Shown here piece after piece: positions 1 through 64,000 of a stretch of 64,000 nucleotides of DNA. Numbering within the stretch: position 1 is the stretch's first letter; each line of letters starts with the position of its first letter. Origin of the DNA: Gemmatimonadales bacterium (GTDB taxonomy: Bacteria; Gemmatimonadota; Gemmatimonadetes; Gemmatimonadales; GWC2-71-9); assembly GCA_035259785.1 (NCBI GenBank), contig DATFVZ010000095.1, positions 2,100 through 66,099 of the forward strand, written 5' to 3'. The translations under genes were made by a program, and so were the position numbers. The notes under the pieces were generated by a model, which saw only the letters and a list, made by a program, of their open reading frames with translations, made no database searches and was not told the DNA's origin.

Positions 1-133
1 CCGAGAGTGCCCAGCCCACCGTGCGCGCCGCGCCGGGTCGACCGGCCAGCCGCGCGACGATGCCATAGGTCGCCACTCGTCCCTTGGGGATGTGACGGAC
101 CACGCGGTAGATCCGATGATAGAATGGATTCAC
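1..133 (-). CDS. MGMT/ATL-family protein (methylated-DNA--protein-cysteine methyltransferase DNA-binding domain); 5' part only, gene runs off the left edge
   Basis: Reverse-strand translation from GTG at 133 gives VNPFYHRIYRVVRHIPKGRVATYGIVARLAGRPGAARTVGWALS. This matches the IPxGxVxTYGxxAxxxGxPxxARxVGxA pattern of the MGMT/Ogt C-terminal domain family. It is absent from the ORF track because the window edge truncates it. Confidence 0.55.
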   Translation of the reverse strand, partial: MNPFYHRIYRVVRHIPKGRVATYGIVARLAGRPGAARTVGWALS

Positions 134-147
134 GAGGGCGCCCGCTA

Positions 148-591
148 CTAGCTTACGCGCAGAACATCTTCCAGCAAGCCCGCGTTACCACCCCCCACTA
201 TTGACAAAATGTCGTCCAGTGCTCTCCGCTCGCGGGGCCAGGCAAACCGCGTCCCGGCGTCCCCGGGGCTCATCCATTCGGCGCGGTCGTGCTCATTCGA
301 GAGTTGCACCGTGGCGCTGGAGGACACGAAGGCAACGAACACGGGAATCACCGCAAGCACATCGGTGCGATGCTGATAGAACGCTTCGGTGCGGCTGAGA
401 TTGTAGAGTTTTTCGGGAACGAGGCCGGTCTCTTCACGCAACTCGCGGAGCGAGGCCTCGACGGGGGTCTCGCCCTGCTCGATGGTGCCGTGAATCGTTT
501 CCCACGATCCGGGACAGCGGCCGGCGCGACTGCGCCGCAGCGCCAAAACCTGGAGCTGCGCACCGGCTCCACGCAGTGCGTAGGTATCCAC
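148..591 (-). CDS. NUDIX hydrolase
   Basis: 147-aa ORF with a Nudix box, GTIEQGETPVEASLRELREETGL. GTG start at 591, 30 nt downstream of the preceding gene's stop. Confidence 0.8.
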   Translation of the reverse strand: MDTYALRGAGAQLQVLALRRSRAGRCPGSWETIHGTIEQGETPVEASLRELREETGLVPEKLYNLSRTEAFYQHRTDVLAVIPVFVAFVSSSATVQLSNEHDRAEWMSPGDAGTRFAWPRERRALDDILSIVGGGNAGLLEDVLRVS

Positions 592-621
592 GAAGGAAAC
601 GCGGATCTCTGTCAGAGGCTC

Positions 622-2892
622 CTAACGGCGGCGGCCGAGTACTGCCTCGAGCCGCGCCGACAGCGCGCGCGCGCGGAAGGGCTTCGTCAGAAAATCGTCG
701 GCGCCGAGCTCGAAGACGCGCACTTCGTTGTCCTCATCGCCTTTGGCGGTCAACACGATCACGGGAATGTTGGCGGTCGCGGGACGCGAGCGCAGATGCG
801 ACAGCACGCCGTAGCCATCGAGCCCGGGCAGGTTCAAGTCGAGCACGATGATGTCGGGACCGATGCGATCGACCTGATCGAGGGCCTGGACGCCGTCGCG
901 CGCCTCCGTCACGGCGTACCCGTCGCGCTCGAGGAGGTCGCGCATCACTTTGCGCAGACTGTCCTCATCGTCCACGAGCAGCACTTTCGAAGCGGGCTGG
1001 CCGTGCGCGCCCGAGCGGCGTGCGGACGTGACGGGCTCTTCCAGTAGATCGAAATGCGTCATGACTGCGCCGGCTGGCTCGGCGGGGGGAGGAAACGACA
1101 CGGTACCCGGCGCCGGCGTCCAGCGTGGCGCTTCCGTAATGCCGGAGGTCCGCGTCGTCCCGGATGGCCGCGCTGGTTCGCCGGCCTGCGACGAACGGGG
1201 GCCCTCTTCCGACGGGATATCCACGACGCGCGTGAGCTCTTCGATCGTGGACTCCCCACGCGTGACATGCGCGAGACCCGAGTCCCACAGCGATTTCATT
1301 CCGCCGCGCCTGGCGGCTTCGGCAATGCGGTCCGCGGCTTCGCCCGCGGCGATGCGGCGCTCCAGCTCGGGCCCCATCGTGAGGATCTCGAGGATCGAGA
1401 ACCGACCGCGATACCCGGTCATCGCGCAGTCGGGACACCCGCCCGCACGGTACAGCGGCGTGCCCTTCGGGATCCAGCGGCGCAAACGCTCCGGCGGCGT
1501 CTCCATCCAGACTTCCTTGCAGGTGTTGCACAACCTCCGCATCAGCCGCTGGGCCACGACCCCGCGCAGCGACGCGGCGATCTTGTACGGCTCGACGCCG
1601 ATGTCGACGAGTCGCGTCACCGCGTTGGCCGCGTCGTTGGTGTGCAGCGTCGAGAGCACGAGGTGGCCCGTGAGCGACGCCTGTACCGCGATCTGCGCCG
1701 TCTCCTTGTCGCGGATCTCGCCGACCAGCACGACGTTCGGGTCCTGGCGCAGGATGGACCGCAACGCGGCAGCGAACGTGAGGCCGGCCTTCTCCTGCAC
1801 CTGCACCTGCACAATGCCCTGCATCCGGTACTCGACCGGATCTTCGACCGTGACGATGTTGACGCCTTCACTCTTGATCTGGTTGATCGCTGAGTAGAGC
1901 GTCGTCGTTTTGCCGGAGCCGGTCGGGCCGGTCACCAGGAGGATCCCTTCGTGATTCTCGAGCAGACGCTTGATCGAATCCCCTTCCCCAGGATTCAGAC
2001 CCAGCGAGTCGAGTGATTTGACGGTCACGCGCGAATCCAAGATCCGGATCACGACCTTCTCGCCGAGCTGCGCGGGCAGCGTCGAAACGCGGAGGTCGAT
2101 CGGCTGACCGTTCACCGCCACGCGGGCGCGCCCGTCCTGCGGCCGCAGCCGGTCGGCGATATCGAGCGACGACATGATCTTGATGCGCGAAATCAGCGGC
2201 AGGCCTGCCTGGCGGGGGATCTTCATGACTTGCCGCAACACCCCGTCGATGCGGTAACGCACCGCGACGCCGCCCTCTTCGGGCTCGACGTGGATGTCGC
2301 TTGCCCGCGAGAGAATGCCTTCGGAAATGATCATGTCGACGAGCCGCACGACCGGCTTCTGGCTCGCGTCCGCTTCGGAGATCAGCTCTTCGGGGGGCGT
2401 GTCGGGGAGCGCAGTCAGGATCTCGTTGTCGCCCATGTTCTCCAAGAGCTTCTCGAGCTGCTTCTCGGGCCGGTACAGCTCGTCGAGCTTCTCAGCAATC
2501 TTCCCCGGAGGAAGGAGCAGCAAGCGGATTTCTCGCGCCGTGGCAAACGCGAGCGCCTTCTCGGCGTCGAGATCGAACGGATTCGCGGTGCCCAGCTCGA
2601 GGTAGGAGTCCGTCAGGCGTAACGGCAGAACACGATACCGGCGGGCGAGCTGCTCCGGCACACCGTCGCGGACGCTGGTATCGATCTTGGACGCGTCGGC
2701 GACCTTCAACCGGAAGCGGTGCGACAGCTTGTCAATGATTTCGGCGTCGGTGGTGAGCTTTTCGGCAACCAGGGCTTCCCAGAGCGTACGACCGGCCTCC
2801 GCCTTCCCCCGAAGCTCCTGCAGGAGCTCGGGGGTCATCAGGCCCTCCAGGGACTGGGCCAGCCATTCGTCGGGGAACGCCGTGACCGCCAT
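622..2892 (-). CDS. GspE/PilB-family secretion ATPase (T2SS/T4P type) with a C-terminal response-regulator receiver domain
   Basis: 756 aa. N-terminal T2SSE_N-like region. Walker A LVTGPTGSGKTTT. Tetracysteine CNTCKE...CPDCAMTGYRGR. A Pro/Ser/Thr-rich linker is followed by a REC domain (KVLLVDDEDS...IIVLDLNLPGLDG...VLTAKG...LTKPF). Confidence 0.9.
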   Translation of the reverse strand: MAVTAFPDEWLAQSLEGLMTPELLQELRGKAEAGRTLWEALVAEKLTTDAEIIDKLSHRFRLKVADASKIDTSVRDGVPEQLARRYRVLPLRLTDSYLELGTANPFDLDAEKALAFATAREIRLLLLPPGKIAEKLDELYRPEKQLEKLLENMGDNEILTALPDTPPEELISEADASQKPVVRLVDMIISEGILSRASDIHVEPEEGGVAVRYRIDGVLRQVMKIPRQAGLPLISRIKIMSSLDIADRLRPQDGRARVAVNGQPIDLRVSTLPAQLGEKVVIRILDSRVTVKSLDSLGLNPGEGDSIKRLLENHEGILLVTGPTGSGKTTTLYSAINQIKSEGVNIVTVEDPVEYRMQGIVQVQVQEKAGLTFAAALRSILRQDPNVVLVGEIRDKETAQIAVQASLTGHLVLSTLHTNDAANAVTRLVDIGVEPYKIAASLRGVVAQRLMRRLCNTCKEVWMETPPERLRRWIPKGTPLYRAGGCPDCAMTGYRGRFSILEILTMGPELERRIAAGEAADRIAEAARRGGMKSLWDSGLAHVTRGESTIEELTRVVDIPSEEGPRSSQAGEPARPSGTTRTSGITEAPRWTPAPGTVSFPPPAEPAGAVMTHFDLLEEPVTSARRSGAHGQPASKVLLVDDEDSLRKVMRDLLERDGYAVTEARDGVQALDQVDRIGPDIIVLDLNLPGLDGYGVLSHLRSRPATANIPVIVLTAKGDEDNEVRVFELGADDFLTKPFRARALSARLEAVLGRRR

Positions 2893-2941
2893 TAGGCTCC
2901 TCCAAGCTATGGGTGCGGGCGTTCCAGTCCAGTATCGCGGC

Positions 2942-4972
2942 TCACAGAATGGGCCAAAAATCGCGGGTCACGTCGAACGCGACGCGCATGTCATGCGATT
3001 GGACCCCATACCCTGCCTCAACGCGAAATACGCCCAGCCACTCGGCTCCCAGCCCCAGCGTCATCCGTGTGCCGGGGGTCACCGACCATGGGGTCGGGAT
3101 CATGTCGATCTTGCCGTCCGCCCACCCGACCGCGACGTAGGGGGCTAACGTCATTGTGCCCGGCGTGCGTCCCGGGCCCACGGCCAGGCTGATAAACGGC
3201 ACAGGTGCGCGCCATTCCAGATGGATCAGTGCCGAGCGGCGGCCGCCCCATTCCCGGAACTCATCACCCAGCAGCGTGCTCCGGCCGCCCAGCACAAACG
3301 CGCGATGGGGCGGCAGGTCGACGGTACCCACACCAAATTCGCCTCGCAGGAGAACACGGCTGGCGCTTACCGGCAGCAGCACGTGACCCGAGCCGCTGAG
3401 CCGCGCGTAGCTCAGACTTGTGTCGTTGGCTCCCCCTTCGAGAGATATCTCGACTGCCAGATCACGCCGCACCGCGAAGCCTTCGCTGCGCCGACGCCAC
3501 GTCACCGCGGCCGAGTAGAACTGACCATCCAGCACCGCCGGATTGGCCCGGTACTGACCGGTGGCCGGCGTGGCGTGAATCTCCTGCGACTTGATCCGCT
3601 CGCTCATGGCAGACAACTGGAGCTCGCTGCGGCTCCCGGTCCGCGCTCGAAACCCCAAACGCGCCCCGGACGCAAGATAGTAGTCGCCATAATCATCGCC
3701 GAACTCTTGCGAGGCAATCGAATTCAGTAGGGGCGCGATCACCGGCGCGTCCGGGATGTCTTGCAGCTGCCGATACGCGCCGACGTCGAATCCGTATGCC
3801 GTCGTGAGCGTCACCGAACCCTTCCCCACGCCGTCGGAGAATCCGTAACTGCCGGCCGCCCGTCCCTCGTAGCGACCATTGCGTGAGCGAATCACGAAAC
3901 CCGCACCGAGCGCCACCCCCTCCACCCGATTTGCGTGGATCAGATCGCTCACCGAGCGCGCGCCGAGTCCGAAGCGTTTCAAACCGCTCAGCGCGTGGCG
4001 TCCCGCGATGCGGCTCGCCTCAGCGCGGACGGCCTCGAGATCGTTCTGGCGCACCGGCTCGGCGACATTCTGAATCGCCGCGCTCAGCGGACCCGGCCAG
4101 GGAAAACTATCTCGCTCGGGCTTAGGCGTGATGGTTATTTCGTCCCCGGCAAACCAGCTGTTCGCGATCCCCACGTTGAACTGGTAGGTGTCGATCTCCC
4201 AACGTCCGCGGATGATGCCGCGCACGGGCATCTCGAGCCAGGTTGCGCGGCGCCGGATCTCGATCTCTTGGCGGTAGGGGAGCCAGAACCGGCCATCCCA
4301 CAGCGCGTTGTCCAGTACGATGCTCATGTCTTCCAGGGACGGATCGAGATATGCGGCGGGCGTGAAGTTAAACGCCATGCGCACCAGCTCGGCCGTTTCG
4401 GCATCGACGAACAGCGTCCCGACGACGGCTGGATCCGCGAGATTTTTGGGCCGCACCCGCAACGCCACGACGCGCACCGCGCGCTGCGGCAGCACGATGG
4501 TGGCGGTATCGCCCAACGCGACGTCGTAGCGGTCCGTGCCTCCCGGCGCCAGCGGGTGCGGCACGTCACGCACCTCGTCGCCTTCCCCGAGCCGGATCGC
4601 ATGGCCGAAGTTGTTCTGGACGATGCCCAGGTGATCGCGATGATAATTGATGCCGCTAGGCATCTCGTTGCGATCGCGCCAGCCGATCACGCGCTGCTTG
4701 CTGAGCTGCGGCGCCTTCCAGTACACTTCCAGCTCCAGCTGGTCCGCTTTCACGAGCCGGGGCGGGTCGGTGAGCCCGTCGCCGAACTGTGCGAGGAAGA
4801 AGAGAAACCCGTGAGCCTGGGCCTTGTAGTCGCGCAACGCGGTGTCGACGGCGGCGCGCGTGCGGCGCTCGATCGCACGTCGCGCCAGCGCCAATGCCGA
4901 GTCGCTGTTCCAATCCTGAGCAGCGGCGCGGGTGGGCAGTACGAGGAGCAGGAGCGCGGCGGGCCAACGCAT
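2942..4972 (-). CDS. Secreted outer-membrane beta-barrel protein, Omp85/surface-antigen-like C-terminus
   Basis: The track ORF 2942..5833 is over-extended. The in-frame ATG at 4972 gives the signal peptide MRWPAALLLLVLPTRAAAQ. The C-terminal half is Gly/aromatic-rich with alternating beta-strand pattern. The part upstream of 4972 is antisense to trpE. Confidence 0.6.
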   Translation of the reverse strand: MRWPAALLLLVLPTRAAAQDWNSDSALALARRAIERRTRAAVDTALRDYKAQAHGFLFFLAQFGDGLTDPPRLVKADQLELEVYWKAPQLSKQRVIGWRDRNEMPSGINYHRDHLGIVQNNFGHAIRLGEGDEVRDVPHPLAPGGTDRYDVALGDTATIVLPQRAVRVVALRVRPKNLADPAVVGTLFVDAETAELVRMAFNFTPAAYLDPSLEDMSIVLDNALWDGRFWLPYRQEIEIRRRATWLEMPVRGIIRGRWEIDTYQFNVGIANSWFAGDEITITPKPERDSFPWPGPLSAAIQNVAEPVRQNDLEAVRAEASRIAGRHALSGLKRFGLGARSVSDLIHANRVEGVALGAGFVIRSRNGRYEGRAAGSYGFSDGVGKGSVTLTTAYGFDVGAYRQLQDIPDAPVIAPLLNSIASQEFGDDYGDYYLASGARLGFRARTGSRSELQLSAMSERIKSQEIHATPATGQYRANPAVLDGQFYSAAVTWRRRSEGFAVRRDLAVEISLEGGANDTSLSYARLSGSGHVLLPVSASRVLLRGEFGVGTVDLPPHRAFVLGGRSTLLGDEFREWGGRRSALIHLEWRAPVPFISLAVGPGRTPGTMTLAPYVAVGWADGKIDMIPTPWSVTPGTRMTLGLGAEWLGVFRVEAGYGVQSHDMRVAFDVTRDFWPIL

Positions 4973-4990
4973 CGCCGCCAAATCTAGGGT

Positions 4991-6481
4991 ATGGACCCCC
5001 GCGACGCATTCCTCCAGCGATCCAAGAGCGGCGGCATGGTGCCGGTGTTGCGCGAAGTGGTCACCGACACCGACACACCCGTGGCGGCATACGCGAAGAT
5101 TGCGCGACCGCCGTTTGCGTTTTTGCTCGAATCGCTCGTCGGGGGCGAGCGGTGGGCGCGATACACGTTCCTGGGCACCGAGCCGCGCGAAGCCTGGCGT
5201 TATCGCGGCGCTCGCGTCGAACGCTGGACGCTCGCGACCGGGTGGCGCGCGGCCGGCGAAACGGCCGATCCGATCACCCACCTGGCCGAGCGCATGCGCG
5301 CCCTCCCCGGCCCGCCGGTGCCCGGACTGCCCCGCTTCACCGGTGGCGCCGTGGGGTTCATGGGCTACGACCTCGTCCGCAGCATCGAGCGCCTTTCCCG
5401 GGGGCCGGAAGACACGCTCGATGTGCCCGACGCCATCGTGATGATCGCCGATTCGCTGGTCATTCTCGACAACGTCTTCGGCCGGGCGATCATCGTGGCA
5501 AACGTCGAGGTCCCGACTGGCGCCTCGACAGCGCAGCGACTGCAACTCTACGACAGCGGGCAGGAGCGAATCGACACCCTGCTGGCGCGGCTGGGCTCGA
5601 GTCACCAGCTGACCCCGCTGGTGCTCCAGGACAATGGACGTACGCCCCGCGCCGAATCGCGGTATCCGCGAGCCGCGTTCGAGCGCGACGTGGAAAAGGT
5701 CCGGGAGTACATCGCCGCGGGAGATGTCTTCCAGACCGTGCTGTCTCGCCGGCAGGTGGTCAAGGCGCCGGTCGATGCCCTGCGTCTGTATCGCTACCTG
5801 CGGGCGCTGAATCCCGCCCCGTACCTCTTCCATCTGGTGCTCGACGACGTGACGTTCGTCGGCAGCTCACCCGAAGTGCTGGTGCGCGTCGAAGGAGACG
5901 AGGTGACGGTGCGACCGATCGCCGGCACGCGCCCGCGCGGGGCGACCCCCGAGGAAGACAGCGCGCTCGCCCAAGCGCTGCGCGCCGATGAAAAGGAGCT
6001 GGCCGAACATCGCATGCTGGTCGATCTGGGCCGTAACGATGTCGGCCGTGTGGCGCAGTATGGCTCGGTGCACGTCACGAGCTCTCTCGAAATCGAGCGC
6101 TACTCGCACGTGCAACATCTCGTGAGCGAGGTGCGGGGCAAGCTCAGCCCCGGACATGACGCGCTCGATGTGTTCCGCGCCTGTTTTCCCGCCGGTACGG
6201 TGAGCGGCGCGCCGAAGGTGCGGGCGATGGAGATCATCGACGAGCTGGAGCCCGAGCGGCGCGGCCCGTACGCGGGTGCCGTGGGCTACGTGGGATGGGG
6301 CGCGACGAGTCTCGACACGTGCATCGCGATTCGCGCCGCGCTCGTTCTCAAGGATCGCGTCGTCATCCAGGCCGGCGCGGGGATCGTTGCCGATTCCAAC
6401 CCGGCGCGAGAGTTCGCCGAAACGGAGGCCAAGGCCCAAGCGGTGTTGCGCGCGCTCGCCCTTGCAAATGCTGGAGATTAG
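4991..6481 (+). CDS. trpE: Anthranilate synthase component I
   Basis: 496 aa. Has the FLLESLVGGERWARYTF (LLES) motif and the chorismate-binding C-terminal half (GTVSGAPKVRAMEIIDELE, GPYAGAVGY). Confidence 0.92.
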   Translation: MDPRDAFLQRSKSGGMVPVLREVVTDTDTPVAAYAKIARPPFAFLLESLVGGERWARYTFLGTEPREAWRYRGARVERWTLATGWRAAGETADPITHLAERMRALPGPPVPGLPRFTGGAVGFMGYDLVRSIERLSRGPEDTLDVPDAIVMIADSLVILDNVFGRAIIVANVEVPTGASTAQRLQLYDSGQERIDTLLARLGSSHQLTPLVLQDNGRTPRAESRYPRAAFERDVEKVREYIAAGDVFQTVLSRRQVVKAPVDALRLYRYLRALNPAPYLFHLVLDDVTFVGSSPEVLVRVEGDEVTVRPIAGTRPRGATPEEDSALAQALRADEKELAEHRMLVDLGRNDVGRVAQYGSVHVTSSLEIERYSHVQHLVSEVRGKLSPGHDALDVFRACFPAGTVSGAPKVRAMEIIDELEPERRGPYAGAVGYVGWGATSLDTCIAIRAALVLKDRVVIQAGAGIVADSNPAREFAETEAKAQAVLRALALANAGD

Positions 6482-6516
6482 GCCCCTTCCGCCGTTCCTC
6501 CCTATATTGCGTTCCT

Positions 6517-8145
6517 GTGTTCAAACTGCTGAGCACCTCCGGTGATCAGTCGATAGACCTCCAGCTCGGCCGCAAGCTGGTCGTGGGACGAGCTGTGACG
6601 AGTGATGTTCCGATTTACGACCCCACCATCTCACGCCGGCACGCCGAGATCGTCCTCACTGAAAGCGGCGTGCGGGTTACTGACCTCGGCTCCTCCAACG
6701 GGACGTTCTTGAACGGCGCCAAGGTGACGGAAGCCGAGGCGGGGGCGAACGACGTCGTGACCTTCGGGAAAGTGGCATTCCGGGTCAAGGAAGTGACGAC
6801 CCCCATGCCCCGCCCCCAGGTCGTCGCTCACCCTCCGGACTTCGGGAGTCCACGACCCGGGAAGGGCGGCATCGGCGCGGGGACGATCGTGCGGCAGATG
6901 CCGGTGAGTATCTCGGGCGGCGTGCCGGCAATCGTCATGGACGAACCCCAAGGCGCTTCGCATCTCAAGGTCAAGGCGGACAATCTGGTCGAGCGTCGCG
7001 AGAAGAAGCTCTCGCTGCTGCTCGAGGTGTCGAAGGAGCTGTCCAAACAGCAGGAGCTCGATCGCCTGCTCGACAAGGTCGTGGATTTCACGTTCCAGAT
7101 CATGAACGTGGATCGCGTGTCGATCCTGCTGCTCGATGGCAAGTCGAATGAGCTGGTGCCGCGCATTTCGAAGAGCCGCACCGGCGACGCCAGCGCGGCG
7201 AAGCACGTGCCGCAATCGATCGCGCGCAAGGCGGTAGAAGAGCGCGTGGCGATCCTGTCCGACAACGCGGCCGCCGACGAGCGCTTTAAGGGGAAGTCGA
7301 TCCTGATCCAGAGCGTGCGCAGCGCGATGTGCACGCCGCTCATGGGCTCCGATTCCAAGGTCCTGGGCATCCTCTACGTCGACAACCTCACCGCCACGCA
7401 CTCCTTCGCGGACGAGGATCTCGAGTTCTTGATCGCGTTCGGCGGTTTGACCGCGGTCGCCATCGAGAATTCGCAGCTGTCGGATCGCCTGCGCCGAGAG
7501 GCGGTGGTGGTATCGAACTTTCAGCGCTATTTCGCCCCCAATCTCGCGACGCAGATCGCGCAGCAGGAAGGCGAAGTCGCGCTCGGCGGGACGAAACGCC
7601 CGGTGGTGGTGTTCTTCTCCGACATCCGCGGTTTCACGCCGATGTCGGAGACGATGAACCCCGATGAAATCGCCGGCATACTGACCGATTATTTCACCGA
7701 GATGGTCGACATCGTCTTCGAGCACTCGGGGACGCTCGACAAATTCATGGGGGACGCGATCATGGCGTTGTGGGGCGCACCGATCGCGCACGAGGACGAC
7801 GCTGATCGCGCAATGCAGTGCGCCCTCGATCAGATCCAGACGCTGGAGAAGATGAACGTCAAGTGGAAGGAGTCGGGGCGCCACCCCCTCGCGATCGGGA
7901 TCGGCATCAACTTCGGCGAGGTGTTTGCCGGCAACATCGGCTCCAACCGGCGGCTCGAGTACACCGTCATCGGCGACGCGGTGAATACCGCGAACCGCCT
8001 GTGTTCCTCCGCCGGCGCGAACGAGATCCTGATTTCCGAGCCGTTCTACAAGGCGCTCAAGAAGCCACCCAAGGTCGAAACACTCGACCCGATTCAGGTC
8101 AAGGGAAAATCCAAGAAGGTGCCGGTCTACCGCGTGAAACGGTAA
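6517..8145 (+). CDS. FHA-GAF-class III adenylate/guanylate cyclase signalling protein
   Basis: Probable GTG start at 6517; the track ORF from 6295 overlaps the trpE end. FHA domain: VVGRAVTSDVPIYDPTISRRHAEI...DLGSSNGTFLNG. A central GAF-like region follows. Cyclase domain: VVVFFSDIRGFTPMSE...FMGDAIMALWGAP...TVIGDAVNTANRL. Confidence 0.85.
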   Translation: MFKLLSTSGDQSIDLQLGRKLVVGRAVTSDVPIYDPTISRRHAEIVLTESGVRVTDLGSSNGTFLNGAKVTEAEAGANDVVTFGKVAFRVKEVTTPMPRPQVVAHPPDFGSPRPGKGGIGAGTIVRQMPVSISGGVPAIVMDEPQGASHLKVKADNLVERREKKLSLLLEVSKELSKQQELDRLLDKVVDFTFQIMNVDRVSILLLDGKSNELVPRISKSRTGDASAAKHVPQSIARKAVEERVAILSDNAAADERFKGKSILIQSVRSAMCTPLMGSDSKVLGILYVDNLTATHSFADEDLEFLIAFGGLTAVAIENSQLSDRLRREAVVVSNFQRYFAPNLATQIAQQEGEVALGGTKRPVVVFFSDIRGFTPMSETMNPDEIAGILTDYFTEMVDIVFEHSGTLDKFMGDAIMALWGAPIAHEDDADRAMQCALDQIQTLEKMNVKWKESGRHPLAIGIGINFGEVFAGNIGSNRRLEYTVIGDAVNTANRLCSSAGANEILISEPFYKALKKPPKVETLDPIQVKGKSKKVPVYRVKR

Positions 8146-8705
8146 GGGCGGCCGAACTTCGCCAACAGGTCCAGCGCCAGCCGCAGCGGTAATCCCATCA
8201 CTCCAAAGAAGTCTCCCTCCACGCGCTCGATGAGCGGCGCGCCGAGCCCCTGGATGGCGTAGGCACCGGCCTTGTCGAGCGGCTCCCCCGTGGCGACGTA
8301 TTCCTCGAGCGTCTTCCGGCTGTTGGGCCGGAACGTCACGCGTGAGACATCGAGCACCTGCTCGAGCCGACCGTTCTCCGCCACTGCCACCGCCGTCAGT
8401 ACCTCGTGGGTTTTTCCTTGGAGCTGCTCAAGCATGTCGACCGCATTTGCGGGCGACGTCGGCTTTTCAAAGATCTTGCCGCCCAGCACGACGGTCGTAT
8501 CGGCGGCGAGGATGACTTCCCCGGGGGCGCGCGCAACGACGGCGCGTGCCTTGGCGCGCGAGAGCCGCGTGACGTAATCGTGGGGTTTTTCTGCCGGGAG
8601 AACGTGCTCATCGACATCAGGGGGGATCACGCGGAAGGGGATCCGCAGCATTTCGAGGAGTTGCTTCCGCCGTGGCGATCCGGACGCCAGAACGATGGGG
8701 TTCAC
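8127..8705 (-). CDS. maf: Maf-like nucleoside triphosphate pyrophosphatase (septum formation protein)
   Basis: 192 aa, N-terminus MNPIVLASGSPRRKQLL and ...DKAGAYAIQG. GTG start. The 3' end overlaps the convergent cyclase gene by 19 nt. Confidence 0.9.
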   Translation of the reverse strand: MNPIVLASGSPRRKQLLEMLRIPFRVIPPDVDEHVLPAEKPHDYVTRLSRAKARAVVARAPGEVILAADTTVVLGGKIFEKPTSPANAVDMLEQLQGKTHEVLTAVAVAENGRLEQVLDVSRVTFRPNSRKTLEEYVATGEPLDKAGAYAIQGLGAPLIERVEGDFFGVMGLPLRLALDLLAKFGRPYRFTR

Positions 8706-8737
8706 GCGAAAAAAGATAGCGCGGGGTAAGTTTCGGC

Positions 8738-9616
8738 GTGCTCTGGGTCTCGCTGTGCATGCTGCAGGCGGCAGCTGGACCGCCGGCGACCGACATCTAT
8801 TTGGCCGACCTCCGCGTCGGCCAGGGTCGCGTTATCGTCGGCACGCCTGTGAACGTCACGAACAGACCAGGCTACGACAACCAGCCGTCCTTCCTGCCCG
8901 ACGGCCGTTCGATCCTCTACACCTCGGTCCGGGACAGTCAGGCCGAGATCTATCGATACGACATCGCGCAACGTCGCAACACCGCGGTCACCAACACGCG
9001 GGAGAGCGAGTACTCGCCTACCCCGCTGCCGAACAGTGTCGGCTTCTCCGTCATTCGAGTGGAAGCCGACTCGACGCAGCGTCTTTGGGCGTTCGACCTC
9101 GATGGCACGCATGCTCGCCTCGTGCTGGACTCGATCAAGCCCGTCGGGTACCATGCGTGGGGCGACGACCACACGCTGGTCTTGTTCGTCCTCGGTTCGC
9201 CGCCAACGCTTCAGATCGCTGATGCTGCCGCGCCAACCGCACGCGGTGACGTGCTGGCTCGCGACATCGGGCGCTCGCTCCAGCGGATTCCGAACCGCCC
9301 TTCGGTCAGTTTCCTTCAGCGCGACTCTATTGGTGGTCCGTCGCTACAGGAGGTCGATGTCCGCACACGCAGGGTCACACAATTGATCAAGACACCGACC
9401 GGCGCGGAGTTCTTCGCATGGACGCCGGGCGGCATCGTCCTGACGGCGGCTGGCTCGAAGCTGTACTCCTGGGATCCCCGCGGGGGCGGCGCCGCGGGCG
9501 GCGCTTGGCAGGAAGTGGCGGATTTTGCAGCTGCAGGTATGACAAATCTCACGCGTCTCGCCGTGAGCCCCAAAGGGGATTGCGTCGCGATAGTCGCCGT
9601 TCCGGCGGCGCCCTAG
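8738..9616 (+). CDS. TolB-like / PD40 beta-propeller repeat protein
   Basis: 292 aa with the PD40-type motif PGYDNQPSFLPDGRSILYTS and repeated strand-rich segments. GTG start; the N-terminus is uncertain. Confidence 0.6.
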   Translation: MLWVSLCMLQAAAGPPATDIYLADLRVGQGRVIVGTPVNVTNRPGYDNQPSFLPDGRSILYTSVRDSQAEIYRYDIAQRRNTAVTNTRESEYSPTPLPNSVGFSVIRVEADSTQRLWAFDLDGTHARLVLDSIKPVGYHAWGDDHTLVLFVLGSPPTLQIADAAAPTARGDVLARDIGRSLQRIPNRPSVSFLQRDSIGGPSLQEVDVRTRRVTQLIKTPTGAEFFAWTPGGIVLTAAGSKLYSWDPRGGGAAGGAWQEVADFAAAGMTNLTRLAVSPKGDCVAIVAVPAAP

Positions 9617-10059
9617 CGCTCCAGGATCATCGTCACGGGGCCGTCGTTCACGAGCTCCACGTCCATCATCGCCCCGAACTCGCCGGTCTCGACCGCAATC
9701 TTCCCGCCGCTCTTCTCTTTCAGCAAAGCCACGAACCTCTCATAAAGCGGGATCGCGAGATTCGGCGGCGCGGCGCCGATGAAACTCGGCCGCCGGCCTT
9801 TGCTCGCGTCACCATAGAGCGTGAACTGCGACACGACGAGGATCCCACCGTTCACGTCGGCCAGATCGCGGTTCATCTTCCCCTCGGCGTCTCCGAACAC
9901 TCGCAGGCCGATGATCTTTTCGGCCATCCAACTGAGCTGAGCCTCGGTGTCGAACGGAGCGAAACCGGCGAGCACGAGAAAGCCGGGCCCGATTTTCCCG
10001 GTAACCCGGCTTGCGACTCGAACTTCCGCACGCGAAACGCGCTGGAGAACTACTTTCAC
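9613..10059 (-). CDS. dtd: D-aminoacyl-tRNA deacylase
   Basis: 148 aa: MKVVLQRVSRAEVRV...VSQFTLYGD...GRRPSF...NDGPVT. Confidence 0.92.
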   Translation of the reverse strand: MKVVLQRVSRAEVRVASRVTGKIGPGFLVLAGFAPFDTEAQLSWMAEKIIGLRVFGDAEGKMNRDLADVNGGILVVSQFTLYGDASKGRRPSFIGAAPPNLAIPLYERFVALLKEKSGGKIAVETGEFGAMMDVELVNDGPVTMILER

Positions 10060-11885
10060 TCGACCGTTACACTCTTTGCAAGATTCCTCGGTTGGTCAAC
10101 GTTACAGCCCCGCCGGACAGCGATATAGTAAGCGAGAAGTTGCAAAGGCACCACACTCAAGACGGGCGTCAAAAGATCGAGCGTCTCGGGAATCTCGATC
10201 CGATAGTCGGCCAGCTTTTCGAGCGCGTGATCCCCTTCCGTCACGATCGCGATCACGCGGCCCCCGCGCGCTTTCACCTCTTCGATATTGCTCACGACCT
10301 TTTGGTGCACGCCGTCCTTTGGCGCGATGAACACCACGGGCATGAGATCGTCGATCAGGGCGATGGGCCCGTGCTTCATCTCGGCCGCGGGGTAGCCTTC
10401 AGCGTGGATGTAGGAGATTTCCTTGAGCTTGAGCGCGCCTTCGAGGGCAACCGGGAAGTTGTAGCCGCGGCCCAGGTACAACACGTTCTGAGCGCGCACG
10501 AGCCGGTCGGCGATCTGCTCGATCTGCGACGCCTTCGCGAGGACCCGCTTCACGAGATCGGGCAGCTTGGCCAGCGCCCGCACTACTTCGCGTCCTTGTA
10601 GGATCGACAGCGCGCGCAGACGCCCCATCTTCAGCGTGAGCAGCGCCAGCGCGATGATCTGGCTGGTAAATGCCTTGGTGCTCGCGACGCCGATTTCAGG
10701 GCCGGCGTGGAGATAAATTCCACCGTCCACTTCGCGCGCGATCGTGCTGCCCACGACGTTGATCAATCCCAGGGTACGCGCGCCGCGCCGCTTGGCTTCA
10801 CGGAGCGCCGCCAGCGTATCGGCCGTTTCACCCGACTGCGAAATCCCGATCACGAGAGTGCGCTCATCCACAATTGGGTTCCGATAGCGGAACTCCGACG
10901 CGTACTCGACTTCGGTCGGAATGCGCGCCAGCTCCTCCATCATGTATTCGCCGATCAAGGCGGAATGCCACGATGTGCCGCAGGCGGTGATGACGATGCG
11001 CTGGACCTTGAGCAGCTCCTCGTCGCTGATGTTCAGGCCGCCGAAGCGGACTGTGCCCTCTTCCTCGAGCAGCCGGCCGCGCATCGTGTTGCACACGCTG
11101 TCGGGTTGCTCCATGATCTCCTTGAGCATGAAGTGGGCGTAGCCGCCGCGCTCGATCGTCGCGAGGTCCCACTCGACCTGCATGATCTGCTTTTCCTTCT
11201 CGGCAGCCTCGAGATCCATGATGCGATAATCGCTCGGCGTGACCTCCGCGATCTCGCCGTCGTCGAGGTACACCACCGACCGGGTGTGCGCCAGAACGGC
11301 GGACGCATCGGAAGCGACAAAGTTCTCGCCGTTGCCGACGCCAACGAGGAGCGGCGAGCCCCGGCGCGCGGCGACGATCGTATCGGGCTCCCGGCTCGAA
11401 ACCACCGCGATGCCGTACGTGCCTTCCACCTGGCGTAACGCTTCGGCCGTCGCATCCACGAGCGGCGTGCCATTGGTGTGGGTTTCTTCGATGAGATGGG
11501 AGAGCACTTCGGTGTCGGTCTGCGAACGAAAGACATGGCCGCGCTTGCTCAGGGCCAGGCGCAGCGCGCCGGCGTTCTCAATGATCCCGTTGTGCACCAG
11601 GGCGAGCGTGCCGCCGCAATCGGCGTGCGGATGCGCGTTGACGGTGTTGGGCACGCCGTGGGTCGCCCAGCGCGTATGCGCGATCGCCGTCGTCCCGGGA
11701 GGCAGATTCGTGCCGAGCTCACGCTCGAGCACGGCGATCTTGCCAGGCGCCCGAAAGACTTCCAGTCCTCCGTTGACGACGGCAAGGCCCGCCGAATCGT
11801 ACCCGCGATACTCGAGACGCTTGAGACCTTCGAGAACAACAGGAGCTGCCGTTCGCTTGCCGGTATACCCTACGATGCCACACAT
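10056..11885 (-). CDS. glmS: Glutamine--fructose-6-phosphate aminotransferase
   Basis: 609 aa. MCGIVGY N-terminal nucleophile, two SIS domains, C-terminal ...NLAKSVTVE. Confidence 0.97.
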   Translation of the reverse strand: MCGIVGYTGKRTAAPVVLEGLKRLEYRGYDSAGLAVVNGGLEVFRAPGKIAVLERELGTNLPPGTTAIAHTRWATHGVPNTVNAHPHADCGGTLALVHNGIIENAGALRLALSKRGHVFRSQTDTEVLSHLIEETHTNGTPLVDATAEALRQVEGTYGIAVVSSREPDTIVAARRGSPLLVGVGNGENFVASDASAVLAHTRSVVYLDDGEIAEVTPSDYRIMDLEAAEKEKQIMQVEWDLATIERGGYAHFMLKEIMEQPDSVCNTMRGRLLEEEGTVRFGGLNISDEELLKVQRIVITACGTSWHSALIGEYMMEELARIPTEVEYASEFRYRNPIVDERTLVIGISQSGETADTLAALREAKRRGARTLGLINVVGSTIAREVDGGIYLHAGPEIGVASTKAFTSQIIALALLTLKMGRLRALSILQGREVVRALAKLPDLVKRVLAKASQIEQIADRLVRAQNVLYLGRGYNFPVALEGALKLKEISYIHAEGYPAAEMKHGPIALIDDLMPVVFIAPKDGVHQKVVSNIEEVKARGGRVIAIVTEGDHALEKLADYRIEIPETLDLLTPVLSVVPLQLLAYYIAVRRGCNVDQPRNLAKSVTVE

Positions 11886-13282
11886 AACCGCCGCCCTTCA
11901 TCAATCAGTTTTTGAGCGTCCGCGCCGGTGGGCGCTTCCGCGATAAATCGAATTATCGGTTCCGTACCGGATGGCCGTACGTGCAACCAGCGATCCGGCC
12001 ATGCGAGTCGCAGCCCATCCTGCGTATCCACGGCAGCCTCAGGAAAGCGAGCTCGGAGCGCGGAGTACACATCGGTCATCCGTTCTGTGTTCCGCGTTCC
12101 GCGTTCTACTTTCGCTTTCACGATCGTGTACCGCGGCGCTCGCCCAACGAGCTCGCTGACCGTGGCACGCTCGCGCGCCAGCAACGTCAGCACCAACGCA
12201 AAAGCCACCGGCGCATCCCGCCCGACATGTAACGCCGGATACATCACGCCACCGTTTCCTTCACCGCCGATCGCCGCCTTCAGCGCGATAATCTTTCGCG
12301 CAACGTGCGCTTCACCGACGGCGGCACGGACGACCCTCGCGCCATACTCCTTTGCTGCATCTTCGACCACCAGACTCGTCGAAAGATTGCAGACGACCGT
12401 CTTACCCCTCCCCCTTCCCCGTTCCCTCTTCCCCAAGACCGCTCTGATCGCGAACGCCAGCGTATAGTCTTCGCCAATCGGGCGACCTTTTTCGTCGACA
12501 ATTGCGAGGCGATCGACATCCGGATCGACCGCGATCCCTACTTCCGCTTTCGAACGGCGCACCAGGGCGCCGAGGGCTTTTAAGTTCTCCGGGACGGGCT
12601 CGGGCGGACGGGGGAATAATCCGTCAGTTGCCACGTTGATCGCTGTGACCCGGCACCCCAATCGCTCGAGCAGCGCCGGCATCACGGCCCCGCCGGCCCC
12701 CCGTACCGTGTCGAGCGCCACGCGAAACCGCCTCCGCCTGATCGCCCGAACCTCGACTGCCGGAAGCGCGAGCACGGCGGCGAGATGGCGGGTTATCGAA
12801 TCCGAGTCCGCCTCCACACCGCCGATAGCTTGGTAGTTGGCTCGTGGCAGGGCATTGCCTGCCGCCAATTCGCGTACCCGCGTGCCCGCTTCAATATCAA
12901 GAAAGATGCCATCAGGGCCGACGAACTTAAGAGCGTTCCATTCGATGGGATTGTGGCTTGCGGTGAGGATCAGGCCGCCGGCTGAGTGGTGGTGCTCTAC
13001 AGCAAGTTGCACCGTTGGTGTTGCAACTAGCCCTACATCGATCACGTCGCAGCCCACGGAGTTGAGGCCGGCCGTGGCGGCCTGGATGAACATGGGCCCG
13101 GACGTCCGCGCATCTCGCCCTACCACGACGCGGGGCCTACCCTTCCCGCGTCCGCCGTCCCCCGTCTTGCTTTTTGCCCAAACGCCAAACGCCGCGGCCC
13201 AACGGGCGACTACTTCAGGAGTGAGGTCCGTCCCGACAAGGCCTCGCACTCCCGACACACTGACCATGAGGGTGTCGGACAT
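11870..13282 (-). CDS. glmM: Phosphoglucosamine mutase / phosphohexomutase family
   Basis: 470 aa with the active-site loop TASHNPIEWNALKF and a metal site DPDVDR. The symbol rests on synteny: its 3' end overlaps the glmS start by 16 nt. PGM/PMM specificity cannot be excluded. Confidence 0.8.
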   Translation of the reverse strand: MSDTLMVSVSGVRGLVGTDLTPEVVARWAAAFGVWAKSKTGDGGRGKGRPRVVVGRDARTSGPMFIQAATAGLNSVGCDVIDVGLVATPTVQLAVEHHHSAGGLILTASHNPIEWNALKFVGPDGIFLDIEAGTRVRELAAGNALPRANYQAIGGVEADSDSITRHLAAVLALPAVEVRAIRRRRFRVALDTVRGAGGAVMPALLERLGCRVTAINVATDGLFPRPPEPVPENLKALGALVRRSKAEVGIAVDPDVDRLAIVDEKGRPIGEDYTLAFAIRAVLGKRERGRGRGKTVVCNLSTSLVVEDAAKEYGARVVRAAVGEAHVARKIIALKAAIGGEGNGGVMYPALHVGRDAPVAFALVLTLLARERATVSELVGRAPRYTIVKAKVERGTRNTERMTDVYSALRARFPEAAVDTQDGLRLAWPDRWLHVRPSGTEPIIRFIAEAPTGADAQKLIDEGRRLCVAS

Positions 13283-13306
13283 GGGACGCTCAATCTAATG
13301 AATCGG

Positions 13307-14392
13307 TCAGGCCCGACGGGCTTCCATGGCGGGGGTAGGCAGGCGCAGCGGTTGCAGCTGGGGTGTGGGAATGGGCAAGGCGAGGTTGCCCACGAAGGCC
13401 TGACAGAACGCGTCCACGACCGCGGGGTCGAACTGCACGCTTTTCCCGTGCTCTAGCTCATGTATTGCTTGTTCCACGCTCAGCGAGGGCCGGTAGGGAC
13501 GGACACTCGTCATCGCGTCGAATGCGTCCGCGACGCTGACCACACGAGCTTCAAAGGGGATCGCATCGCCTTCCAAGCCGTCCGGAAACCCGCGGCCGTC
13601 GAGGCGCTCGTGATGCGAGCGCACGATCGATAGCGCGCCGGGAGCATCGCGCATCAGAGGCCCGAGAATACGCGCGCCGATGACGGTATGTTCCATGATG
13701 TGCCGGTATTCGTCGGCGCTGAGCTTTCCCGCCTTATGCAACACACTCTCGCTCACGCCGATCTTCCCGACATCGTGCAGCTCGGCGCCCAGCGCGATTG
13801 TCTCGACGAGGTCGGTATCGAGTTTCAGGGCCCGCGCGATTTCGACCGAATAGTTCGCGACGCGCATCGAATGGCCACGCGTGTACGCGTCTTTTGCTTC
13901 GAGGGCGAAGACCAGGGCGTGGACACCTTCGAGGAACAGCTCCTCGATGCGGCGCGCTTGCACCTCGACGCGCTCTTCCAAGTTCTTCTGATAGCTACGG
14001 TTCTCGATCAGTAACCGCCGCTTGTCGAGCGCCTGGGACACGCGCGCCCGCACTTCCTCGAGATGGAAGGGCTTTGCGACGTAATCGAGCGCGCCCATCT
14101 GCAAACAGGCGACGGCGCTTTCGACCTCAGCCACCGCGGTCACTACGATTACCGCGGTATCGGGCCAGCGTACGACGATTTCCCGCAGCAACGAGACGCC
14201 GTCCATTTCCGGCATCCGCAGATCGGAGATGACCAGTGGCGCGGGCCTCTGCGCGAGCTCCTGGAGCGCTTCCAGGCCAGACCCGGCTTCGGCGCAGGTA
14301 AAGCCTTCACCTTCGAGCAACCGCATCAGCACCCGGCGCAGCCGGGGCTCATCGTCGACGATCAGGCAGCGCATCCCTGAGGTGTTCGGCAT
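13307..14392 (-). CDS. Response regulator with HD-GYP domain (putative c-di-GMP phosphodiesterase)
   Basis: REC domain: MRCLIVDDEP...VISDLRMPEMDG...KPF. HD-GYP domain: LHDVGKIGV...HHERLDGRGFPDGL. Confidence 0.88.
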   Translation of the reverse strand: MPNTSGMRCLIVDDEPRLRRVLMRLLEGEGFTCAEAGSGLEALQELAQRPAPLVISDLRMPEMDGVSLLREIVVRWPDTAVIVVTAVAEVESAVACLQMGALDYVAKPFHLEEVRARVSQALDKRRLLIENRSYQKNLEERVEVQARRIEELFLEGVHALVFALEAKDAYTRGHSMRVANYSVEIARALKLDTDLVETIALGAELHDVGKIGVSESVLHKAGKLSADEYRHIMEHTVIGARILGPLMRDAPGALSIVRSHHERLDGRGFPDGLEGDAIPFEARVVSVADAFDAMTSVRPYRPSLSVEQAIHELEHGKSVQFDPAVVDAFCQAFVGNLALPIPTPQLQPLRLPTPAMEARRA

Positions 14393-14450
14393 CGCGGCCC
14401 CAAAGTAAAGGTCGCTTGCCCCTGACGAAAGCCGCCTTTACGTTCCGCGC

Positions 14451-15620
14451 ATGACCCGCATCGCCGAGCAGGACCTGGCGAGACGCTTCGCGACTCGCGC
14501 CGTGCACGCGGGCCACCTGGGTGATCCCCTAAGCGGCGCGGTCATGACGCCCATCTATCAGACCTCCACCTACATCCAGGACGGCCTCGGGCGCCACAAG
14601 GGGTATGAGTACGCGCGGACCCGCAATCCCACGCGCGAGGCGCTCGAGCGTAACGTCGCGGCCCTTGAAGGCGGCCGTCACGGCTTTGCGTTCGGATCGG
14701 GGCTCGCGGCCCTCGATGCCGTCATGAAGCTCCTGTCCGCCGGCGATCATGTTGTGAGCGGCGAGAATGTGTACGGCGGGTCGCACCGGCAGATGACGCA
14801 CATCTGGTCACGCCTCGGCCTGAGCTTCACGTTCGTGGATGGCGGCGACACGAAGGCCGTGGCTGCCGCCGTGACACCAAATACGAAGATCGTCTACGCC
14901 GAAACGCCGACGAATCCGATGATGCGTCTCTGCGACTTGGCCGCGACGGGCGAGATCGCGCGGAAGGCGCGCGCGCTGTTCGTCGTCGACAATACGTTCG
15001 CCACGCCGTACTTCCAGCAGCCGCTCGACTTCGGCGCCGATATCGTGCTGCACTCTACGACAAAGTATCTGAATGGGCACTCCGACATGGTGGGCGGGAT
15101 GCTCGTCGTGAGCCGTGATGAGGTCGCGGAGCGCGTTGGGTTCATTCAGAACTCGGCCGGTGCCGTTCCCGGTCCGTTCGACTGCTGGCTCGCGTTGCGC
15201 GGCACCAAGACGCTCGCGTTGCGGATGCGCCAGCACGATGTGAACGGCCGCCGCATCGCCGAATGGCTGGAGAAGCACGCCCGCGTGCAACGGGTCTACT
15301 ATCCCGGATTGCGCTCACATCCCCAATACGACCTGGCCACGCGCCAGATGAAGGGCTTCGGCGGCATGCTCAGCATCGAGCTGGGCGACGTCGCGTATGC
15401 CCGCCGCGTTCTGGAGCGCACCAAGATCTTCGCGCTGGCCGAATCACTTGGCGGGGTCGAAAGCCTGATCGGCCATCCCGCGTCCATGACGCACGCCAGT
15501 GTGCCGCCGGAGATGCGGCGCCGCATGGGCCTCACAGACAGCCTGGTGCGCCTGTCCGTGGGTATAGAGGATGTGGAGGACTTGATTGGCGATTTGGATC
15601 AGGCGTTGGGGGATGATTGA
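14451..15620 (+). CDS. Cys/Met-metabolism PLP-dependent enzyme (cystathionine gamma-synthase/lyase family)
   Basis: 389 aa with the PLP-lysine motif HSTTKYLNGHSD and the family-typical termini. Confidence 0.9.
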   Translation: MTRIAEQDLARRFATRAVHAGHLGDPLSGAVMTPIYQTSTYIQDGLGRHKGYEYARTRNPTREALERNVAALEGGRHGFAFGSGLAALDAVMKLLSAGDHVVSGENVYGGSHRQMTHIWSRLGLSFTFVDGGDTKAVAAAVTPNTKIVYAETPTNPMMRLCDLAATGEIARKARALFVVDNTFATPYFQQPLDFGADIVLHSTTKYLNGHSDMVGGMLVVSRDEVAERVGFIQNSAGAVPGPFDCWLALRGTKTLALRMRQHDVNGRRIAEWLEKHARVQRVYYPGLRSHPQYDLATRQMKGFGGMLSIELGDVAYARRVLERTKIFALAESLGGVESLIGHPASMTHASVPPEMRRRMGLTDSLVRLSVGIEDVEDLIGDLDQALGDD

Positions 15621-15625
15621 TGTAC

Positions 15626-15661
15626 CGAATCGATTCGAAACAGTTCGTACGATATATCGTA
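15626..15661 (+). promoter_or_regulatory. AT-rich segment with two perfect palindromes upstream of the M48 peptidase gene (candidate promoter/operator)
   Basis: CGAATCGATTCG (15626-15637) and TACGATATATCGTA (15648-15661) lie in a locally AT-rich 55-73 bp intergenic region. Confidence 0.25.
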
Positions 15662-15692
15662 GGTTTCAGATCCCTTGTTGGAGATCGACAAA

Positions 15693-16688
15693 ATGACTGA
15701 TGCCAGCCTGCCCGCGGCTCGCCCGCGGAAGATCCTCACCCAGATCGCCGCCGTTTCGTGGGAGCACCCCGCGGACCGGGCCGCGCTGCAGACGTTGCGG
15801 TCCGTCCCCGGCTTCGATGAAGTCGTGAAAAAGATCGTCGGATTCTTTGGCGAGCGCGGTATCCGCCTCTTGTTCCAGGCCAATGCCGTGCGCGTCGGAC
15901 CGAATCAGTTCCCGAAGCTCAACCAGCTCTACACCGATGTGCTGACGACGATGGATTGGACCGAGCGGCCCGAGCTGTTCGTGTCGCAGACGCCCTTCGT
16001 CAACGCGGGAGCCTTCGGGGTCGAGCGCCCCTTCATCGTGATCAACTCGGGCGCACTGACCCTGCTCGACGACGACGAGATGCGGAACCTGCTCGGCCAC
16101 GAGCTGGGGCATATCATGAGTGGGCACGCCCTGTATCACACCATTCTCGTCATTATCCTGTTCGTCAGTGCGAATTTCCTGCCGTTCCTCACCAGTCTCA
16201 TGCTCGCGCCGATTCGCTTCGCATTACTCGAGTGGTATCGGAAGAGCGAGTTGTCGTCCGATCGGGCCGGATTGATCGCGACGCAGGATCCGCCTGCCTC
16301 GATGCGGATGTTCATGAAGATGGCTGGAGGTGGCCACACGCGAGAGATGGATCTGACCGCCTTCCTCGAGCAGGCGAAGGAATACGAGGAGTCGGGTGGC
16401 GCGGTCGATCGCATCTTCAAAATCCTCAACACGCTCGACCGGACCCATCCATTCAACACGCTGCGCGCGGCCGAGCTCCAACGCTGGATCCAGGCGGGCA
16501 CCTACGAGCGGATCGTGAACGGCGACTACACACGCCGCGGTCCCGACGCCGAAAAACGTCCTCTCGAGACCGATATCGACGACGCTCGCGAGCACTACAT
16601 GAATGAAGCCAAAGCCGTCGTGAATGACGTCGTGGATTCCGCCAAGCGGGCCGCGCAAGCGTTTTCGGACGCCTTTAAGAAGAAGTGA
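15693..16688 (+). CDS. M48-family zinc metallopeptidase
   Basis: HELGHIMSGH (HExxH) followed by hydrophobic helices. ATG at 15693; the track uses an in-frame TTG at 15675. Confidence 0.8.
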   Translation: MTDASLPAARPRKILTQIAAVSWEHPADRAALQTLRSVPGFDEVVKKIVGFFGERGIRLLFQANAVRVGPNQFPKLNQLYTDVLTTMDWTERPELFVSQTPFVNAGAFGVERPFIVINSGALTLLDDDEMRNLLGHELGHIMSGHALYHTILVIILFVSANFLPFLTSLMLAPIRFALLEWYRKSELSSDRAGLIATQDPPASMRMFMKMAGGGHTREMDLTAFLEQAKEYEESGGAVDRIFKILNTLDRTHPFNTLRAAELQRWIQAGTYERIVNGDYTRRGPDAEKRPLETDIDDAREHYMNEAKAVVNDVVDSAKRAAQAFSDAFKKK

Positions 16689-17998
16689 GAGTACTGGTCG
16701 TCGGAGGTGGCGGCCGCGAGCATGCGCTGTGCTGGGCACTGCATCGCGATGCCGCCGCCTCCACCGGCGACCTCACATTGTTCGCCGCGCCGGGCAATCC
16801 CGGTACCGCGACGCTGGCAACCAATCTTCCCATCCAAGCAACGGCTATCGACGACTTGGTCGCGGCCGTCCAACAGCACGACATCGATGTGACGATCGTT
16901 GGCCCGGAGGCGCCGCTTGCCGCCGGGCTCGCCGATCGCCTCCGCGCTTCCGAGGGAAGCCGCGCCGTGTTCGGGCCGAGCGCCGCAGCCGCGCGACTCG
17001 AGTCATCGAAGGCGTACGCAAAGGAAGTGCTGCGGCGCGCCGGCGTCCCGACGGCCGCGAGCGCTGCCTTTGTCTCGATAGACCCTGCCATCGAGTACAT
17101 CGGCGGACATCCGGAGCCATTGGTCGTGAAGGCTTCGGGGCTCGCCGCCGGCAAAGGCGCGGTGATTTGCAAGACGCGCGTCGAGGCGACGCAGACCGTA
17201 CGCGCGATGCTCGATGGATCGCTCGGAGAGGCGGGGAAGGAAGTTCTCGTGGAAGAGTTTCTGCAAGGCGAAGAGCTTTCGGTCCTCGCTCTAACCGACG
17301 GCGAGCGTATCCTCATTCTTCCGCCGGCACAGGATCACAAGCGGCTCGGCGAAGGAGATACTGGGCCGAATACAGGCGGCATGGGTGCCTATTGTCCGGT
17401 TGGAATAGCCTCAGACGCATTACTGGACCGTGTGCGCACGGATGTATTCGAGCCAGTGTTGCGTGAGGTCGCTGCGCAAGGCGCTCCGTACGAAGGCGTG
17501 CTCTACGCCGGTCTGATGATTCTGCCCGATGGAACGCCGTCGGTGCTCGAGTTCAATGCGCGCTTTGGAGATCCCGAAGCACAGGTCCTCCTGCCGGCGC
17601 TGCCCCCAGGCTTCACGGAACATCTGATCGCCATCGCCCAGCGTCGCTGGGATCCGCCGGCCCAGCGGTGGGTACTCGACGCCGAACGGGCCGCCGTCAC
17701 GACGGTGCTTGCCGCCCGCGGTTACCCGGAGAATCCGGAAAAAGGGGTCGCCATCCGTCTTCCGCCGTCCGACGACCTCGGCCAGGACGTGATCGTCTTT
17801 CACGCGGGAACGTTCCGCGACCCAGACGGCCGGCTACGGACGGCCGGGGGGCGCGTCTTTAGCGTGACCGGACTGGGCCGGACCGTTCCGCTCGCCGCGC
17901 GGGCCAGCAGGCAAGCAGCCGAGCTGATCGCCTTCGAGGGCAAGACATGGCGGCGAGACGTCGCTTGGAGAGAGATCGAGCGTGCCGGAGCTCCCTGA
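16685..17998 (+). CDS. purD: Phosphoribosylamine--glycine ligase
   Basis: 437 aa: MRVLVVGGGGREHAL...ATP-grasp...FNARFGDPE. The GTG start overlaps the upstream stop. Confidence 0.95.
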   Translation: MRVLVVGGGGREHALCWALHRDAAASTGDLTLFAAPGNPGTATLATNLPIQATAIDDLVAAVQQHDIDVTIVGPEAPLAAGLADRLRASEGSRAVFGPSAAAARLESSKAYAKEVLRRAGVPTAASAAFVSIDPAIEYIGGHPEPLVVKASGLAAGKGAVICKTRVEATQTVRAMLDGSLGEAGKEVLVEEFLQGEELSVLALTDGERILILPPAQDHKRLGEGDTGPNTGGMGAYCPVGIASDALLDRVRTDVFEPVLREVAAQGAPYEGVLYAGLMILPDGTPSVLEFNARFGDPEAQVLLPALPPGFTEHLIAIAQRRWDPPAQRWVLDAERAAVTTVLAARGYPENPEKGVAIRLPPSDDLGQDVIVFHAGTFRDPDGRLRTAGGRVFSVTGLGRTVPLAARASRQAAELIAFEGKTWRRDVAWREIERAGAP

Positions 17999-18872
17999 AG
18001 TCGAGACGATTGTCCGCGAAATCGCCCCGCGCCTCGAAGGAAACCGCATCGCCGGTACGGCGTTGAGAAAGACCGATGTCTTGCGTGAGGTCTCGAAGTC
18101 CCGTCTCATCAAGACGCTTCAGGGCAACACGATCGAGCAGGTCTACCGGCGCGCCAAGCATGTCGTGTTTCGCCTCGCGAGCGGGCATCGGATGATCATC
18201 CAGCCGCGTATGACGGGATCCGTGATCGTCCACGACCGGGCTCTCAGCAAGGACGAGCTCAAATACGCGGTGCTGATCTGCACGCTCGATGCTGGTCACC
18301 AGTTCGTCTACCGCGACGTGCGCCGACTCGGCACTATCTGGCTGCTCGATGAGAAGGGGTGGATGGCGTATACGGGCAGAATCGGACCGGAACCCCTCGA
18401 GGACACCTTCACGCCATTCGTGTTCGCTGACCGCCTGAAGGGCACCCGCACCGCCGTGAAAAAGGCCATCATGGATCAGCGGCGGCTGGCGGGCGTTGGA
18501 AACATCTACGCCAACGAAGCGCTGTTCGACGCCAGGGTAAATCCGGCGAAATCAGCTCACAAGCTGTCGCTCGAGGAATGCGGCCGGCTCCACGCCGCGA
18601 TTGTGGACGTGCTGCAGCGCGCGCTCCTGTCCGACGGCACTACGCTGCGCGACTATCGCACCGGCACGGGAGAACAAGGCCGGTTTCAGTTCGAGCTGCG
18701 AGTGTATGGCCGGGGCGGCGAACGATGTGTGAACTGCGGCCGCAAACTCGTGATGACGCATGAGATCGATAAGCGGCAGACGGTGTTTTGCACGAGATGC
18801 CAGGGTCGGAGTACTGCGACGCTAGGATCAAGCGAGGCTAGAAAAGGCGACGCTAGGAAGAGGCGACGCTAG
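17982..18872 (+). CDS. mutM: Formamidopyrimidine-DNA glycosylase
   Basis: MPELPEVETI N-terminus, H2TH region and zinc finger CVNCG...FCTRCQ. A 22-aa basic tail beyond the zinc finger is encoded by the repeat element at 18814-18897. Confidence 0.92.
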   Translation: MPELPEVETIVREIAPRLEGNRIAGTALRKTDVLREVSKSRLIKTLQGNTIEQVYRRAKHVVFRLASGHRMIIQPRMTGSVIVHDRALSKDELKYAVLICTLDAGHQFVYRDVRRLGTIWLLDEKGWMAYTGRIGPEPLEDTFTPFVFADRLKGTRTAVKKAIMDQRRLAGVGNIYANEALFDARVNPAKSAHKLSLEECGRLHAAIVDVLQRALLSDGTTLRDYRTGTGEQGRFQFELRVYGRGGERCVNCGRKLVMTHEIDKRQTVFCTRCQGRSTATLGSSEARKGDARKRRR

Positions 18873-18897
18873 CGTCGCAGTATCCTAGCGTCGCCTT
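18814..18897. repeat. Nested inverted-repeat cluster built from the motif GCGACGCTAG (REP-like element / bidirectional terminator)
   Basis: Direct copies start at 18816, 18847 and 18863. There is a perfect 16-bp palindrome, GCGACGCTAGCGTCGC (18863-18878). AAGGCGACGCTAGGA (18844-18858) pairs with TCCTAGCGTCGCCTT (18883-18897). The cluster lies between convergent mutM and the DUF1854 gene. Confidence 0.6.
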
Positions 18898-18919
18898 ACC
18901 CTACCGTCGCCTCATCCGA

Positions 18920-19432
18920 TCAGTCCACAAAGGCCCACAACAACTCGCGACTCTGCTTATCGAGGTGCTCCGGCTGGCTGAGGTGGTACAGGTCCCCCGC
19001 CAGATCCCGGATGAGCAGTCCACCGTGCGGCAGGCCGCGCGGCCAGTCGTCGAGCCGCGTTTGAAACGTGCGCGGGCCCTGCCGAGTCTCGACCTGCCAA
19101 CGCCGAATCTCGACCTCCTCCTCGATTTCCAGCACGCTCGTGACCTCGAAGACGAATCCGGCGACGGCGAGGGCTCTCTCGAGCGCCGCGCGTGAGCGCG
19201 CGTCGAGATCCACCGGATCTTTCACGAACGCGAACTCCTCTTCGTCCGCGTCGCGAAGCGATAAGTGGCGTGCCGGCTCAGTCCATGGGAAGCAACGGCG
19301 AACGGATACCGGTCGCTCCTCCTCACCGCGTACGGCCCAGAGCGAACCGTCGGCCCGCCACTCGAGCGTCAGTTCCGCCCGAGTGGCGGTCGCCGATTTG
19401 CCAAAAGTCAGCGTCATGGCACCCCCTTTCAT
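18920..19432 (-). CDS. DUF1854-like protein
   Basis: 170 aa. Its start overlaps the upstream ABC gene's stop (ATGA). The sequence flavour (RCFPWTEP...LSLRD..EEFAFV) resembles the DUF1854 family, which usually pairs with ABC exporters. This is recalled by eye, not searched. Confidence 0.6.
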   Translation of the reverse strand: MKGGAMTLTFGKSATATRAELTLEWRADGSLWAVRGEEERPVSVRRCFPWTEPARHLSLRDADEEEFAFVKDPVDLDARSRAALERALAVAGFVFEVTSVLEIEEEVEIRRWQVETRQGPRTFQTRLDDWPRGLPHGGLLIRDLAGDLYHLSQPEHLDKQSRELLWAFVD

Positions 19433-21738
19433 TGAAGCTGCAGCTGCAGCTCGTACAGTCTCCGGTACATCCCCTCAGACCGCTGCAAGAGCTCCGCGTG
19501 CGTTCCATGCTCGACCAGCCGGCCTTCTTCGATCACGAACAGCCGCGACGCCTTCCGCAGCGTCGACAGGCGGTGCGCGATCGCAAACACCGTCCGCCCT
19601 GCCACGAGCCGCTCGAGCGCCTGCTGGATTTCCCGCTCGGTCTCCGTATCGACGCTGCTGGTTGCCTCGTCGAGAATGAGAATCCGCGGGTTGTGCAGAA
19701 TCGCTCGCGCGATCGACACCCGCTGGCGCTCACCACCTGACAGCGTGTGGCCGCGCTCACCCACCACTGTGTCATAGCCGTGCTGCAGCTTGGTGATGAA
19801 GTCGTGCGCGTTGGCCGCCTGCGCCGCCACGATGACCTGCGCGAGCGGCGCATCGGGCAAGCCATAGCGGATGTTCTCGAGCACGGTGCCGTGAAACAGA
19901 TACGGGTCCTGCAGCACCATGCCGATCTGCCGGCGGAAGTGCCCCGTATCGAGCCGCCGGATGTCGACGCCGTCGATCCGAATCGCGCCACCCGTAACGT
20001 CGTAGAAGCGCGCAATCAGGTTCACGATCGTCGTCTTGCCGCCGCCCGAAGGTCCGACCAGCCCAATCAGCTCTCCGGGCGTGACGTCGAAGCTCACGCC
20101 GCGGAGCACCTGCCGGACGCCGTCGTAACCGAACGCCACATGTTCGAACGTGACGCGCCCATGGACCGGTTCGAGGCGCACCGGTTCCGCGACATCGCGT
20201 ACCTCGGGCTCGGTGTCGAGCACCTCGAACACCCGATGCGCCGACGTCGTCGCCCGATTGATCGTGCGCGCCATCTGGCCGATCACGTCGATCGGCCCGA
20301 GGAACATCGTCGTGTAAAGCAAGAACGAGACGAACGTTCCTACCGGCAGCGCCACCCCATCGCCCAGGAGCCGCGGCACGGCGAATACCCAAACCGTCAC
20401 GGTCATCGTGTGTACGCCCAGGACAAGCAGCGGCCAGAACGTGGTCCACGAGGCGTGAATGCGATTGAACTCCGCCGTCACGTCCTCATTGCGTTCGCCA
20501 AAGCGCTCGATTTCGCGCTGCTCCTGATTGAACGCCTTGACGACCCGAATGCCCGGTATCGTGTCGGACAGCACGTCCGTCACGCGTGACCATTTGCGCC
20601 ACGCTCGGATGAACAGCCGGCTGATGTTCTCACCGTGCCGGTAAATCACCCAGCAGAAGAACGGCACCGGCACCGTCATGATCAGGCCGAGTCTCCAGTC
20701 GAGCGTGAGCAGGACCGTGCCGAGTCCCAGGAGCTGCACGAGCGAGAGCGACACGTCCACGACGCCGAACGCCAGGAACTCCCAAAGCCGGTCGGTATCG
20801 GCGGACACACGCGTGATCAAGCTCCCCGTGCGCTTGCGTGAGAAGAACGCGAGCGACAGTCGCTGGATGTGCTCGTACAGCTCGTCGCGCAGATCACGCG
20901 CGACCCACTCGCCCAGGATCGCCATAAGCCGCAGCCGGATGTGCGCCGCGGCCTGCTTGACGAGGTACACGACCGCCATTGCTGCGACGGCGATCCATGC
21001 GATCGTCCAGGCCCGCTCGAGCGGCAATGCACCCGCCTGCGCCGGCCGCACGACATGATCGATCAGGACACCAGCGAGGTACGGCGGGATCAGGCTCACC
21101 AGCGTGATCACCGTCGCCGCTCCCATGCCCAGGGTGAGCTGCCGGCGATACGGCTTCAGATAGCCGATCAATCGTCGCAGCACGGCGGTCTGACGACCGG
21201 ACACGAGGGCCTGGGCTTCGCGAATGGGTCGCGCGATGCTCTCGGCATAGACGCGATCGGCATCCATACCTGGGATCTCATGTCGGGCACCCGTCCCCCG
21301 TGCTGCGTCTCCCATCCCCTCTTCGAGCACGAATCGAATGTTCTCGAAGGCGCGCCGCTGCCGATGCGTGTAGCGCACGAGCGCGAGGGCGGGCTCGTCC
21401 GGTGGACCGAGGATCGTCAGCGTGTTTGCCGAGAGCCCCGGCGCTTCACGGACCGCCTGTATCGAACGCCGCTCAAAGCTGCGGATCTCCCACTCCTCGC
21501 CGGAACGGCGCGCCACCGCCACGTGGCGCGGGCCAAGCGCCACCCATGCCTCCGTCAGCCGCAGGCTTTGATCGAGGTCCGCGAGCGCATAGAGCTGAAC
21601 TGGGGCTCCCTGCCAGACGCGCTCGATCTCCCGTCGCAGCTCCGCAGGTAGACGCAGGGGCTGCGCGATATATCGCGTTATGATTTGATCGTCGAGTTGT
21701 TGCACCGTGCTCATGTCTTTGATCCTCGAGTTAACCAC
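19429..21738 (-). CDS. ABC transporter, fused permease/ATPase (exporter type) with an N-terminal cytoplasmic extension of about 190 aa
   Basis: Six-TM exporter core. Walker A GPSGGGKTT, signature LSGGERQR, Walker B ILILDEATS. The start could be ATG at 21714 (MSTVQQ) rather than 21738. Confidence 0.9.
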   Translation of the reverse strand: MVNSRIKDMSTVQQLDDQIITRYIAQPLRLPAELRREIERVWQGAPVQLYALADLDQSLRLTEAWVALGPRHVAVARRSGEEWEIRSFERRSIQAVREAPGLSANTLTILGPPDEPALALVRYTHRQRRAFENIRFVLEEGMGDAARGTGARHEIPGMDADRVYAESIARPIREAQALVSGRQTAVLRRLIGYLKPYRRQLTLGMGAATVITLVSLIPPYLAGVLIDHVVRPAQAGALPLERAWTIAWIAVAAMAVVYLVKQAAAHIRLRLMAILGEWVARDLRDELYEHIQRLSLAFFSRKRTGSLITRVSADTDRLWEFLAFGVVDVSLSLVQLLGLGTVLLTLDWRLGLIMTVPVPFFCWVIYRHGENISRLFIRAWRKWSRVTDVLSDTIPGIRVVKAFNQEQREIERFGERNEDVTAEFNRIHASWTTFWPLLVLGVHTMTVTVWVFAVPRLLGDGVALPVGTFVSFLLYTTMFLGPIDVIGQMARTINRATTSAHRVFEVLDTEPEVRDVAEPVRLEPVHGRVTFEHVAFGYDGVRQVLRGVSFDVTPGELIGLVGPSGGGKTTIVNLIARFYDVTGGAIRIDGVDIRRLDTGHFRRQIGMVLQDPYLFHGTVLENIRYGLPDAPLAQVIVAAQAANAHDFITKLQHGYDTVVGERGHTLSGGERQRVSIARAILHNPRILILDEATSSVDTETEREIQQALERLVAGRTVFAIAHRLSTLRKASRLFVIEEGRLVEHGTHAELLQRSEGMYRRLYELQLQLQ

Positions 21739-22028
21739 AACAGAACGGCCTCCCAGGTCCCATGAAGCACCCGGAAGGCCGGATCACGGCGCGAACTAGA
21801 TCCGATCGACTTCTAGGGTGCTCCTCCACCTCCACCAGCGCCCGAGATTCCGGACGCAATACGCCCACGAGCATCGACAAATGGCGCGACCCGGCACTGC
21901 GTGCCCGGCCCCGCCCAGATGCGGCGCAGCATTGGCGTATCGGTGGAGTGACGAATCATGTCAGTTGAGGCATCCTTTTTCGTGCGTGAGTCCGTACTGC
22001 GCGAGGTGCTTCGACCAAACTAAGAAGT

Positions 22029-22095
22029 GGTACGAACCCGGGCAAGCCCGGGATTCACACGGGTCGCATCAGATCCACAGTTTCGGCTTCGTACC
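22029..22095. other. Stem-enclosed structured element in a 434-bp non-coding gap
   Basis: GGTACGAA (22029-22036) is perfectly complementary to TTCGTACC (22088-22095). The pair encloses the hairpin CCCGGG-CAAG-CCCGGG (22037-22052). Function and strand are unknown. Confidence 0.3.
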
Positions 22096-22172
22096 AGAGC
22101 AGCTACGCGTGTTTTACGGCAGTCGCACGCTCGGCGGTGTCATCGTCTACCTGCGACTGCGAGCGCCAACGG

Positions 22173-22664
22173 TCATGCGGATGGGTGAGCACTGATCGAC
22201 ACGATTCTCCCCCGCGGCGGAATCCCCGGTTCGAGCTCCAAAATCCCCACGCTCGGCAGGATCCCAAACCGCGACGCCCCTGCCCCGCCTGGGTTCATCA
22301 CGGTCACCGTCTTATCCACCAGCTGGAGCAACGGCCGGTGGCTATGCCCAAAAATGATGATCTCAGCGTTCGGAAACGCCTCGTGCAGCACGGCGGGATT
22401 GGGACTGCCGAACTGATCACCATGGGTCACAACGATCGAAAATCCCTCCAACTCAAGCTCGGCAACCTGCGGCAACTTGGCGCGCAACGCGGAAGCATCG
22501 CTGTTGCCGTAGACAGCCGTAACGGGCGCGAGCGCGCGCAGCTCGATCAGGATCTCCTCCGGCCCAACGTCGCCACCGTGCAGGATGTGGTCGACTTCAC
22601 GAAAGATCTCGAACACCTGCGGGCGCAGCAGGCCATGCGTGTCTGAGATTACGCCAAGCCTCAT
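22173..22664 (-). CDS. Metallophosphoesterase (YfcE/MJ0936 family)
   Basis: 163 aa: MRLGVISDTHG...HGGD...GNSD...GHSH. Confidence 0.85.
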   Translation of the reverse strand: MRLGVISDTHGLLRPQVFEIFREVDHILHGGDVGPEEILIELRALAPVTAVYGNSDASALRAKLPQVAELELEGFSIVVTHGDQFGSPNPAVLHEAFPNAEIIIFGHSHRPLLQLVDKTVTVMNPGGAGASRFGILPSVGILELEPGIPPRGRIVSISAHPSA

Positions 22665-23326
22665 CGCCGCGGCTGACGGCCGAGCTGCCGGGCAACCTCA
22701 GCGGTCCACTCCGCCTGCTTGTCCGACCGCAGTCCGTGGTCCGTCTCGGCATCGTACCGCTGTTGCTCAGCCTTCTCATCCTGAATAAGGAGCCCCGCCA
22801 GGTTCGTGAGCTCGTCATCCGTCTTGCGACAGGCGTTCGCGAGCGCTGCGAAGTATCGCGCCATGCTCCGCGCGTGTACCTCGGCGAGATCGAAGTGGGT
22901 TTGCTCGTGTCCGAGCGTGCTCCGGCGCAGGACCGTGTCGCTCAGCACCACCGCCTTGACCCAGGACTGCCGAGGTCGGAACGCAGCGATCGCACGAAAA
23001 TCGAACACGTTGTCCTTGCATTTCCACGCATAGAACAACGCATAGGCCGTCTTCGCGACCTCGTCACCGTCACCGGGGGCGGGGGGCCGGCCGCGGAAAT
23101 CACGCCACGTGAGCCGGCGGGTCGCCGACCACGGAAAGGCTGAGTCCGCGCCTACGTTGGCCCCTAGCAGGGCTTCCAGGGACCTCGACTGTACAGGCGC
23201 AGGCGGGGGGCCGGAGGGCCGCCGCCCCGTCGTCGGTGTGGGCGACTCGGGCGCAGACGCCCCCCCCCCGTGTCCACAACCCAGCAACACGAGCAGCGCG
23301 GTGAGGAATCGGAAACGCGTGGTCAG
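22661..23326 (-). CDS. Lipoprotein, DUF922-like putative zinc protease
   Basis: HEQTHFDL (HExxH). Lipoprotein signal TTRFRFLTALLVLLGC. The only start giving a normal signal peptide is CTG at 23326, which overlaps the upstream stop as CTGA. Canonical in-frame GTG starts lie further upstream, inside the aminopeptidase gene (23323..24972). Confidence 0.55.
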   Translation of the reverse strand: MTTRFRFLTALLVLLGCGHGGGASAPESPTPTTGRRPSGPPPAPVQSRSLEALLGANVGADSAFPWSATRRLTWRDFRGRPPAPGDGDEVAKTAYALFYAWKCKDNVFDFRAIAAFRPRQSWVKAVVLSDTVLRRSTLGHEQTHFDLAEVHARSMARYFAALANACRKTDDELTNLAGLLIQDEKAEQQRYDAETDHGLRSDKQAEWTAEVARQLGRQPRR

Positions 23327-24972
23327 GGTCCAGGGGTCGGAGCGCTCGCGGCCGCCCCAACGTTGCGTGCGGTTACGTAGAAGTTCTCGTCCACACGCAG
23401 CTCGCCCGCTTTCGGCGACGCCACGTCCAACCCCTGCCACGACTCGGTGGGACGCAGAATCCGCGTGCCGAGCCCCGGGACGTTGACGCGCACCGCCATG
23501 TCGAATCCGGCGACGACGTTGGCCCACCGGTAATCGAGCCCGCCGTCGCGAATGCGATACTCGAACACCGGGATCTGCGTGGTGGTGAGATACTGCGCGA
23601 ACACTTTACTGAGATCCAGACCGGCTTCGCGACTGATAAAGTCTTGCACTTGCTTGCCGGTGACCGTTTGATGGTAGAAAGCCTTGTTCAGCCCCCGCAA
23701 GATATCGCGCCACTTGGCATCGTCGTCGATGATCGAGCGAATCGTATGGAGCATGTTCCCACCCTTGGGATACATGTCGCCCGAGCCTTGCGCGTTGACG
23801 CCAAACGCCGGAATGATCGGCCGATCGTTCCGAATTCCGCCGCGTGTCCCGATGATATACGCCGCGCCCGCGACCTTCCCGAGCCGGCACTCGGTATAGA
23901 TCCCTTCGGAGTAATTGCCGAAGCTCTCGTGCAACCACATGTCGGCATGATCCTGCGCCGAGATGTTGTTGCCCCACCACTCATGCGCACTCTCGTGCAC
24001 GATGATGAAATCCCACTGCAGCCCGAGGCCCGTTCCCGAGAGATCACGCCCCCGGTAGCCATTGAGATAATGGTTGCCGTAGGCAACAGCGCTCTGATGC
24101 TCCATGCCGAGGTGCGGCGTCTCGACCAGTTTGTAGCCGTCGGCGTACCAGGGAAATGGGCCGAACCAGTATTCAAAGCAGCGCAGCGTCGACACCGCCT
24201 GCTTGAACTGGCCGCGCGCGGTGTCCGCATGATACGCGAGCGGCCAGAAGTCGAGGGACAACTTCCCTGCCTCTCCTGCGAGCGTATCGCTGAAGTGCGC
24301 GTAGGGGCCGGCATTGATCGTCACATTGTAGTTGTTGATCGGGGCAGTGACGAACCACTCATACGTCGTCGTACCGTCGCCGTTGCGCTTCGTGCTTCGC
24401 AGCCTGCCGTTCGAAACATCGATCAGCGAATCCGGAACGGTGATCGCGATGCGCTGGCTATCCGGCTCGTCCGCTGCGTAGTCCTTGTTGGGCCACCAGA
24501 TGCTTGCCCCTGTTCCTTCGTTCGCGGTTGCGATCCACGGATGGCCCAGGCTGTCCGTCGCGAACGCGAAGCCCCCATCCCACGGCAGGCGTCGGCCGAT
24601 GTGGGGTTTGCCGCGATACCACACGGTGATCGTGCGGGTTTCGCCTGACCGTTGACCGGTCTGCAGCGTAACAAAGAACGCATTCCCATCGCGCCGATAT
24701 CGCAGCTTCCTGCGATCCTGAATGATGCTGTCGACCTCGAGGGGCGTCTGCAGATCGATTTGCATGCCGGTCGCGCCGGGAGTCCCGAGCACCTGATAGG
24801 TGATGCCATTCCAGCCCGTGATGCTCGAATCGGCCGGGTTCACGCGCACGTGCAGGTCGTAAAACTTTGCGTCCCACCAAGCGCGCCCTGGTCCATTCGA
24901 GCCACGCAGTGTATCGGCATGCGTGTAGCGCGTCGTGTCTTGGACCGCGAGGATGAAGAGCAATGCGATCAT
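23323..24972 (-). CDS. M1-family aminopeptidase (secreted)
   Basis: HESAHEWWGN plus the downstream WLHESF glutamate. ATG at 24972 gives the signal-like N-terminus MIALLFILAV and abuts the upstream stop. Confidence 0.88.
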   Translation of the reverse strand: MIALLFILAVQDTTRYTHADTLRGSNGPGRAWWDAKFYDLHVRVNPADSSITGWNGITYQVLGTPGATGMQIDLQTPLEVDSIIQDRRKLRYRRDGNAFFVTLQTGQRSGETRTITVWYRGKPHIGRRLPWDGGFAFATDSLGHPWIATANEGTGASIWWPNKDYAADEPDSQRIAITVPDSLIDVSNGRLRSTKRNGDGTTTYEWFVTAPINNYNVTINAGPYAHFSDTLAGEAGKLSLDFWPLAYHADTARGQFKQAVSTLRCFEYWFGPFPWYADGYKLVETPHLGMEHQSAVAYGNHYLNGYRGRDLSGTGLGLQWDFIIVHESAHEWWGNNISAQDHADMWLHESFGNYSEGIYTECRLGKVAGAAYIIGTRGGIRNDRPIIPAFGVNAQGSGDMYPKGGNMLHTIRSIIDDDAKWRDILRGLNKAFYHQTVTGKQVQDFISREAGLDLSKVFAQYLTTTQIPVFEYRIRDGGLDYRWANVVAGFDMAVRVNVPGLGTRILRPTESWQGLDVASPKAGELRVDENFYVTARNVGAAASAPTPGP

Positions 24973-25412
24973 AGTTGTGCGAACACGCGTTCTCCCTTGA
25001 ATTTTTTGGCCCGCGAGTCCCAGGGGAAAAAGATCACGACGCGAAACTCGACCGTATCGCCGGTCGGCGCGTACGAAAGCCATTTCCCCTTGTGGGTACC
25101 TGTCACCTTGGCTTCTTCACAGACACCCTGAGGGCCAATCACGATCCGTTGGAGATCGAAATGGATGTCCGGAAATGCGCCGAGTAGCTCCATGTAGAAG
25201 CGGGTTGCACCAGCGTGGCCTTCCCAGCGGGCTCCCGCTTCGCCGACCACTTCGTAGACACAGTCGGGCGTCAGCGTGGCAATCAACCCGGCAATGTCGC
25301 GCTTGTCCTCTGCAATTGAGTGCGCCTTCCACAGCTCGCGCACCTCGCGATACAACTCGGGCGTCACTTCGCGTGCGAGCAACTCTCGAACGTCCATCTC
25401 TACCCCTGCCAT
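24969..25412 (-). CDS. SnoaL-like / NTF2-fold protein (ester-cyclase-like)
   Basis: 147 aa. The pattern ...DCVYEV...FYMELLGAFPDIHFDL...VTGTHKG is typical of SnoaL-like cyclase-fold proteins. Confidence 0.6.
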   Translation of the reverse strand: MAGVEMDVRELLAREVTPELYREVRELWKAHSIAEDKRDIAGLIATLTPDCVYEVVGEAGARWEGHAGATRFYMELLGAFPDIHFDLQRIVIGPQGVCEEAKVTGTHKGKWLSYAPTGDTVEFRVVIFFPWDSRAKKFKGERVFAQL

Positions 25413-25987
25413 GGTTTCAAGAGCGCGATCCCCAGGTCAAGGTGATCGAGGATCCGCTGCACGACAAAGTCCACCAGCTGCCCGACTTCCTTGGGTCGCT
25501 GGTAGAATCCAGGAGCCGCCGGCAAGATGACCGCGCCAGCCTCGGCGGCCAGCACCAGGTTGCGAAGATGGACCAGCGATAGCGGCGTCTCCCGCGGCAC
25601 GAGCACGAGCTTGCGGCGCTCCTTGAGCGTCACGTCGGCGGCGCGCTCGATCAGCGAGCGGCTCGTGCCGTGTGCGATCGCGGCCATCGTGCCCATCGAG
25701 CATGGACACACGACCATCCCCTGCGTCTTCACCGATCCCGACGCCGGCTGGGCGCCACGATCGCCGTCGTTGAAGACGCGCACACTCGCCCACTGGCCTC
25801 CGGTGGCTTTCTTGAGACCGGATTCGTCTTTGATCCCGCACTCTTCGGCGAGGAGTCGCCACCCGTGCGATGACACAAGCAGCCAAGTGGAGACGGAGTT
25901 CGTCGCGAGCATTTCGAGCAGGCGTACGGCGTAGGGCGCGCCCGAGGCGCCGGTAATGGCGAGGACGATCGGTGGCGACTCGGGCAC
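25400..25987 (-). CDS. ubiX: Flavin prenyltransferase UbiX
   Basis: 195 aa: LAITGASGAPYAVRLLEML...VVCPCSMGTMAAIAHG. Confidence 0.92.
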   Translation of the reverse strand: MPESPPIVLAITGASGAPYAVRLLEMLATNSVSTWLLVSSHGWRLLAEECGIKDESGLKKATGGQWASVRVFNDGDRGAQPASGSVKTQGMVVCPCSMGTMAAIAHGTSRSLIERAADVTLKERRKLVLVPRETPLSLVHLRNLVLAAEAGAVILPAAPGFYQRPKEVGQLVDFVVQRILDHLDLGIALLKPWQG

Positions 25988-25996
25988 GGCGTCCTG

Positions 25997-27049
25997 TCAG
26001 TTGCCTTTGCGGCCGGTCACGATGATGATCTCCGAGAAGACGTCTTTGCCGGCAACGGCGGCAGGGTATTGCTGACCGGGCCGGTCGAACCGCGGACCGG
26101 ACTCGCCGACCGCCAGCAGCAGACCTACGAACTGGGATTGGTTTCCGAGCTCGGTCATGAACGTGGAATCGGCAGCGGGCTGCAGTTTGCCCTGCCGATC
26201 CGGGCGGAGATACTGCATTCCTCCATGTTGGCCATTCTCCGCCACGCTGCGAAAGAATTTGAACGAGGGCCAGCGGCGCCGGTAAAACGCTTCCACCTGA
26301 TCGATCGACTGGTCCGTTACCCAGCTGCGTCCCGTATGGCTTGCGAACCGCGGGCCCTCGTGGAGTCCCGTCGCTGCGAGCACCGCGTGGCCATTGGGCC
26401 AGGCCACGGCGCGGTCCGGAATGGGAACCGCCGCGAGGTCCTGAAAGATGAGCGACAGGATATGCTTGCCCCCTTCGACTGGGCGTATCACCTCGGCCGC
26501 TTCATCGTACGATCCCATGTCCGACAAGGTGACGGTGAGAAACTCGCGATAGCGGACGTTGCGCGAATCGAGCGCGACGGCGCGCCGAGCATGGGCGAGC
26601 ATTTGTACGGTGTCGACATCGACGCCGAACTCACCCTCGCGCAGCACCGGCCGACCGTCGCTTAACAGCCGGGCTTTCCAGAAATGCGCGGCCGGGTCGT
26701 CGGGACGAAGCTTGAGCGCGCTGTCGAGGGCAGCCTGAAATCGAGACTCGTCGAACGTGCTGTCGAGGACGCAGCCGTGCTCCGGAGAGCATTGGGCGCT
26801 GCGGGCCGGTTGAAGGATGAATCGCCCGACGCGTCCGAGCAGTACCCACGCCGCCACGTCGTCTGGTGAAGCCTGGAGATACGCTTCGATCTGCGAACGT
26901 GCCCGCGCGAGGCTGCCGGAATCGAGTGCGAAGTACCTATCGCTTCCTGGCTCCCGCAGCTCCGAACGCTCGGCTCGCGCGACCTGCTCCTCTACGCTCC
27001 GCAGAGCGCCGGGTCCCTGCAGCGCCAGGATTAGTAAGAAAACTGTCAC
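25997..27049 (-). CDS. Hypothetical secreted protein
   Basis: 350-aa ORF with coding-like composition and a hydrophobic N-terminus (MTVFLLILALQ). No recognisable catalytic motif. It ends 9 nt upstream of the ubiX start. Confidence 0.55.
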   Translation of the reverse strand: MTVFLLILALQGPGALRSVEEQVARAERSELREPGSDRYFALDSGSLARARSQIEAYLQASPDDVAAWVLLGRVGRFILQPARSAQCSPEHGCVLDSTFDESRFQAALDSALKLRPDDPAAHFWKARLLSDGRPVLREGEFGVDVDTVQMLAHARRAVALDSRNVRYREFLTVTLSDMGSYDEAAEVIRPVEGGKHILSLIFQDLAAVPIPDRAVAWPNGHAVLAATGLHEGPRFASHTGRSWVTDQSIDQVEAFYRRRWPSFKFFRSVAENGQHGGMQYLRPDRQGKLQPAADSTFMTELGNQSQFVGLLLAVGESGPRFDRPGQQYPAAVAGKDVFSEIIIVTGRKGN

Positions 27050-27130
27050 GGCCCAAACATACCCTCTGGCTACCTACGCCGCGCGGGCGTTAATTCGACG
27101 GGACGATTCTCACTTCTTCCCGAGGCGCCG

Positions 27131-29281
27131 ATGCTCGCACGCGTTCGATCTCTCGCTCTCGCTCTCTCCGCCTGGGTTCCGGCCGTCGTCGCCGCGCAAC
27201 AGGCGACCACAGCATCGTCCGCGGCGCCGGCTCTCACACCGCCTGTTGCTGCCGTGCGCCCCCATCGCTTCGAGGAACACGGCACCGCACGGACAGATCC
27301 GTACTACTGGTTGCGTGAGCGCTCCAACCCCGAAGTGATCAAGTACCTCGAGGACGAGAACGCGTACACCAAAGCGGTGATGGCGCATACGGAAGCGCTG
27401 CAGGAGCGGCTGTACGAGGAGTTGAAAGGGCGCGTGCTCCAGAACGACCAGTCCGTCCCGTTCCGCGAGGGCGGCTATTTCTACTACACGCGCCTCGTCG
27501 ACGGGAAGAACTACCCGATCTACGCGCGCAAGCGCGGCTCGGTGACCGCGCCTGAAGAAATAATGATCGACGTGAATGAGCTCGCCGAAGGCAAGCCGAC
27601 GTTCATCGTGCGGGCGTCGGACGTCAGCTCGGGAGAAGACATCTACGCATTCGCGGTAGACACCACGGGTGGGCGTGTCAGCTCGATTCGGTTCAAGAAT
27701 CTGCGCACCGGGGCGATGCTACCCGACGTCCTGCCGGGCGCCATCGGCGGCATCGCCTGGGCCGAGGACAACCGCACGATCTTTTACACCAAGGCCGATT
27801 CCGTCACGGTGCGGCCGTATCAGGTCTGGCGCCATCGACTCGGCACGCCGGCGTCGAGCGATCAACTGGTCTACGAGGACAAGGACGAGACCTATTACGT
27901 GTCCGTGTCCACAACCAAGTCCCGCGCGTATGTGATGATCCAGTCATCGCAAACAATGGCGACCGAGTACAGCTACGTCCGTGCCGACCAACCCGACTCG
28001 GCATTCAAAGTTCTCATTCCACGCGAGCGGGGACACGAGTACTACGCCAGCCATTTCGGCGACTATTTCTATCTGCTGTCCAACGACAACGCCAAGAATT
28101 TCCGTCTCATGCGGACGCCCGTGTCGCGGCCTGGGCGCGCCACCTGGCAGGAGGTCATTCCGCATAGGGCGGACGTGTTGCTCGAGGACTTCGAGTTCTT
28201 CAAGGATTACCTGGTGGTCAGTGAGCGCAAGGACGGTTTGATGCAACTGCGCGTGCGTCCCTGGAGCGGCGGGAAAGAGTACTATCTCGACTTTGGCGAG
28301 CCAGCATACCTCGCGTATGTCAGCACCAATCGCGAGTTCGATACACCGCTCTTGCGGTACGTCTACACGTCGCTCACGACGCCGTCATCGACGTACGACT
28401 TCGATATGCGAACCCGTCAAAAGACGCTGCTCAAACGCGATTCGATCCTCGGGAGCTTCGATCCTGCCAACTATGTGACCGAGCGTCTGTATACCACCGC
28501 CCGCGACGGAGCCCGCGTGCCGGTCTCGGTCGTGTATCGCAAGGGCGTGACTCGTCCCGCCCCGCTGCTCCTGACAGGCTACGGGTCGTACGGCTCGAGC
28601 TCGGATCCCACGTTCTCGTCGGACCGGCTGTCGCTGCTCGATCGCGGCTTTGTGTTCGCCATCGCGCACATTCGGGGCGGCTCGGAGATGGGACGGGCCT
28701 GGTATGAGAATGGCCGCCAGCTCCAGAAGAAAAACACGTTCAACGACTTCATCGACGTTGCGGACGATCTGATTCGACGGGGCTACACAAAGTCGGACCG
28801 GCTGTTCGCGCGCGGCGCCAGCGCCGGCGGGCTGCTCATGGGCGCCGTCGTCAACGCGCGTCCGGAGCTGTGGCGAGGCGTGATTGCGGGAGTGCCGTAT
28901 GTCGATGTCATCACCACGATGAGCGACTCGACGATTCCACTCACGACGGGGGAATACGACGAGTGGGGCAATCCTCATGACCCGACGTTTTATCGGTACA
29001 TGCTCTCGTACTCACCGTACGACAACGTCGAGCGCAAGGGCTATCCGAATCTGCTGATCACCGCAGGCCTGTACGACACGCAGGTGCTGTACGTCGAGCC
29101 CGCGAAGTGGACGGCCAAGCTGCGCGCCATGAAGACCGACACCAACCGCCTCATTCTAAAGACCAACATGGAGGCGGGACACGCCGGTGCGTCCGGGCGC
29201 TACAAGCGCTGGCGCGATGTCGCGTTCGAGTATGCGTTTTTGCTGGACTTGGCAGGGGTGAAGGAGCCGGTGACGCCCTAG
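27131..29281 (+). CDS. ptrB: Oligopeptidase B / S9A prolyl-oligopeptidase family serine protease (secreted)
   Basis: 716 aa with a signal peptide and a beta-propeller N-terminal half. Catalytic GASAGGLLMG, plus downstream Asp and His regions (EAGHAG). Confidence 0.88.
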   Translation: MLARVRSLALALSAWVPAVVAAQQATTASSAAPALTPPVAAVRPHRFEEHGTARTDPYYWLRERSNPEVIKYLEDENAYTKAVMAHTEALQERLYEELKGRVLQNDQSVPFREGGYFYYTRLVDGKNYPIYARKRGSVTAPEEIMIDVNELAEGKPTFIVRASDVSSGEDIYAFAVDTTGGRVSSIRFKNLRTGAMLPDVLPGAIGGIAWAEDNRTIFYTKADSVTVRPYQVWRHRLGTPASSDQLVYEDKDETYYVSVSTTKSRAYVMIQSSQTMATEYSYVRADQPDSAFKVLIPRERGHEYYASHFGDYFYLLSNDNAKNFRLMRTPVSRPGRATWQEVIPHRADVLLEDFEFFKDYLVVSERKDGLMQLRVRPWSGGKEYYLDFGEPAYLAYVSTNREFDTPLLRYVYTSLTTPSSTYDFDMRTRQKTLLKRDSILGSFDPANYVTERLYTTARDGARVPVSVVYRKGVTRPAPLLLTGYGSYGSSSDPTFSSDRLSLLDRGFVFAIAHIRGGSEMGRAWYENGRQLQKKNTFNDFIDVADDLIRRGYTKSDRLFARGASAGGLLMGAVVNARPELWRGVIAGVPYVDVITTMSDSTIPLTTGEYDEWGNPHDPTFYRYMLSYSPYDNVERKGYPNLLITAGLYDTQVLYVEPAKWTAKLRAMKTDTNRLILKTNMEAGHAGASGRYKRWRDVAFEYAFLLDLAGVKEPVTP

Positions 29282-29410
29282 TTCCTCACTGCCCGCGGCG
29301 ATTGGGCGTAGGGGAGCGCTTGGGGTGCCTCGGAGGCTGCGGTGGGGCCGGGAAACGTGCAACGGGAAACGGGGCACCTTTCGCATTCTGGCCCTTCCGT
29401 TTCCCGCGCT

Positions 29411-30328
29411 TCATAACACCCGGTCTACCAGCGCGCCGAGAAAGATGACGATGCTGACGATGCCGTTCGCCGTGAAAAACGCAGCGTTCAACTTCGACAA
29501 ATCCTTCGGCTTCACCAAACGATGCTCCCAACTGATCACCGCGATCGCCACAGCCACACCCACGAAGTACGGCAGCCCCAGCCCCGCGCCCTTGCCAAAG
29601 ATGATAAGCGCGCCGATGGCCACTCCGTGCAGCAGCTTTGCGAGGATGATCGCCCAATCCTTGCCGAGTCGCACGACGAGCGAGTGCAGACCCTCGGCAC
29701 GATCGAATGTCTCGTCTTGCAGCGCGTAGAAGACGTCGAAGCCTGCCACCCAGCACATCACTGCGAGCGCAATGACGAGGAGCAACCATGGTGGATCGCT
29801 CCACGCGCCCGTCACCGCGACGTACCCGCCCACCGGCGCAATCGCCAGCGCGGCACCGAGCCAGAGATGCGACCAAGCGGTGAATCGTTTCGTGTAGCTG
29901 TAGGTGGCGACCCAGATCAGTGCGACGGGGCCGAGCGCTGCACACAGCGGATTCAGCGCCCACGCCGAGTAGAGGAACACCACCATCGCGAAGAGGACGG
30001 CCCCCCACGCCTGGCTCACGGTCAGACGGCCCGTTGGCAGCTCACGCGCTCGCGTGCGCGGGTTACGCGCGTCGAGTCGCCGGTCGACAATACGATTGAA
30101 CCCCATCGCGACGAATCGCGCAGCCGTGAACGCCACGACCACGAGGAACACGACGCGCCACGTGACGGGCGTTTGGTACGACGCGACGACCATCCCGATC
30201 AGCGCGAAGGGAAGTGCAAAAACTGTGTGCGGGAGCTTCACGAAGTTTGCATACCGCACGAGCAAGGACTCGCCCGCGAATGTCTGGCCCTCGCGCCCCC
30301 CCCCTCCCCCTCCGCGATCGGAGCTCAC
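29411..30328 (-). CDS. UbiA-family aromatic prenyltransferase (4-hydroxybenzoate polyprenyltransferase or menaquinone-type MqnP)
   Basis: 305 aa, polytopic. Asp-rich motif NRIVDRRLDARNPRT and a second motif YALQDETFD. Confidence 0.88.
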   Translation of the reverse strand: MSSDRGGGGGGREGQTFAGESLLVRYANFVKLPHTVFALPFALIGMVVASYQTPVTWRVVFLVVVAFTAARFVAMGFNRIVDRRLDARNPRTRARELPTGRLTVSQAWGAVLFAMVVFLYSAWALNPLCAALGPVALIWVATYSYTKRFTAWSHLWLGAALAIAPVGGYVAVTGAWSDPPWLLLVIALAVMCWVAGFDVFYALQDETFDRAEGLHSLVVRLGKDWAIILAKLLHGVAIGALIIFGKGAGLGLPYFVGVAVAIAVISWEHRLVKPKDLSKLNAAFFTANGIVSIVIFLGALVDRVL

Positions 30329-30331
30329 GTC

Positions 30332-31933
30332 TCAGCTCAGCGTCAGCGTCGCCACAAACGTTGGAGGCTTGCGCGCCTTGGTCGCTTGCTCGAAGCCGTA
30401 GGCCAGCCGGATCAGCGTCGGCTCGCTCCACGCGCGGCCGAAGAATGAGACCCCAAGTGGCAGTCCAAAGTGAAATCCAGCCGGCACGGTGATGTGCGGA
30501 TAGCCCGACACCGCCGGGAATTGTGAGCTGCCGGGCCCGCCTCCGCCTCCACCCCCGCCCGCCAAGTCCACGAGCGACGCGATGCCGCCCGACGGCCCCA
30601 GAATCGCATCCAGCTTGTACTTCTCCATTGTCGCGTCGATGCCTTTGGCGCGCGTCAGGTCGACGCACTTCGCCCGCGCATCGATATACGCCTGCTCCGT
30701 GAGCGGCCCGCGCGCCTGCGAGGCGATGAACAGCTCCTGCCCAAAGTACGGCATCTCACTGTCCTTGTTCGCATCGTTGAAGCCGATGACGTCTGCGAGT
30801 GTGCGGTACTTCATGTTGGGCGGCATGGTGGCGAGGTAGGCGTTGAGATCGGCCTTGAACTCGTACTGCAGCACATCTCGCTCGGCCGTCCCGAGCTGCC
30901 CCGCGGTCTCGATCGCCGCCGGGTCCACAACCTCGGCGCCCTGCGCCTTGAGTACGGCAATCGCCTGCTCCACCACATTGTCCACGATTGGGTTATTCCC
31001 GGTCCGCGCCTGCACACCGATCCGCGCGCCCTTGAGGCCCGCCGGATCGAGAAAGGCGGTGTAATCCTTCGCGATGTGAGTCTCCGCGTCCCGCGTGGCA
31101 GGATCGCGTGGATCGACGCCCGCAAGAACGGTAAGCAGCGCCGCGGCGTCAGCCACGCTGCGGCACATCGGCCCAGCGGTGTCCTGGCTGTGCGCGATCG
31201 GGATGATGCCTGCGCGACTCACCAGACCCACCGTCGGCTTGAAGCCCACGATCCCACACGCGTTCGCCGGGCTGATGATCGAGCCGTCGGTCTCGGTGCC
31301 CACGGCGACCGCGCAGAGATTGGCGCTCGTGGCCACCGCCGACCCCGAGCTCGAGCCCGACGGCGTGCGATCCAGGACGTAAGGGTTTCGGCACTGCCGG
31401 CCGCGTCCGCTCCACCCGCTCGAGGAGCGGTTCGATCGAAAGTTGGCCCATTCGGAGAGGTTTGCCTTCGCAAGAATAACAGCGCCCGCGGCGCGTAGCC
31501 GCTCGACGATGAACGCATCACGGAGAGCAATATTGCCCTCGAGCGCGAGCGAGCCGGCGGTCGTCTGCATCCGGTCGTGCGTGTCGATGTTGTCCTTGAT
31601 GATGACGGGGATCCCGTGCAGCGGCCCACGCACCTTCCCGCGTTTGCGCTCCGCATCCATCGCGTCCGCGATTGTCAACGCGTCGGGATTGATCTCGAGA
31701 ATTGCCCGCAGCGTTGGTCCCTGGCGGTCGAGGGTCGCGATGCGATCGAGGTACGCCTGTGCGATGCCGCGCGTCGACAGTCGGCCCGCCTTCATGCCTT
31801 CCTGAAGTTGTGCGACGGTCGTCTCTTCGAGCGCGAAGGCAGCCTGCTGCGGCGCTCCCCTTGCCGGAAACAGTGCGCTTACCGCTGCGAGCGACGTTAG
31901 CTGTGCGAATTCGCGGCGCGATAAAGGACTCAT
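30332..31933 (-). CDS. Amidase-signature family amidase with a Tat-type signal
   Basis: ATG at 31933 overlaps the ubiD-family stop (ATGA). Twin-arginine leader MSPLSRREFAQLTSLAAVSALF. AS signature GGSSSGSAVA-like (PSGSSSGSAVATS). Confidence 0.88.
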   Translation of the reverse strand: MSPLSRREFAQLTSLAAVSALFPARGAPQQAAFALEETTVAQLQEGMKAGRLSTRGIAQAYLDRIATLDRQGPTLRAILEINPDALTIADAMDAERKRGKVRGPLHGIPVIIKDNIDTHDRMQTTAGSLALEGNIALRDAFIVERLRAAGAVILAKANLSEWANFRSNRSSSGWSGRGRQCRNPYVLDRTPSGSSSGSAVATSANLCAVAVGTETDGSIISPANACGIVGFKPTVGLVSRAGIIPIAHSQDTAGPMCRSVADAAALLTVLAGVDPRDPATRDAETHIAKDYTAFLDPAGLKGARIGVQARTGNNPIVDNVVEQAIAVLKAQGAEVVDPAAIETAGQLGTAERDVLQYEFKADLNAYLATMPPNMKYRTLADVIGFNDANKDSEMPYFGQELFIASQARGPLTEQAYIDARAKCVDLTRAKGIDATMEKYKLDAILGPSGGIASLVDLAGGGGGGGGPGSSQFPAVSGYPHITVPAGFHFGLPLGVSFFGRAWSEPTLIRLAYGFEQATKARKPPTFVATLTLS

Positions 31934-33408
31934 TTGATGCCCAGATTCTTCCACATCTCATCCACCCTCCGTTTCGTCTCCGGATCCATCTCAATTCGCT
32001 TCGGCCACTCTCGCGTAAACCCTTCCTCTTTCCATTTGCGCGTCGCATCGATGCCCATCTTTGACCCGTACGTAAAGCCGCGGCTCGAGTGGTCGAGCAC
32101 GTCGATCGGCCCCATGGTAAAACGCACGTCCCGCTCGGGATCGATGTGATTCAACGCTACCCACCACGCCTCCTTCGGATCGCGCACATTGACGTCCTTA
32201 TCCACTACCACGATCACCTTCGCGAGCGACATCAACCCCTGCCCCCACAACCCATTCATCACCTTGTAAGCCTGCCCGGGATACTGCTTGTCGATACTCA
32301 CGAACACGAGATTGTGAAAAATCCCTTCCGCCGGCATGTGCAAATCGACGATCTCGGGGATCGTGAGCCGCAAGAGCGGCAAGAAGATTCGCTCGGTCGC
32401 GTGACCGAGATAGTAATCCTCCATGGGCGGGCGGCCGACGATCGTGTGAGGCCAGATCGGTTTGTCGCGGTACGTCACTGCCGTGACGTGCACCTTCGGA
32501 TAGTAGTCGGCGAGCGAGTAGAAGCCGGTGTGATCGCCGAACGGACCCTCGAGCACGAGCTCTTCCCGTGGATCGATGTGCCCTTCGATGACGATCTCCG
32601 CTTCGGCCGGTACTTCCAGGTCCGACGTGGCCGCCTTGGCGAGCCGCACGGGTTCGCCCCGCAGGAAACCGGCGAACAGAAACTCGTCAATCGTCGGCGG
32701 CAGCGGCGCCGACGCGGCATAGATGCTCGCGGGGTCACCTCCGAGCGCGATCGCGACCGGCATCGTCTCGCCGCGCTGCGCCATCGCGCGCCAGTGCGCC
32801 GCGCCGACCTTGTGCCGCTGCCAGTGCATCGCGAGCGTGTTCTTGCTCAGCATCTGCACCCGATACATCCCCACGTTCCTGACTCCTGACTCCCGATCCT
32901 TCGTAATGACACCGCCGAGGGTGATGTACGGCCCGCCGTCCTCGGGCCAGCAGATCGGCACCGGAAACTGCGTGAGGTCGACGTCGGCACCTTTGACCAC
33001 CGTATCCTGGCAGGCCGCCCGGCCCACCGTTTTGGGCGGGAACTTCGCAACCTCGGCGAGCCGCGGCAGCATCGCCAGCTTGCCGAGCAAGCCTTCCGGC
33101 ACCTTCATCGCCAGCAGTTCCGCGATGCGGGCGCCCACCTCGTCGAGGCACTCCACGCCCAGCGCGAGCGACATGCGGCGCTCAGAGCCGAACAGATTCA
33201 CCGCGACCGGATATCGCGACCGGGGACCGCCGCCACTGCGCAGCGTGGGCTGCGTGAACAGCAGCGCCGGACCGCCGCCGGGGGACTTCATGCAGCGGTC
33301 GGCGATTTCGGTGATTTCCCTGTCCACGGAGACGGGCCGCTCGATGCGTACGAGATCGCCCGCCTTGTCGATCGCGTCGACGAACTGCCGCAGGTTATCG
33401 AGTGCCAT
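31930..33408 (-). CDS. ubiD: UbiD-family (prenylated-FMN dependent) decarboxylase
   Basis: 492 aa with the typical UbiD N-terminus (LRQFVDAIDKAGDLVRIERPVS) and length. It could be the menaquinone-pathway homologue. Confidence 0.9.
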   Translation of the reverse strand: MALDNLRQFVDAIDKAGDLVRIERPVSVDREITEIADRCMKSPGGGPALLFTQPTLRSGGGPRSRYPVAVNLFGSERRMSLALGVECLDEVGARIAELLAMKVPEGLLGKLAMLPRLAEVAKFPPKTVGRAACQDTVVKGADVDLTQFPVPICWPEDGGPYITLGGVITKDRESGVRNVGMYRVQMLSKNTLAMHWQRHKVGAAHWRAMAQRGETMPVAIALGGDPASIYAASAPLPPTIDEFLFAGFLRGEPVRLAKAATSDLEVPAEAEIVIEGHIDPREELVLEGPFGDHTGFYSLADYYPKVHVTAVTYRDKPIWPHTIVGRPPMEDYYLGHATERIFLPLLRLTIPEIVDLHMPAEGIFHNLVFVSIDKQYPGQAYKVMNGLWGQGLMSLAKVIVVVDKDVNVRDPKEAWWVALNHIDPERDVRFTMGPIDVLDHSSRGFTYGSKMGIDATRKWKEEGFTREWPKRIEMDPETKRRVDEMWKNLGIK

Positions 33409-34084
33409 GGTGGACGGCGCAGATCCCGCCGGTCAGCCGCTCGAATCCCACGCGCGAGAATCCGGCCGCCACGAGTCTCTGCGAGAGTGCCTCCGGTTCA
33501 GGGAATCCCAGCACCGACTCTGGCAGGTAGGTATAGGCATCTCTATGTTTCGACACCAGCCGGCCGATGGCCGGCAGAATGCGGCGGAAGTAAAAGAGAT
33601 ACACGGCCCGCAGCGGCGCAAAGCGGGGCGTGGCGAACTCGAGAATCACCAAGCGCGCGCCCGGCTTCAGGACGCGCGCTGCTTCATGCAGACCGGCGTC
33701 GAGATCGGCGAGATTACGGACGCCGAATCCGACGAGCACTCCGTCGAAGCGGGCCGTGGGAAACGGCAGCTCGAGCGCATCGGCGGCAACGGGTGACGTG
33801 CGGGCCGCTTTGTGACGGCCGCGCTTGAGCATCGGCACCACGAAGTCGGCGCCGACGACGCGGCCACGAAACCCGTCGCGACGAGCGAGCTCGGCCGCAA
33901 GGTCGAGGGTGCCGGCGCAGAGATCCAGATAGGTGCCGTCCGGTTTCGCCTCCCAGCCGAGCCTGGCGACGGCGGTGCGGCGCCAGGATCGATCCACATT
34001 GAGGCTCAGGAGATGATTGAGGAAATCGTAGCGCGGCGCGATTGCAGTGAACATGCCACGCACGTAGGCTGAGGAACGAGCCAT
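33395..34084 (-). CDS. ubiE: Demethylmenaquinone/ubiquinone C-methyltransferase
   Basis: MFTAIAPRYDFLNHLLSLNVDRSWRR and SAM motif LDLCAGTLD. ATG at 34084; the track uses TTG at 34093. Confidence 0.9.
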   Translation of the reverse strand: MARSSAYVRGMFTAIAPRYDFLNHLLSLNVDRSWRRTAVARLGWEAKPDGTYLDLCAGTLDLAAELARRDGFRGRVVGADFVVPMLKRGRHKAARTSPVAADALELPFPTARFDGVLVGFGVRNLADLDAGLHEAARVLKPGARLVILEFATPRFAPLRAVYLFYFRRILPAIGRLVSKHRDAYTYLPESVLGFPEPEALSQRLVAAGFSRVGFERLTGGICAVHHGTR

Positions 34085-34109
34085 AGGCGCCAAAGATAGA
34101 CCGGACCAC

Positions 34110-34694
34110 CTGAGCGACGCCAGCGATCAGCAGGTTGTCGCATGGGCCAACCAAGGACACGACGCCGCGTTTCGCGAGCTGGTGCGCCGTTACGAGCGCC
34201 CGGTGTTCTCGCTGCTGTTCCGGATGGTGCGCGATCGCGCGCTCGCCGAAGACCTCGCGCAGGAAACGTTCATCAAGGTCCTGAACGGCATCAAGTCGTA
34301 TCGCCCCGAATTCAAATTTTCATCGTGGATTTTCAAGATCGCGAACAACGCGGCCATCGATCACCTGCGCCGCAAGAGTATCGATACCCTGTCGCTCGAC
34401 GGCGCGCCGAGCGCCGAGACGCCCGAGCAGATGCGCGCGACCTCGCTGCAGCTGGGTGATCGGGCCGAGAGCCCGCTCGACGAGGTCGAGAATCGAGAAC
34501 TGGGCACCGCGATCGAGCGGGCCATTGGCATGCTTCGCCCCGAGTACCGGTCATGCATTTTGCTACGGCATGTGGAAGGCTATTCGTATGAGGAGATTGC
34601 GGACACGCTGGAGCTGCCCCTTGGGACGGTCAAAACTTATATCCACCGGGCCCGTAATGAATTACGGGTGTACCTGGAAGATCGCCGGGACTGA
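34110..34694 (+). CDS. ECF-type RNA polymerase sigma factor
   Basis: Regions 2 and 4 are present (DLAQETFIKV...; ...EIADTLELPLGTVKTYIHRAR). The first canonical start is GTG at 34182. The frame is open from 34068, and the upstream residues SDASDQQVVAWANQGHDAAFRELV align with the conserved N-terminus of ECF sigmas, so CTG at 34110 is proposed. The start is uncertain. Confidence 0.85.
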   Translation: MSDASDQQVVAWANQGHDAAFRELVRRYERPVFSLLFRMVRDRALAEDLAQETFIKVLNGIKSYRPEFKFSSWIFKIANNAAIDHLRRKSIDTLSLDGAPSAETPEQMRATSLQLGDRAESPLDEVENRELGTAIERAIGMLRPEYRSCILLRHVEGYSYEEIADTLELPLGTVKTYIHRARNELRVYLEDRRD

Positions 34695-34727
34695 AACCAA
34701 GCCTTTTACCAGACCGTAGGACAGCCA

Positions 34728-34970
34728 ATGACTGACACTACCATGCATCTCACTACCGACGAAATCGAGCTCTGGGCACAGGGGCTGCTCCCCGCCGCCC
34801 GGGCTCTTCACCTTTCCGATTGCTCGCTCTGCCGCGTCGAAGCGGACCGCGAACGCAAGGTCATTCTCGAGCTGGTTCAACTCGCCAAGTTTGCGCCGCA
34901 GCCCGGATTTGCCGATCGGGTGATGGCAAAGGTGAAGGTGCCGACGCCAGTGAAGGATTGGACGGGCTAG
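34728..34970 (+). CDS. Small zinc-binding (ZAS-type) anti-sigma factor candidate
   Basis: 80 aa, 33 nt downstream of the sigma gene. HLSDCSLC fits the H-x3-C-x2-C ZAS motif. No transmembrane segment. Confidence 0.6.
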   Translation: MTDTTMHLTTDEIELWAQGLLPAARALHLSDCSLCRVEADRERKVILELVQLAKFAPQPGFADRVMAKVKVPTPVKDWTG

Positions 34971-35011
34971 ATAGGGCTACACTCTCGCAAGAAAGTCGTA
35001 GCAGAATCAAC

Positions 35012-35039
35012 GTAGGGGCGCAGCATGCTGCGCCCCTAC
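35012..35039. terminator. Perfect 28-nt palindrome, candidate bidirectional terminator
   Basis: GTAGGGGCGCAGCATGCTGCGCCCCTAC lies between the convergent anti-sigma gene (ends 34970) and the SAM hydrolase gene (ends 35062). Confidence 0.6.
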
Positions 35040-35061
35040 AATTACTTCGTTGCCCGACGCC

Positions 35062-35799
35062 TCATGCCTTCACCTCCGTCCCGACCCCGACACCCAGCAT
35101 CCGCGCCGCACTGCCGTCCCGCACCGCAATCTCCACCGTGCCGCCCGATCCGGTGAACGCGACGAGTGCCCCACGCGCCGCGTCGGCGAACGTGCGCTGC
35201 AGCGGGCCGACGTCGACGTCACCGAGGCGAATCCGAACACCGGGCTCTACAGTTTCTGGCTCGATGTTGGAGATCAACGTCCCGAAGCGGTCCACGTAGA
35301 TCACTTCGCCAATAACGGCCGTGCCATCATGGTGGGCGACCGGCAGGGGCGCGCGAACAGGCTTCGTGACACGCGTCCCTAACGCATCCAGTGGATCACC
35401 GGCGGCAAGCGTTGCCGCAGCAGGCGCAAACACGTCGCGACCGTGAAACGTCGGCGACGCTCCCGCGGGGATGAGGATCGCCACGAAGCGGCTCTCGATT
35501 GGTAAGAACGACAAGAGACCGTTGTCCGGTGCGAGGAAGCGATGGCCCTCGCTCTCGGCTGCAATCGCCCGCCGTTCCGTACCGACTCCCGGATCGATGA
35601 CCGCGATGTGAATCGTGCTTTTCGGAAAATGACGCCAGGCGCGGCTCAGCAAGTATTGCGCGGCGCGCACGTCGCCGGGCGCCACTTCATGCGCGATGTC
35701 GACGATAGTGAGATCCGCATTGCGCGACAGCAGCACCGCCTTCATCTCGGCGACGTAACTGTCCGCCGTGCCGAAATCGGTCAGCAGCGTGACGATCAT
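35062..35799 (-). CDS. SAM hydrolase / SAM-dependent halogenase-family protein (DUF62, S-adenosyl-L-methionine hydroxide adenosyltransferase)
   Basis: ATG at 35799 (MIVTLLTDFGTADSYVAEMKAVLL) overlaps the MATE stop. The longer track ORF is an upstream over-extension. Confidence 0.85.
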   Translation of the reverse strand: MIVTLLTDFGTADSYVAEMKAVLLSRNADLTIVDIAHEVAPGDVRAAQYLLSRAWRHFPKSTIHIAVIDPGVGTERRAIAAESEGHRFLAPDNGLLSFLPIESRFVAILIPAGASPTFHGRDVFAPAAATLAAGDPLDALGTRVTKPVRAPLPVAHHDGTAVIGEVIYVDRFGTLISNIEPETVEPGVRIRLGDVDVGPLQRTFADAARGALVAFTGSGGTVEIAVRDGSAARMLGVGVGTEVKA

Positions 35800-37079
35800 A
35801 CTTTCACCGCCCGCCAGCGTCCGCCTTTCCAGAACAGGATCATCGCGATCCCCCGCGAGATCGCGGTCACACTCAGCGCGAGCCAGATCCCAAGCAGCCC
35901 GAAGGCGCTCGACCACCATGCCGCGAGCGGGATGCGCATCGCGGTGAGGCTCGTGCTGACAATCTGCGGCCAGAATGTGTAACCCGCGCCCGCAAGCGCG
36001 CCCTCGAGAATCAACTCGAAACTCTGTCCGATCTGCGCGAACGCAATCACCCGCAAGTACAACACGCCGTCGACGATGACGTCCGGATCACGCGTGAACA
36101 ACGCGACCAATCGCTCGGGAATGAGGAGAAACGCGAGAGCCGTCGTAACCGTTACAACGAGGCAATAGCTCACCGTAAGCCGGACCGCCGCTCGTGCACG
36201 CGCCTCCTGCCCCGCGCCAAGGTTCTGCCCGACGAGCGCGCTGGCCGCGAGAGAGAAGCCGCTGATCGCGATGAAGCCGAGTCCTTCCATCTTGTGGCCC
36301 ACGCCGAGCGCCGCGAGCGCCGCCGTGCCAAACCGCGATGTAAAGCGGGTGAGCCACATATAGATCGCCGAAAGCAGCACACCCGCCAGCGAGAGCGGCA
36401 TGCCGATCCGCACAATGGTCGGCAACGCGCGCCAGTCCGGCGTGCTCACGCGGATCAACCCGCGCCGCAGTGCGATAAAGCAGCCGATCAGAAACCCGCC
36501 GCAACGCACCATTACCGAAGCCAGCGCTGCTCCCTCGACGCCGAGCTGCGGGAACGGTCCCACGCCCACGATGAGCAGTGGATCGAGCACAATCGACACC
36601 GCGACCGAAGCCGCAAGCATTCTGAAAGGCGTCCGCGTGTCGCCGGCTGCGCGGAACACTGCTTCGATCGCGAAGAACCCGAATACCAACGGCGCGCCCA
36701 GCACCCACGTCGAGAGATAGTCGCGTCCCAGAGACGCCACGTCCGGCGGAACCTTCATCACCTGAAACAGTGCGCGGCCAAGCAGCAATCCCACGACGCT
36801 CACGGCGAGCCCGGCGATGAGCGCATACGCCACCGCAGCCGCGGCGGCCCGCGCGGCGCGTTCGGGATCGCCTTCGCCATGACGTCGCGCGGCCACCGCG
36901 ATGAGGCCGATCTCCACCATCTCTCCCAAACTGAGAGCGACCCAGACGAAAAAGCCCGCGGTGGATACCGCCGCCAGCGCAGCCGGCCCGATCAACCGGC
37001 CGACCCAGATACTGTCGATGAGATTGAAGGAATAGTGGCACGCCATCATCGCGACTGCGGGCGCCGCGAGTCGGAGCAC
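35796..37079 (-). CDS. MATE-family efflux transporter
   Basis: 427 aa, 12-TM-like. N-terminus MLRLAAPAVAMMACHYSFNLIDSIWVGRL. Confidence 0.9.
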   Translation of the reverse strand: MLRLAAPAVAMMACHYSFNLIDSIWVGRLIGPAALAAVSTAGFFVWVALSLGEMVEIGLIAVAARRHGEGDPERAARAAAAAVAYALIAGLAVSVVGLLLGRALFQVMKVPPDVASLGRDYLSTWVLGAPLVFGFFAIEAVFRAAGDTRTPFRMLAASVAVSIVLDPLLIVGVGPFPQLGVEGAALASVMVRCGGFLIGCFIALRRGLIRVSTPDWRALPTIVRIGMPLSLAGVLLSAIYMWLTRFTSRFGTAALAALGVGHKMEGLGFIAISGFSLAASALVGQNLGAGQEARARAAVRLTVSYCLVVTVTTALAFLLIPERLVALFTRDPDVIVDGVLYLRVIAFAQIGQSFELILEGALAGAGYTFWPQIVSTSLTAMRIPLAAWWSSAFGLLGIWLALSVTAISRGIAMILFWKGGRWRAVKV

Positions 37080-37113
37080 GATGGGCCGCAGCGGCCCGAC
37101 GGTCAGCGCGCCG

Positions 37114-37719
37114 CTAGGCGCCGTAGCGTGCTACCAGCGCGAGCGCGTCGTCGTTGCCCTTCGTGTGGCGGGCGATGATGAAATCGGCGATCTCTTGCGG
37201 CGAGTTTGCGAGCACGAGCGACTCGGCGAAACCGTCTTTGATACCGTCCGAGTACAGGATCACGGTGTCGCGTACGCTCAGCGGGACAACCCGCACGGTG
37301 GTGTTGGGCAGCTCGCCGCCGATGAACCCCGCGCTCGGTACCAGCGTAATGCGCGGTGGCCTTGCCTTGGCATCGGCGCGCATCAAGACACCGCCGATGT
37401 TGCCAACGCCCAGCCACGTCATCGATTCTGCCTGCGGATCGAGATACGCGAGCCCCAGCACGACACCGCGCAGCCCCACCAGCGCCTGGTTGCTCCGCTT
37501 CACGAGATCGGGGAGCGGCTCACGAGAGTAGCGGTCAATGGCGCCGACGGCGGCATGCGCGGCGGACGCGGCTTCCTGACCGTGGCCGAGTCCGTCGACC
37601 ACGGCGAGCAGCGTCCCTTTTCCGACCCGCTTGATGAAGCAGAGATCGCCCGACTCGCTCTGGCCCGGCAGCGGCAGCTCGGCAAACGCCGTTTCGATTC
37701 TTAGATCGCGCGGCGCCAT
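37114..37719 (-). CDS. RsbX-like PP2C/SpoIIE-family serine phosphatase
   Basis: 201 aa: GDLCFIK...LLAVVDGLGHGQEAASAA...ILYSDG. Confidence 0.8.
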   Translation of the reverse strand: MAPRDLRIETAFAELPLPGQSESGDLCFIKRVGKGTLLAVVDGLGHGQEAASAAHAAVGAIDRYSREPLPDLVKRSNQALVGLRGVVLGLAYLDPQAESMTWLGVGNIGGVLMRADAKARPPRITLVPSAGFIGGELPNTTVRVVPLSVRDTVILYSDGIKDGFAESLVLANSPQEIADFIIARHTKGNDDALALVARYGA

Positions 37720-38108
37720 TTTTTCATCGTGACGGTGGTGCCTTGCCCAACGACCGACTTCAGATCGAATTCGTCCATGAGCCGCTTGGCGCCGGGCAGT
37801 CCCGCGCCCACGCCATGCGACGTCGAATAGCCGTACTGCATCGCGCGTTCGAGGTCGGGAATGCCGGGTCCCTGATCGCTGGCCACGATCGACACGCCCT
37901 GGCGGTCCCCGTTCTGCACGAGCGCGAGGGTGATCTCGCCCTTCTTGGCGTACATCAGGATGTTGCGGGCGATTTCGGAGATTGCGGCGGCAATGACCGT
38001 CTGCTCGCCGCTGGAGAACCCGGCGACTGCCGCTAGTGCCCGTCCCTGCTGTCGTGCTTCAACGACGTCGACGTCGGCGGCAATCGTAAGGCGCAGCTCC
38101 TCACCCAC
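37701..38108 (-). CDS. RsbT-like anti-sigma regulatory factor (serine protein kinase, HATPase fold)
   Basis: 135 aa: ISEIARNILMYAKKGEITL...ASDQGPGIPD...GLPGAKRLMDEF...GTTVTMKKW. Confidence 0.85.
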   Translation of the reverse strand: MGEELRLTIAADVDVVEARQQGRALAAVAGFSSGEQTVIAAAISEIARNILMYAKKGEITLALVQNGDRQGVSIVASDQGPGIPDLERAMQYGYSTSHGVGAGLPGAKRLMDEFDLKSVVGQGTTVTMKKWRRAI

Positions 38109-38499
38109 GGCCGCTCGGTCGCTTGGGCTTGATTTCGAGCGTCCGCTCCTTGGTGCGGCCGTCGAGGAAGGCGAGTCCCTCCTCGAGGTCCAGGACGGTC
38201 GCCACGCCCTTGAGCGTGAGGCCGAGCTGTACCATCGCGAACGCGACGTCCGGCTGGATACCGACGATCACCGTCTCCGCGCCGCGGAGGCGCGCCATGT
38301 GCGCAATGTCGCGCAGCGTGCGGACCGCGAACGAGTCCATGACGTCGAGCGCGGTGACGTCGACGATCACGCCGCGGCACCGCGACCGTCCGACCTGGGC
38401 GATCAGCGCTTCGCGAAGATGGGAAAGGTCGGCGTCGGTAAGGGCTGACTGAATCGACGCAATGAGATATTGCCCCTGCCGCAGAATAGGTACTTCCAC
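38101..38499 (-). CDS. RsbS-like single-STAS-domain protein
   Basis: 132 aa: VPILRQGQYLIASIQSALTD...VIVDVTALDVMDSFAVRTL, with Ser at the canonical phospho-acceptor DS position. Confidence 0.85.
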   Translation of the reverse strand: MEVPILRQGQYLIASIQSALTDADLSHLREALIAQVGRSRCRGVIVDVTALDVMDSFAVRTLRDIAHMARLRGAETVIVGIQPDVAFAMVQLGLTLKGVATVLDLEEGLAFLDGRTKERTLEIKPKRPSGRG

Positions 38500-38520
38500 A
38501 GCGTCCTCCGGAGGGGAGTG

Positions 38521-39453
38521 TTACCGGTTGGTTTCGGGAGGGAGCTCGCCGCGAATCGGTGGCGTCGGCCCGCGATCCGCCAATAACCGCTCGGCCTCTT
38601 CGATGCCTCCCTGCAGGTCGCCGACGGTGGCCATTTCGCTGAGATCGACCCCGATCGTGACGAGGGTCTGCGCGATTTCGGGCGACAGGCCCGTCACGAT
38701 GACGGTCGCGCCCAGGAGACGGGAGGCTTCGACGGTCTGCACGAGGTGGTTCGCAACGCCAGAGTCCATGGCTGCCACACCGGTTACGTCGATCACCACG
38801 ACCTTGGCGCGGTTGGCGCGAATCGCGCGCAGCAGCTGTTCGGTGAGCTGCCGGGCGCGCTGCGGATCAATGACGCCGATGATCGGCAGAATGAGGAGCC
38901 GTTCGCGGACCTGCAACACCGGCGTCGACAGCTCCCGGATCGCTTCCTGTTGCTGCCGGATAATGCGCTCGCGCTCTTCCACGAATCCGACGGCCACTGT
39001 GTTCGCGATGCGGTTCGCCGCGGGCTCGTAGGAGTCGAGAATCCGGTTCAGCTTTTCGACGTTGTCCTGGTATTTGTTGAAGAGCGAGCGGGCGAGTACG
39101 TCACGCAGTAACAGCACGATACCGACGACTTCATCCGTTTCGACGCCTCGGGGAATGATTCGCTCCGACAGTCGCCGAGAGTAGGCCTGCAGCGCTTCGA
39201 AGGTTCCGGTCTCGAGGGCTTCCACGTAGTTGTCGTACACGGCCGTCGCTTCAGCGAAAATCTCCTCTTCCGTCATCGCCGTCAGCAGCTCGGCGCGCGT
39301 GATGCGGCGGGCCCATTCCTCGCGCAGCTGCGTGCGGTTTTGCCGCAGGTGCGCGACCAGCTCGCGCAGCAAGCCGGCGGACGATTCGGACAGTGTGCTA
39401 GACTCGGGAGCGCGCGTTGAGACGCTCATATTGCTTCGCTTGGTGTCGGCCAT
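38521..39453 (-). CDS. RsbR-like stressosome protein (N-terminal sensory domain plus C-terminal STAS)
   Basis: 310 aa. C-terminal STAS: STPVLQVRERLLILPIIGVIDPQRARQL...VVIDVTGVAAMDSGVANHL...IVTGLSPEIAQTLV. The helical N-terminal half is RsbRD_N-like. Confidence 0.85.
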   Translation of the reverse strand: MADTKRSNMSVSTRAPESSTLSESSAGLLRELVAHLRQNRTQLREEWARRITRAELLTAMTEEEIFAEATAVYDNYVEALETGTFEALQAYSRRLSERIIPRGVETDEVVGIVLLLRDVLARSLFNKYQDNVEKLNRILDSYEPAANRIANTVAVGFVEERERIIRQQQEAIRELSTPVLQVRERLLILPIIGVIDPQRARQLTEQLLRAIRANRAKVVVIDVTGVAAMDSGVANHLVQTVEASRLLGATVIVTGLSPEIAQTLVTIGVDLSEMATVGDLQGGIEEAERLLADRGPTPPIRGELPPETNR

Positions 39454-39476
39454 GTTCCAAACCTAGTGTGGGGAGT

Positions 39477-40883
39477 TTAGGGAGCAAGACCTGCGGATCC
39501 CGTCTTGCGGCGCTCCTTGGTCTCGTAGAGCGCAACATCGGCTGCGTTCAGCAAGGCCTCGACAGTCTCTCCATGACCGGGGTACACCGCTACCCCAACA
39601 CTGATCGACAAGTTCGGCTTCTCGGCGTCGGTGGCCAGCCGGTCCACTACGCCGCGCGCCACATGCCAGGCAGCGGCCTCGCCGGTCTCGGGCAGCACGA
39701 GGGCAAATTCATCGCCTCCAAAGCGCGCCGCCGTATCCGTTGCGCGGCAGGAGCCCATCAACGCCTCGGCGACCCGGCGGATCGCGAGGCTGCCCGAAAG
39801 ATGCCCGTGCCGGTCGTTGATCTGCTTCAGACCGTCGAGATCCAGCAGCACTACCGCCAGCGGCTGCGCCGTCCGGCGCGAGCGCTTGATCTCAGCCTCG
39901 AGGGCGTTCACGAGTTGCCGATGATTCGCGAGTCCCGTCAACGGATCCGTGACCGCCAACTCGCGCCAGGTGCCCTCGACGTCGCGCTGCGCCGCGACCA
40001 CCGCCGCGACCACGAGGCTCGTCACCGCCGTGACACCGGTCCAGACTTGCAGCAATGTCAGCGACTCGCTCACCGTGTATTGGCCGAACGGACCGTAGCC
40101 ATGGACCGTGCGAAAGATCGCGATGAGCGAAATGACGAGGATCGAGGTCGCCGCCTCGCGCGGCCCGAAACGGAATGCGACCCAGATCAGTACAGGCCAG
40201 AGCAACACCGTCAGGGAGTAATTGCGTGACGGGTACAACCCGCCGAAGATCGCGAACGTCACCGCCGCAACGATGAGCGCGGCGGCGATCGCCTCGATCA
40301 CTTGACCGCGACTCAGACGGACCGTCGGCTTGACGCCGATCCACAGGATCAACGCGGGGGCAATGACGATGTCCCCGACCGCGTCACCCAGCCACCAGAT
40401 GAGCCACACGCGCGCGGCATCCGACCACGGCAGGAGGCCGCCCGTCACGAGTGACACTACGCCGATCGTCGCGCTGACCGTGGTACTCAGCAGTGCCGCG
40501 AGAGCCGCGAACCGGAAGATGTCGCGCACCCGGTCGAACACGCGGCCGCCGCGCGCGAATCGATTGATGAGGTAGGCGCCGAGCAACCCTTCGAGCGTAT
40601 TTCCGACACCGATGGCAATCGATGGCAGGATCGCGCCGGTCGTGGTGACGTTCGCGAGCAGAGCAGCGCCGAAAATCGCCGGCCACACGCGGTAGCCGAA
40701 CAGGACGAAGGCCGCGAGCGCGATGCCGGTGGGCGGCCAGACGGTTGTGACCGAACTGTTGATGAATGCGAATCGGAGACCGAGTTTGGCGGCGACGTAA
40801 TAGACGCCCCCGAGCCCCACCAGCAGAGCCAGCCGGCGTAGCGATTGGCTCATCTGGCCTAGGCTAAAGGAGCTATTCATCAC
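39477..40883 (-). CDS. MASE1-GGDEF diguanylate cyclase
   Basis: 468 aa. A polytopic N-terminal domain of about 290 aa resembles MASE1. The GGDEF domain has an intact RFGGDEF and an RxxD I-site (RATD) five residues upstream. Confidence 0.88.
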   Translation of the reverse strand: MMNSSFSLGQMSQSLRRLALLVGLGGVYYVAAKLGLRFAFINSSVTTVWPPTGIALAAFVLFGYRVWPAIFGAALLANVTTTGAILPSIAIGVGNTLEGLLGAYLINRFARGGRVFDRVRDIFRFAALAALLSTTVSATIGVVSLVTGGLLPWSDAARVWLIWWLGDAVGDIVIAPALILWIGVKPTVRLSRGQVIEAIAAALIVAAVTFAIFGGLYPSRNYSLTVLLWPVLIWVAFRFGPREAATSILVISLIAIFRTVHGYGPFGQYTVSESLTLLQVWTGVTAVTSLVVAAVVAAQRDVEGTWRELAVTDPLTGLANHRQLVNALEAEIKRSRRTAQPLAVVLLDLDGLKQINDRHGHLSGSLAIRRVAEALMGSCRATDTAARFGGDEFALVLPETGEAAAWHVARGVVDRLATDAEKPNLSISVGVAVYPGHGETVEALLNAADVALYETKERRKTGSAGLAP

Positions 40884-40886
40884 GGC

Positions 40887-42548
40887 TCAACTCCACCTCA
40901 GGATTACTGCCGTGGTCTCTCGGCGTTGAATACCTTGCGGCCAAAGAGGGGGTGGGCTGTGCCTTCGACCATTCGCCGCGTCGAGCGTCGGGTTTCTCCG
41001 CCACGCAGGCGCGGAGTCGATAATCTGATGATGGAACGCGACGGCGTGAACCGCCGTCGCGGAGAACGTCGCGTGGGATCCACGCCCGCGCCCGTTGCTC
41101 GAATACGCGTGCTCGTCGTGGAGGACAATCGGCTGATGCGTGACGGGCTCGCGCAGTTGTTGGCTGCGTTTCCCGATGTTGAAATCGTCGCCAGCGCCGA
41201 GAACGCTGCGTCCGCCAATGCGGCGTTGCGCAATGCGCGGCCACAGGTCGTGCTGCTCGACGCGGCCCTCGCCAATGGCGAAAGCCAAACATTCCTGAGC
41301 AACCTCAAATCGACCTCGCCCGACGCGAAAGCGCTCGTCATCGATTTCGTGCCGGCGCAGCAAGACGTCCAGCAGTTCATCGAACGCGGCGCCAATGGGT
41401 TCATCATGAAGGACGCGACCGCGGATGACATCGCCAAGGCCATCCGTTCGGTGGCGAGTGGCACCGATCTGCCACCGCCGCTCACCCCACCGCGCGTGGC
41501 CGATGGTGGAAGCCGCTCCGGCCCGACCGTATCCGGTGCGCCCGGCGTCGCGATCGTGCGACTCACCAAGCGTGAGCAGGAGATTCGGGAGTTGATCGCG
41601 GCGGGGCTCGGCAACAAGGAGATCGCGCAGCAGCTCAACATCGCGACCAATACCGTGAAGAGCCACGTGCACAACATGCTCGGTAAGCTCACGGCGTGGA
41701 CGCCCCCCGATCGGCGCCAGGGTAAGCGCAGCCGATGGGGCTCGAGTCGTAGGTCGTATAGCTTCTCCCGCTGACGGCGCGGCGGTCTCCTTCAGGAATC
41801 GCTGAAAAACGGGATTCTGCGGATAGCGCGCGGCGAGCGTTTCGACGTAGCCGCGCGCTTCGCGTTCCAGGACCGCACGGCCCGCCTGGTCGCGCGCGCC
41901 CTCGCGCATCAGCGCGGCGGCGAGGACCCAGGTACTCTCGACACGCGCCAGATCGCCGTCGTGCGCGGCGCGGCGCATGTAGCGAATGCCTCGCTCCGCG
42001 TTCCCGCTGCCCAGTCCAATGAGCTTCGCAAAGAAGCGCGCCACCGCGCTGGCGCGGGCCAGGCCGTAGTCATACACGCCCAGCCCCAGATAGCAGTCGA
42101 AGCAGCTGGAGTCCACGGCGAGGAGTCGGCCGTAGATGTCGCGCATTGCCTTCGCATCTTTGGCCGCGCTGAACCCGTGCCCGTTTTCCTCGCGTTGCCG
42201 CGCGCGATAGCCCAGCGCGGTGGCGAGCCAGAAGTCGCCCGTGCCCGCTCTGTTGCGCGCGCGGGTCATGGCAAGCTCGAGGAGTGAGTCGATGCGCGCC
42301 ATCTCGTATGCGGCCGAGTCGCGCGCAGAGCCCCACCAGATGTACGCGGCAGCCTGAAAAACGAGTGGCGCCGGGTCGGTTGTGTCGCGCTGTCCCAGCG
42401 CCTCGAAGTACGCCGCCCCACGCGCGAAATCGCCGCTATACAGCGTGTCCAGACCGCGGCGGAGCGTTTCACGGGTCTCGTCAGCCGGAGGAGCGCCCTG
42501 AATTGCAAGCGCAATGACGGCGACGATTCCGATGCTTCCCATCCCCAA
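40887..42548 (-). CDS. Hypothetical secreted helical-repeat protein; only about 41775-42548 looks genuinely coding, and the rest of the ORF is antisense to the response regulator gene
   Basis: 553-aa ORF with the signal-like N-terminus MGMGSIGIVAVIALAIQGAPP. The first 255 or so codons have GC-rich third positions and normal composition. After ...FQRFLKETAAP the frame stays open to 40887 with no stop, and third-position GC visibly drops. Confidence 0.45.
   Translation of the reverse strand: MGMGSIGIVAVIALAIQGAPPADETRETLRRGLDTLYSGDFARGAAYFEALGQRDTTDPAPLVFQAAAYIWWGSARDSAAYEMARIDSLLELAMTRARNRAGTGDFWLATALGYRARQREENGHGFSAAKDAKAMRDIYGRLLAVDSSCFDCYLGLGVYDYGLARASAVARFFAKLIGLGSGNAERGIRYMRRAAHDGDLARVESTWVLAAALMREGARDQAGRAVLEREARGYVETLAARYPQNPVFQRFLKETAAPSAGEAIRPTTRAPSAALTLAPIGGRPRRELTEHVVHVALHGIGRDVELLRDLLVAEPRRDQLPNLLLTLGESHDRDAGRTGYGRAGAASTIGHARWGERRWQIGATRHRTDGLGDVIRGRVLHDEPIGAAFDELLDVLLRRHEIDDERFRVGRGRFEVAQECLAFAIGEGRVEQHDLWPRIAQRRIGGRSVLGAGDDFNIGKRSQQLREPVTHQPIVLHDEHAYSSNGRGRGSHATFSATAVHAVAFHHQIIDSAPAWRRNPTLDAANGRRHSPPPLWPQGIQRRETTAVILRWS
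41028..41774 (+). CDS. NarL/FixJ-type response regulator (REC plus LuxR HTH)
   Basis: ATG at 41028. REC: IRVLVVEDNRLMRDGL...VVLLDAALANGES...GFIMKD. HTH: LTKREQEIRELIAAGLGNKEIAQQLNIATNTVKSHVHNMLGKL. Confidence 0.85.
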   Translation: MMERDGVNRRRGERRVGSTPAPVARIRVLVVEDNRLMRDGLAQLLAAFPDVEIVASAENAASANAALRNARPQVVLLDAALANGESQTFLSNLKSTSPDAKALVIDFVPAQQDVQQFIERGANGFIMKDATADDIAKAIRSVASGTDLPPPLTPPRVADGGSRSGPTVSGAPGVAIVRLTKREQEIRELIAAGLGNKEIAQQLNIATNTVKSHVHNMLGKLTAWTPPDRRQGKRSRWGSSRRSYSFSR

Positions 42549-42557
42549 CCTCCCGGC

Positions 42558-43685
42558 TCAGCGCGGAGCGGTAAGGGGAAGCGCGGGCGCGAGACCCGCC
42601 ACGCGCTCGGTCACCGTGCGGGCGAGCGTGCGTAACGCGACGCCTGCCGGAGACTCGGGCTCGCTCACCACGATCGGCCTGCCACGATCCGCGAGCTCGG
42701 CCATGCCGGCCTGCAATGGCACTTGACCGAGCAGCGGCACGCGGAGCTCCGCCGCGAGCCGCGTCCCACCGCCCGCGAGAAAAACCTCTGAGCGCGTGTT
42801 GCAGTGCGGGCAGACGAAGTAGCTCATGTTCTCGACGACGCCGATGACCTTCACGCCCACGCGCTCGAACATCTTGGCGCCGCGCAGCGAATCGCCGACG
42901 GCCATTTCCTGCGGAGTCGTTACGATGATCGCACCGTGGAGCCGCACGATCTGCGTGAGTGACAGTTGCGCATCGCCCGTGCCCGGCGGCAGGTCGACAA
43001 GGAAGTAATCCAGCTCGCCCCACGCGACGTCGCGCAAAAACTGACCGATGATCTTCATAATGATCGGCCCGCGCCAGATCGCCGGCGCGTCGCGCTCCAC
43101 GATGAACCCGAGCGACATCAGCTTCACTCCGTGGGCCTCGAGCGCCTGGATCTTCCCGCCCTGGACTTCGGGTTTTGTGTCCACGCCGAACATTCTGGGA
43201 ATGTTGGGCCCGTAGATATCGGCATCCATCAGCCCGACGCGATGTCCCTCGAGCGCCAGCGCCGCCGCGAGATTCGCGGATACCGTCGACTTGCCAACGC
43301 CCCCTTTGCCGCTCGAGATAGCGAGGACTTTGCCGAGATTCGGCAGCTCGTCCGGGGTTGGCGGTGCGGGAGGACTGGGCTGTCGGGCGGTCGGGGGGGG
43401 GCGCGGGGGGCGGCCAGACGGTCCCTCTCCGCCCATCGCCGCTGCATCGACCACGCTCATCTTGACGCCGGTGACACCCGACACGCCCTCAACCGCTTTG
43501 CGCGCCTGGCGCGCCAGAGAGCCGGGATCTTCGCGCGTGAGGACGAATGTGAAGCTCACGACGCCCTGTTCGTCGACCGCCAGATCGTGGACCATCGCGG
43601 CGGCGATGATGCTCTTTCCTTGGCGGGGATTGATGATCGCGCCGAGCGCTTGCTCGACGTGCGACTGGAGACCGGCGGAGCTCAC
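42558..43685 (-). CDS. mrp: Mrp/ApbC/NBP35-family Fe-S cluster carrier ATPase with an N-terminal DUF59-like domain
   Basis: 375 aa with the deviant Walker A AISSGKGGVGKST and a CPHC motif. A Pro-rich linker separates the domains. Confidence 0.92.
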   Translation of the reverse strand: MSSAGLQSHVEQALGAIINPRQGKSIIAAAMVHDLAVDEQGVVSFTFVLTREDPGSLARQARKAVEGVSGVTGVKMSVVDAAAMGGEGPSGRPPRPPPTARQPSPPAPPTPDELPNLGKVLAISSGKGGVGKSTVSANLAAALALEGHRVGLMDADIYGPNIPRMFGVDTKPEVQGGKIQALEAHGVKLMSLGFIVERDAPAIWRGPIIMKIIGQFLRDVAWGELDYFLVDLPPGTGDAQLSLTQIVRLHGAIIVTTPQEMAVGDSLRGAKMFERVGVKVIGVVENMSYFVCPHCNTRSEVFLAGGGTRLAAELRVPLLGQVPLQAGMAELADRGRPIVVSEPESPAGVALRTLARTVTERVAGLAPALPLTAPR

Positions 43686-44707
43686 GTCGATGCGCCGTTG
43701 CGCAGGAAGCGCCTGGCGGCCGTCAGCACCTGCTCTTCGACAGCCGCCATCGAGCCGTCGAGTGACGCGCCGGCAGCACGATGATGGCCCCCACCCCCGA
43801 ACTGGTGCGCGAGTGCGGCGACATCGACTTCGCCCATTGAACGGAATGAGACTTTGATGCGCCCATTGCCGATGTGCCGGAACAAGAGCGCGAGCCGCAC
43901 ACCGGCGATTGATCGTGGGAACTCGACGATGCCGTCGAGGTCGTCCGGCGTCACATCATGGCGGCGCAACGCGTCGGCCGGCACGCTGACCCAGGCCAAA
44001 CCGACGTCCGGCTCGACGACCAGCGTCTGCAGGACTTCCGCCAGCAAGCGCACGCGGCCTTCCGGCGCGCTGGCGTAGACCGACGCATAGACCTCTTCGG
44101 GATCGACGCCCTTTTCGAGCAGCGCCGCAGCGACACGGAGCGCGCGCGCCGTGGTATTCGAAAAGCGAAATCCACCGGTGTCGGTGAGCAGTCCAACGTA
44201 CAGCGCTCGCGCCACCTCGGGCGTCAACGTCCATCCCGCGACGCTCGCAAGATCGAAGATCAGCTCGGCGGTCGCGGTCGCCTCCGGCGCGATCAGACAG
44301 GGACCTGCCGGCAGTTTGGGAGAGCCCACGTGGTGATCGATACAGACGAACCCCGGGTCGTGCTTGCGGATCACCGACGCGAGCTCACCAAGCCGCGTGA
44401 TGTCGCCGATGTCGAGGGAGGCAACGATGTCGGCACGCTCGATCTCGCGCACCGCCTGCCGGCTCGCGTCTGCTCCTTCAGGGACAAGGAAGTGGAATCG
44501 ATCGGGGATGCGCGTGGGATTGGCGATTTTTGCCGAGATGCCCTGGCCACTGAGCATGTGCCACAGCCCGATTTCGCTGCCGATACCGTCGCCATCGGCA
44601 TTCACGTGCGTGGTGAGCACGACGTGGCGCGCGCGTGTGAGGGCCGCGACCACCTCGCGCGCAGCCTTGGCTCGCTCGGGCGGAATGGGGACGCCGTTCG
44701 AAGTCAT
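43682..44707 (-). CDS. nrnA: DHH/DHHA1 phosphoesterase (NrnA-like oligoribonuclease/pAp phosphatase)
   Basis: 341 aa: HVNADGDGIGS, CIDHHV, GGGGHHRAAGA. Confidence 0.85.
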   Translation of the reverse strand: MTSNGVPIPPERAKAAREVVAALTRARHVVLTTHVNADGDGIGSEIGLWHMLSGQGISAKIANPTRIPDRFHFLVPEGADASRQAVREIERADIVASLDIGDITRLGELASVIRKHDPGFVCIDHHVGSPKLPAGPCLIAPEATATAELIFDLASVAGWTLTPEVARALYVGLLTDTGGFRFSNTTARALRVAAALLEKGVDPEEVYASVYASAPEGRVRLLAEVLQTLVVEPDVGLAWVSVPADALRRHDVTPDDLDGIVEFPRSIAGVRLALLFRHIGNGRIKVSFRSMGEVDVAALAHQFGGGGHHRAAGASLDGSMAAVEEQVLTAARRFLRNGAST

Positions 44708-44787
44708 CTAGCGGAAGATAATCGGCGTTATGGGCGTCGCTATTCGCAACCAAGCTAAGGAGCTAGCTCTTTAGATGGTGCTCGGCA

Positions 44788-46287
44788 TTACCCCCTCGGA
44801 CCGCCCAGCTCCTGCTGCAGCCGACTGTGGTGCCGGCTGTATCCGAAGTAGATCACGAAGCCAATCGCCAGCCAAATGACCAGACGGAGCCACGTATCGA
44901 CCGGGAGTGTCGCCATGAGACCGAGGCAGCAGAAGACACCAGCGATGGGGACGACCGGCACCCACGGCGTCCGGAACGGCCGTTCGAGCTCAGGGCGCTT
45001 CTTCCGCAGCACCAACACGCCCGCGCACACGAGGACGAATGCGAGCAGCGTCCCGATGTTGACCAGCTGACCGAGCAATTGGAGCGGGAGCAAGCCGGTC
45101 GCGAATGACACAGCCACACCCGTGAATATCGTCGATAGATACGGCGTGCGATAACGTGGATGGACCGCGCTCGCCCACTTACCGAGCAGCCCATCACGCG
45201 ACATCGAGTAGAAAACGCGCGACTGGCCGAGCAACATCACCAGGATCACCGAGCCCAGCCCCAGCACAGCGCCGATGTCGATCAGAATGCGCACCCAGTG
45301 CGGCGCGCCGATTTTCTCCATGGCGTAGGCCACTGGAGCGGGCAGGTTGAGCTCCGTGTAGGGCACCATACCCACCAACACCGCGGAGACGATCACGTAG
45401 AGCAGCGTACAAATGAAGAGCGAACCCAGGATGCCGATCGGCATGTCCTTCTGTGGATTCCGCGACTCCTGCGCAGCGGTGGAAACGGCGTCAAATCCGA
45501 TGTACGCAAAGAAGACCAGCCCCGCCCCGCGGAGCACGCCGGAGATACCGTACGTGCCCCACTCGCCCGTGTTCGGTGGAACGAACGGCTTGTAGTTCTC
45601 GGGGTGGATGTTTCCCAACCCTACTGCGACGATCAACAAAATGATGAGGACTTTGAGGATGACGATGAAGTTATTGACGGTCGCCGATTCCTTGATGCCA
45701 ATCACGAGCACGGTGGACATCAGGATGACGATGAAGACGGCCGGGAGATTGAGCCATGCGCCCGTAAAGTTCAGGCCCGCATGGGCACATCCCATTGCTC
45801 CGGCCGCGACCTGGCCGTCTGTACACCATTGTGTCGGTGAAGCGGCCAGATGCGGGGGTACGGTGATGCCGAATAGGCCCATGAGCGAGACGAAGTGCCC
45901 GGACCAGCCGACTCCCACCGTCGCCGCGCCCGCGGCGTACTCGAGGACCAGATCCCAGCCGATGATCCATGCGATCAGCTCGCCCATCGTGGCGTAGGAG
46001 TAGGTATAGGCACTACCGGCGACGGGGACCGCCGCGGCCATCTCCGCGTAACAGAGTCCCGCGAAAGCACAGGCAACGCCCACCAGCGCCATCGAGATCG
46101 GCACCGCCGGTCCCGCGTGCAGCGCCGCCGCCTGGCCTGTGAGCACGAAGATGCCGGCACCGATGATCGCGCCGATGCCCAGAGTGATCAGGTTGAGCGG
46201 TCCGAGCGCGCGCTTGAGCTGATGCTCGCCGGCGCCCTCAGCTTCGGCGCGGAGGGTCGCGATGGGTTTCGTCGCCCACAAATTCAT
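44788..46287 (-). CDS. APC-superfamily amino acid permease (cationic amino acid transporter type)
   Basis: 499 aa with 12-14 hydrophobic segments. N-terminus ...LKRALGPLNLITLGIGAIIGAGIFVLTG. Confidence 0.92.
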   Translation of the reverse strand: MNLWATKPIATLRAEAEGAGEHQLKRALGPLNLITLGIGAIIGAGIFVLTGQAAALHAGPAVPISMALVGVACAFAGLCYAEMAAAVPVAGSAYTYSYATMGELIAWIIGWDLVLEYAAGAATVGVGWSGHFVSLMGLFGITVPPHLAASPTQWCTDGQVAAGAMGCAHAGLNFTGAWLNLPAVFIVILMSTVLVIGIKESATVNNFIVILKVLIILLIVAVGLGNIHPENYKPFVPPNTGEWGTYGISGVLRGAGLVFFAYIGFDAVSTAAQESRNPQKDMPIGILGSLFICTLLYVIVSAVLVGMVPYTELNLPAPVAYAMEKIGAPHWVRILIDIGAVLGLGSVILVMLLGQSRVFYSMSRDGLLGKWASAVHPRYRTPYLSTIFTGVAVSFATGLLPLQLLGQLVNIGTLLAFVLVCAGVLVLRKKRPELERPFRTPWVPVVPIAGVFCCLGLMATLPVDTWLRLVIWLAIGFVIYFGYSRHHSRLQQELGGPRG

Positions 46288-46387
46288 GCGGGACTCCGAT
46301 CAGGTTGGTGACGAATCGACGGCGCAGACGGCCCCAAGGTTCGCCGGGGGCGGCGATCTGTCAATAGAGGGGACGTGGTTCGGCGTG

Positions 46388-47845
46388 TTAGAGACTGTAG
46401 TTCGGCGCTTCTCGCGTAATGACAACGTCATGGGGATGCGATTCCCGCAGGCCGGCTGCGGTGATGCGGATGAATTCGGTCTCCGTCCGCAGTCCCGCGA
46501 TGTCGCAAACCCCGCAGTACCCCATTCCGCTCCGCAGCCCGCCAACCATCTGGAAAACCACGTCGGCAACGGGCCCCCGGTACGGCACGCGCCCTTCGAT
46601 ACCCTCGGGCACGAGCTTTTGCAGCGAGACTTCACCCTCCTGGAAATACCGGTCGGCGGAGCCTTCCTCCATAGCCGACAGGCTGCCCATGCCGCGGATC
46701 ACTTTGAACCGGCGTCCCTCGAGCAGGAACGACTCCCCGGGGCTTTCCTCGGTGCCGGCGAGCATCGAGCCCATCATCACACTTTCGGCCCCGGCCGCCA
46801 GCGCCTTCACGGCATCGCCCGAGTATTTGATGCCGCCGTCCGCGATGACCGGGATGTCGCCGGCGCCGCGCACTGCCTCGACGATGGCGGTGATCTGCGG
46901 AACCCCGATACCGGTGACGACGCGCGTGGTACAAATCGATCCCGGTCCCACGCCGACTTTCACCGCATCGACACCCCGCTCGACCAGCGCGCGCGCGCCT
47001 CCCTCGGTCGCGACATTCCCCGCGATGATCTGTGCGTCGGGAAACGCTTCCCGCAGGCACGCGACGGTGTCGAGTACACCCTGGCTGTGCCCGTGCGCCG
47101 AGTCGACGACCACGACATCGCAGCCGGCATCGAGCAGCGCCTGGGCGCGCGCCCGCGCGTCGGGGGTCCCACCCACCGCCGCCGCGACGCGCAGCCGGCC
47201 GTGCTGATCCTTGTTGGCATCGGGAAACTGGCGGCGCTTGAAGATGTCCTTGATGGTAATGAGACCCTTGAGCAGTCCCTGCTTGTCGACGACGGGCAAT
47301 TTCTCGATGCGGTGCTTTGCGAGGAGGCGCTCGGCTTCGTCGAGCGTCGTGCCGACGGGGGCGGTGACCAGCCGCTCTTTGGTCATCACATCGCGGATCG
47401 GCCGCTCCAGCTCCCGCTCGAACTGCAGATCGCGGTTGGTGATGATACCCACCAGCTTGCCAGCTCCGTCGACGATCGGGACGCCGGAGATCTTGAAGCG
47501 CACCATGAGCAGGTGCGCTTCGCGCAACGGGCGGTCGGGACCAAGCGTGATCGGATTCATGATCATGCCGGACTCGCTGCGTTTCACCCGATCCACTTCG
47601 GCCGCCTGGCGATCGATCGACATGTTCTTGTGGATCACGCCGATCCCGCCCTGACGCGCCATGGCAACGGCCATTTCCGCTTCCGTCACGGTATCCATGG
47701 CGGCGGAGACGACCGGAATGTTGAGCGGAATTCCCCGCGTAAAGCGACTGGCGACCGAAACGTTGCGAGGATGGACCGTCGAGTGACGCGGCACGAGGAG
47801 GACGTCGTCGAACGTGAGGGCGACGTCGGGCCTAAAGGTTCCCAT
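46388..47845 (-). CDS. guaB: IMP dehydrogenase
   Basis: 485 aa: [10 protein letters not shown], a tandem CBS pair, and the catalytic loop [11 protein letters not shown]. Confidence 0.97.
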
Positions 47846-47853
47846 CTCGAAAG

Positions 47854-48210
47854 TTATTCGGCGGGCTTGGTTTCCTCAACCGGCTTTGCCTCAGCCGGCT
47901 TCGTCTCATTGGAGACCGGCTTCTTCTTCGCCTCCTCGACCGCCGCCCTTCCTGCCGCCGCCAACCCGCCGAGGAACCGCCCCGCTTTGCCGACAGCGTC
48001 CATCGTCCCCCGAATGATGTTCACCGGCACGCGACCGGCACGCATCGTGTCCTCGAGGGTTTCGGCGACTTTCTGGAACGCGGGGGCGCCGGCGGCGCGC
48101 TGCGAGTACTTCGACTCGAGGAACTCGATGTAATCGAGCACCTGGTAGGCCTGCTCGTCCGGCATCACCTCGAGCTTGCGCCGGATGCGCTCGGCCAGCA
48201 CGTCGTTCAC
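47854..48210 (-). CDS. Hypothetical small protein with a Lys/Glu/Pro-rich tail
   Basis: 118 aa. It begins 4 nt into the upstream gene's end and ends 8 nt before the guaB start. C-terminus [24 protein letters not shown]. No family recognised with confidence. Confidence 0.5.
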
Positions 48211-49271
48211 GGGGTCGGTCCTCCCTCCAGCGATATCAGATCCACCACAGGATTGCCCAGATAGCGGCTGCGTCCGTTGCGCACGCGCGCGGTGATGTGC
48301 AGCTCGGCGAGCGGCGGCAGCGCGCGAAAGGCCGCCAGCCTGGTCTCCGGCACAACGACGTACACAAAGCCGCGCTCGGGGAGTGGCCCACGCGCGAGCA
48401 CGTAGCTCGCGCCATTCGGAATGTCGGGACGCAGCTCGTCGGCTTTTTGGATCGCGATGAACTCGAGGCGCCAGCGCAGTACCTGCCCCACGTAGCGTTG
48501 CGGCTCGGCGCGCAACTCCGCGGCGGTGACGCCCAACATGACACCTGCCGGCGCCACCTGGAGATCACCGCCCTTGACCCATCCCTCGTACTGCACGCGC
48601 GTCCATTCGCCGTTGCGGCTCAACACGCGCACCGGCGTATCGGTGGAAATCGTGCCGGCCTCGGGACCGTCGGGCGCCCGGTACAACGTCGTCATGCGCA
48701 TGGGCTGGGCGCGACTGCTGTCGACTGGCGTGTCCGCGCCGGGGCGTGGCCCCGGCGTGGGCACGCCCTGGACGCTGTCAGTGCGCTGGCCGGTGTCCGC
48801 CGTGCGCGTTGCGACGACGTCGGGAATGGGCACCAGCGCGCTGCGTTGTACCCAGCCGTCGCGGGTGACGTGGATCCAACGACTGCTACTCCCCGCGGTA
48901 TCCGTCCCAACCCGCTTCAAGCCAAACCCCTGCGCCAGCTCGGCAACGAGCGGACCGGCGGGCGCGGCACGCAGGTTTTCGTTGGGCGCCTGTGTCACGA
49001 GCAGGTCGAAGTCGGGACGGTCGCTGGGACCGACGGACGTCGCGAAGATCCAGCCGTCCAGGATGATCTGCATCCAGTCGTTGCGCGTCGCCAGGGCGGT
49101 GACCACCGAGCCGGCCGCCAGGCGCGCGATCCGGCGCCCGGCGACCTCCTGGTAGAACCAGGCGTTATCGGCGTTGACACGATATCGCATGGCTCCCTGT
49201 GCGGGCGCCGTGTGTGGTGTCGCGAGGCTCAGCGCCGCTAGAAGCGCAGGAATGAACCGGCTAACTTGCAT
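48207..49271 (-). CDS. Secreted protein with three SH3b-like repeats
   Basis: ATG at 49271 gives the signal peptide MQVSRFIPALLAALSLATPHTAPAQG. Repeated segments (NDWMQIILDGWI, RWIHVTRDGWVQ, GEWTRVQYEGWVK) resemble bacterial SH3 motifs. The track ORF to 49676 is an over-extension antisense to gpmI. Confidence 0.6.
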   Translation of the reverse strand: MQVSRFIPALLAALSLATPHTAPAQGAMRYRVNADNAWFYQEVAGRRIARLAAGSVVTALATRNDWMQIILDGWIFATSVGPSDRPDFDLLVTQAPNENLRAAPAGPLVAELAQGFGLKRVGTDTAGSSSRWIHVTRDGWVQRSALVPIPDVVATRTADTGQRTDSVQGVPTPGPRPGADTPVDSSRAQPMRMTTLYRAPDGPEAGTISTDTPVRVLSRNGEWTRVQYEGWVKGGDLQVAPAGVMLGVTAAELRAEPQRYVGQVLRWRLEFIAIQKADELRPDIPNGASYVLARGPLPERGFVYVVVPETRLAAFRALPPLAELHITARVRNGRSRYLGNPVVDLISLEGGPTP

Positions 49272-49281
49272 CCCCTTCAAT

Positions 49282-50817
49282 ATGACAATGAGCGGCAGCG
49301 GGCGCACCCCAGTGGTCCTGATCGTGCTCGACGGCTGGGGCTTCCGCCCTGGGCGCGAGGGCAACGCGATCGAGCTCGGCAATACGCCGACGTGGCACCG
49401 GTTGTGGGAGCGCGCGCCGCGCACCCTGCTCGAAGCATCGGGACTCGCCGTTGGACTCCCCGAAGGCCAAATCGGCAACAGCGAAGTTGGCCACCTGAAC
49501 CTCGGGGCCGGTCGCGTCGTGCCGCAGGACCTCGTTCGGATCTCACAGTCCATCGAGGCCGGCGAGTTTTTTCGGATTCCTGCTCTGCGACAACTGATCG
49601 ACGATACACGCCGGCACCATGGCACGCTCCACATCATCGGATTGATCGGCACTGGTGGGGTGCACGCGCTCGACAAGCATCTACTCGCCGCCGTTGAGCT
49701 CGGTCGTCGCGGTGAGGTCCCCGTCGCGATTCACGGTTGGCTCGATGGACGAGACACGCCGCCGCAGTCCGGGCTGGGGTTCATGGAGACGGTGCTTGAG
49801 GAGATCGGGTCTGGCCCCGTCGTCTCCACGGTCACCGGCCGCTACTACGCCATGGACCGCGACAAGCGGTGGGATCGCACCAAGCTCGCATACGACGCGA
49901 TGGTGAAGGGCATCGGCCAACTGGCGCCTGACCCGATCACTGCGATCAAGCAAGCCTATGCGTCGGGTGTGACTGATGAGTTCGTCAAGCCGTTCGTGAT
50001 CGAAGGTGCACCGCTCATCAAGGACGGAGACGGCGTCTTCTGTTTCAATTATCGCGCTGATCGCATGCGGCAAATCGTCCGCGCTCTCGCCGATCCAGGT
50101 TTCGACGCCTTCGATGTGCGCGGCCGACCAGCCGTCAAACTCGTCACGATGACGCGCTACGACGAGACACTGCCCTTCCCCGCCGCGTTCGAGCCGATGG
50201 CGTTGTCGCGCATCGTCGCGGAGGTCCTCGCGGAGCGTGGCAAGACGATGTTTCGAACCGCCGAGACCGAGAAATACGCGCACGTCACGTACTTCTTTAA
50301 TGGAGGGTATGAGCCGCCGTATAAGGGTGAGGAGCGGTTGCTCGTGCCGTCGCAGAAGGTCGCCACCTACGATCTCATGCCGGAGATGAGCGCCCCCGGC
50401 GTCACCGACGTCCTCTGCCGCGCCATTGCCGCCAGAGAACACGATTTCATTCTCTGTAACTACGCGAATGGGGACATGGTGGGGCACTCCGGGGTATTGG
50501 CAGCGGCGGTCAAAGCCGTCGAAACCGTCGATCAGTGCTTGGTGCGGGTGCTGAAGACGGCAGAAGACGCCCGCGCCAGGCTTCTGATCACGGCCGATCA
50601 CGGCAACTGTGAGGTGATGATCGATCCGGCGACAGGTGGTCCCCATACCGCCCACACGACGAACCCCGTGCCGCTGGTCATCGTGGGTGACGGAGCGAGC
50701 CCCCGCCACCTGCGGCACGGCGGCTCGCTTCGTGACGTCGGACCGACGATTTTGAATCTCTTAGGCGTCGACGTGCCACGCGAAATGACGGGACGAGATC
50801 TGAGGGAGACTGACTGA
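49282..50817 (+). CDS. gpmI: 2,3-bisphosphoglycerate-independent phosphoglycerate mutase
   Basis: VVLIVLDGWG, NSEVGHLNLGAGR, ADHGN. ATG at 49282 or 49288. Confidence 0.95.
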   Translation: MTMSGSGRTPVVLIVLDGWGFRPGREGNAIELGNTPTWHRLWERAPRTLLEASGLAVGLPEGQIGNSEVGHLNLGAGRVVPQDLVRISQSIEAGEFFRIPALRQLIDDTRRHHGTLHIIGLIGTGGVHALDKHLLAAVELGRRGEVPVAIHGWLDGRDTPPQSGLGFMETVLEEIGSGPVVSTVTGRYYAMDRDKRWDRTKLAYDAMVKGIGQLAPDPITAIKQAYASGVTDEFVKPFVIEGAPLIKDGDGVFCFNYRADRMRQIVRALADPGFDAFDVRGRPAVKLVTMTRYDETLPFPAAFEPMALSRIVAEVLAERGKTMFRTAETEKYAHVTYFFNGGYEPPYKGEERLLVPSQKVATYDLMPEMSAPGVTDVLCRAIAAREHDFILCNYANGDMVGHSGVLAAAVKAVETVDQCLVRVLKTAEDARARLLITADHGNCEVMIDPATGGPHTAHTTNPVPLVIVGDGASPRHLRHGGSLRDVGPTILNLLGVDVPREMTGRDLRETD

Positions 50818-51545
50818 TGATGAGACGGTTGGAAGGTTGGACAGTTGGACTGTGTTTCGGCATCGGAGTGTTTCTTTCCAACATTCCAACCGTCCACCTG
50901 TCCGCCCAAGTCGGCCATGACCCCGCGAGTTCTCCCTACCGCGACGTCCGGCTGCGCGCCGGTCCGTCCTTCTTTGTGGGCGAGTTCAACGGCAGTCGAG
51001 GCGCTGCGGACGCCGCATTCAGTAACGCCCGCACCGCTTCGGTGCGCTACGAGATTCCGACGGGGAAAACGCTGCTGCTTCAGTTCAATGGGGCCTATCT
51101 CCAGGGGGACCGCTTCATTATTGACCCGGGAGCCGACTCGTCGTCGCCCAATCGCAAGACGGGCCCCTATCCGGCGGCGGTCGTCCTCACCGATCTGATG
51201 TTGCACCTGCGGCTCACAGGTCCGAAATCTTGGCGCGGGTTCGCCCCGTACGCCGGCGCCGGGATCGGGCTCGGGTTCGAGTCGGAGTCACCGCCTGACA
51301 CTACCAACAGCGGCTACCAATTCGGCACCAAGTTTACCGTGACCACAGCTGCCGGCATGCGCTGGCATCTGTTCCGTCACCTGTGGTTCAATGGCGACGC
51401 GCGTTTCGTCTTCTGGAAGGAGGGGTATCCGCAGTCGTTCCAGTCGACTGCCCCCGATGGTTCCCGCGTGCTGAACCTCCTTCATGATCGCACCGAGTGG
51501 ATCATTCATCCCTGGTTCAGCGTCGGTGCGGGATGGAGTTTTTAG
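50817..51545 (+). CDS. Small outer-membrane beta-barrel protein candidate
   Basis: 242 aa with a signal-like N-terminus ending ...HLSAQ, alternating beta-strand pattern and a C-terminal aromatic (GAGWSF). Confidence 0.5.
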   Translation: MMRRLEGWTVGLCFGIGVFLSNIPTVHLSAQVGHDPASSPYRDVRLRAGPSFFVGEFNGSRGAADAAFSNARTASVRYEIPTGKTLLLQFNGAYLQGDRFIIDPGADSSSPNRKTGPYPAAVVLTDLMLHLRLTGPKSWRGFAPYAGAGIGLGFESESPPDTTNSGYQFGTKFTVTTAAGMRWHLFRHLWFNGDARFVFWKEGYPQSFQSTAPDGSRVLNLLHDRTEWIIHPWFSVGAGWSF

Positions 51546-52231
51546 CCGAAGGGTTTCGGCGGGCCTGGGATCTGCTCGCCGGCGGTGACGCCGAAGTCTA
51601 CGGAATCACGCTTCTCACGCTGAAGGTTGCAGTCGTCGCCACCGTCATTTCCTGCGCTCTGGGTCTCCCGCTCGGATATTTTCTCGCGACACGCCGCTTC
51701 TGGGGACGGCGCGCCGCGCTCACCGTCGTCAATACCGCGCTGGCCTTTCCCACGGTCGTGGTCGGCCTCCTGCTCTATGGCATGCTCTCGCGCCGCGGCC
51801 CGCTCGGCGACATCGGTTGGCTATACACGTGGCAGGCGATTGTCGTCGGCGACGTGGTGCTGGCGTTACCCATCGCCGCAGCGCTGTCGGCGGCTGCAAT
51901 CCAGGGAGTCGATCCGCGCATTCGCCGCACTGCGGAAACGCTGGGTGCGGGACCGTGGCGGACCGCGTGGACGGTGACGCGCGAGGCGCGCTTCGCGCTG
52001 GCCGCCGTGATCACAGCAGCGTTCGGTCAAGTGGTCGCGGAGATCGGCACCGCAATGATCGTTGGGGGCAACATCCGCGGCTCGACGCGCACCCTGACTA
52101 CCGCGGTCGCTCTGTACACATCACAGGGCGATTTCGGCATGGCGCTCGCGTTGGGTCTCATACTTCTGGCGCTCGCGCTGCTCGTGAACATCGCGCTGCA
52201 AGTGCTGCAGGGCCGGGGGGGAGAGCAGTGA
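51533..52231 (+). CDS. ABC importer permease (molybdate/tungstate/sulfate-type, TupB/ModB-like)
   Basis: ATG at 51533 (MEFLAEGFRRAWDLL). Five or six TM segments. EAA-loop-like RRTAETLGAGPWRTAW. Confidence 0.82.
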   Translation: MEFLAEGFRRAWDLLAGGDAEVYGITLLTLKVAVVATVISCALGLPLGYFLATRRFWGRRAALTVVNTALAFPTVVVGLLLYGMLSRRGPLGDIGWLYTWQAIVVGDVVLALPIAAALSAAAIQGVDPRIRRTAETLGAGPWRTAWTVTREARFALAAVITAAFGQVVAEIGTAMIVGGNIRGSTRTLTTAVALYTSQGDFGMALALGLILLALALLVNIALQVLQGRGGEQ

Positions 52232-53229
52232 TTGAGCTGCGGTACGTGCGGCACCGCTATGACGGACGCGTGGTGCTCGATTTCGAACAGTTCGCGCTCT
52301 CCAAGACCGGTGTCGTGGGTCTGGTCGGCCACAACGGCGCCGGCAAGAGCACGCTGCTCCGGTTGCTGGCCCTGCTCGAGGCGCCGACGGAGGGCTATGT
52401 CCTCTGGGAAGGCAACGCCGTAACAGGGCGCCAGCGTCCCGCCCTGCGCCGCCGGGTCACCCTGGTTGAGCAGCGCCCCGTGCTGTTTCGCGGCACGGTG
52501 CGAGAAAACCTCGAATATGGATTGCGCGTGCGAGATATCCGGCACGCGGCGGCGAGCGGCATGATCGGCGATGTCGTCGAGCGGCTGGGACTCTCGGCGC
52601 TTATGAATCGCCGTCGCCACGAGCTGTCCGACGGTGAGGTACAACGCGTCGCCGTCGCTCGCGCGCTGGTGCTGCGAACCGACGTGCTGCTGTTGGACGA
52701 GCCCGCAAGCTCCGCTGACCGCGCCGCGGCCGGCGCCCTGTATCGAGCGCTCGCCGCCGAGCGAGCCGAACGTCCGTTCGCGGCCTGTGTCGCGTCCCAT
52801 CAGCTAGAGGACGCCTATCGCTGGGCCAATGACATTCGCGTGCTCGCGGAAGGGCGGCTGTCCTCCGTCTCGCCTGAGAACTTGTTTCGCGTCGAATTGC
52901 CGGCTGGTGAAGGGGTGAAACAGGTACGCGTCGGCAATGTCGACTTTGCAGTCATGACGGATCGAAGCGGTCCAGTCGTGCTCGCGATTCCTCCCACCGA
53001 CATCTTCGTCAGCCGTGAGCCGCTCGCGTCATCGGCGCGCAACGTTCTCCGGGGACGTGTCGTTGGCATGTCGATAGAGCTTCGGGGAGCCGGCGTACAG
53101 GTACGGGCAGATGTCGGAGGCGTCGAGCTCATCGCGACGATCACCGCTGAGGCGGCGCGCGATCTCGCACTCGGTCCCAGCAGCCCAGTGGTCTTCTCTT
53201 TCAAGGCTACCGCGGTCCGCGTATTCTAG
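52228..53229 (+). CDS. ABC importer ATPase with a C-terminal TOBE/Mop-like domain
   Basis: GTG at 52228 overlaps the permease stop (GTGA). Walker A GHNGAGKST, signature LSDGEVQR, Walker B LLLDEPAS. C-terminal NVLRGRVVGMSIELRGAGVQVRADVGGVELIATIT. Confidence 0.88.
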   Translation: MIELRYVRHRYDGRVVLDFEQFALSKTGVVGLVGHNGAGKSTLLRLLALLEAPTEGYVLWEGNAVTGRQRPALRRRVTLVEQRPVLFRGTVRENLEYGLRVRDIRHAAASGMIGDVVERLGLSALMNRRRHELSDGEVQRVAVARALVLRTDVLLLDEPASSADRAAAGALYRALAAERAERPFAACVASHQLEDAYRWANDIRVLAEGRLSSVSPENLFRVELPAGEGVKQVRVGNVDFAVMTDRSGPVVLAIPPTDIFVSREPLASSARNVLRGRVVGMSIELRGAGVQVRADVGGVELIATITAEAARDLALGPSSPVVFSFKATAVRVF

Positions 53230-53232
53230 AGG

Positions 53233-53631
53233 ATGCCGATCGCCTATCTCACGAGGGTCGTGGAGTTTACGGCGACACACCGCTTCCCCGACCTGCCCGA
53301 CTTTGCCGGCGCGACTCGTGACCACAGTCATCTTTATAGGTGTGAGGTCACGGTAAAGGGCCGCTTCGACCCGACGCGCAGCGGAGTGATGGGCCTCAAA
53401 GCGCTCGACGCGTTGCTTAAGCGCGAAGTGGTCGCTCGATTTGACGGCCGGCATATCAACGACGACATCGCCACGTTTGGCGCGGGCGCGTGGCTCGCGA
53501 CCGGCGAAGGACTCGCGGTGTGCGTGTGGGAACGGCTCGTCGAGGCAGGTTTGCCGACCGGCGTGGCGCTTCATCGTGTGCGCGTGCAGGAGGGAGCGAA
53601 CCTCTATTCCGAATACTACGGCGAACCGTAG
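53233..53631 (+). CDS. queD: 6-carboxytetrahydropterin / 6-pyruvoyl-tetrahydropterin synthase family
   Basis: 132 aa: VEFTATHRF...HSHLYRCEVTVKG...LDALLK. Confidence 0.8.
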   Translation: MPIAYLTRVVEFTATHRFPDLPDFAGATRDHSHLYRCEVTVKGRFDPTRSGVMGLKALDALLKREVVARFDGRHINDDIATFGAGAWLATGEGLAVCVWERLVEAGLPTGVALHRVRVQEGANLYSEYYGEP

Positions 53632-53638
53632 GGGTCGC

Positions 53639-54364
53639 ATGCAGGCCGACTCGGCCGTGGTGGAAGAATGGCCGGTCTGGCTCGAGGTCAATGGCGAACC
53701 AGCGGTGACGTGGATGTGTACGCCCGACCAGCTGGAGGAGCTCGCCGTCGGCTGGCTCCACGGCGAAGGATACATCGCGTCGCTCGACGATCTCGTGCAG
53801 CTACGGCCGTGCGCGCCGGACCTCGGCTTCTGGGCCGACGTGAAGCCCGAGCGAGTCGCGCAGATAAAAGGTGAGAACCGCACGCGTGTGCTCGCATCGG
53901 GCTGCGGCGCCGTTGCGACCATGCTGGCGGACCCCAACGCGATGGCCCACACTCCTCCTCCAGCACGCGGGGACGCCCCCCAGCCCGAAACGCTTCGCAC
54001 CCTGTTCAAGCAGCTATTCGCGAGCGGGGTGCGTTACAACGAGACCGGCGGCATTCATGCCGCTGCCCTCACGGACGGGACGGCGCTGCTGTTCCACGCC
54101 GAGGACATTGGGCGTCACAATGCGGTCGACAAGGTGATCGGTGCCGCGGTGCTTGCGCGCAGCTCGATCACCGGACGTGGCTTGCTGGTGACCGGTCGTA
54201 TTTCAGCCGAGCTGGCGTTCAAGGCGGCTCGTGCGGGCCTCGCTTGGGTCGCCACGCCCAGCGTCCCGTCGACGTTGGCGGTCACGATCGCGCGCCGTTC
54301 GGGCATGCTCCTCGTGGGGCGCGCCGTCAGCGGCACGCCTCACGTCCACCGGCCCGATGGCTGA
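53639..54364 (+). CDS. fdhD: Formate dehydrogenase accessory sulfurtransferase FdhD
   Basis: ATG at 53639: LAVGWLHGEGYI, SGCG, GGIHAAAL, EDIGRHNAVDK. Confidence 0.9.
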   Translation: MQADSAVVEEWPVWLEVNGEPAVTWMCTPDQLEELAVGWLHGEGYIASLDDLVQLRPCAPDLGFWADVKPERVAQIKGENRTRVLASGCGAVATMLADPNAMAHTPPPARGDAPQPETLRTLFKQLFASGVRYNETGGIHAAALTDGTALLFHAEDIGRHNAVDKVIGAAVLARSSITGRGLLVTGRISAELAFKAARAGLAWVATPSVPSTLAVTIARRSGMLLVGRAVSGTPHVHRPDG

Positions 54365-54777
54365 TGGTGTCCGAAGACGAGCTGCGCGCGCTGCTGCAGC
54401 AGGCGCGCACGATCGCGGTCGTGGGGTTGTCCCCAAACCCGAGCCGACCGAGTCACTCCGTCGCCCGCTATCTCCAGCGGGCCGGGTACAGGATCGTACC
54501 GATCAATCCGGGACACGACACTGTCCTTGACGAAAAGAGCTATCCCAACCTGGCTGCGGCGGCGCGCGATCACACGATCGATATCGTCGATGTTTTTCGG
54601 CGCAGCGAGCATGCGGGCGGCGTGGTGGATGACGCAATCGCGATCCGCCCGCAATTGATCTGGCTGCAGCAAGGTGTGGTGGACGCCGCGGCAGCGGCAC
54701 GCGCCGCGGCTGCAGGAATTCCGTTCGTCATGGATCAGTGCCTGGCCGTCGAACACAGTCACCTCGAGGCTCGATGA
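54364..54777 (+). CDS. CoA-binding domain protein (YccU-like)
   Basis: ATG at 54364 overlaps the fdhD stop: IAVVGLSPNPSRPSHSVARYLQRAGYRIVPINP. Confidence 0.85.
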   Translation: MVSEDELRALLQQARTIAVVGLSPNPSRPSHSVARYLQRAGYRIVPINPGHDTVLDEKSYPNLAAAARDHTIDIVDVFRRSEHAGGVVDDAIAIRPQLIWLQQGVVDAAAAARAAAAGIPFVMDQCLAVEHSHLEAR

Positions 54778-55571
54778 AATCTGCCGCGTGCGTGTCGTTC
54801 CTAGTGCTCTGGGTTTCCGGCGTCAGCGCGCAAACGCCCTCTCGTGCGCAGCTGGTGTTGACGATTCTGGGTGGAGGGATATCTGGACACTCGCTGTGGG
54901 AGGTCAGGAATCAACCCGTTACCGCCGGCGCCGAATTCGACACGCTGCACCTGAGACGGGACGTGTCGTCGAGCGTCGTTCTGGGCGCGTCGGCCACCTA
55001 CTTCTTTTCGTCGCACTTTGGCATGCACGCGGAGATTTCGTACATGGGGCTGCCAATGGACGATGGCTGCACCGCGGTCCACATCGCTCCTGGGGACACG
55101 GCCCGGATTCAGGCAGCCTGCGATGATATCGCATCGCGAGCCGGCTCCGGTGGGGCGATCAGTCTCTTCCTGGGTGCGACGCTCCGGGCCTCAGCCGCGA
55201 AGTCGCTCAGTCCGTACATCCGCGGCAATATCGGTATCGTCAGCATGCCGCATAGCTACGTGGAGGTGTCCGGGAACTACTTTCTCACCGGGGTCGGCCC
55301 GCAGGAGCTGCCGGTCATCAAGGATCTTTCCCCCCGGAGCGGAGCGCCCTATTTCGGGCTCGCGGGGGGGCTCACCCAACCGCTCTCGAAGAGCGGGGGA
55401 TATCAGATCCGTCTCGAGCTGCGCGACGCCATCACCTCGTTCGAGCAGGTCGCCGGGCCCGCGGATCCTGCCACGCAAGTCGCCCCGACCGAGATCAAGA
55501 CCTACCACCACCTCTCGCTCACGCTGGGACTCGACATCGTGCTCGAGAAGGCACGCGGCAGGCGCTACTAG
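54774..55571 (+). CDS. Small outer-membrane beta-barrel protein candidate
   Basis: ATG at 54774 overlaps the upstream stop. Signal peptide MKSAACVSFLVLWVSGVSAQ, beta-strand-rich, C-terminal aromatic residue. Confidence 0.5.
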   Translation: MKSAACVSFLVLWVSGVSAQTPSRAQLVLTILGGGISGHSLWEVRNQPVTAGAEFDTLHLRRDVSSSVVLGASATYFFSSHFGMHAEISYMGLPMDDGCTAVHIAPGDTARIQAACDDIASRAGSGGAISLFLGATLRASAAKSLSPYIRGNIGIVSMPHSYVEVSGNYFLTGVGPQELPVIKDLSPRSGAPYFGLAGGLTQPLSKSGGYQIRLELRDAITSFEQVAGPADPATQVAPTEIKTYHHLSLTLGLDIVLEKARGRRY

Positions 55572-56177
55572 TTGCGCGGAGCGGTGCTGGCCGGCGGGGC
55601 GGCGAGCCGGTACGGCGGGATTCCCAAGGGTCTGCTCGAAGTCCGTGGGGAGCGCATTCTCGATCGCGTCGTCGACACGATGACGGGGGTGCTCAACGAG
55701 CGGCCGCTCCTCATCGCCAATGCACCCGATGCCGCGACCTGGCGACCCGACCTCAACACGCTGGCCGACGTGCGACCCGGCTTTGGTTCACTCGGGGGCA
55801 TCTACACCGCGGTGACGGCCGGTGAAGGACCCGTGCTCTGCGCGGCATGGGACATGCCCTTTCTCAGCGGCCCGCTGCTCAGCTCACTCGTGGACTGGTT
55901 CGCGAACGGTGACTACGATGCCGTCCTACCGGAGAGCTCCGGTCGGCGTGGCCTCGAGCCGCTCTGCGCGGTCTATGGCCCGGCGTGCGGCCCTGCCATC
56001 GAGAAACGCCTCACGGCGGGCGATCTGCGGGCCATCTCCTTCCACCCCGACGTGCGCGTCGGTATCCTCTCCCTCGCTCGAGTCAGGGAGCTCGGCGACC
56101 CTGCGCAGCTGTTCTTCAACGTGAACGCCCCGGCAGACCTGGAGCGGGCGGAGGCGATGTGGCAGCAACGCGCATAA
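55572..56177 (+). CDS. mobA: Molybdenum cofactor guanylyltransferase
   Basis: 201 aa: AVLAGGAASRYGG.PKGLLEV...CAAWDMPF. TTG start. Confidence 0.85.
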   Translation: MRGAVLAGGAASRYGGIPKGLLEVRGERILDRVVDTMTGVLNERPLLIANAPDAATWRPDLNTLADVRPGFGSLGGIYTAVTAGEGPVLCAAWDMPFLSGPLLSSLVDWFANGDYDAVLPESSGRRGLEPLCAVYGPACGPAIEKRLTAGDLRAISFHPDVRVGILSLARVRELGDPAQLFFNVNAPADLERAEAMWQQRA

Positions 56178-56692
56178 TCTCGATCATTGGACTCAAGAAC
56201 GCGGGCAAGACGACGTTTCTCGTGGCGCTCGCGGCGGAGCTCGTGCGTCGCAAGTTCCGAGTGATGACGATCAAGCACGGCTCGCACCCCGCCGATATGG
56301 ATCAGAAAGGCAAAGACACCTGGCGGCATTGGCACGAAGGGAAGGCGGAGCGCGTGCTGATGGAAGCGCCGGGCGAGCGCATCCTCTTCGAGCGCACGCC
56401 GGCTGAATCCGATCCTATCACCCTGGCGCGGCGCTATCTCGGAGGTGCCGATATCGTGGTCGTGGAAGGGTTCAAGCGGGCTCCGCTTCCCAAAATCGAA
56501 GTATATCGCACCGTTGCCGGACCCAAACCGATCTTCGATCCGGCTGTTCACGATCCCGGCGATTGGATCGCGATGGTGACGGACGACGCTGGGTTTCGCG
56601 CGCCGTTTCCGGTGTTTCGCTTCAGCGACACGTCGTGGCTGGTGACGCTGGCCAACCTCGCGTGGGACCGTGCCAAGATCCTGCCGCCATGA
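56159..56692 (+). CDS. mobB: Molybdopterin-guanine dinucleotide biosynthesis adapter protein
   Basis: GTG at 56159. P-loop ISIIGLKNAGKTT and ...VVEGFK. Confidence 0.87.
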   Translation: MAATRIISIIGLKNAGKTTFLVALAAELVRRKFRVMTIKHGSHPADMDQKGKDTWRHWHEGKAERVLMEAPGERILFERTPAESDPITLARRYLGGADIVVVEGFKRAPLPKIEVYRTVAGPKPIFDPAVHDPGDWIAMVTDDAGFRAPFPVFRFSDTSWLVTLANLAWDRAKILPP

Positions 56693-57906
56693 CCCCCGCT
56701 GAAGCGGCGCGCCTCATCATCAGCAATTTCCAGCCGCTCGGGCCGGAGCGTCGATCCCTCCGCGCCGCACTCGACGCAGTACTGGCCGAAGACATCACCA
56801 GCCCCATCGATTTGCCACCCTGGGACAACTCGGCGATGGATGGCTACGCGGTCCGTAGCGGGGACCTAACCGACGGCGGCGCCGATCTCGATGTCATCGA
56901 AACCGTCGCCGCCGGCCAATTTCCAAGCAAGACGATCGGACCCCGGCAGGCGACCCGGATCTTTACAGGCGCACCCCTGCCCCAGGGCGCGGATACGGTG
57001 ATTCGACAGGAAGACACGCAGCCCCGGACCGGCGCAGTGACGATCAAGAACGCCCGCGATGCCGGGAAGAACATTCGTCGCCGGGGCGAGGACATCAGGA
57101 AAGGCAGCGTCGTGTTGGAGTCGGGCACGGCACTGGGACCGGCTCAGCTCGGCGTACTTGCATCGATCGCGCACAGCAGCGTGCGCGTTCATCGCGCGCC
57201 GCGCGTCGCCTATCTGGGATCGGGCGATGAGATCGTGGACCTGGACCGCAGCGAGGAAATCCTGGCGGGCAGGAAGATCGCGAGCTCCAACTCCTACACG
57301 CTCGACGCCCTGATTCGCCGCGCCGGCGCCGAGCCTCTCAATTTGGGGATTGCGCGAGATACTAAGGAAAGTCTCCGCGAACACCTTGCAGGGGCAACGC
57401 GCGCAGACCTCATCGTGACGACGGCCGGCGTGAGTGTGGGCGAGCACGACTTCGTGCGCGATGTGCTTCAGGAGATGGGCGGTGAACTCAAGTTCTGGCG
57501 CATTGCGATGCGTCCAGGTGCACCGGTGGGATTCGGCACGATCGGCGGCATCCCCTGGCTCGGCCTGCCGGGCAATCCCGTGAGTACGATGGTCACGTTC
57601 GAGCTGTTTGTGCGCCCCACAATCCGGCGGATGCAGGGCCATCGCCTGCCGTTTCGTCGGACGGTGCCAGTCGTGGTGCGCGAGCCGGTGACGCTGGGTC
57701 CCAAGCTGCGTCACTTCCTCCGCGTTATAGTAGAGGATGGAGAAGCACGTTTGACAGGACCGCAGGGGTCTGGCATTCTCACCAGCATGGTACGTGCGAA
57801 CGCGCTGCTCATCGTCCCCGCGGAAATGCAGGCGGTACCAGCCGGCACAGCGCTGGAGGCCCTGGTTCTGGACGATCCCCAGCACGTTGCCGACGCCCCC
57901 TATTGA
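56689..57906 (+). CDS. moeA: Molybdopterin molybdenumtransferase
   Basis: ATG at 56689 overlaps the mobB stop: PPWDNSAMDGYAV...TTAGVSVGEHD...LPGNPVS. Confidence 0.92.
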   Translation: MTPAEAARLIISNFQPLGPERRSLRAALDAVLAEDITSPIDLPPWDNSAMDGYAVRSGDLTDGGADLDVIETVAAGQFPSKTIGPRQATRIFTGAPLPQGADTVIRQEDTQPRTGAVTIKNARDAGKNIRRRGEDIRKGSVVLESGTALGPAQLGVLASIAHSSVRVHRAPRVAYLGSGDEIVDLDRSEEILAGRKIASSNSYTLDALIRRAGAEPLNLGIARDTKESLREHLAGATRADLIVTTAGVSVGEHDFVRDVLQEMGGELKFWRIAMRPGAPVGFGTIGGIPWLGLPGNPVSTMVTFELFVRPTIRRMQGHRLPFRRTVPVVVREPVTLGPKLRHFLRVIVEDGEARLTGPQGSGILTSMVRANALLIVPAEMQAVPAGTALEALVLDDPQHVADAPY

Positions 57907-58733
57907 TGGCGGAGTCTAGGTCCGTCGGGCGCGTGCTCCGCCTCGTGGGCTATGTCCTGCTCACGATGCTGGTCTACTGGGCGAACAGCGCCACCCCTCC
58001 GACAGCCCGTCTCGGCATCCTCTACGTCATCCCGGTCCTGCTGGTGACCTGGACCGACGGCCTCATTTGGGGCGTTGTGTTCGGCGTCGCGTCGGTGGCG
58101 CTGCGCGAAACTGTGGCGATCGACCAGATGCCCGGAGACACGTCGCTGGCGTGGCGCATGGGCAACGCTGCCGCCTACGTCGCAGTCCTTGTCGTGGCCA
58201 TGGCGGGTCTGCGGAATTTGCGGCGCAGCCAGGCCCAGCTCGCCCAGCTCGTGATCCAGGATCCCTTGACCAACGTGCTGAACGCGCGGGCCTTTGCCGA
58301 CCGGCTCGGTGAGGAGTTGGACCGCAACCGGCGCTATCCGCGTCCGCTGGCGCTGCTGTACATGGATCTCGACAACTTCAAGATCATTAACGACACGCAC
58401 GGACATCAAACGGGGGACGCAGTGCTGCGGCTGGTCGCCGACGCGACGCGGTCGTCTGTCCGGCACTCAGATATCGTCGGCCGACTCGGCGGCGACGAGT
58501 TTGCGGTGCTGATGCCGGAGACCGACGCACACCTTGCGGATGCCGCCGCCAAACGGCTCGTCGCTGGACTCCGCAATGTCTTCAAGGGAACACCGAACGT
58601 GACGGCGAGTATCGGCGTTGTGTCGTGTGCGGCGACCGATGCCAGCACCGACGACCTGCTGCGACGGGCCGATCAGGCGATGTATGACGCCAAGAAGATG
58701 GGGAAGGATCGCGTCGTTCAGGTAGCGATCTGA
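57906..58733 (+). CDS. Membrane-anchored GGDEF diguanylate cyclase
   Basis: An N-terminal hydrophobic region of about 100 aa precedes the GGDEF domain, which has RLGGDEF and an RxxD I-site (RHSD). ATG at 57906; the track uses TTG at 57903. Confidence 0.88.
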   Translation: MAESRSVGRVLRLVGYVLLTMLVYWANSATPPTARLGILYVIPVLLVTWTDGLIWGVVFGVASVALRETVAIDQMPGDTSLAWRMGNAAAYVAVLVVAMAGLRNLRRSQAQLAQLVIQDPLTNVLNARAFADRLGEELDRNRRYPRPLALLYMDLDNFKIINDTHGHQTGDAVLRLVADATRSSVRHSDIVGRLGGDEFAVLMPETDAHLADAAAKRLVAGLRNVFKGTPNVTASIGVVSCAATDASTDDLLRRADQAMYDAKKMGKDRVVQVAI

Positions 58734-58746
58734 CGGATCGCACATC

Positions 58747-59391
58747 ATGAGCGGCCGCGTGATGGACCTGCTCCTGATTTTCACGTCGGTTTTCTTCATC
58801 GTCGACCCGTTCGCAGTCATCCCCACCTTCCTTGCGATGACGGCACGCGACTCGCCGCAGCAGCGCCGCGTGCTCGCGCGGGGGGGCGCGTGGACCTGCG
58901 CCATTACGCTCACGGCGTTCGCCTTGGGCGGCAGCATAATCTTCAGGATCTTCGGGATCACCATCGGGGCATTCAAGGTCGCTGGCGGCGTGCTCATGGG
59001 CTTGAATGCGCTCGACATGGTGCAGGCGCGCCGCAGCCAGCAGCGCGAGACCCCAATCGAGACCGCTGAAGGCATTCAGAAAGACGACATCGGCGTTATG
59101 CCCCTCGGCGTACCGATGCTCGCGGGGCCCGGAGCGATCTCCACCGTGATGGTGCTCGCGCTCGGCGCGAAATCGACGGCCGCGACCGCGGCGGTTTACA
59201 TCTCGATCTTTCTCACCGCGCTGCTCAGCTATTTCGTATTGTCGGCGGCGTCGCTCGTCGAGCGGCGGCTCGGCCAGACCGGAATGCGCATCCTGACCCG
59301 ACTGATGGGTCTCGTGTTGTCGGCCATCGCTGTGCAATTCATTCTGGACGGTATCAAGCTCAGTTTTGCGGATTTCCACCCAAGGAACTAG
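58747..59391 (+). CDS. MarC-family (UPF0056) integral membrane protein
   Basis: 214 aa, six hydrophobic segments. N-terminal FIVDPFAVIPTFLAMT. Confidence 0.85.
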   Translation: MSGRVMDLLLIFTSVFFIVDPFAVIPTFLAMTARDSPQQRRVLARGGAWTCAITLTAFALGGSIIFRIFGITIGAFKVAGGVLMGLNALDMVQARRSQQRETPIETAEGIQKDDIGVMPLGVPMLAGPGAISTVMVLALGAKSTAATAAVYISIFLTALLSYFVLSAASLVERRLGQTGMRILTRLMGLVLSAIAVQFILDGIKLSFADFHPRN

Positions 59392-59476
59392 TCCATCGGA
59401 AGGAGGACATCCGCCGTGAGTTTCCCCCGTTTGACTGATTGTTGCTCGAATTGTCATCTCCTACTCTTCGGTTCCA

Positions 59477-60262
59477 ATGACTAATTCGCTCGTCCATCCG
59501 CTGCTGATCGAAGCTCCCGTCAACCGGCACTTCGCTCAGCTGCACCGCGACCCGCAGGCCCTCACGGAAGCCGTCACGCTGTACTTGGAGACGGGCCTGC
59601 GGCGCGGCAATGGGGTCGTCGTGATCGCGACGCCGGCGCACATCGAGCTGTTCCTGGAGCGCCTGCGCGAGCAGGATCTCGACCCTGGTCGCTTTCTGAA
59701 GAGCGGCCAGCTCGAGCTGCACGATGCCGAGCTGACGCTGCGGAAGTTCATGTGCAATGACATACCGCTCTGGGAAGATTTCCGGCGCGCCCTGGGCGCC
59801 GTTTTCCAGCGGATACAGGCGTTCGGGCGCGGTACTACCCGGGCGTATGGCGAGATGGTGAATGTGTTGTGGCAGGAAGGAAAGCAGGGAGCCGCCATCG
59901 CGCTCGAGCAGTACTGGAACGAGCTCGCATGCCTGTATCCGTTCGCGATGTTCTGCAGTTACATGCTCGACGTGCATCACGACCATGCCTACAACGGGCC
60001 GCTCGAGGAGATCGGGCGGACGCACTCGGACATCATCGGCACACCGGACGACGAGCGCTTCCGCGTAGCACTCGACGCCGCCAGCCGCGACGTGTTCGGC
60101 GTGCCGCTGTCCGACATGGTCGGTTTATCAAACCACAACAACGGCGAGCGCCGTTTTCCGAGCGGCCAACGCACGATGCTGTGGGTGAAGCGCAACCTGC
60201 CTTCCGCCTCGGTCGCCCTGCTGCAGCGGGCGCGCCGTTACTACCACGACTCAATCGAATAG
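59477..60262 (+). CDS. MEDS-domain protein with a conserved C-terminal extension of about 90 aa (paralogue 1)
   Basis: 261 aa. MEDS-like pattern: RHFAQLHRDPQALTEAVTLYLETGLRRGNGVVVIATP...AYGEMVNVLWQEG...LEQYWNEL...FAMFCSYML. Confidence 0.7.
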   Translation: MTNSLVHPLLIEAPVNRHFAQLHRDPQALTEAVTLYLETGLRRGNGVVVIATPAHIELFLERLREQDLDPGRFLKSGQLELHDAELTLRKFMCNDIPLWEDFRRALGAVFQRIQAFGRGTTRAYGEMVNVLWQEGKQGAAIALEQYWNELACLYPFAMFCSYMLDVHHDHAYNGPLEEIGRTHSDIIGTPDDERFRVALDAASRDVFGVPLSDMVGLSNHNNGERRFPSGQRTMLWVKRNLPSASVALLQRARRYYHDSIE

Positions 60263-60266
60263 GCTC

Positions 60267-61028
60267 GTGGCCCTTCTGGCCGAAGCGCCCGCGGGCCGGC
60301 ATTTCGCGCAGTTTCATCGTACCAGCGATTCGCTGACTGAATCGATCTACGCGTTTCTCGAGGGCGGGATCCGCCGCAGTAATAGCGTCATCGTGATCGG
60401 CACTCCCGAGCTCAGGGACCGGCTCACGACGCGTCTCGCCGAGGAGAAGTTCCATCCCCAAACGCTCGTGTATTCGGGTCGGCTCGACCTGATCGACGCC
60501 GCCGAGCTTATGGCGGCATTCCTGCCCGATGGCGTTCCCGAATGGCCGCGCTTCCGCAGCGTCATGGTGCCCATATTGTCGCGCATCCAGGGGTTCGGCC
60601 GCAGGACTCGAGTCTTCGTCGAGATGGGCAGTATCCTGTGGCGAGAGGGCAATACGGCGGGAGCCGTTCAACTCGAGAACTTGTGGAACACGCTCGCGGG
60701 CTTGCACACCTTCGCGTTGTATTGCGGCTACACGCTGGACACCCAGCGCGAGGAATCATACACGGGACCCCTCGAGGAAGTCGGCCACGCCCACACCGAC
60801 ATCCTGGGTGCCGACGACGATGAGCAGTTCGGTGTGGCGCTCGACCGCGCGAGCAAGGAGATCTTTGGAATCACACTGTCGCAGATGGCGGGGATGACGA
60901 ATCATGACGGTGCGCGACGCTTCCCGAGCGGGCAGCGCACGATGTTGTGGGTCAAGCGGAATCTGCCACTCTCCACCGCGCTGCTAGCGGAGCGGGCGCG
61001 CCGCTACTTTCAAGAGTTGCGCACGTAG
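60267..61028 (+). CDS. MEDS-domain protein with a conserved C-terminal extension of about 90 aa (paralogue 2)
   Basis: 253 aa. GTG start 4 nt after the paralogue-1 stop. Collinear similarity to paralogue 1 along the whole length, roughly half the residues identical by eye. Confidence 0.7.
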   Translation: MALLAEAPAGRHFAQFHRTSDSLTESIYAFLEGGIRRSNSVIVIGTPELRDRLTTRLAEEKFHPQTLVYSGRLDLIDAAELMAAFLPDGVPEWPRFRSVMVPILSRIQGFGRRTRVFVEMGSILWREGNTAGAVQLENLWNTLAGLHTFALYCGYTLDTQREESYTGPLEEVGHAHTDILGADDDEQFGVALDRASKEIFGITLSQMAGMTNHDGARRFPSGQRTMLWVKRNLPLSTALLAERARRYFQELRT

Positions 61029-61037
61029 CTCACCGTC

Positions 61038-62693
61038 CTACATGCGTTTGTACTTCGGGCCGCTGCCCCCCTCGCGCGGCGTCCAGCGGGGACCGAGCAC
61101 GTCCGTCGCTTTACAATCCACGCAGTTGGGCGCGTTGATCCGCAGGCCGTCATCCGTAACCTCGTAGACTCCGGCCGGACACATATGCGCATAGAACCGC
61201 GCGACTTCGGGCGGCACGTCGGTCTTCGCGATCAGGTGACTGGGAATCGTATCGCGTGTCGAGTTACCAGACTTGAAAACGGCGTCGACCTTACTGACGC
61301 CCACCGGATGTTCGAACCCCGGACGCACGTCCGGGGTGCCCGGGGTCTTGGCCACTTCGGCGTCGGCATGCATCAGATACCGGCCACCCGGAAACCGGCC
61401 TCCCGTCAATGTCATAAGCGCGGCCTGGAAGCCCCCCAGATAGAATCCGTCACGGAACGCAAGGCGCATGTTGCGAGTGCGATGGAGGTCGTCGGCGACA
61501 TAGGAGCGAGCAATCAGCCGGTCGTACTCAGCCAGCGAGGCGCCGGTCTTGAGACTTTGGAAGATCGCCCGTGCCGCGTAGATGCCGGATTGCATCGCGT
61601 AATGAATGCCCTTGAGAGAGGGGACATCCACGAACCCTGCGGCGTCGCCCAGCAACACGACGCCATCCCCCGCCCGGCGTTCCGCCAGCGAGAAGTACCC
61701 GCCTTCCGGAATGGTCTTGGCACCCCACTCCACCATTTCGCCGCCCGCGAGCAACGACCGCAGCAACGGATGCTGCTTGAAGCGCTGCAGCAGTACGTGC
61801 ACATCGAGACTGGCGTCCCGATAATCGAGGCCGACTACGAGTCCGAGCGCGACAAGATTCGGCTCGAGCGGATAGATGAAGCTGCCGCCGAACGCATCGG
61901 TCGGCAGCGGCCACCCTAAGGTGTGAATCACGCGGTCGAGCGGCTGCTTTGTTTCCCACAGCTCCTTGACCCCGAGCGCAAAGATCTGTGGGTTCTGCGA
62001 CCCTACGTGCTGCCATTCGCACCACGCCTGCGCCAGGAGCCCGCGCGTGCCGCCGGCGAGGGCCGTGACCTTCGCCGTCAGATCGTTCGGCGCCGAGCTG
62101 CCGGCCGTTGGCGTACCGTCGCGACTGAGGCCCGCGGGCGCGGTCCGCACTCCGGCGACAGCCTGTCCCCGTACCAGGAGCTGCGCCGCCGGAAAGCCGG
62201 TGAAAAGATTCACGCCGAGCGCTTCCGCCTTGGCGCCCAGCCACCGGACGATCTCGCAGATCGAGCCCACATAGTTCCCGTGATTGCGCATCGACGGTGG
62301 CGTTGGGAGTCGAATCTTGGAGCCGGCGGTCAGGAGATAGACGGATTCCTTTGACACCTGAGCCCGGAATGGGAAGTCCGAGTCTTTCAGATCGGGAAAC
62401 AGTTCACGGAACGCTCGCGGGTTGATGACGGCGCCAGAGAGCGAATGCTCGCCCAGCGCGTCCGCCTTCTCCAGCACGCCAACGTTCAGCTCGGAGCCGT
62501 CGGCCTTCGCCAGCTTGGCGAGCTCGATCGCGCAGGACAGCCCCGCTGGTCCCGCACCGACGATGACCACGTCCAGCTCCATCTTGTCGCCCGCGCCGTC
62601 GGATCCTTCCTCAATGACGAGCTTGTCGAGCGGCAGCGCCGGCTGGTATCGCGCGGGAACGAACCCCTCCCCCGTCCCCCCTCCCTTATCCAT
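61038..62693 (-). CDS. Electron-transfer flavoprotein:quinone oxidoreductase (ETF-QO)
   Basis: 551 aa. FAD motif VVIVGAGPAGLSCA. C-terminal 4Fe-4S region CPAGVYEV...NCVDCKATD. Confidence 0.92.
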   Translation of the reverse strand: MDKGGGTGEGFVPARYQPALPLDKLVIEEGSDGAGDKMELDVVIVGAGPAGLSCAIELAKLAKADGSELNVGVLEKADALGEHSLSGAVINPRAFRELFPDLKDSDFPFRAQVSKESVYLLTAGSKIRLPTPPSMRNHGNYVGSICEIVRWLGAKAEALGVNLFTGFPAAQLLVRGQAVAGVRTAPAGLSRDGTPTAGSSAPNDLTAKVTALAGGTRGLLAQAWCEWQHVGSQNPQIFALGVKELWETKQPLDRVIHTLGWPLPTDAFGGSFIYPLEPNLVALGLVVGLDYRDASLDVHVLLQRFKQHPLLRSLLAGGEMVEWGAKTIPEGGYFSLAERRAGDGVVLLGDAAGFVDVPSLKGIHYAMQSGIYAARAIFQSLKTGASLAEYDRLIARSYVADDLHRTRNMRLAFRDGFYLGGFQAALMTLTGGRFPGGRYLMHADAEVAKTPGTPDVRPGFEHPVGVSKVDAVFKSGNSTRDTIPSHLIAKTDVPPEVARFYAHMCPAGVYEVTDDGLRINAPNCVDCKATDVLGPRWTPREGGSGPKYKRM

Positions 62694-63654
62694 GCAGTTT
62701 CCGGATCTCGTCAGCGAGCTTGGGTACGATCTCGAACAGATCGCCGACCACGCCGTAGTCCGCCACTTTGAAGATGGGAGCGTCCTTATCCTTGTTGATC
62801 GCGACGATGATTTTGGACGTGCGCATCCCGGCTAGATGCTGGATGGCGCCGGAGATCCCTACCGCGATGTAGAGCGACGGACTGACCGTCTTGCCCGTTT
62901 GTCCGACTTGATCGGCGTGGGCACGCCAGCCGGCATCCACTACCGCGCGGGACGCACCGACGGCTGCGCGACCCCCAAACGCGCGCGCCAGGTCCTCGAG
63001 GACCTTGAAATTCGCGGGCTCCTTCAGCCCCCGGCCACCGGAGATGATCACCTGCGCTTCCGCAACGTCGAGAGTTCCCTCGGGCGCCGCCTTCACTTCC
63101 CGCACGACGACCCGGCTCGGTGAGATAGCGACGGCAATAGTTTCCGCGGCACCTGCTTTGGGACGCTCGACGGGTGTGAAGACATTCGGCCGCACTGAGA
63201 GGACCGCCGGTTGCGCGCGGACCTTCAGTTTCTGGAGAGCCTTTCCGGCGTACACCGGGCGAGTCGCGACAATCGCGCCACCTTCGGCGGAAAGCTCCGT
63301 GATGTCCGCGACGACCGCGACGCCAAGTTTGGCGGCGACGCGGGGCGCGAGGTCCTTGCCCGTGGCGCTCGCCGCAAACACCAGCGCCTGATATCCCCCT
63401 TGCCGGGCTCGGTCGGCCAGCGCCTGAGCAGAGCCTTCGGGATCGTACTTTGCGAACGACGGATTGGTCAGCGTCACGACCTTATCGGCGCCGAACTTGC
63501 CGAGCTGTTCGGCTCCCTGCACGGCCCCTCCGGTCGTCGCGCACACGACGGCTTCGATCGTTCCGCCCAGGCGGTGTGCAGCAGTCACGACCTCATACGA
63601 CACTTTGCGCAGGGCGTTGCCGCGTTGCTCCAGCACCGCGAGGACTGCGCTCAT
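62686..63654 (-). CDS. etfA: Electron transfer flavoprotein subunit alpha
   Basis: ATG at 63654 ([15 protein letters not shown]) overlaps the etfB stop (ATGA). C-terminal FAD motif [16 protein letters not shown]. The track ORF to 63987 is an over-extension. Confidence 0.92.
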
Positions 63655-64000
63655 AGAACCTTCGCTTCCTCGCGCAGCAATCGGACCAGCTCGCCGACAG
63701 CGCCCACGCCTTCGCCCACGATCTTCCCTTCCTTCCGGTCCGGGGGCGGTGTGAGCGCAGCGACGTCGATGCCACCCGGTCCGGGTTGTACCGGCTTCAC
63801 TGCGAGAGGCTTTTTTTTGGCGGCCATGATGCCCTTGAGGGCGGGATAGCGCGGCTCGTTCAGGCCCTTGTCGATGGTGAGGACGGCGGGGAGGGGGAAC
63901 TCGACGACCTCGATGCCGCCCTCGATCTCGCGCTCCGCCACTCCCTTTGCGCCTTCGAGATCGAGATGGGATATCGCCGTCACGCACGGGAGACCGAGCA
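63651..64000 (-). CDS. etfB: Electron transfer flavoprotein subunit beta; 3' part only, gene continues beyond the right edge
   Basis: Typical EtfB C-terminal region: ...PLPAVLTIDKGLNEPRYPALKGIMAAKKKPL... Confidence 0.88.
   Translation of the reverse strand, partial: LGLPCVTAISHLDLEGAKGVAEREIEGGIEVVEFPLPAVLTIDKGLNEPRYPALKGIMAAKKKPLAVKPVQPGPGGIDVAALTPPPDRKEGKIVGEGVGAVGELVRLLREEAKVL

Follow-up and report, generated by a model that had tools for sequence, protein, structure and literature searches.

A PilB/GspE-class ATPase with a C-terminal receiver domain in Gemmatimonadales, a candidate phospho-regulated filament motor

Assembly ATPases of the PilB/GspE class drive the polymerisation of type IV pilin-like filaments through the PilC/GspF platform. 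[quoted passage not shown] Several stand-alone regulators couple two-component phosphorylation to the extension motor: PilG/PilH of P. aeruginosa control the polar recruitment of PilB (PMC11656802), DrdR of X. campestris binds PilB and PilT and raises ATPase activity (PMC13507683), and PatA-type regulators, such as PixE/PixG of Synechocystis, bind PilB1 and PilC (bioRxiv 10.1101/2021.06.11.447907). Each of these is a protein apart from the motor, in many cases linked to a chemosensory array. A signalling domain can also be built into the motor, as in the T2SSE fusions REC-MshEN-T2SSE (Gmet_3473), GAF-MshEN-T2SSE and MshEN-T2SSE-cNMPbind (DP2226) listed by Wang et al. 2016 (Suppl. Table 4), which are catalogued yet uncharacterised.

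The gene described here lies in a 64-kb window, the whole stretch of Gemmatimonadales DNA that was analysed (64,000 nucleotides), and encodes a secretion-type ATPase that ends in a receiver (REC) domain. In contrast to PilG/PilH, DrdR and PixE/PixG, each motor subunit has a covalently attached receiver of its own, which makes six in a predicted hexamer. DP2226 also has its regulatory module at the C-terminus, as in this protein; the fusion protein differs from the set of Wang et al. 2016 in having its REC C-terminal on a long disordered tether. The explanation we favour, at slightly better than even probability, is that its product is an active hexamer, a PilB/GspE-class ATPase of the extension type with a tethered, phospho-accepting receiver, that is, a type IV filament motor. 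With a receiver in each subunit, such a motor would couple two-component signalling to filament extension more directly than any link so far.

Domain architecture and ATPase class

The gene and its domains are laid out as follows.

622..2892, minus strand: whole gene, an MshEN-like/T2SSE ATPase/linker/REC fusion; uninterrupted ORF with ATG start, 756 aa plus stop
2897..2903, minus strand: Shine-Dalgarno-like GGAGGAG, 7 nt 5' of the fusion-gene ATG, read from the sequence
2698..2892, minus strand: degenerate MshEN_N-like four-helix subdomain, aa 1-65 (AF2, phmmer, hhalign)
2458..2697, minus strand: T2SSE_N / MshEN_C (N1) subdomain, aa 66-145 (Pfam PF05157, 5e-15)
1225..2367, minus strand: N2 and C-terminal ATPase domains, aa 176-556 (Pfam T2SSE, 3e-132)
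991..1224, minus strand: low-complexity disordered linker, aa 557-634 (AF2 pLDDT, ortholog comparison)
625..990, minus strand: REC domain, aa 635-756 (Pfam PF00072, 3e-32)

The domain scan proposed in the preliminary description of this locus finds T2SSE_N, T2SSE and Response_reg all above threshold and in the order expected. MshEN/T2SSE_N matches aa 66-145 (5e-15), T2SSE (PF00437) matches aa 176-555 along profile positions 3-370 of 370, with 441 bits where the gathering cutoff is 24.9, and Response_reg matches aa 637-748 (3e-32) with 111.5 bits against a cutoff of 30.2. The secretion-ATPase core, described earlier as complete, is so: along with this full-profile match it has the Walker A motif GPTGSGKTTT at 322-331 (K328), E392, H417 and a tetracysteine Zn site (C455/C458/C486/C489). 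The receiver likewise has every canonical residue ascribed to it (D641/D642, the acceptor D685, T715 and K737), along with F734.

In the AF2 model, helices at aa 11-14, 21-29, 37-43 and 49-60 form the N-terminus, which includes leucine-rich segments at aa 9-31 and 36-60, and aa 66-145 have an alpha/beta fold with pLDDT 81-91. The REC has a (beta-alpha)5 fold, with five strand-helix units at 636-755 and pLDDT 79-92, and its closest solved relative in a sequence search against the PDB is the PhoB receiver (1e-25). Between core and REC, aa 563-631 have pLDDT below 50 (about 28). The linker is low-complexity, as first reported, and rich in Pro/Ala/Ser/Gly/Thr, with a length of ~70-78 aa instead of ~90 aa. 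Foldseek superposes the core on PilF 5OIU (TM 0.90, rmsd 2.4 Å), PilB 5TSG (TM 0.90) and EpsE 1P9W (TM 0.79), with 45-47% identity to PilF/PilB/EpsE versus ~24% to PilT. The confidently modelled domains and the superposition on the extension ATPases PilF and PilB count in favour of a filament motor.

The T4aP ATPases PilB/PilF (Geobacter PilB 5TSG/5ZFR; Thermus PilF 5OIU/5IT5) share with the fusion protein an MshEN-type N-terminus, N2 and the ATPase domain, including Walker A and B, the His box and the four-cysteine Zn site. Identity is 45-47%, TM 0.87-0.90 and rmsd ~2.5 Å, and REC-fused relatives occupy the pilB place in Calditrichota pil operons. Relative to PilB/PilF, the fusion protein adds the ~70-aa linker and the C-terminal REC, falls under the NCBIfam PilB cutoff, and is without pilC or pilM-Q in the 64-kb window. 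GspE/EpsE (V. cholerae 1P9R/4KSR; V. vulnificus 4PHT) have the same Zn motif and core fold (382 bits, TM ~0.8, 47% identity). Compared with these, the fusion protein has an added N-terminal helical subdomain and a C-terminal REC, is under the equivalog cutoff and has no gsp neighbours. NCBIfam GspE (TIGR02533) covers model positions 4-485 of 486 and reaches 561.5 bits against an equivalog cutoff of 630.25, and PilB (TIGR02538) reaches 522.5 against 675.65. Because both equivalog cutoffs are missed, which counts against a filament motor, the protein is filed by its sequence scores in the wider PilB/GspE class, as neither GspE nor PilB proper.

The protein could instead be the GspE of a T2SS, working on a pseudopilus in protein export and not on type IV pilus extension. 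TIGR02533 is its best NCBIfam score, comparison with PDB sequences puts GspE and PilB level (382 and 383 bits), and both kinds of ATPase typically have the tetracysteine Zn site. This assignment is nonetheless decidedly unlikely, given the missed GspE cutoff, the extra N-terminal helical MshEN_N subdomain, which is typical of PilB and MshE, and a 64-kb window that contains no gsp genes by tblastn. The related Calditrichota operons (see below) also have genes for PilM/PilO and for a retraction ATPase of the PilT kind, and a cluster for type IV pili is mentioned in the genome paper on C. abyssi (PMC5317091).

The N-terminal domain and c-di-GMP

MshE (V. cholerae VC0405; Wang et al. 2016, PMC5013675) has the same domain order of MshEN_N, MshEN_C and T2SSE, and a homologous N-terminus. 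The N-terminal 145 aa of the fusion protein are homologous to V. cholerae MshEN 5HTL (phmmer, E=1e-5), and hhalign against canonical MshEN_N gives 97.2% (E about 3e-11). The Pfam MshEN match is confined to aa 66-145. The leucine-rich helices at aa 9-60 lie outside it and correspond by position to MshEN_N, the subdomain that binds c-di-GMP. The likeness to MshEN first suspected from the leucine-rich segments is thus one of homology, but does not extend to the tandem c-di-GMP motifs.

The strict motif consists of two tandem 24-residue stretches of the form RLGxx(L/V/I)(L/V/I)xxG(L/V/I)(L/V/I)xxxxLxxxLxxQ with a 5-residue spacer. Neither this nor the relaxed form matches the window protein or any of the 75 extracted ortholog ORFs, while the positive controls (P0182, P0272, P0205, P0220, P0230 and P0241) give the relaxed motif twice each. 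Compared with MshE, both stretches have other residues in place of the Arg, Gly and Gln that contact the ligand: the R-L-G triplets read W10-L11-A12 and T36-L37-W38, the second turn Gly is K45, and the two Gln are K30 and R59. The hydrophobic skeleton of both stretches is kept (L23, L27, L37, I52, L56). The family has a signature of its own, F-x-D-E-W-L ... S/T-L-W, which is invariant among the orthologs and sets it apart from MshE. The pattern resembles that of the non-binding XpsE, which lost c-di-GMP binding via G11V, L29R, R38G, G40L and Q61V (PMC5013675).

The preliminary description connected this domain to c-di-GMP proteins encoded nearby, and two GGDEF proteins and one HD-GYP protein are indeed present in the window.

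13307-14392: REC-HD-GYP protein
39477-40883: GGDEF protein
57903-58733: GGDEF protein

If the N-terminal domain were a working c-di-GMP receptor as in MshE, it would tie the motor to these proteins and make phosphorylation a second input. The MshEN homology, the retained skeleton and the presence of the three proteins are consistent with such a role, as are the two relaxed motifs in some distant REC-fused relatives and the statement of Wang et al. that perfect motif conservation may not be needed for binding (PMC5013675). It appears highly unlikely, however, when both Arg/Gly pairs and both Gln are replaced, XpsE lost binding by the same kinds of change, and GGDEF/HD-GYP genes at a distance of 10-55 kb do not speak for linkage. 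Set against the MshEN motif, 75/75 orthologs fail to match, so the proposed c-di-GMP link finds no motif to stand on, and canonical binding is rejected as far as motif tests can tell. Since the canonical c-di-GMP-binding residues of its MshEN-like domain are lost, c-di-GMP probably does not act directly on the fusion protein. A scan of the window matched no Rfam family and therefore no c-di-GMP riboswitch.

Spread and genomic neighbourhood

Full-length orthologs are present in at least 80 Gemmatimonadales species genomes, and the full fusion architecture is found in 120 of the 120 best homologues. P0001, from a Gemmatimonadales MAG, is a 100% match. The uninterrupted fusion in all of these rules out a frameshift or assembly artefact, and with it the frameshift or stop in the linker that had been named as a possible refutation. 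T2SSE with a C-terminal REC is found in 110 of the best 150 representatives of 50%-identity clusters, across Gemmatimonadota, Calditrichota and one 'Deltaproteobacteria' MAG, and IMG labels such proteins 'PilB-like protein/CheY-like'. The REC-fused motor is widespread in several phyla, and the arrangement, introduced as unfamiliar and uncharacterised, is not rare. No experimental study of a C-terminal REC on a PilB/GspE motor was found in the full-text literature, where subscription journals are thinly covered. Such a REC on PilB is absent from the 2024 PilB-regulation review (PMC11656802), and the T2SSE-REC order from the architectures that Wang et al. 2016 tabulate (Suppl. Table 4). As far as the literature shows, this suggests that the REC-fused motor is uncharacterised by experiment.

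A search for the same architecture elsewhere, as had been proposed, also locates pilus genes next to it in Calditrichota. The homologue there is ~40% identical and shares both the domain layout and, at the N-terminus, the D-x-W-L signature; its gene opens a complete type IV pilus operon. The REC-fused genes P0153, P0148 and P0321 (loci L081, L087 and L093) are followed by genes for prepilin peptidase, T2SSF, pilins, PilM/PilO, secretin and PilT; one of the three operons is from a cultured strain with a complete chromosome. Of the 120 Calditrichota homologues among the matches listed, nearly all retain the REC fusion. A second REC-fused lineage in Gemmatimonadales adjoins true type IV pilins and a stand-alone REC. 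The Calditrichota operons and this second lineage beside pilins count for a filament motor. The presence of type IV pili in the phylum is taken from PMC10581226 and PMC7844134, according to which Gemmatimonadota genomes encode them.

The window itself has no homologues of prepilin peptidase, PilC/GspF, PilM/O or secretin by tblastn and no prepilin signal motif, which bears out the reported lack of platform, pilin and secretin genes nearby. Pilus or T2SS partner genes are also absent within 10 kb in all 80 orthologous loci. The gene is therefore an orphan in the window and in these loci, as it had been called, but the Calditrichota fusion heads a full pilus operon. The annotation can be corrected accordingly: this is not a frameshift artefact, is by its motifs not a c-di-GMP receptor, and is an orphan only in its local context. 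The genes on either side are as follows.

148..591, minus strand: NUDIX hydrolase gene, 147 aa, intact Nudix box (Pfam NUDIX, 1.5e-18)
2942..4972, minus strand: upstream gene for a secreted protein of 676 aa with signal peptide MRWPAALLLLVLPTRAAAQ, weakly DUF5686/Omp85-like (sub-threshold Pfam)

The NUDIX neighbour is as described before; its gene starts 30 nt after the fusion-gene stop. The second neighbour, taken for an Omp85-like barrel, has a weak likeness of this kind with scores below the Pfam cutoffs (Omp85 18.6 bits versus 24; DUF5686 23.8 versus 39.2), no NCBIfam match, and a pLDDT of 30 in a single-sequence AF2 model. The surrounding region is syntenic among the orthologous loci (trpE, cyclase, maf, dtd, glmS). 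In 28 loci a 2.4-kb insert lies between the ATPase and NUDIX genes; it is hisC-hisB-hisH, which rules out a kinase or pilC gene. The contigs of P0138, P0174 and P0201 are too short for a neighbourhood reading. A promoter and terminator scan of positions 1-5400 found nothing exceeding chance.

It is possible that the window copy has left pilus assembly and acts as a phospho-regulated ATPase with NUDIX, and perhaps the barrel-like protein, in another envelope or nucleotide-signalling process, with the pilin-linked lineage as the true pilus motor. The NUDIX gene is downstream in 69 of the 74 informative loci and the barrel-like gene adjoins on the same strand in 63 of 65, pilus genes are absent near this copy in all genomes examined, and a separate REC-fused Gemmatimonadales lineage does lie beside pilins. 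Three diverged clusters of a sister lineage (P0134, P0166 and P0186) have the NUDIX ortholog joined directly to the ATPase where the REC would otherwise be. PMC5544727 gives a precedent, with PilB in a signalling role in the control of M. xanthus exopolysaccharide. Against this, adjacency in a wholly syntenic region may just mirror slow genome rearrangement, the his genes separate ATPase from NUDIX in the 28 loci, and the full set of motor residues, Zn site included, is kept as in working PilB/GspE. No assembly prefix is shared by the two REC-fused lineages among the fetched loci, so that no genome was seen with both. The barrel-like gene is on the opposite strand in the sister-lineage loci L088 and L089 and is absent from the Calditrichota and second-lineage loci, which, with the regional synteny, weakens a barrel-ATPase operon as functional evidence. 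Co-option is on this evidence unlikely. The NUDIX gene is possibly linked in function to the fusion ATPase, and membership of the barrel-like protein in such a system is uncertain.

A further, rather improbable arrangement is that proteins of the window type form the core of a distinct Gemmatimonadota module of motor ATPase, NUDIX and perhaps the barrel-like neighbour. The C-terminal tether would be an exchangeable regulatory slot (REC or NUDIX), and the remodelled MshEN-like domain, where an invariant Trp stands at or beside each of the two sites that once contacted guanine, would respond to some ligand that is not c-di-GMP. Such a module would be a new nucleotide- and phosphorylation-gated motor of the type IV filament class, apart from the pilin-linked copy. 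The conserved NUDIX linkage and fusion are unexplained by a simple pilus-motor model and count against it, as does the second lineage adjoining pilins, which could be the real pilus motor and leave another role to the window copy.

Conservation of the receiver and a proposed mechanism

Pseudo-receivers typically lose the residues of phosphorylation chemistry. The 67 clean orthologs show no change at K328, E392, H417, the four Cys, D642, D685, F734 or K737; at position 641, 55 have D and 12 have E, and a single ortholog has S for T715. Mean ortholog identity is highest in the REC (0.85), followed by the core (0.79) and the linker (0.29), whose length varies from 54 to 105 aa. Across Gemmatimonadota and Calditrichota the ATPase motif residues (Walker A, E392, H417, Zn site) are invariant, as are D642, D685 and K737 of the REC. 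Invariant catalytic residues in both ATPase and REC, and a REC that is the most conserved region, count in favour of a motor under phosphorylation control.

The REC could still be a structural or pseudo-receiver module, for example a localisation or oligomerisation tag, with no control by phosphorylation. The window has no histidine kinase gene, and pilus regulation offers precedents for RECs that are not phosphorylated: FimX has a REC without the acceptor Asp (PMC11656802), and DrdR has a pseudo-receiver as its N-terminal REC (PMC13507683). With the five phosphorylation-chemistry residues and the switch F734 conserved in 67/67 orthologs, apart from the D/E and T/S exchanges given above, and three of them invariant across two phyla, this is a very slim prospect.

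In the favoured reading of a phospho-regulated motor, D685 would be phosphorylated by a histidine kinase encoded elsewhere. Three kinase queries found no histidine kinase (HisKA or HATPase_c kinase) in the window, and the sole HATPase_c protein there is an RsbT-like stressosome kinase; the lack of a histidine kinase in the window counts against the favoured reading. Once phosphorylated, the REC would alter what the motor does, perhaps by docking onto the ATPase ring or the partners PilC/PilM, or by pairing with RECs on adjacent protomers in the manner of PhoB-type receivers. In both cases, the outcome would be filament extension turned on or off, or a changed site of motor recruitment. The fused REC would then be a cis-acting version of the PilB-acting response regulators (PilG/PilH, DrdR and the PatA type). 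We infer this effect of phosphorylation on the motor in its entirety. The partner machine (pilins, PilC, secretin) would lie beyond the 64-kb window in this Gemmatimonadales genome, and since no partner gene is in the window or the 80 loci, it is homology that links the window lineage to a filament machine.

The fusion is a simple test case for phosphorylation gating of a PilB-class hexamer, with one protein and one Asp. It is also abundant, being the pilB-position gene in three Calditrichota pilus operons and present in two Gemmatimonadales lineages. Motor C-termini often carry added regulatory domains: those on the motors surveyed here are REC, zinc-ribbon plus REC, and NUDIX, and a cNMP-binding domain appears in the table of Wang et al.

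Domain layout, conservation and motor class

The fusion gene at 622-2892 (-) is a single unbroken ORF encoding a 756-aa protein, with an ATG start and a GGAGGAG ribosome-binding site 7 nt 5' of it. A Pfam domain scan bears out the layout proposed in the preliminary description, a secretion ATPase followed by a C-terminal two-component receiver (REC) domain, and every ATPase and REC residue quoted there is found in the protein. The linker is about 70-78 aa rather than the 90 aa or so first estimated. The domains are:

aa 66-145: MshEN/T2SSE_N (Pfam, 5e-15)
aa 176-555: T2SSE (Pfam, 3e-132, profile covered in full)
aa 637-748: Response_reg (Pfam, 3e-32)

The AF2 model, built on a two-phylum alignment (mean pLDDT 76), has four N-terminal helices, an alpha/beta T2SSE_N subdomain, a two-domain core, a disordered linker (pLDDT about 28 over aa 563-631) and a (beta-alpha)5 receiver of textbook form.

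The exact protein is already on record from a Gemmatimonadales MAG. The best 120 homologs (86-100% identity, from many independent metagenomes) all have the same architecture at 738-763 aa, and at least 80 Gemmatimonadales/Gemmatimonadota genomes, with one genome scanned per species, encode a full-length ortholog at 57-89% identity; the frameshift or stop in the linker that could have made the fusion an artefact is therefore not seen. Among 67 cleanly extracted orthologs, mean identity to the window protein is 0.85 in the REC, 0.79 in the ATPase core, 0.65 in T2SSE_N, 0.48 in the N-terminus and 0.29 in the linker, which varies from 54 to 105 aa. K328, E392, H417, the four Cys, D642, the acceptor D685, F734 and K737 are invariant. 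The regional identities together with these residues show purifying selection on motor and receiver alike. In the same set position 641 is either D or E, and one ortholog has S in place of T715; that the REC is a pseudo-receiver, with its acceptor Asp invariant, is highly improbable. Its closest PDB relative is the PhoB receiver (1e-25), and no solved chain among the PDB sequences spans both the motor and REC parts.

Of the NCBIfam models, the GspE and PilB equivalogs give the window protein its best scores, yet both scores are under the cutoff, and in PDB sequence comparison the protein is as near PilB (5ZFR, 383 bits) as GspE (4PHT, 382 bits). The modelled core superposes on PilF and PilB with TM 0.87-0.90, an rmsd of about 2.5 A and 46-47% identity, and on EpsE with TM about 0.8; the PilT retraction motors share only about 24% identity with it. 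This pattern of superposition and identity marks the protein, as modelled, as an assembly-type ATPase. That it is specifically the GspE of a type II secretion system, as the near-equal GspE score would allow, is unlikely.

The N-terminal domain and c-di-GMP

The best PDB match of aa 1-145 is the c-di-GMP-binding MshEN domain of V. cholerae (5HTL, E=1e-5), and profile-profile comparison of the N-terminus with canonical MshEN_N gives 97% probability (E=3e-11). The two leucine-rich segments earlier likened to MshEN do occupy the positions of both MshEN_N halves, but the binding motifs themselves fail. Neither the strict nor the relaxed version of the c-di-GMP motif of Wang et al. 2016 (PMC5013675) occurs in the window protein or in 75 extracted ortholog ORFs, and distant relatives with true MshEN domains, used as positive controls, match the motif twice. 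The R-L-G of motif I maps to W10-L11-A12 (V in most orthologs), its Q to K30 and the Leu of motif position 21 to R28; in motif II, R-L-G maps to T36-L37-W38, the turn Gly to K45 and Q to R59. These are the same kinds of change as in the non-binder XpsE, whose loss of binding Wang et al. ascribed to G11V, L29R, R38G, G40L and Q61V (PMC5013675). The orthologs instead carry an invariant signature, F-x-D-E-W-L ... S/T-L-W (window 2698-2892, aa 1-65), with D8 and W10 invariant across two phyla and its Trp at or beside the positions of the guanine-contacting Arg and Gly of MshE. The two GGDEF proteins and the HD-GYP protein reported for the window are present, the last with a REC domain as well; with both motifs degenerate, the window protein is very unlikely to be a c-di-GMP receptor.

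One of the GGDEF genes heads a same-strand cluster, a stressosome-type module to which the diguanylate cyclase is apparently coupled, and a separate pair of paralogs lies further along:

37114-40883 (-): MASE1-GGDEF gene, then RsbR-like and RsbS-like (both STAS), RsbT-like (HATPase_c) and RsbX-like (SpoIIE/PP2C) genes
59477-61028 (+): two adjoining paralogs, 49% identical, the first a MEDS-domain protein (Pfam)

Pilus genes and neighbouring genes

The claim that no platform, secretin or pilin genes lie nearby holds for the whole 64-kb window. Neither the window nor the 80 orthologous loci give a match to prepilin peptidase, PilC/GspF, PilM/O or secretin queries taken from a real pilus operon, and no frame of the window contains a prepilin signal motif, for which positive controls score. 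The window has only one T2SSE gene and is without a histidine kinase.

Relatives elsewhere do sit among pilus genes. The Calditrichota proteins P0153 (40% identity), P0148 and P0321 share the layout and the D-x-W-L N-terminal signature, and each opens an operon that also encodes prepilin peptidase, T2SSF, pilins, PilM/PilO, a secretin and a PilT-like ATPase (loci L081, L087 and L093); L093 lies on the complete chromosome of strain GD2. A type IV pili cluster is mentioned in the genome paper of C. abyssi (PMC5317091). A second REC-fused lineage (P0132, P0508), which shares about 49% identity with the window protein and whose family is likewise source-labelled Gemmatimonadales, lies downstream of cmk, aroA and tyrA and directly upstream of a stand-alone REC of 125-141 aa. 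Its neighbourhood contains conserved pairs of an unknown gene (about 180 aa) and a type IV pilin with the class III signal GFSFLE, GWTMIE or GFTFIE:

L084:3317-6990: second-lineage locus
L094:7931-12605 and 20366-21360: second-lineage locus, adjoining a Cu-oxidase and multihaem-cytochrome cluster

Published work credits Gemmatimonadota genomes with type IV pili (PMC10581226, PMC7844134). The window protein is somewhat more probably than otherwise a type IV filament motor under phospho-regulation, with the genes of its machine lying elsewhere.

The NUDIX neighbour (148-591 (-)) is confirmed by Pfam, with weak similarity to NudB, MutT, RppH and Ap4A hydrolases. An upstream gene (2942-4972 (-)) is likewise present, but its Omp85-like label rests on sub-threshold Pfam hits and NCBIfam has no match for it. 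In 63 of 65 informative orthologous loci this barrel-like secreted gene is immediately upstream of the ATPase gene and in the same orientation, and NUDIX is downstream in 69 of 74, adjoining the ATPase in 39 and separated from it by a hisC-hisB-hisH insertion in 28. The whole region, including trpE, the FHA-GAF-cyclase gene, maf, dtd and glmS, is syntenic across these loci, so adjacency is weak evidence of function. P0134, P0166 and P0186 are three mutually diverged clusters in which the ATPase is fused to a full-length ortholog of the window NUDIX (E 1e-28 to 1e-38) and REC is absent. In two of the fusion loci synteny with the window extends over the barrel-like gene, trpE, maf and dtd, which makes them positional orthologs; in the sister lineage they represent, NUDIX has taken the C-terminal place of REC:

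L088:2374-4632: ATPase-NUDIX fusion
L089:10001-11875: ATPase-NUDIX fusion

This suggests that ATPase and NUDIX are functionally tied, and there is a minor chance that the window copy has been diverted to a role with NUDIX; the fusion could also be a tolerated joining of neighbouring genes.

Three smaller features of these loci are:

L089:9562-11875: ATPase annotated as two genes that overlap, one of 166 aa (MshEN part) and one of 624 aa (T2SSE-NUDIX part), which could be an assembly frameshift or a real split
2942-5833 (-): 963-aa ORF of the barrel-like gene, over-extending into trpE (4991-6481 (+)); the true start is likely 4972, at the signal peptide MRWPAALLLL, only 18 nt away from where the divergent trpE begins
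6520-8145 (+): FHA-GAF-adenylate/guanylate cyclase protein, its position kept in most orthologous loci

The window protein thus combines a motor and a highly conserved receiver, both intact, with a disordered tether, and it has homologs in pilus operons. In a phospho-regulated filament motor, an unlinked kinase would phosphorylate D685, and the tethered RECs, six per hexamer and at high local concentration, may alter motor activity, partner binding or localisation. PhoB-type receivers pair through the alpha4-beta5-alpha5 face; here the REC could dock on the ring, or the RECs could pair through that face. DrdR (PMC13507683), PatA-type proteins (bioRxiv 10.1101/2021.06.11.447907) and PilG/PilH (PMC11656802) act in trans, whereas a fused REC would be the cis version.

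Distribution of REC-fused motors

A search of one representative per 50%-identity cluster, drawn from about 15 billion proteins, was classified by architecture for the best 150 matches:

Architectures among the best 150 clusters
T2SSE with C-terminal REC: 109
T2SSE with three RECs: 1
REC then T2SSE: 3
T2SSE then NUDIX: 3
Tandem T2SSE: 16
T2SSE alone: 18

The fusion is common, with a C-terminal REC in 110 of these 150 clusters, in a ranking that the query's own REC tilts toward proteins with this domain. Many of the fusions have a double zinc ribbon ahead of the REC. The source-named lineages are Gemmatimonadota, Calditrichota and one 'Deltaproteobacteria' MAG, and IMG labels these proteins 'PilB-like protein/CheY-like'. 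Supplementary Table 4 of Wang et al. 2016 (PMC5013675) lists REC-MshEN-T2SSE, GAF-MshEN-T2SSE and MshEN-T2SSE-cNMPbind but not the order MshEN-T2SSE-REC, a 2024 review of PilB regulation (PMC11656802) does not mention a fused receiver, and a full-text literature search found no characterised REC-fused PilB/GspE. The architecture is thus widespread without being characterised, and the preliminary description stands as an observation and in part as a reading. The window protein belongs to a known motor class as a variant that is widespread and computationally catalogued but uncharacterised. Fusions to REC are commonplace, and this one is no departure from known principles; it offers a clean experimental handle on phosphorylation gating of a PilB-class ATPase.

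The 16 tandem clusters have two or three complete T2SSE units per polypeptide and are mostly about 1000 aa (P0130, P0131, P0135, P0137 and others). The giant proteins P0156, P0159 and P0173 (1428-1528 aa), one of them labelled as from a Deltaproteobacteria MAG, combine T2SSE, double zinc ribbon and REC with a long coiled-coil-like tail. A shorter member of the giant type, P0149 (1182 aa, L086:6243-9791), stands alone without pilus genes.
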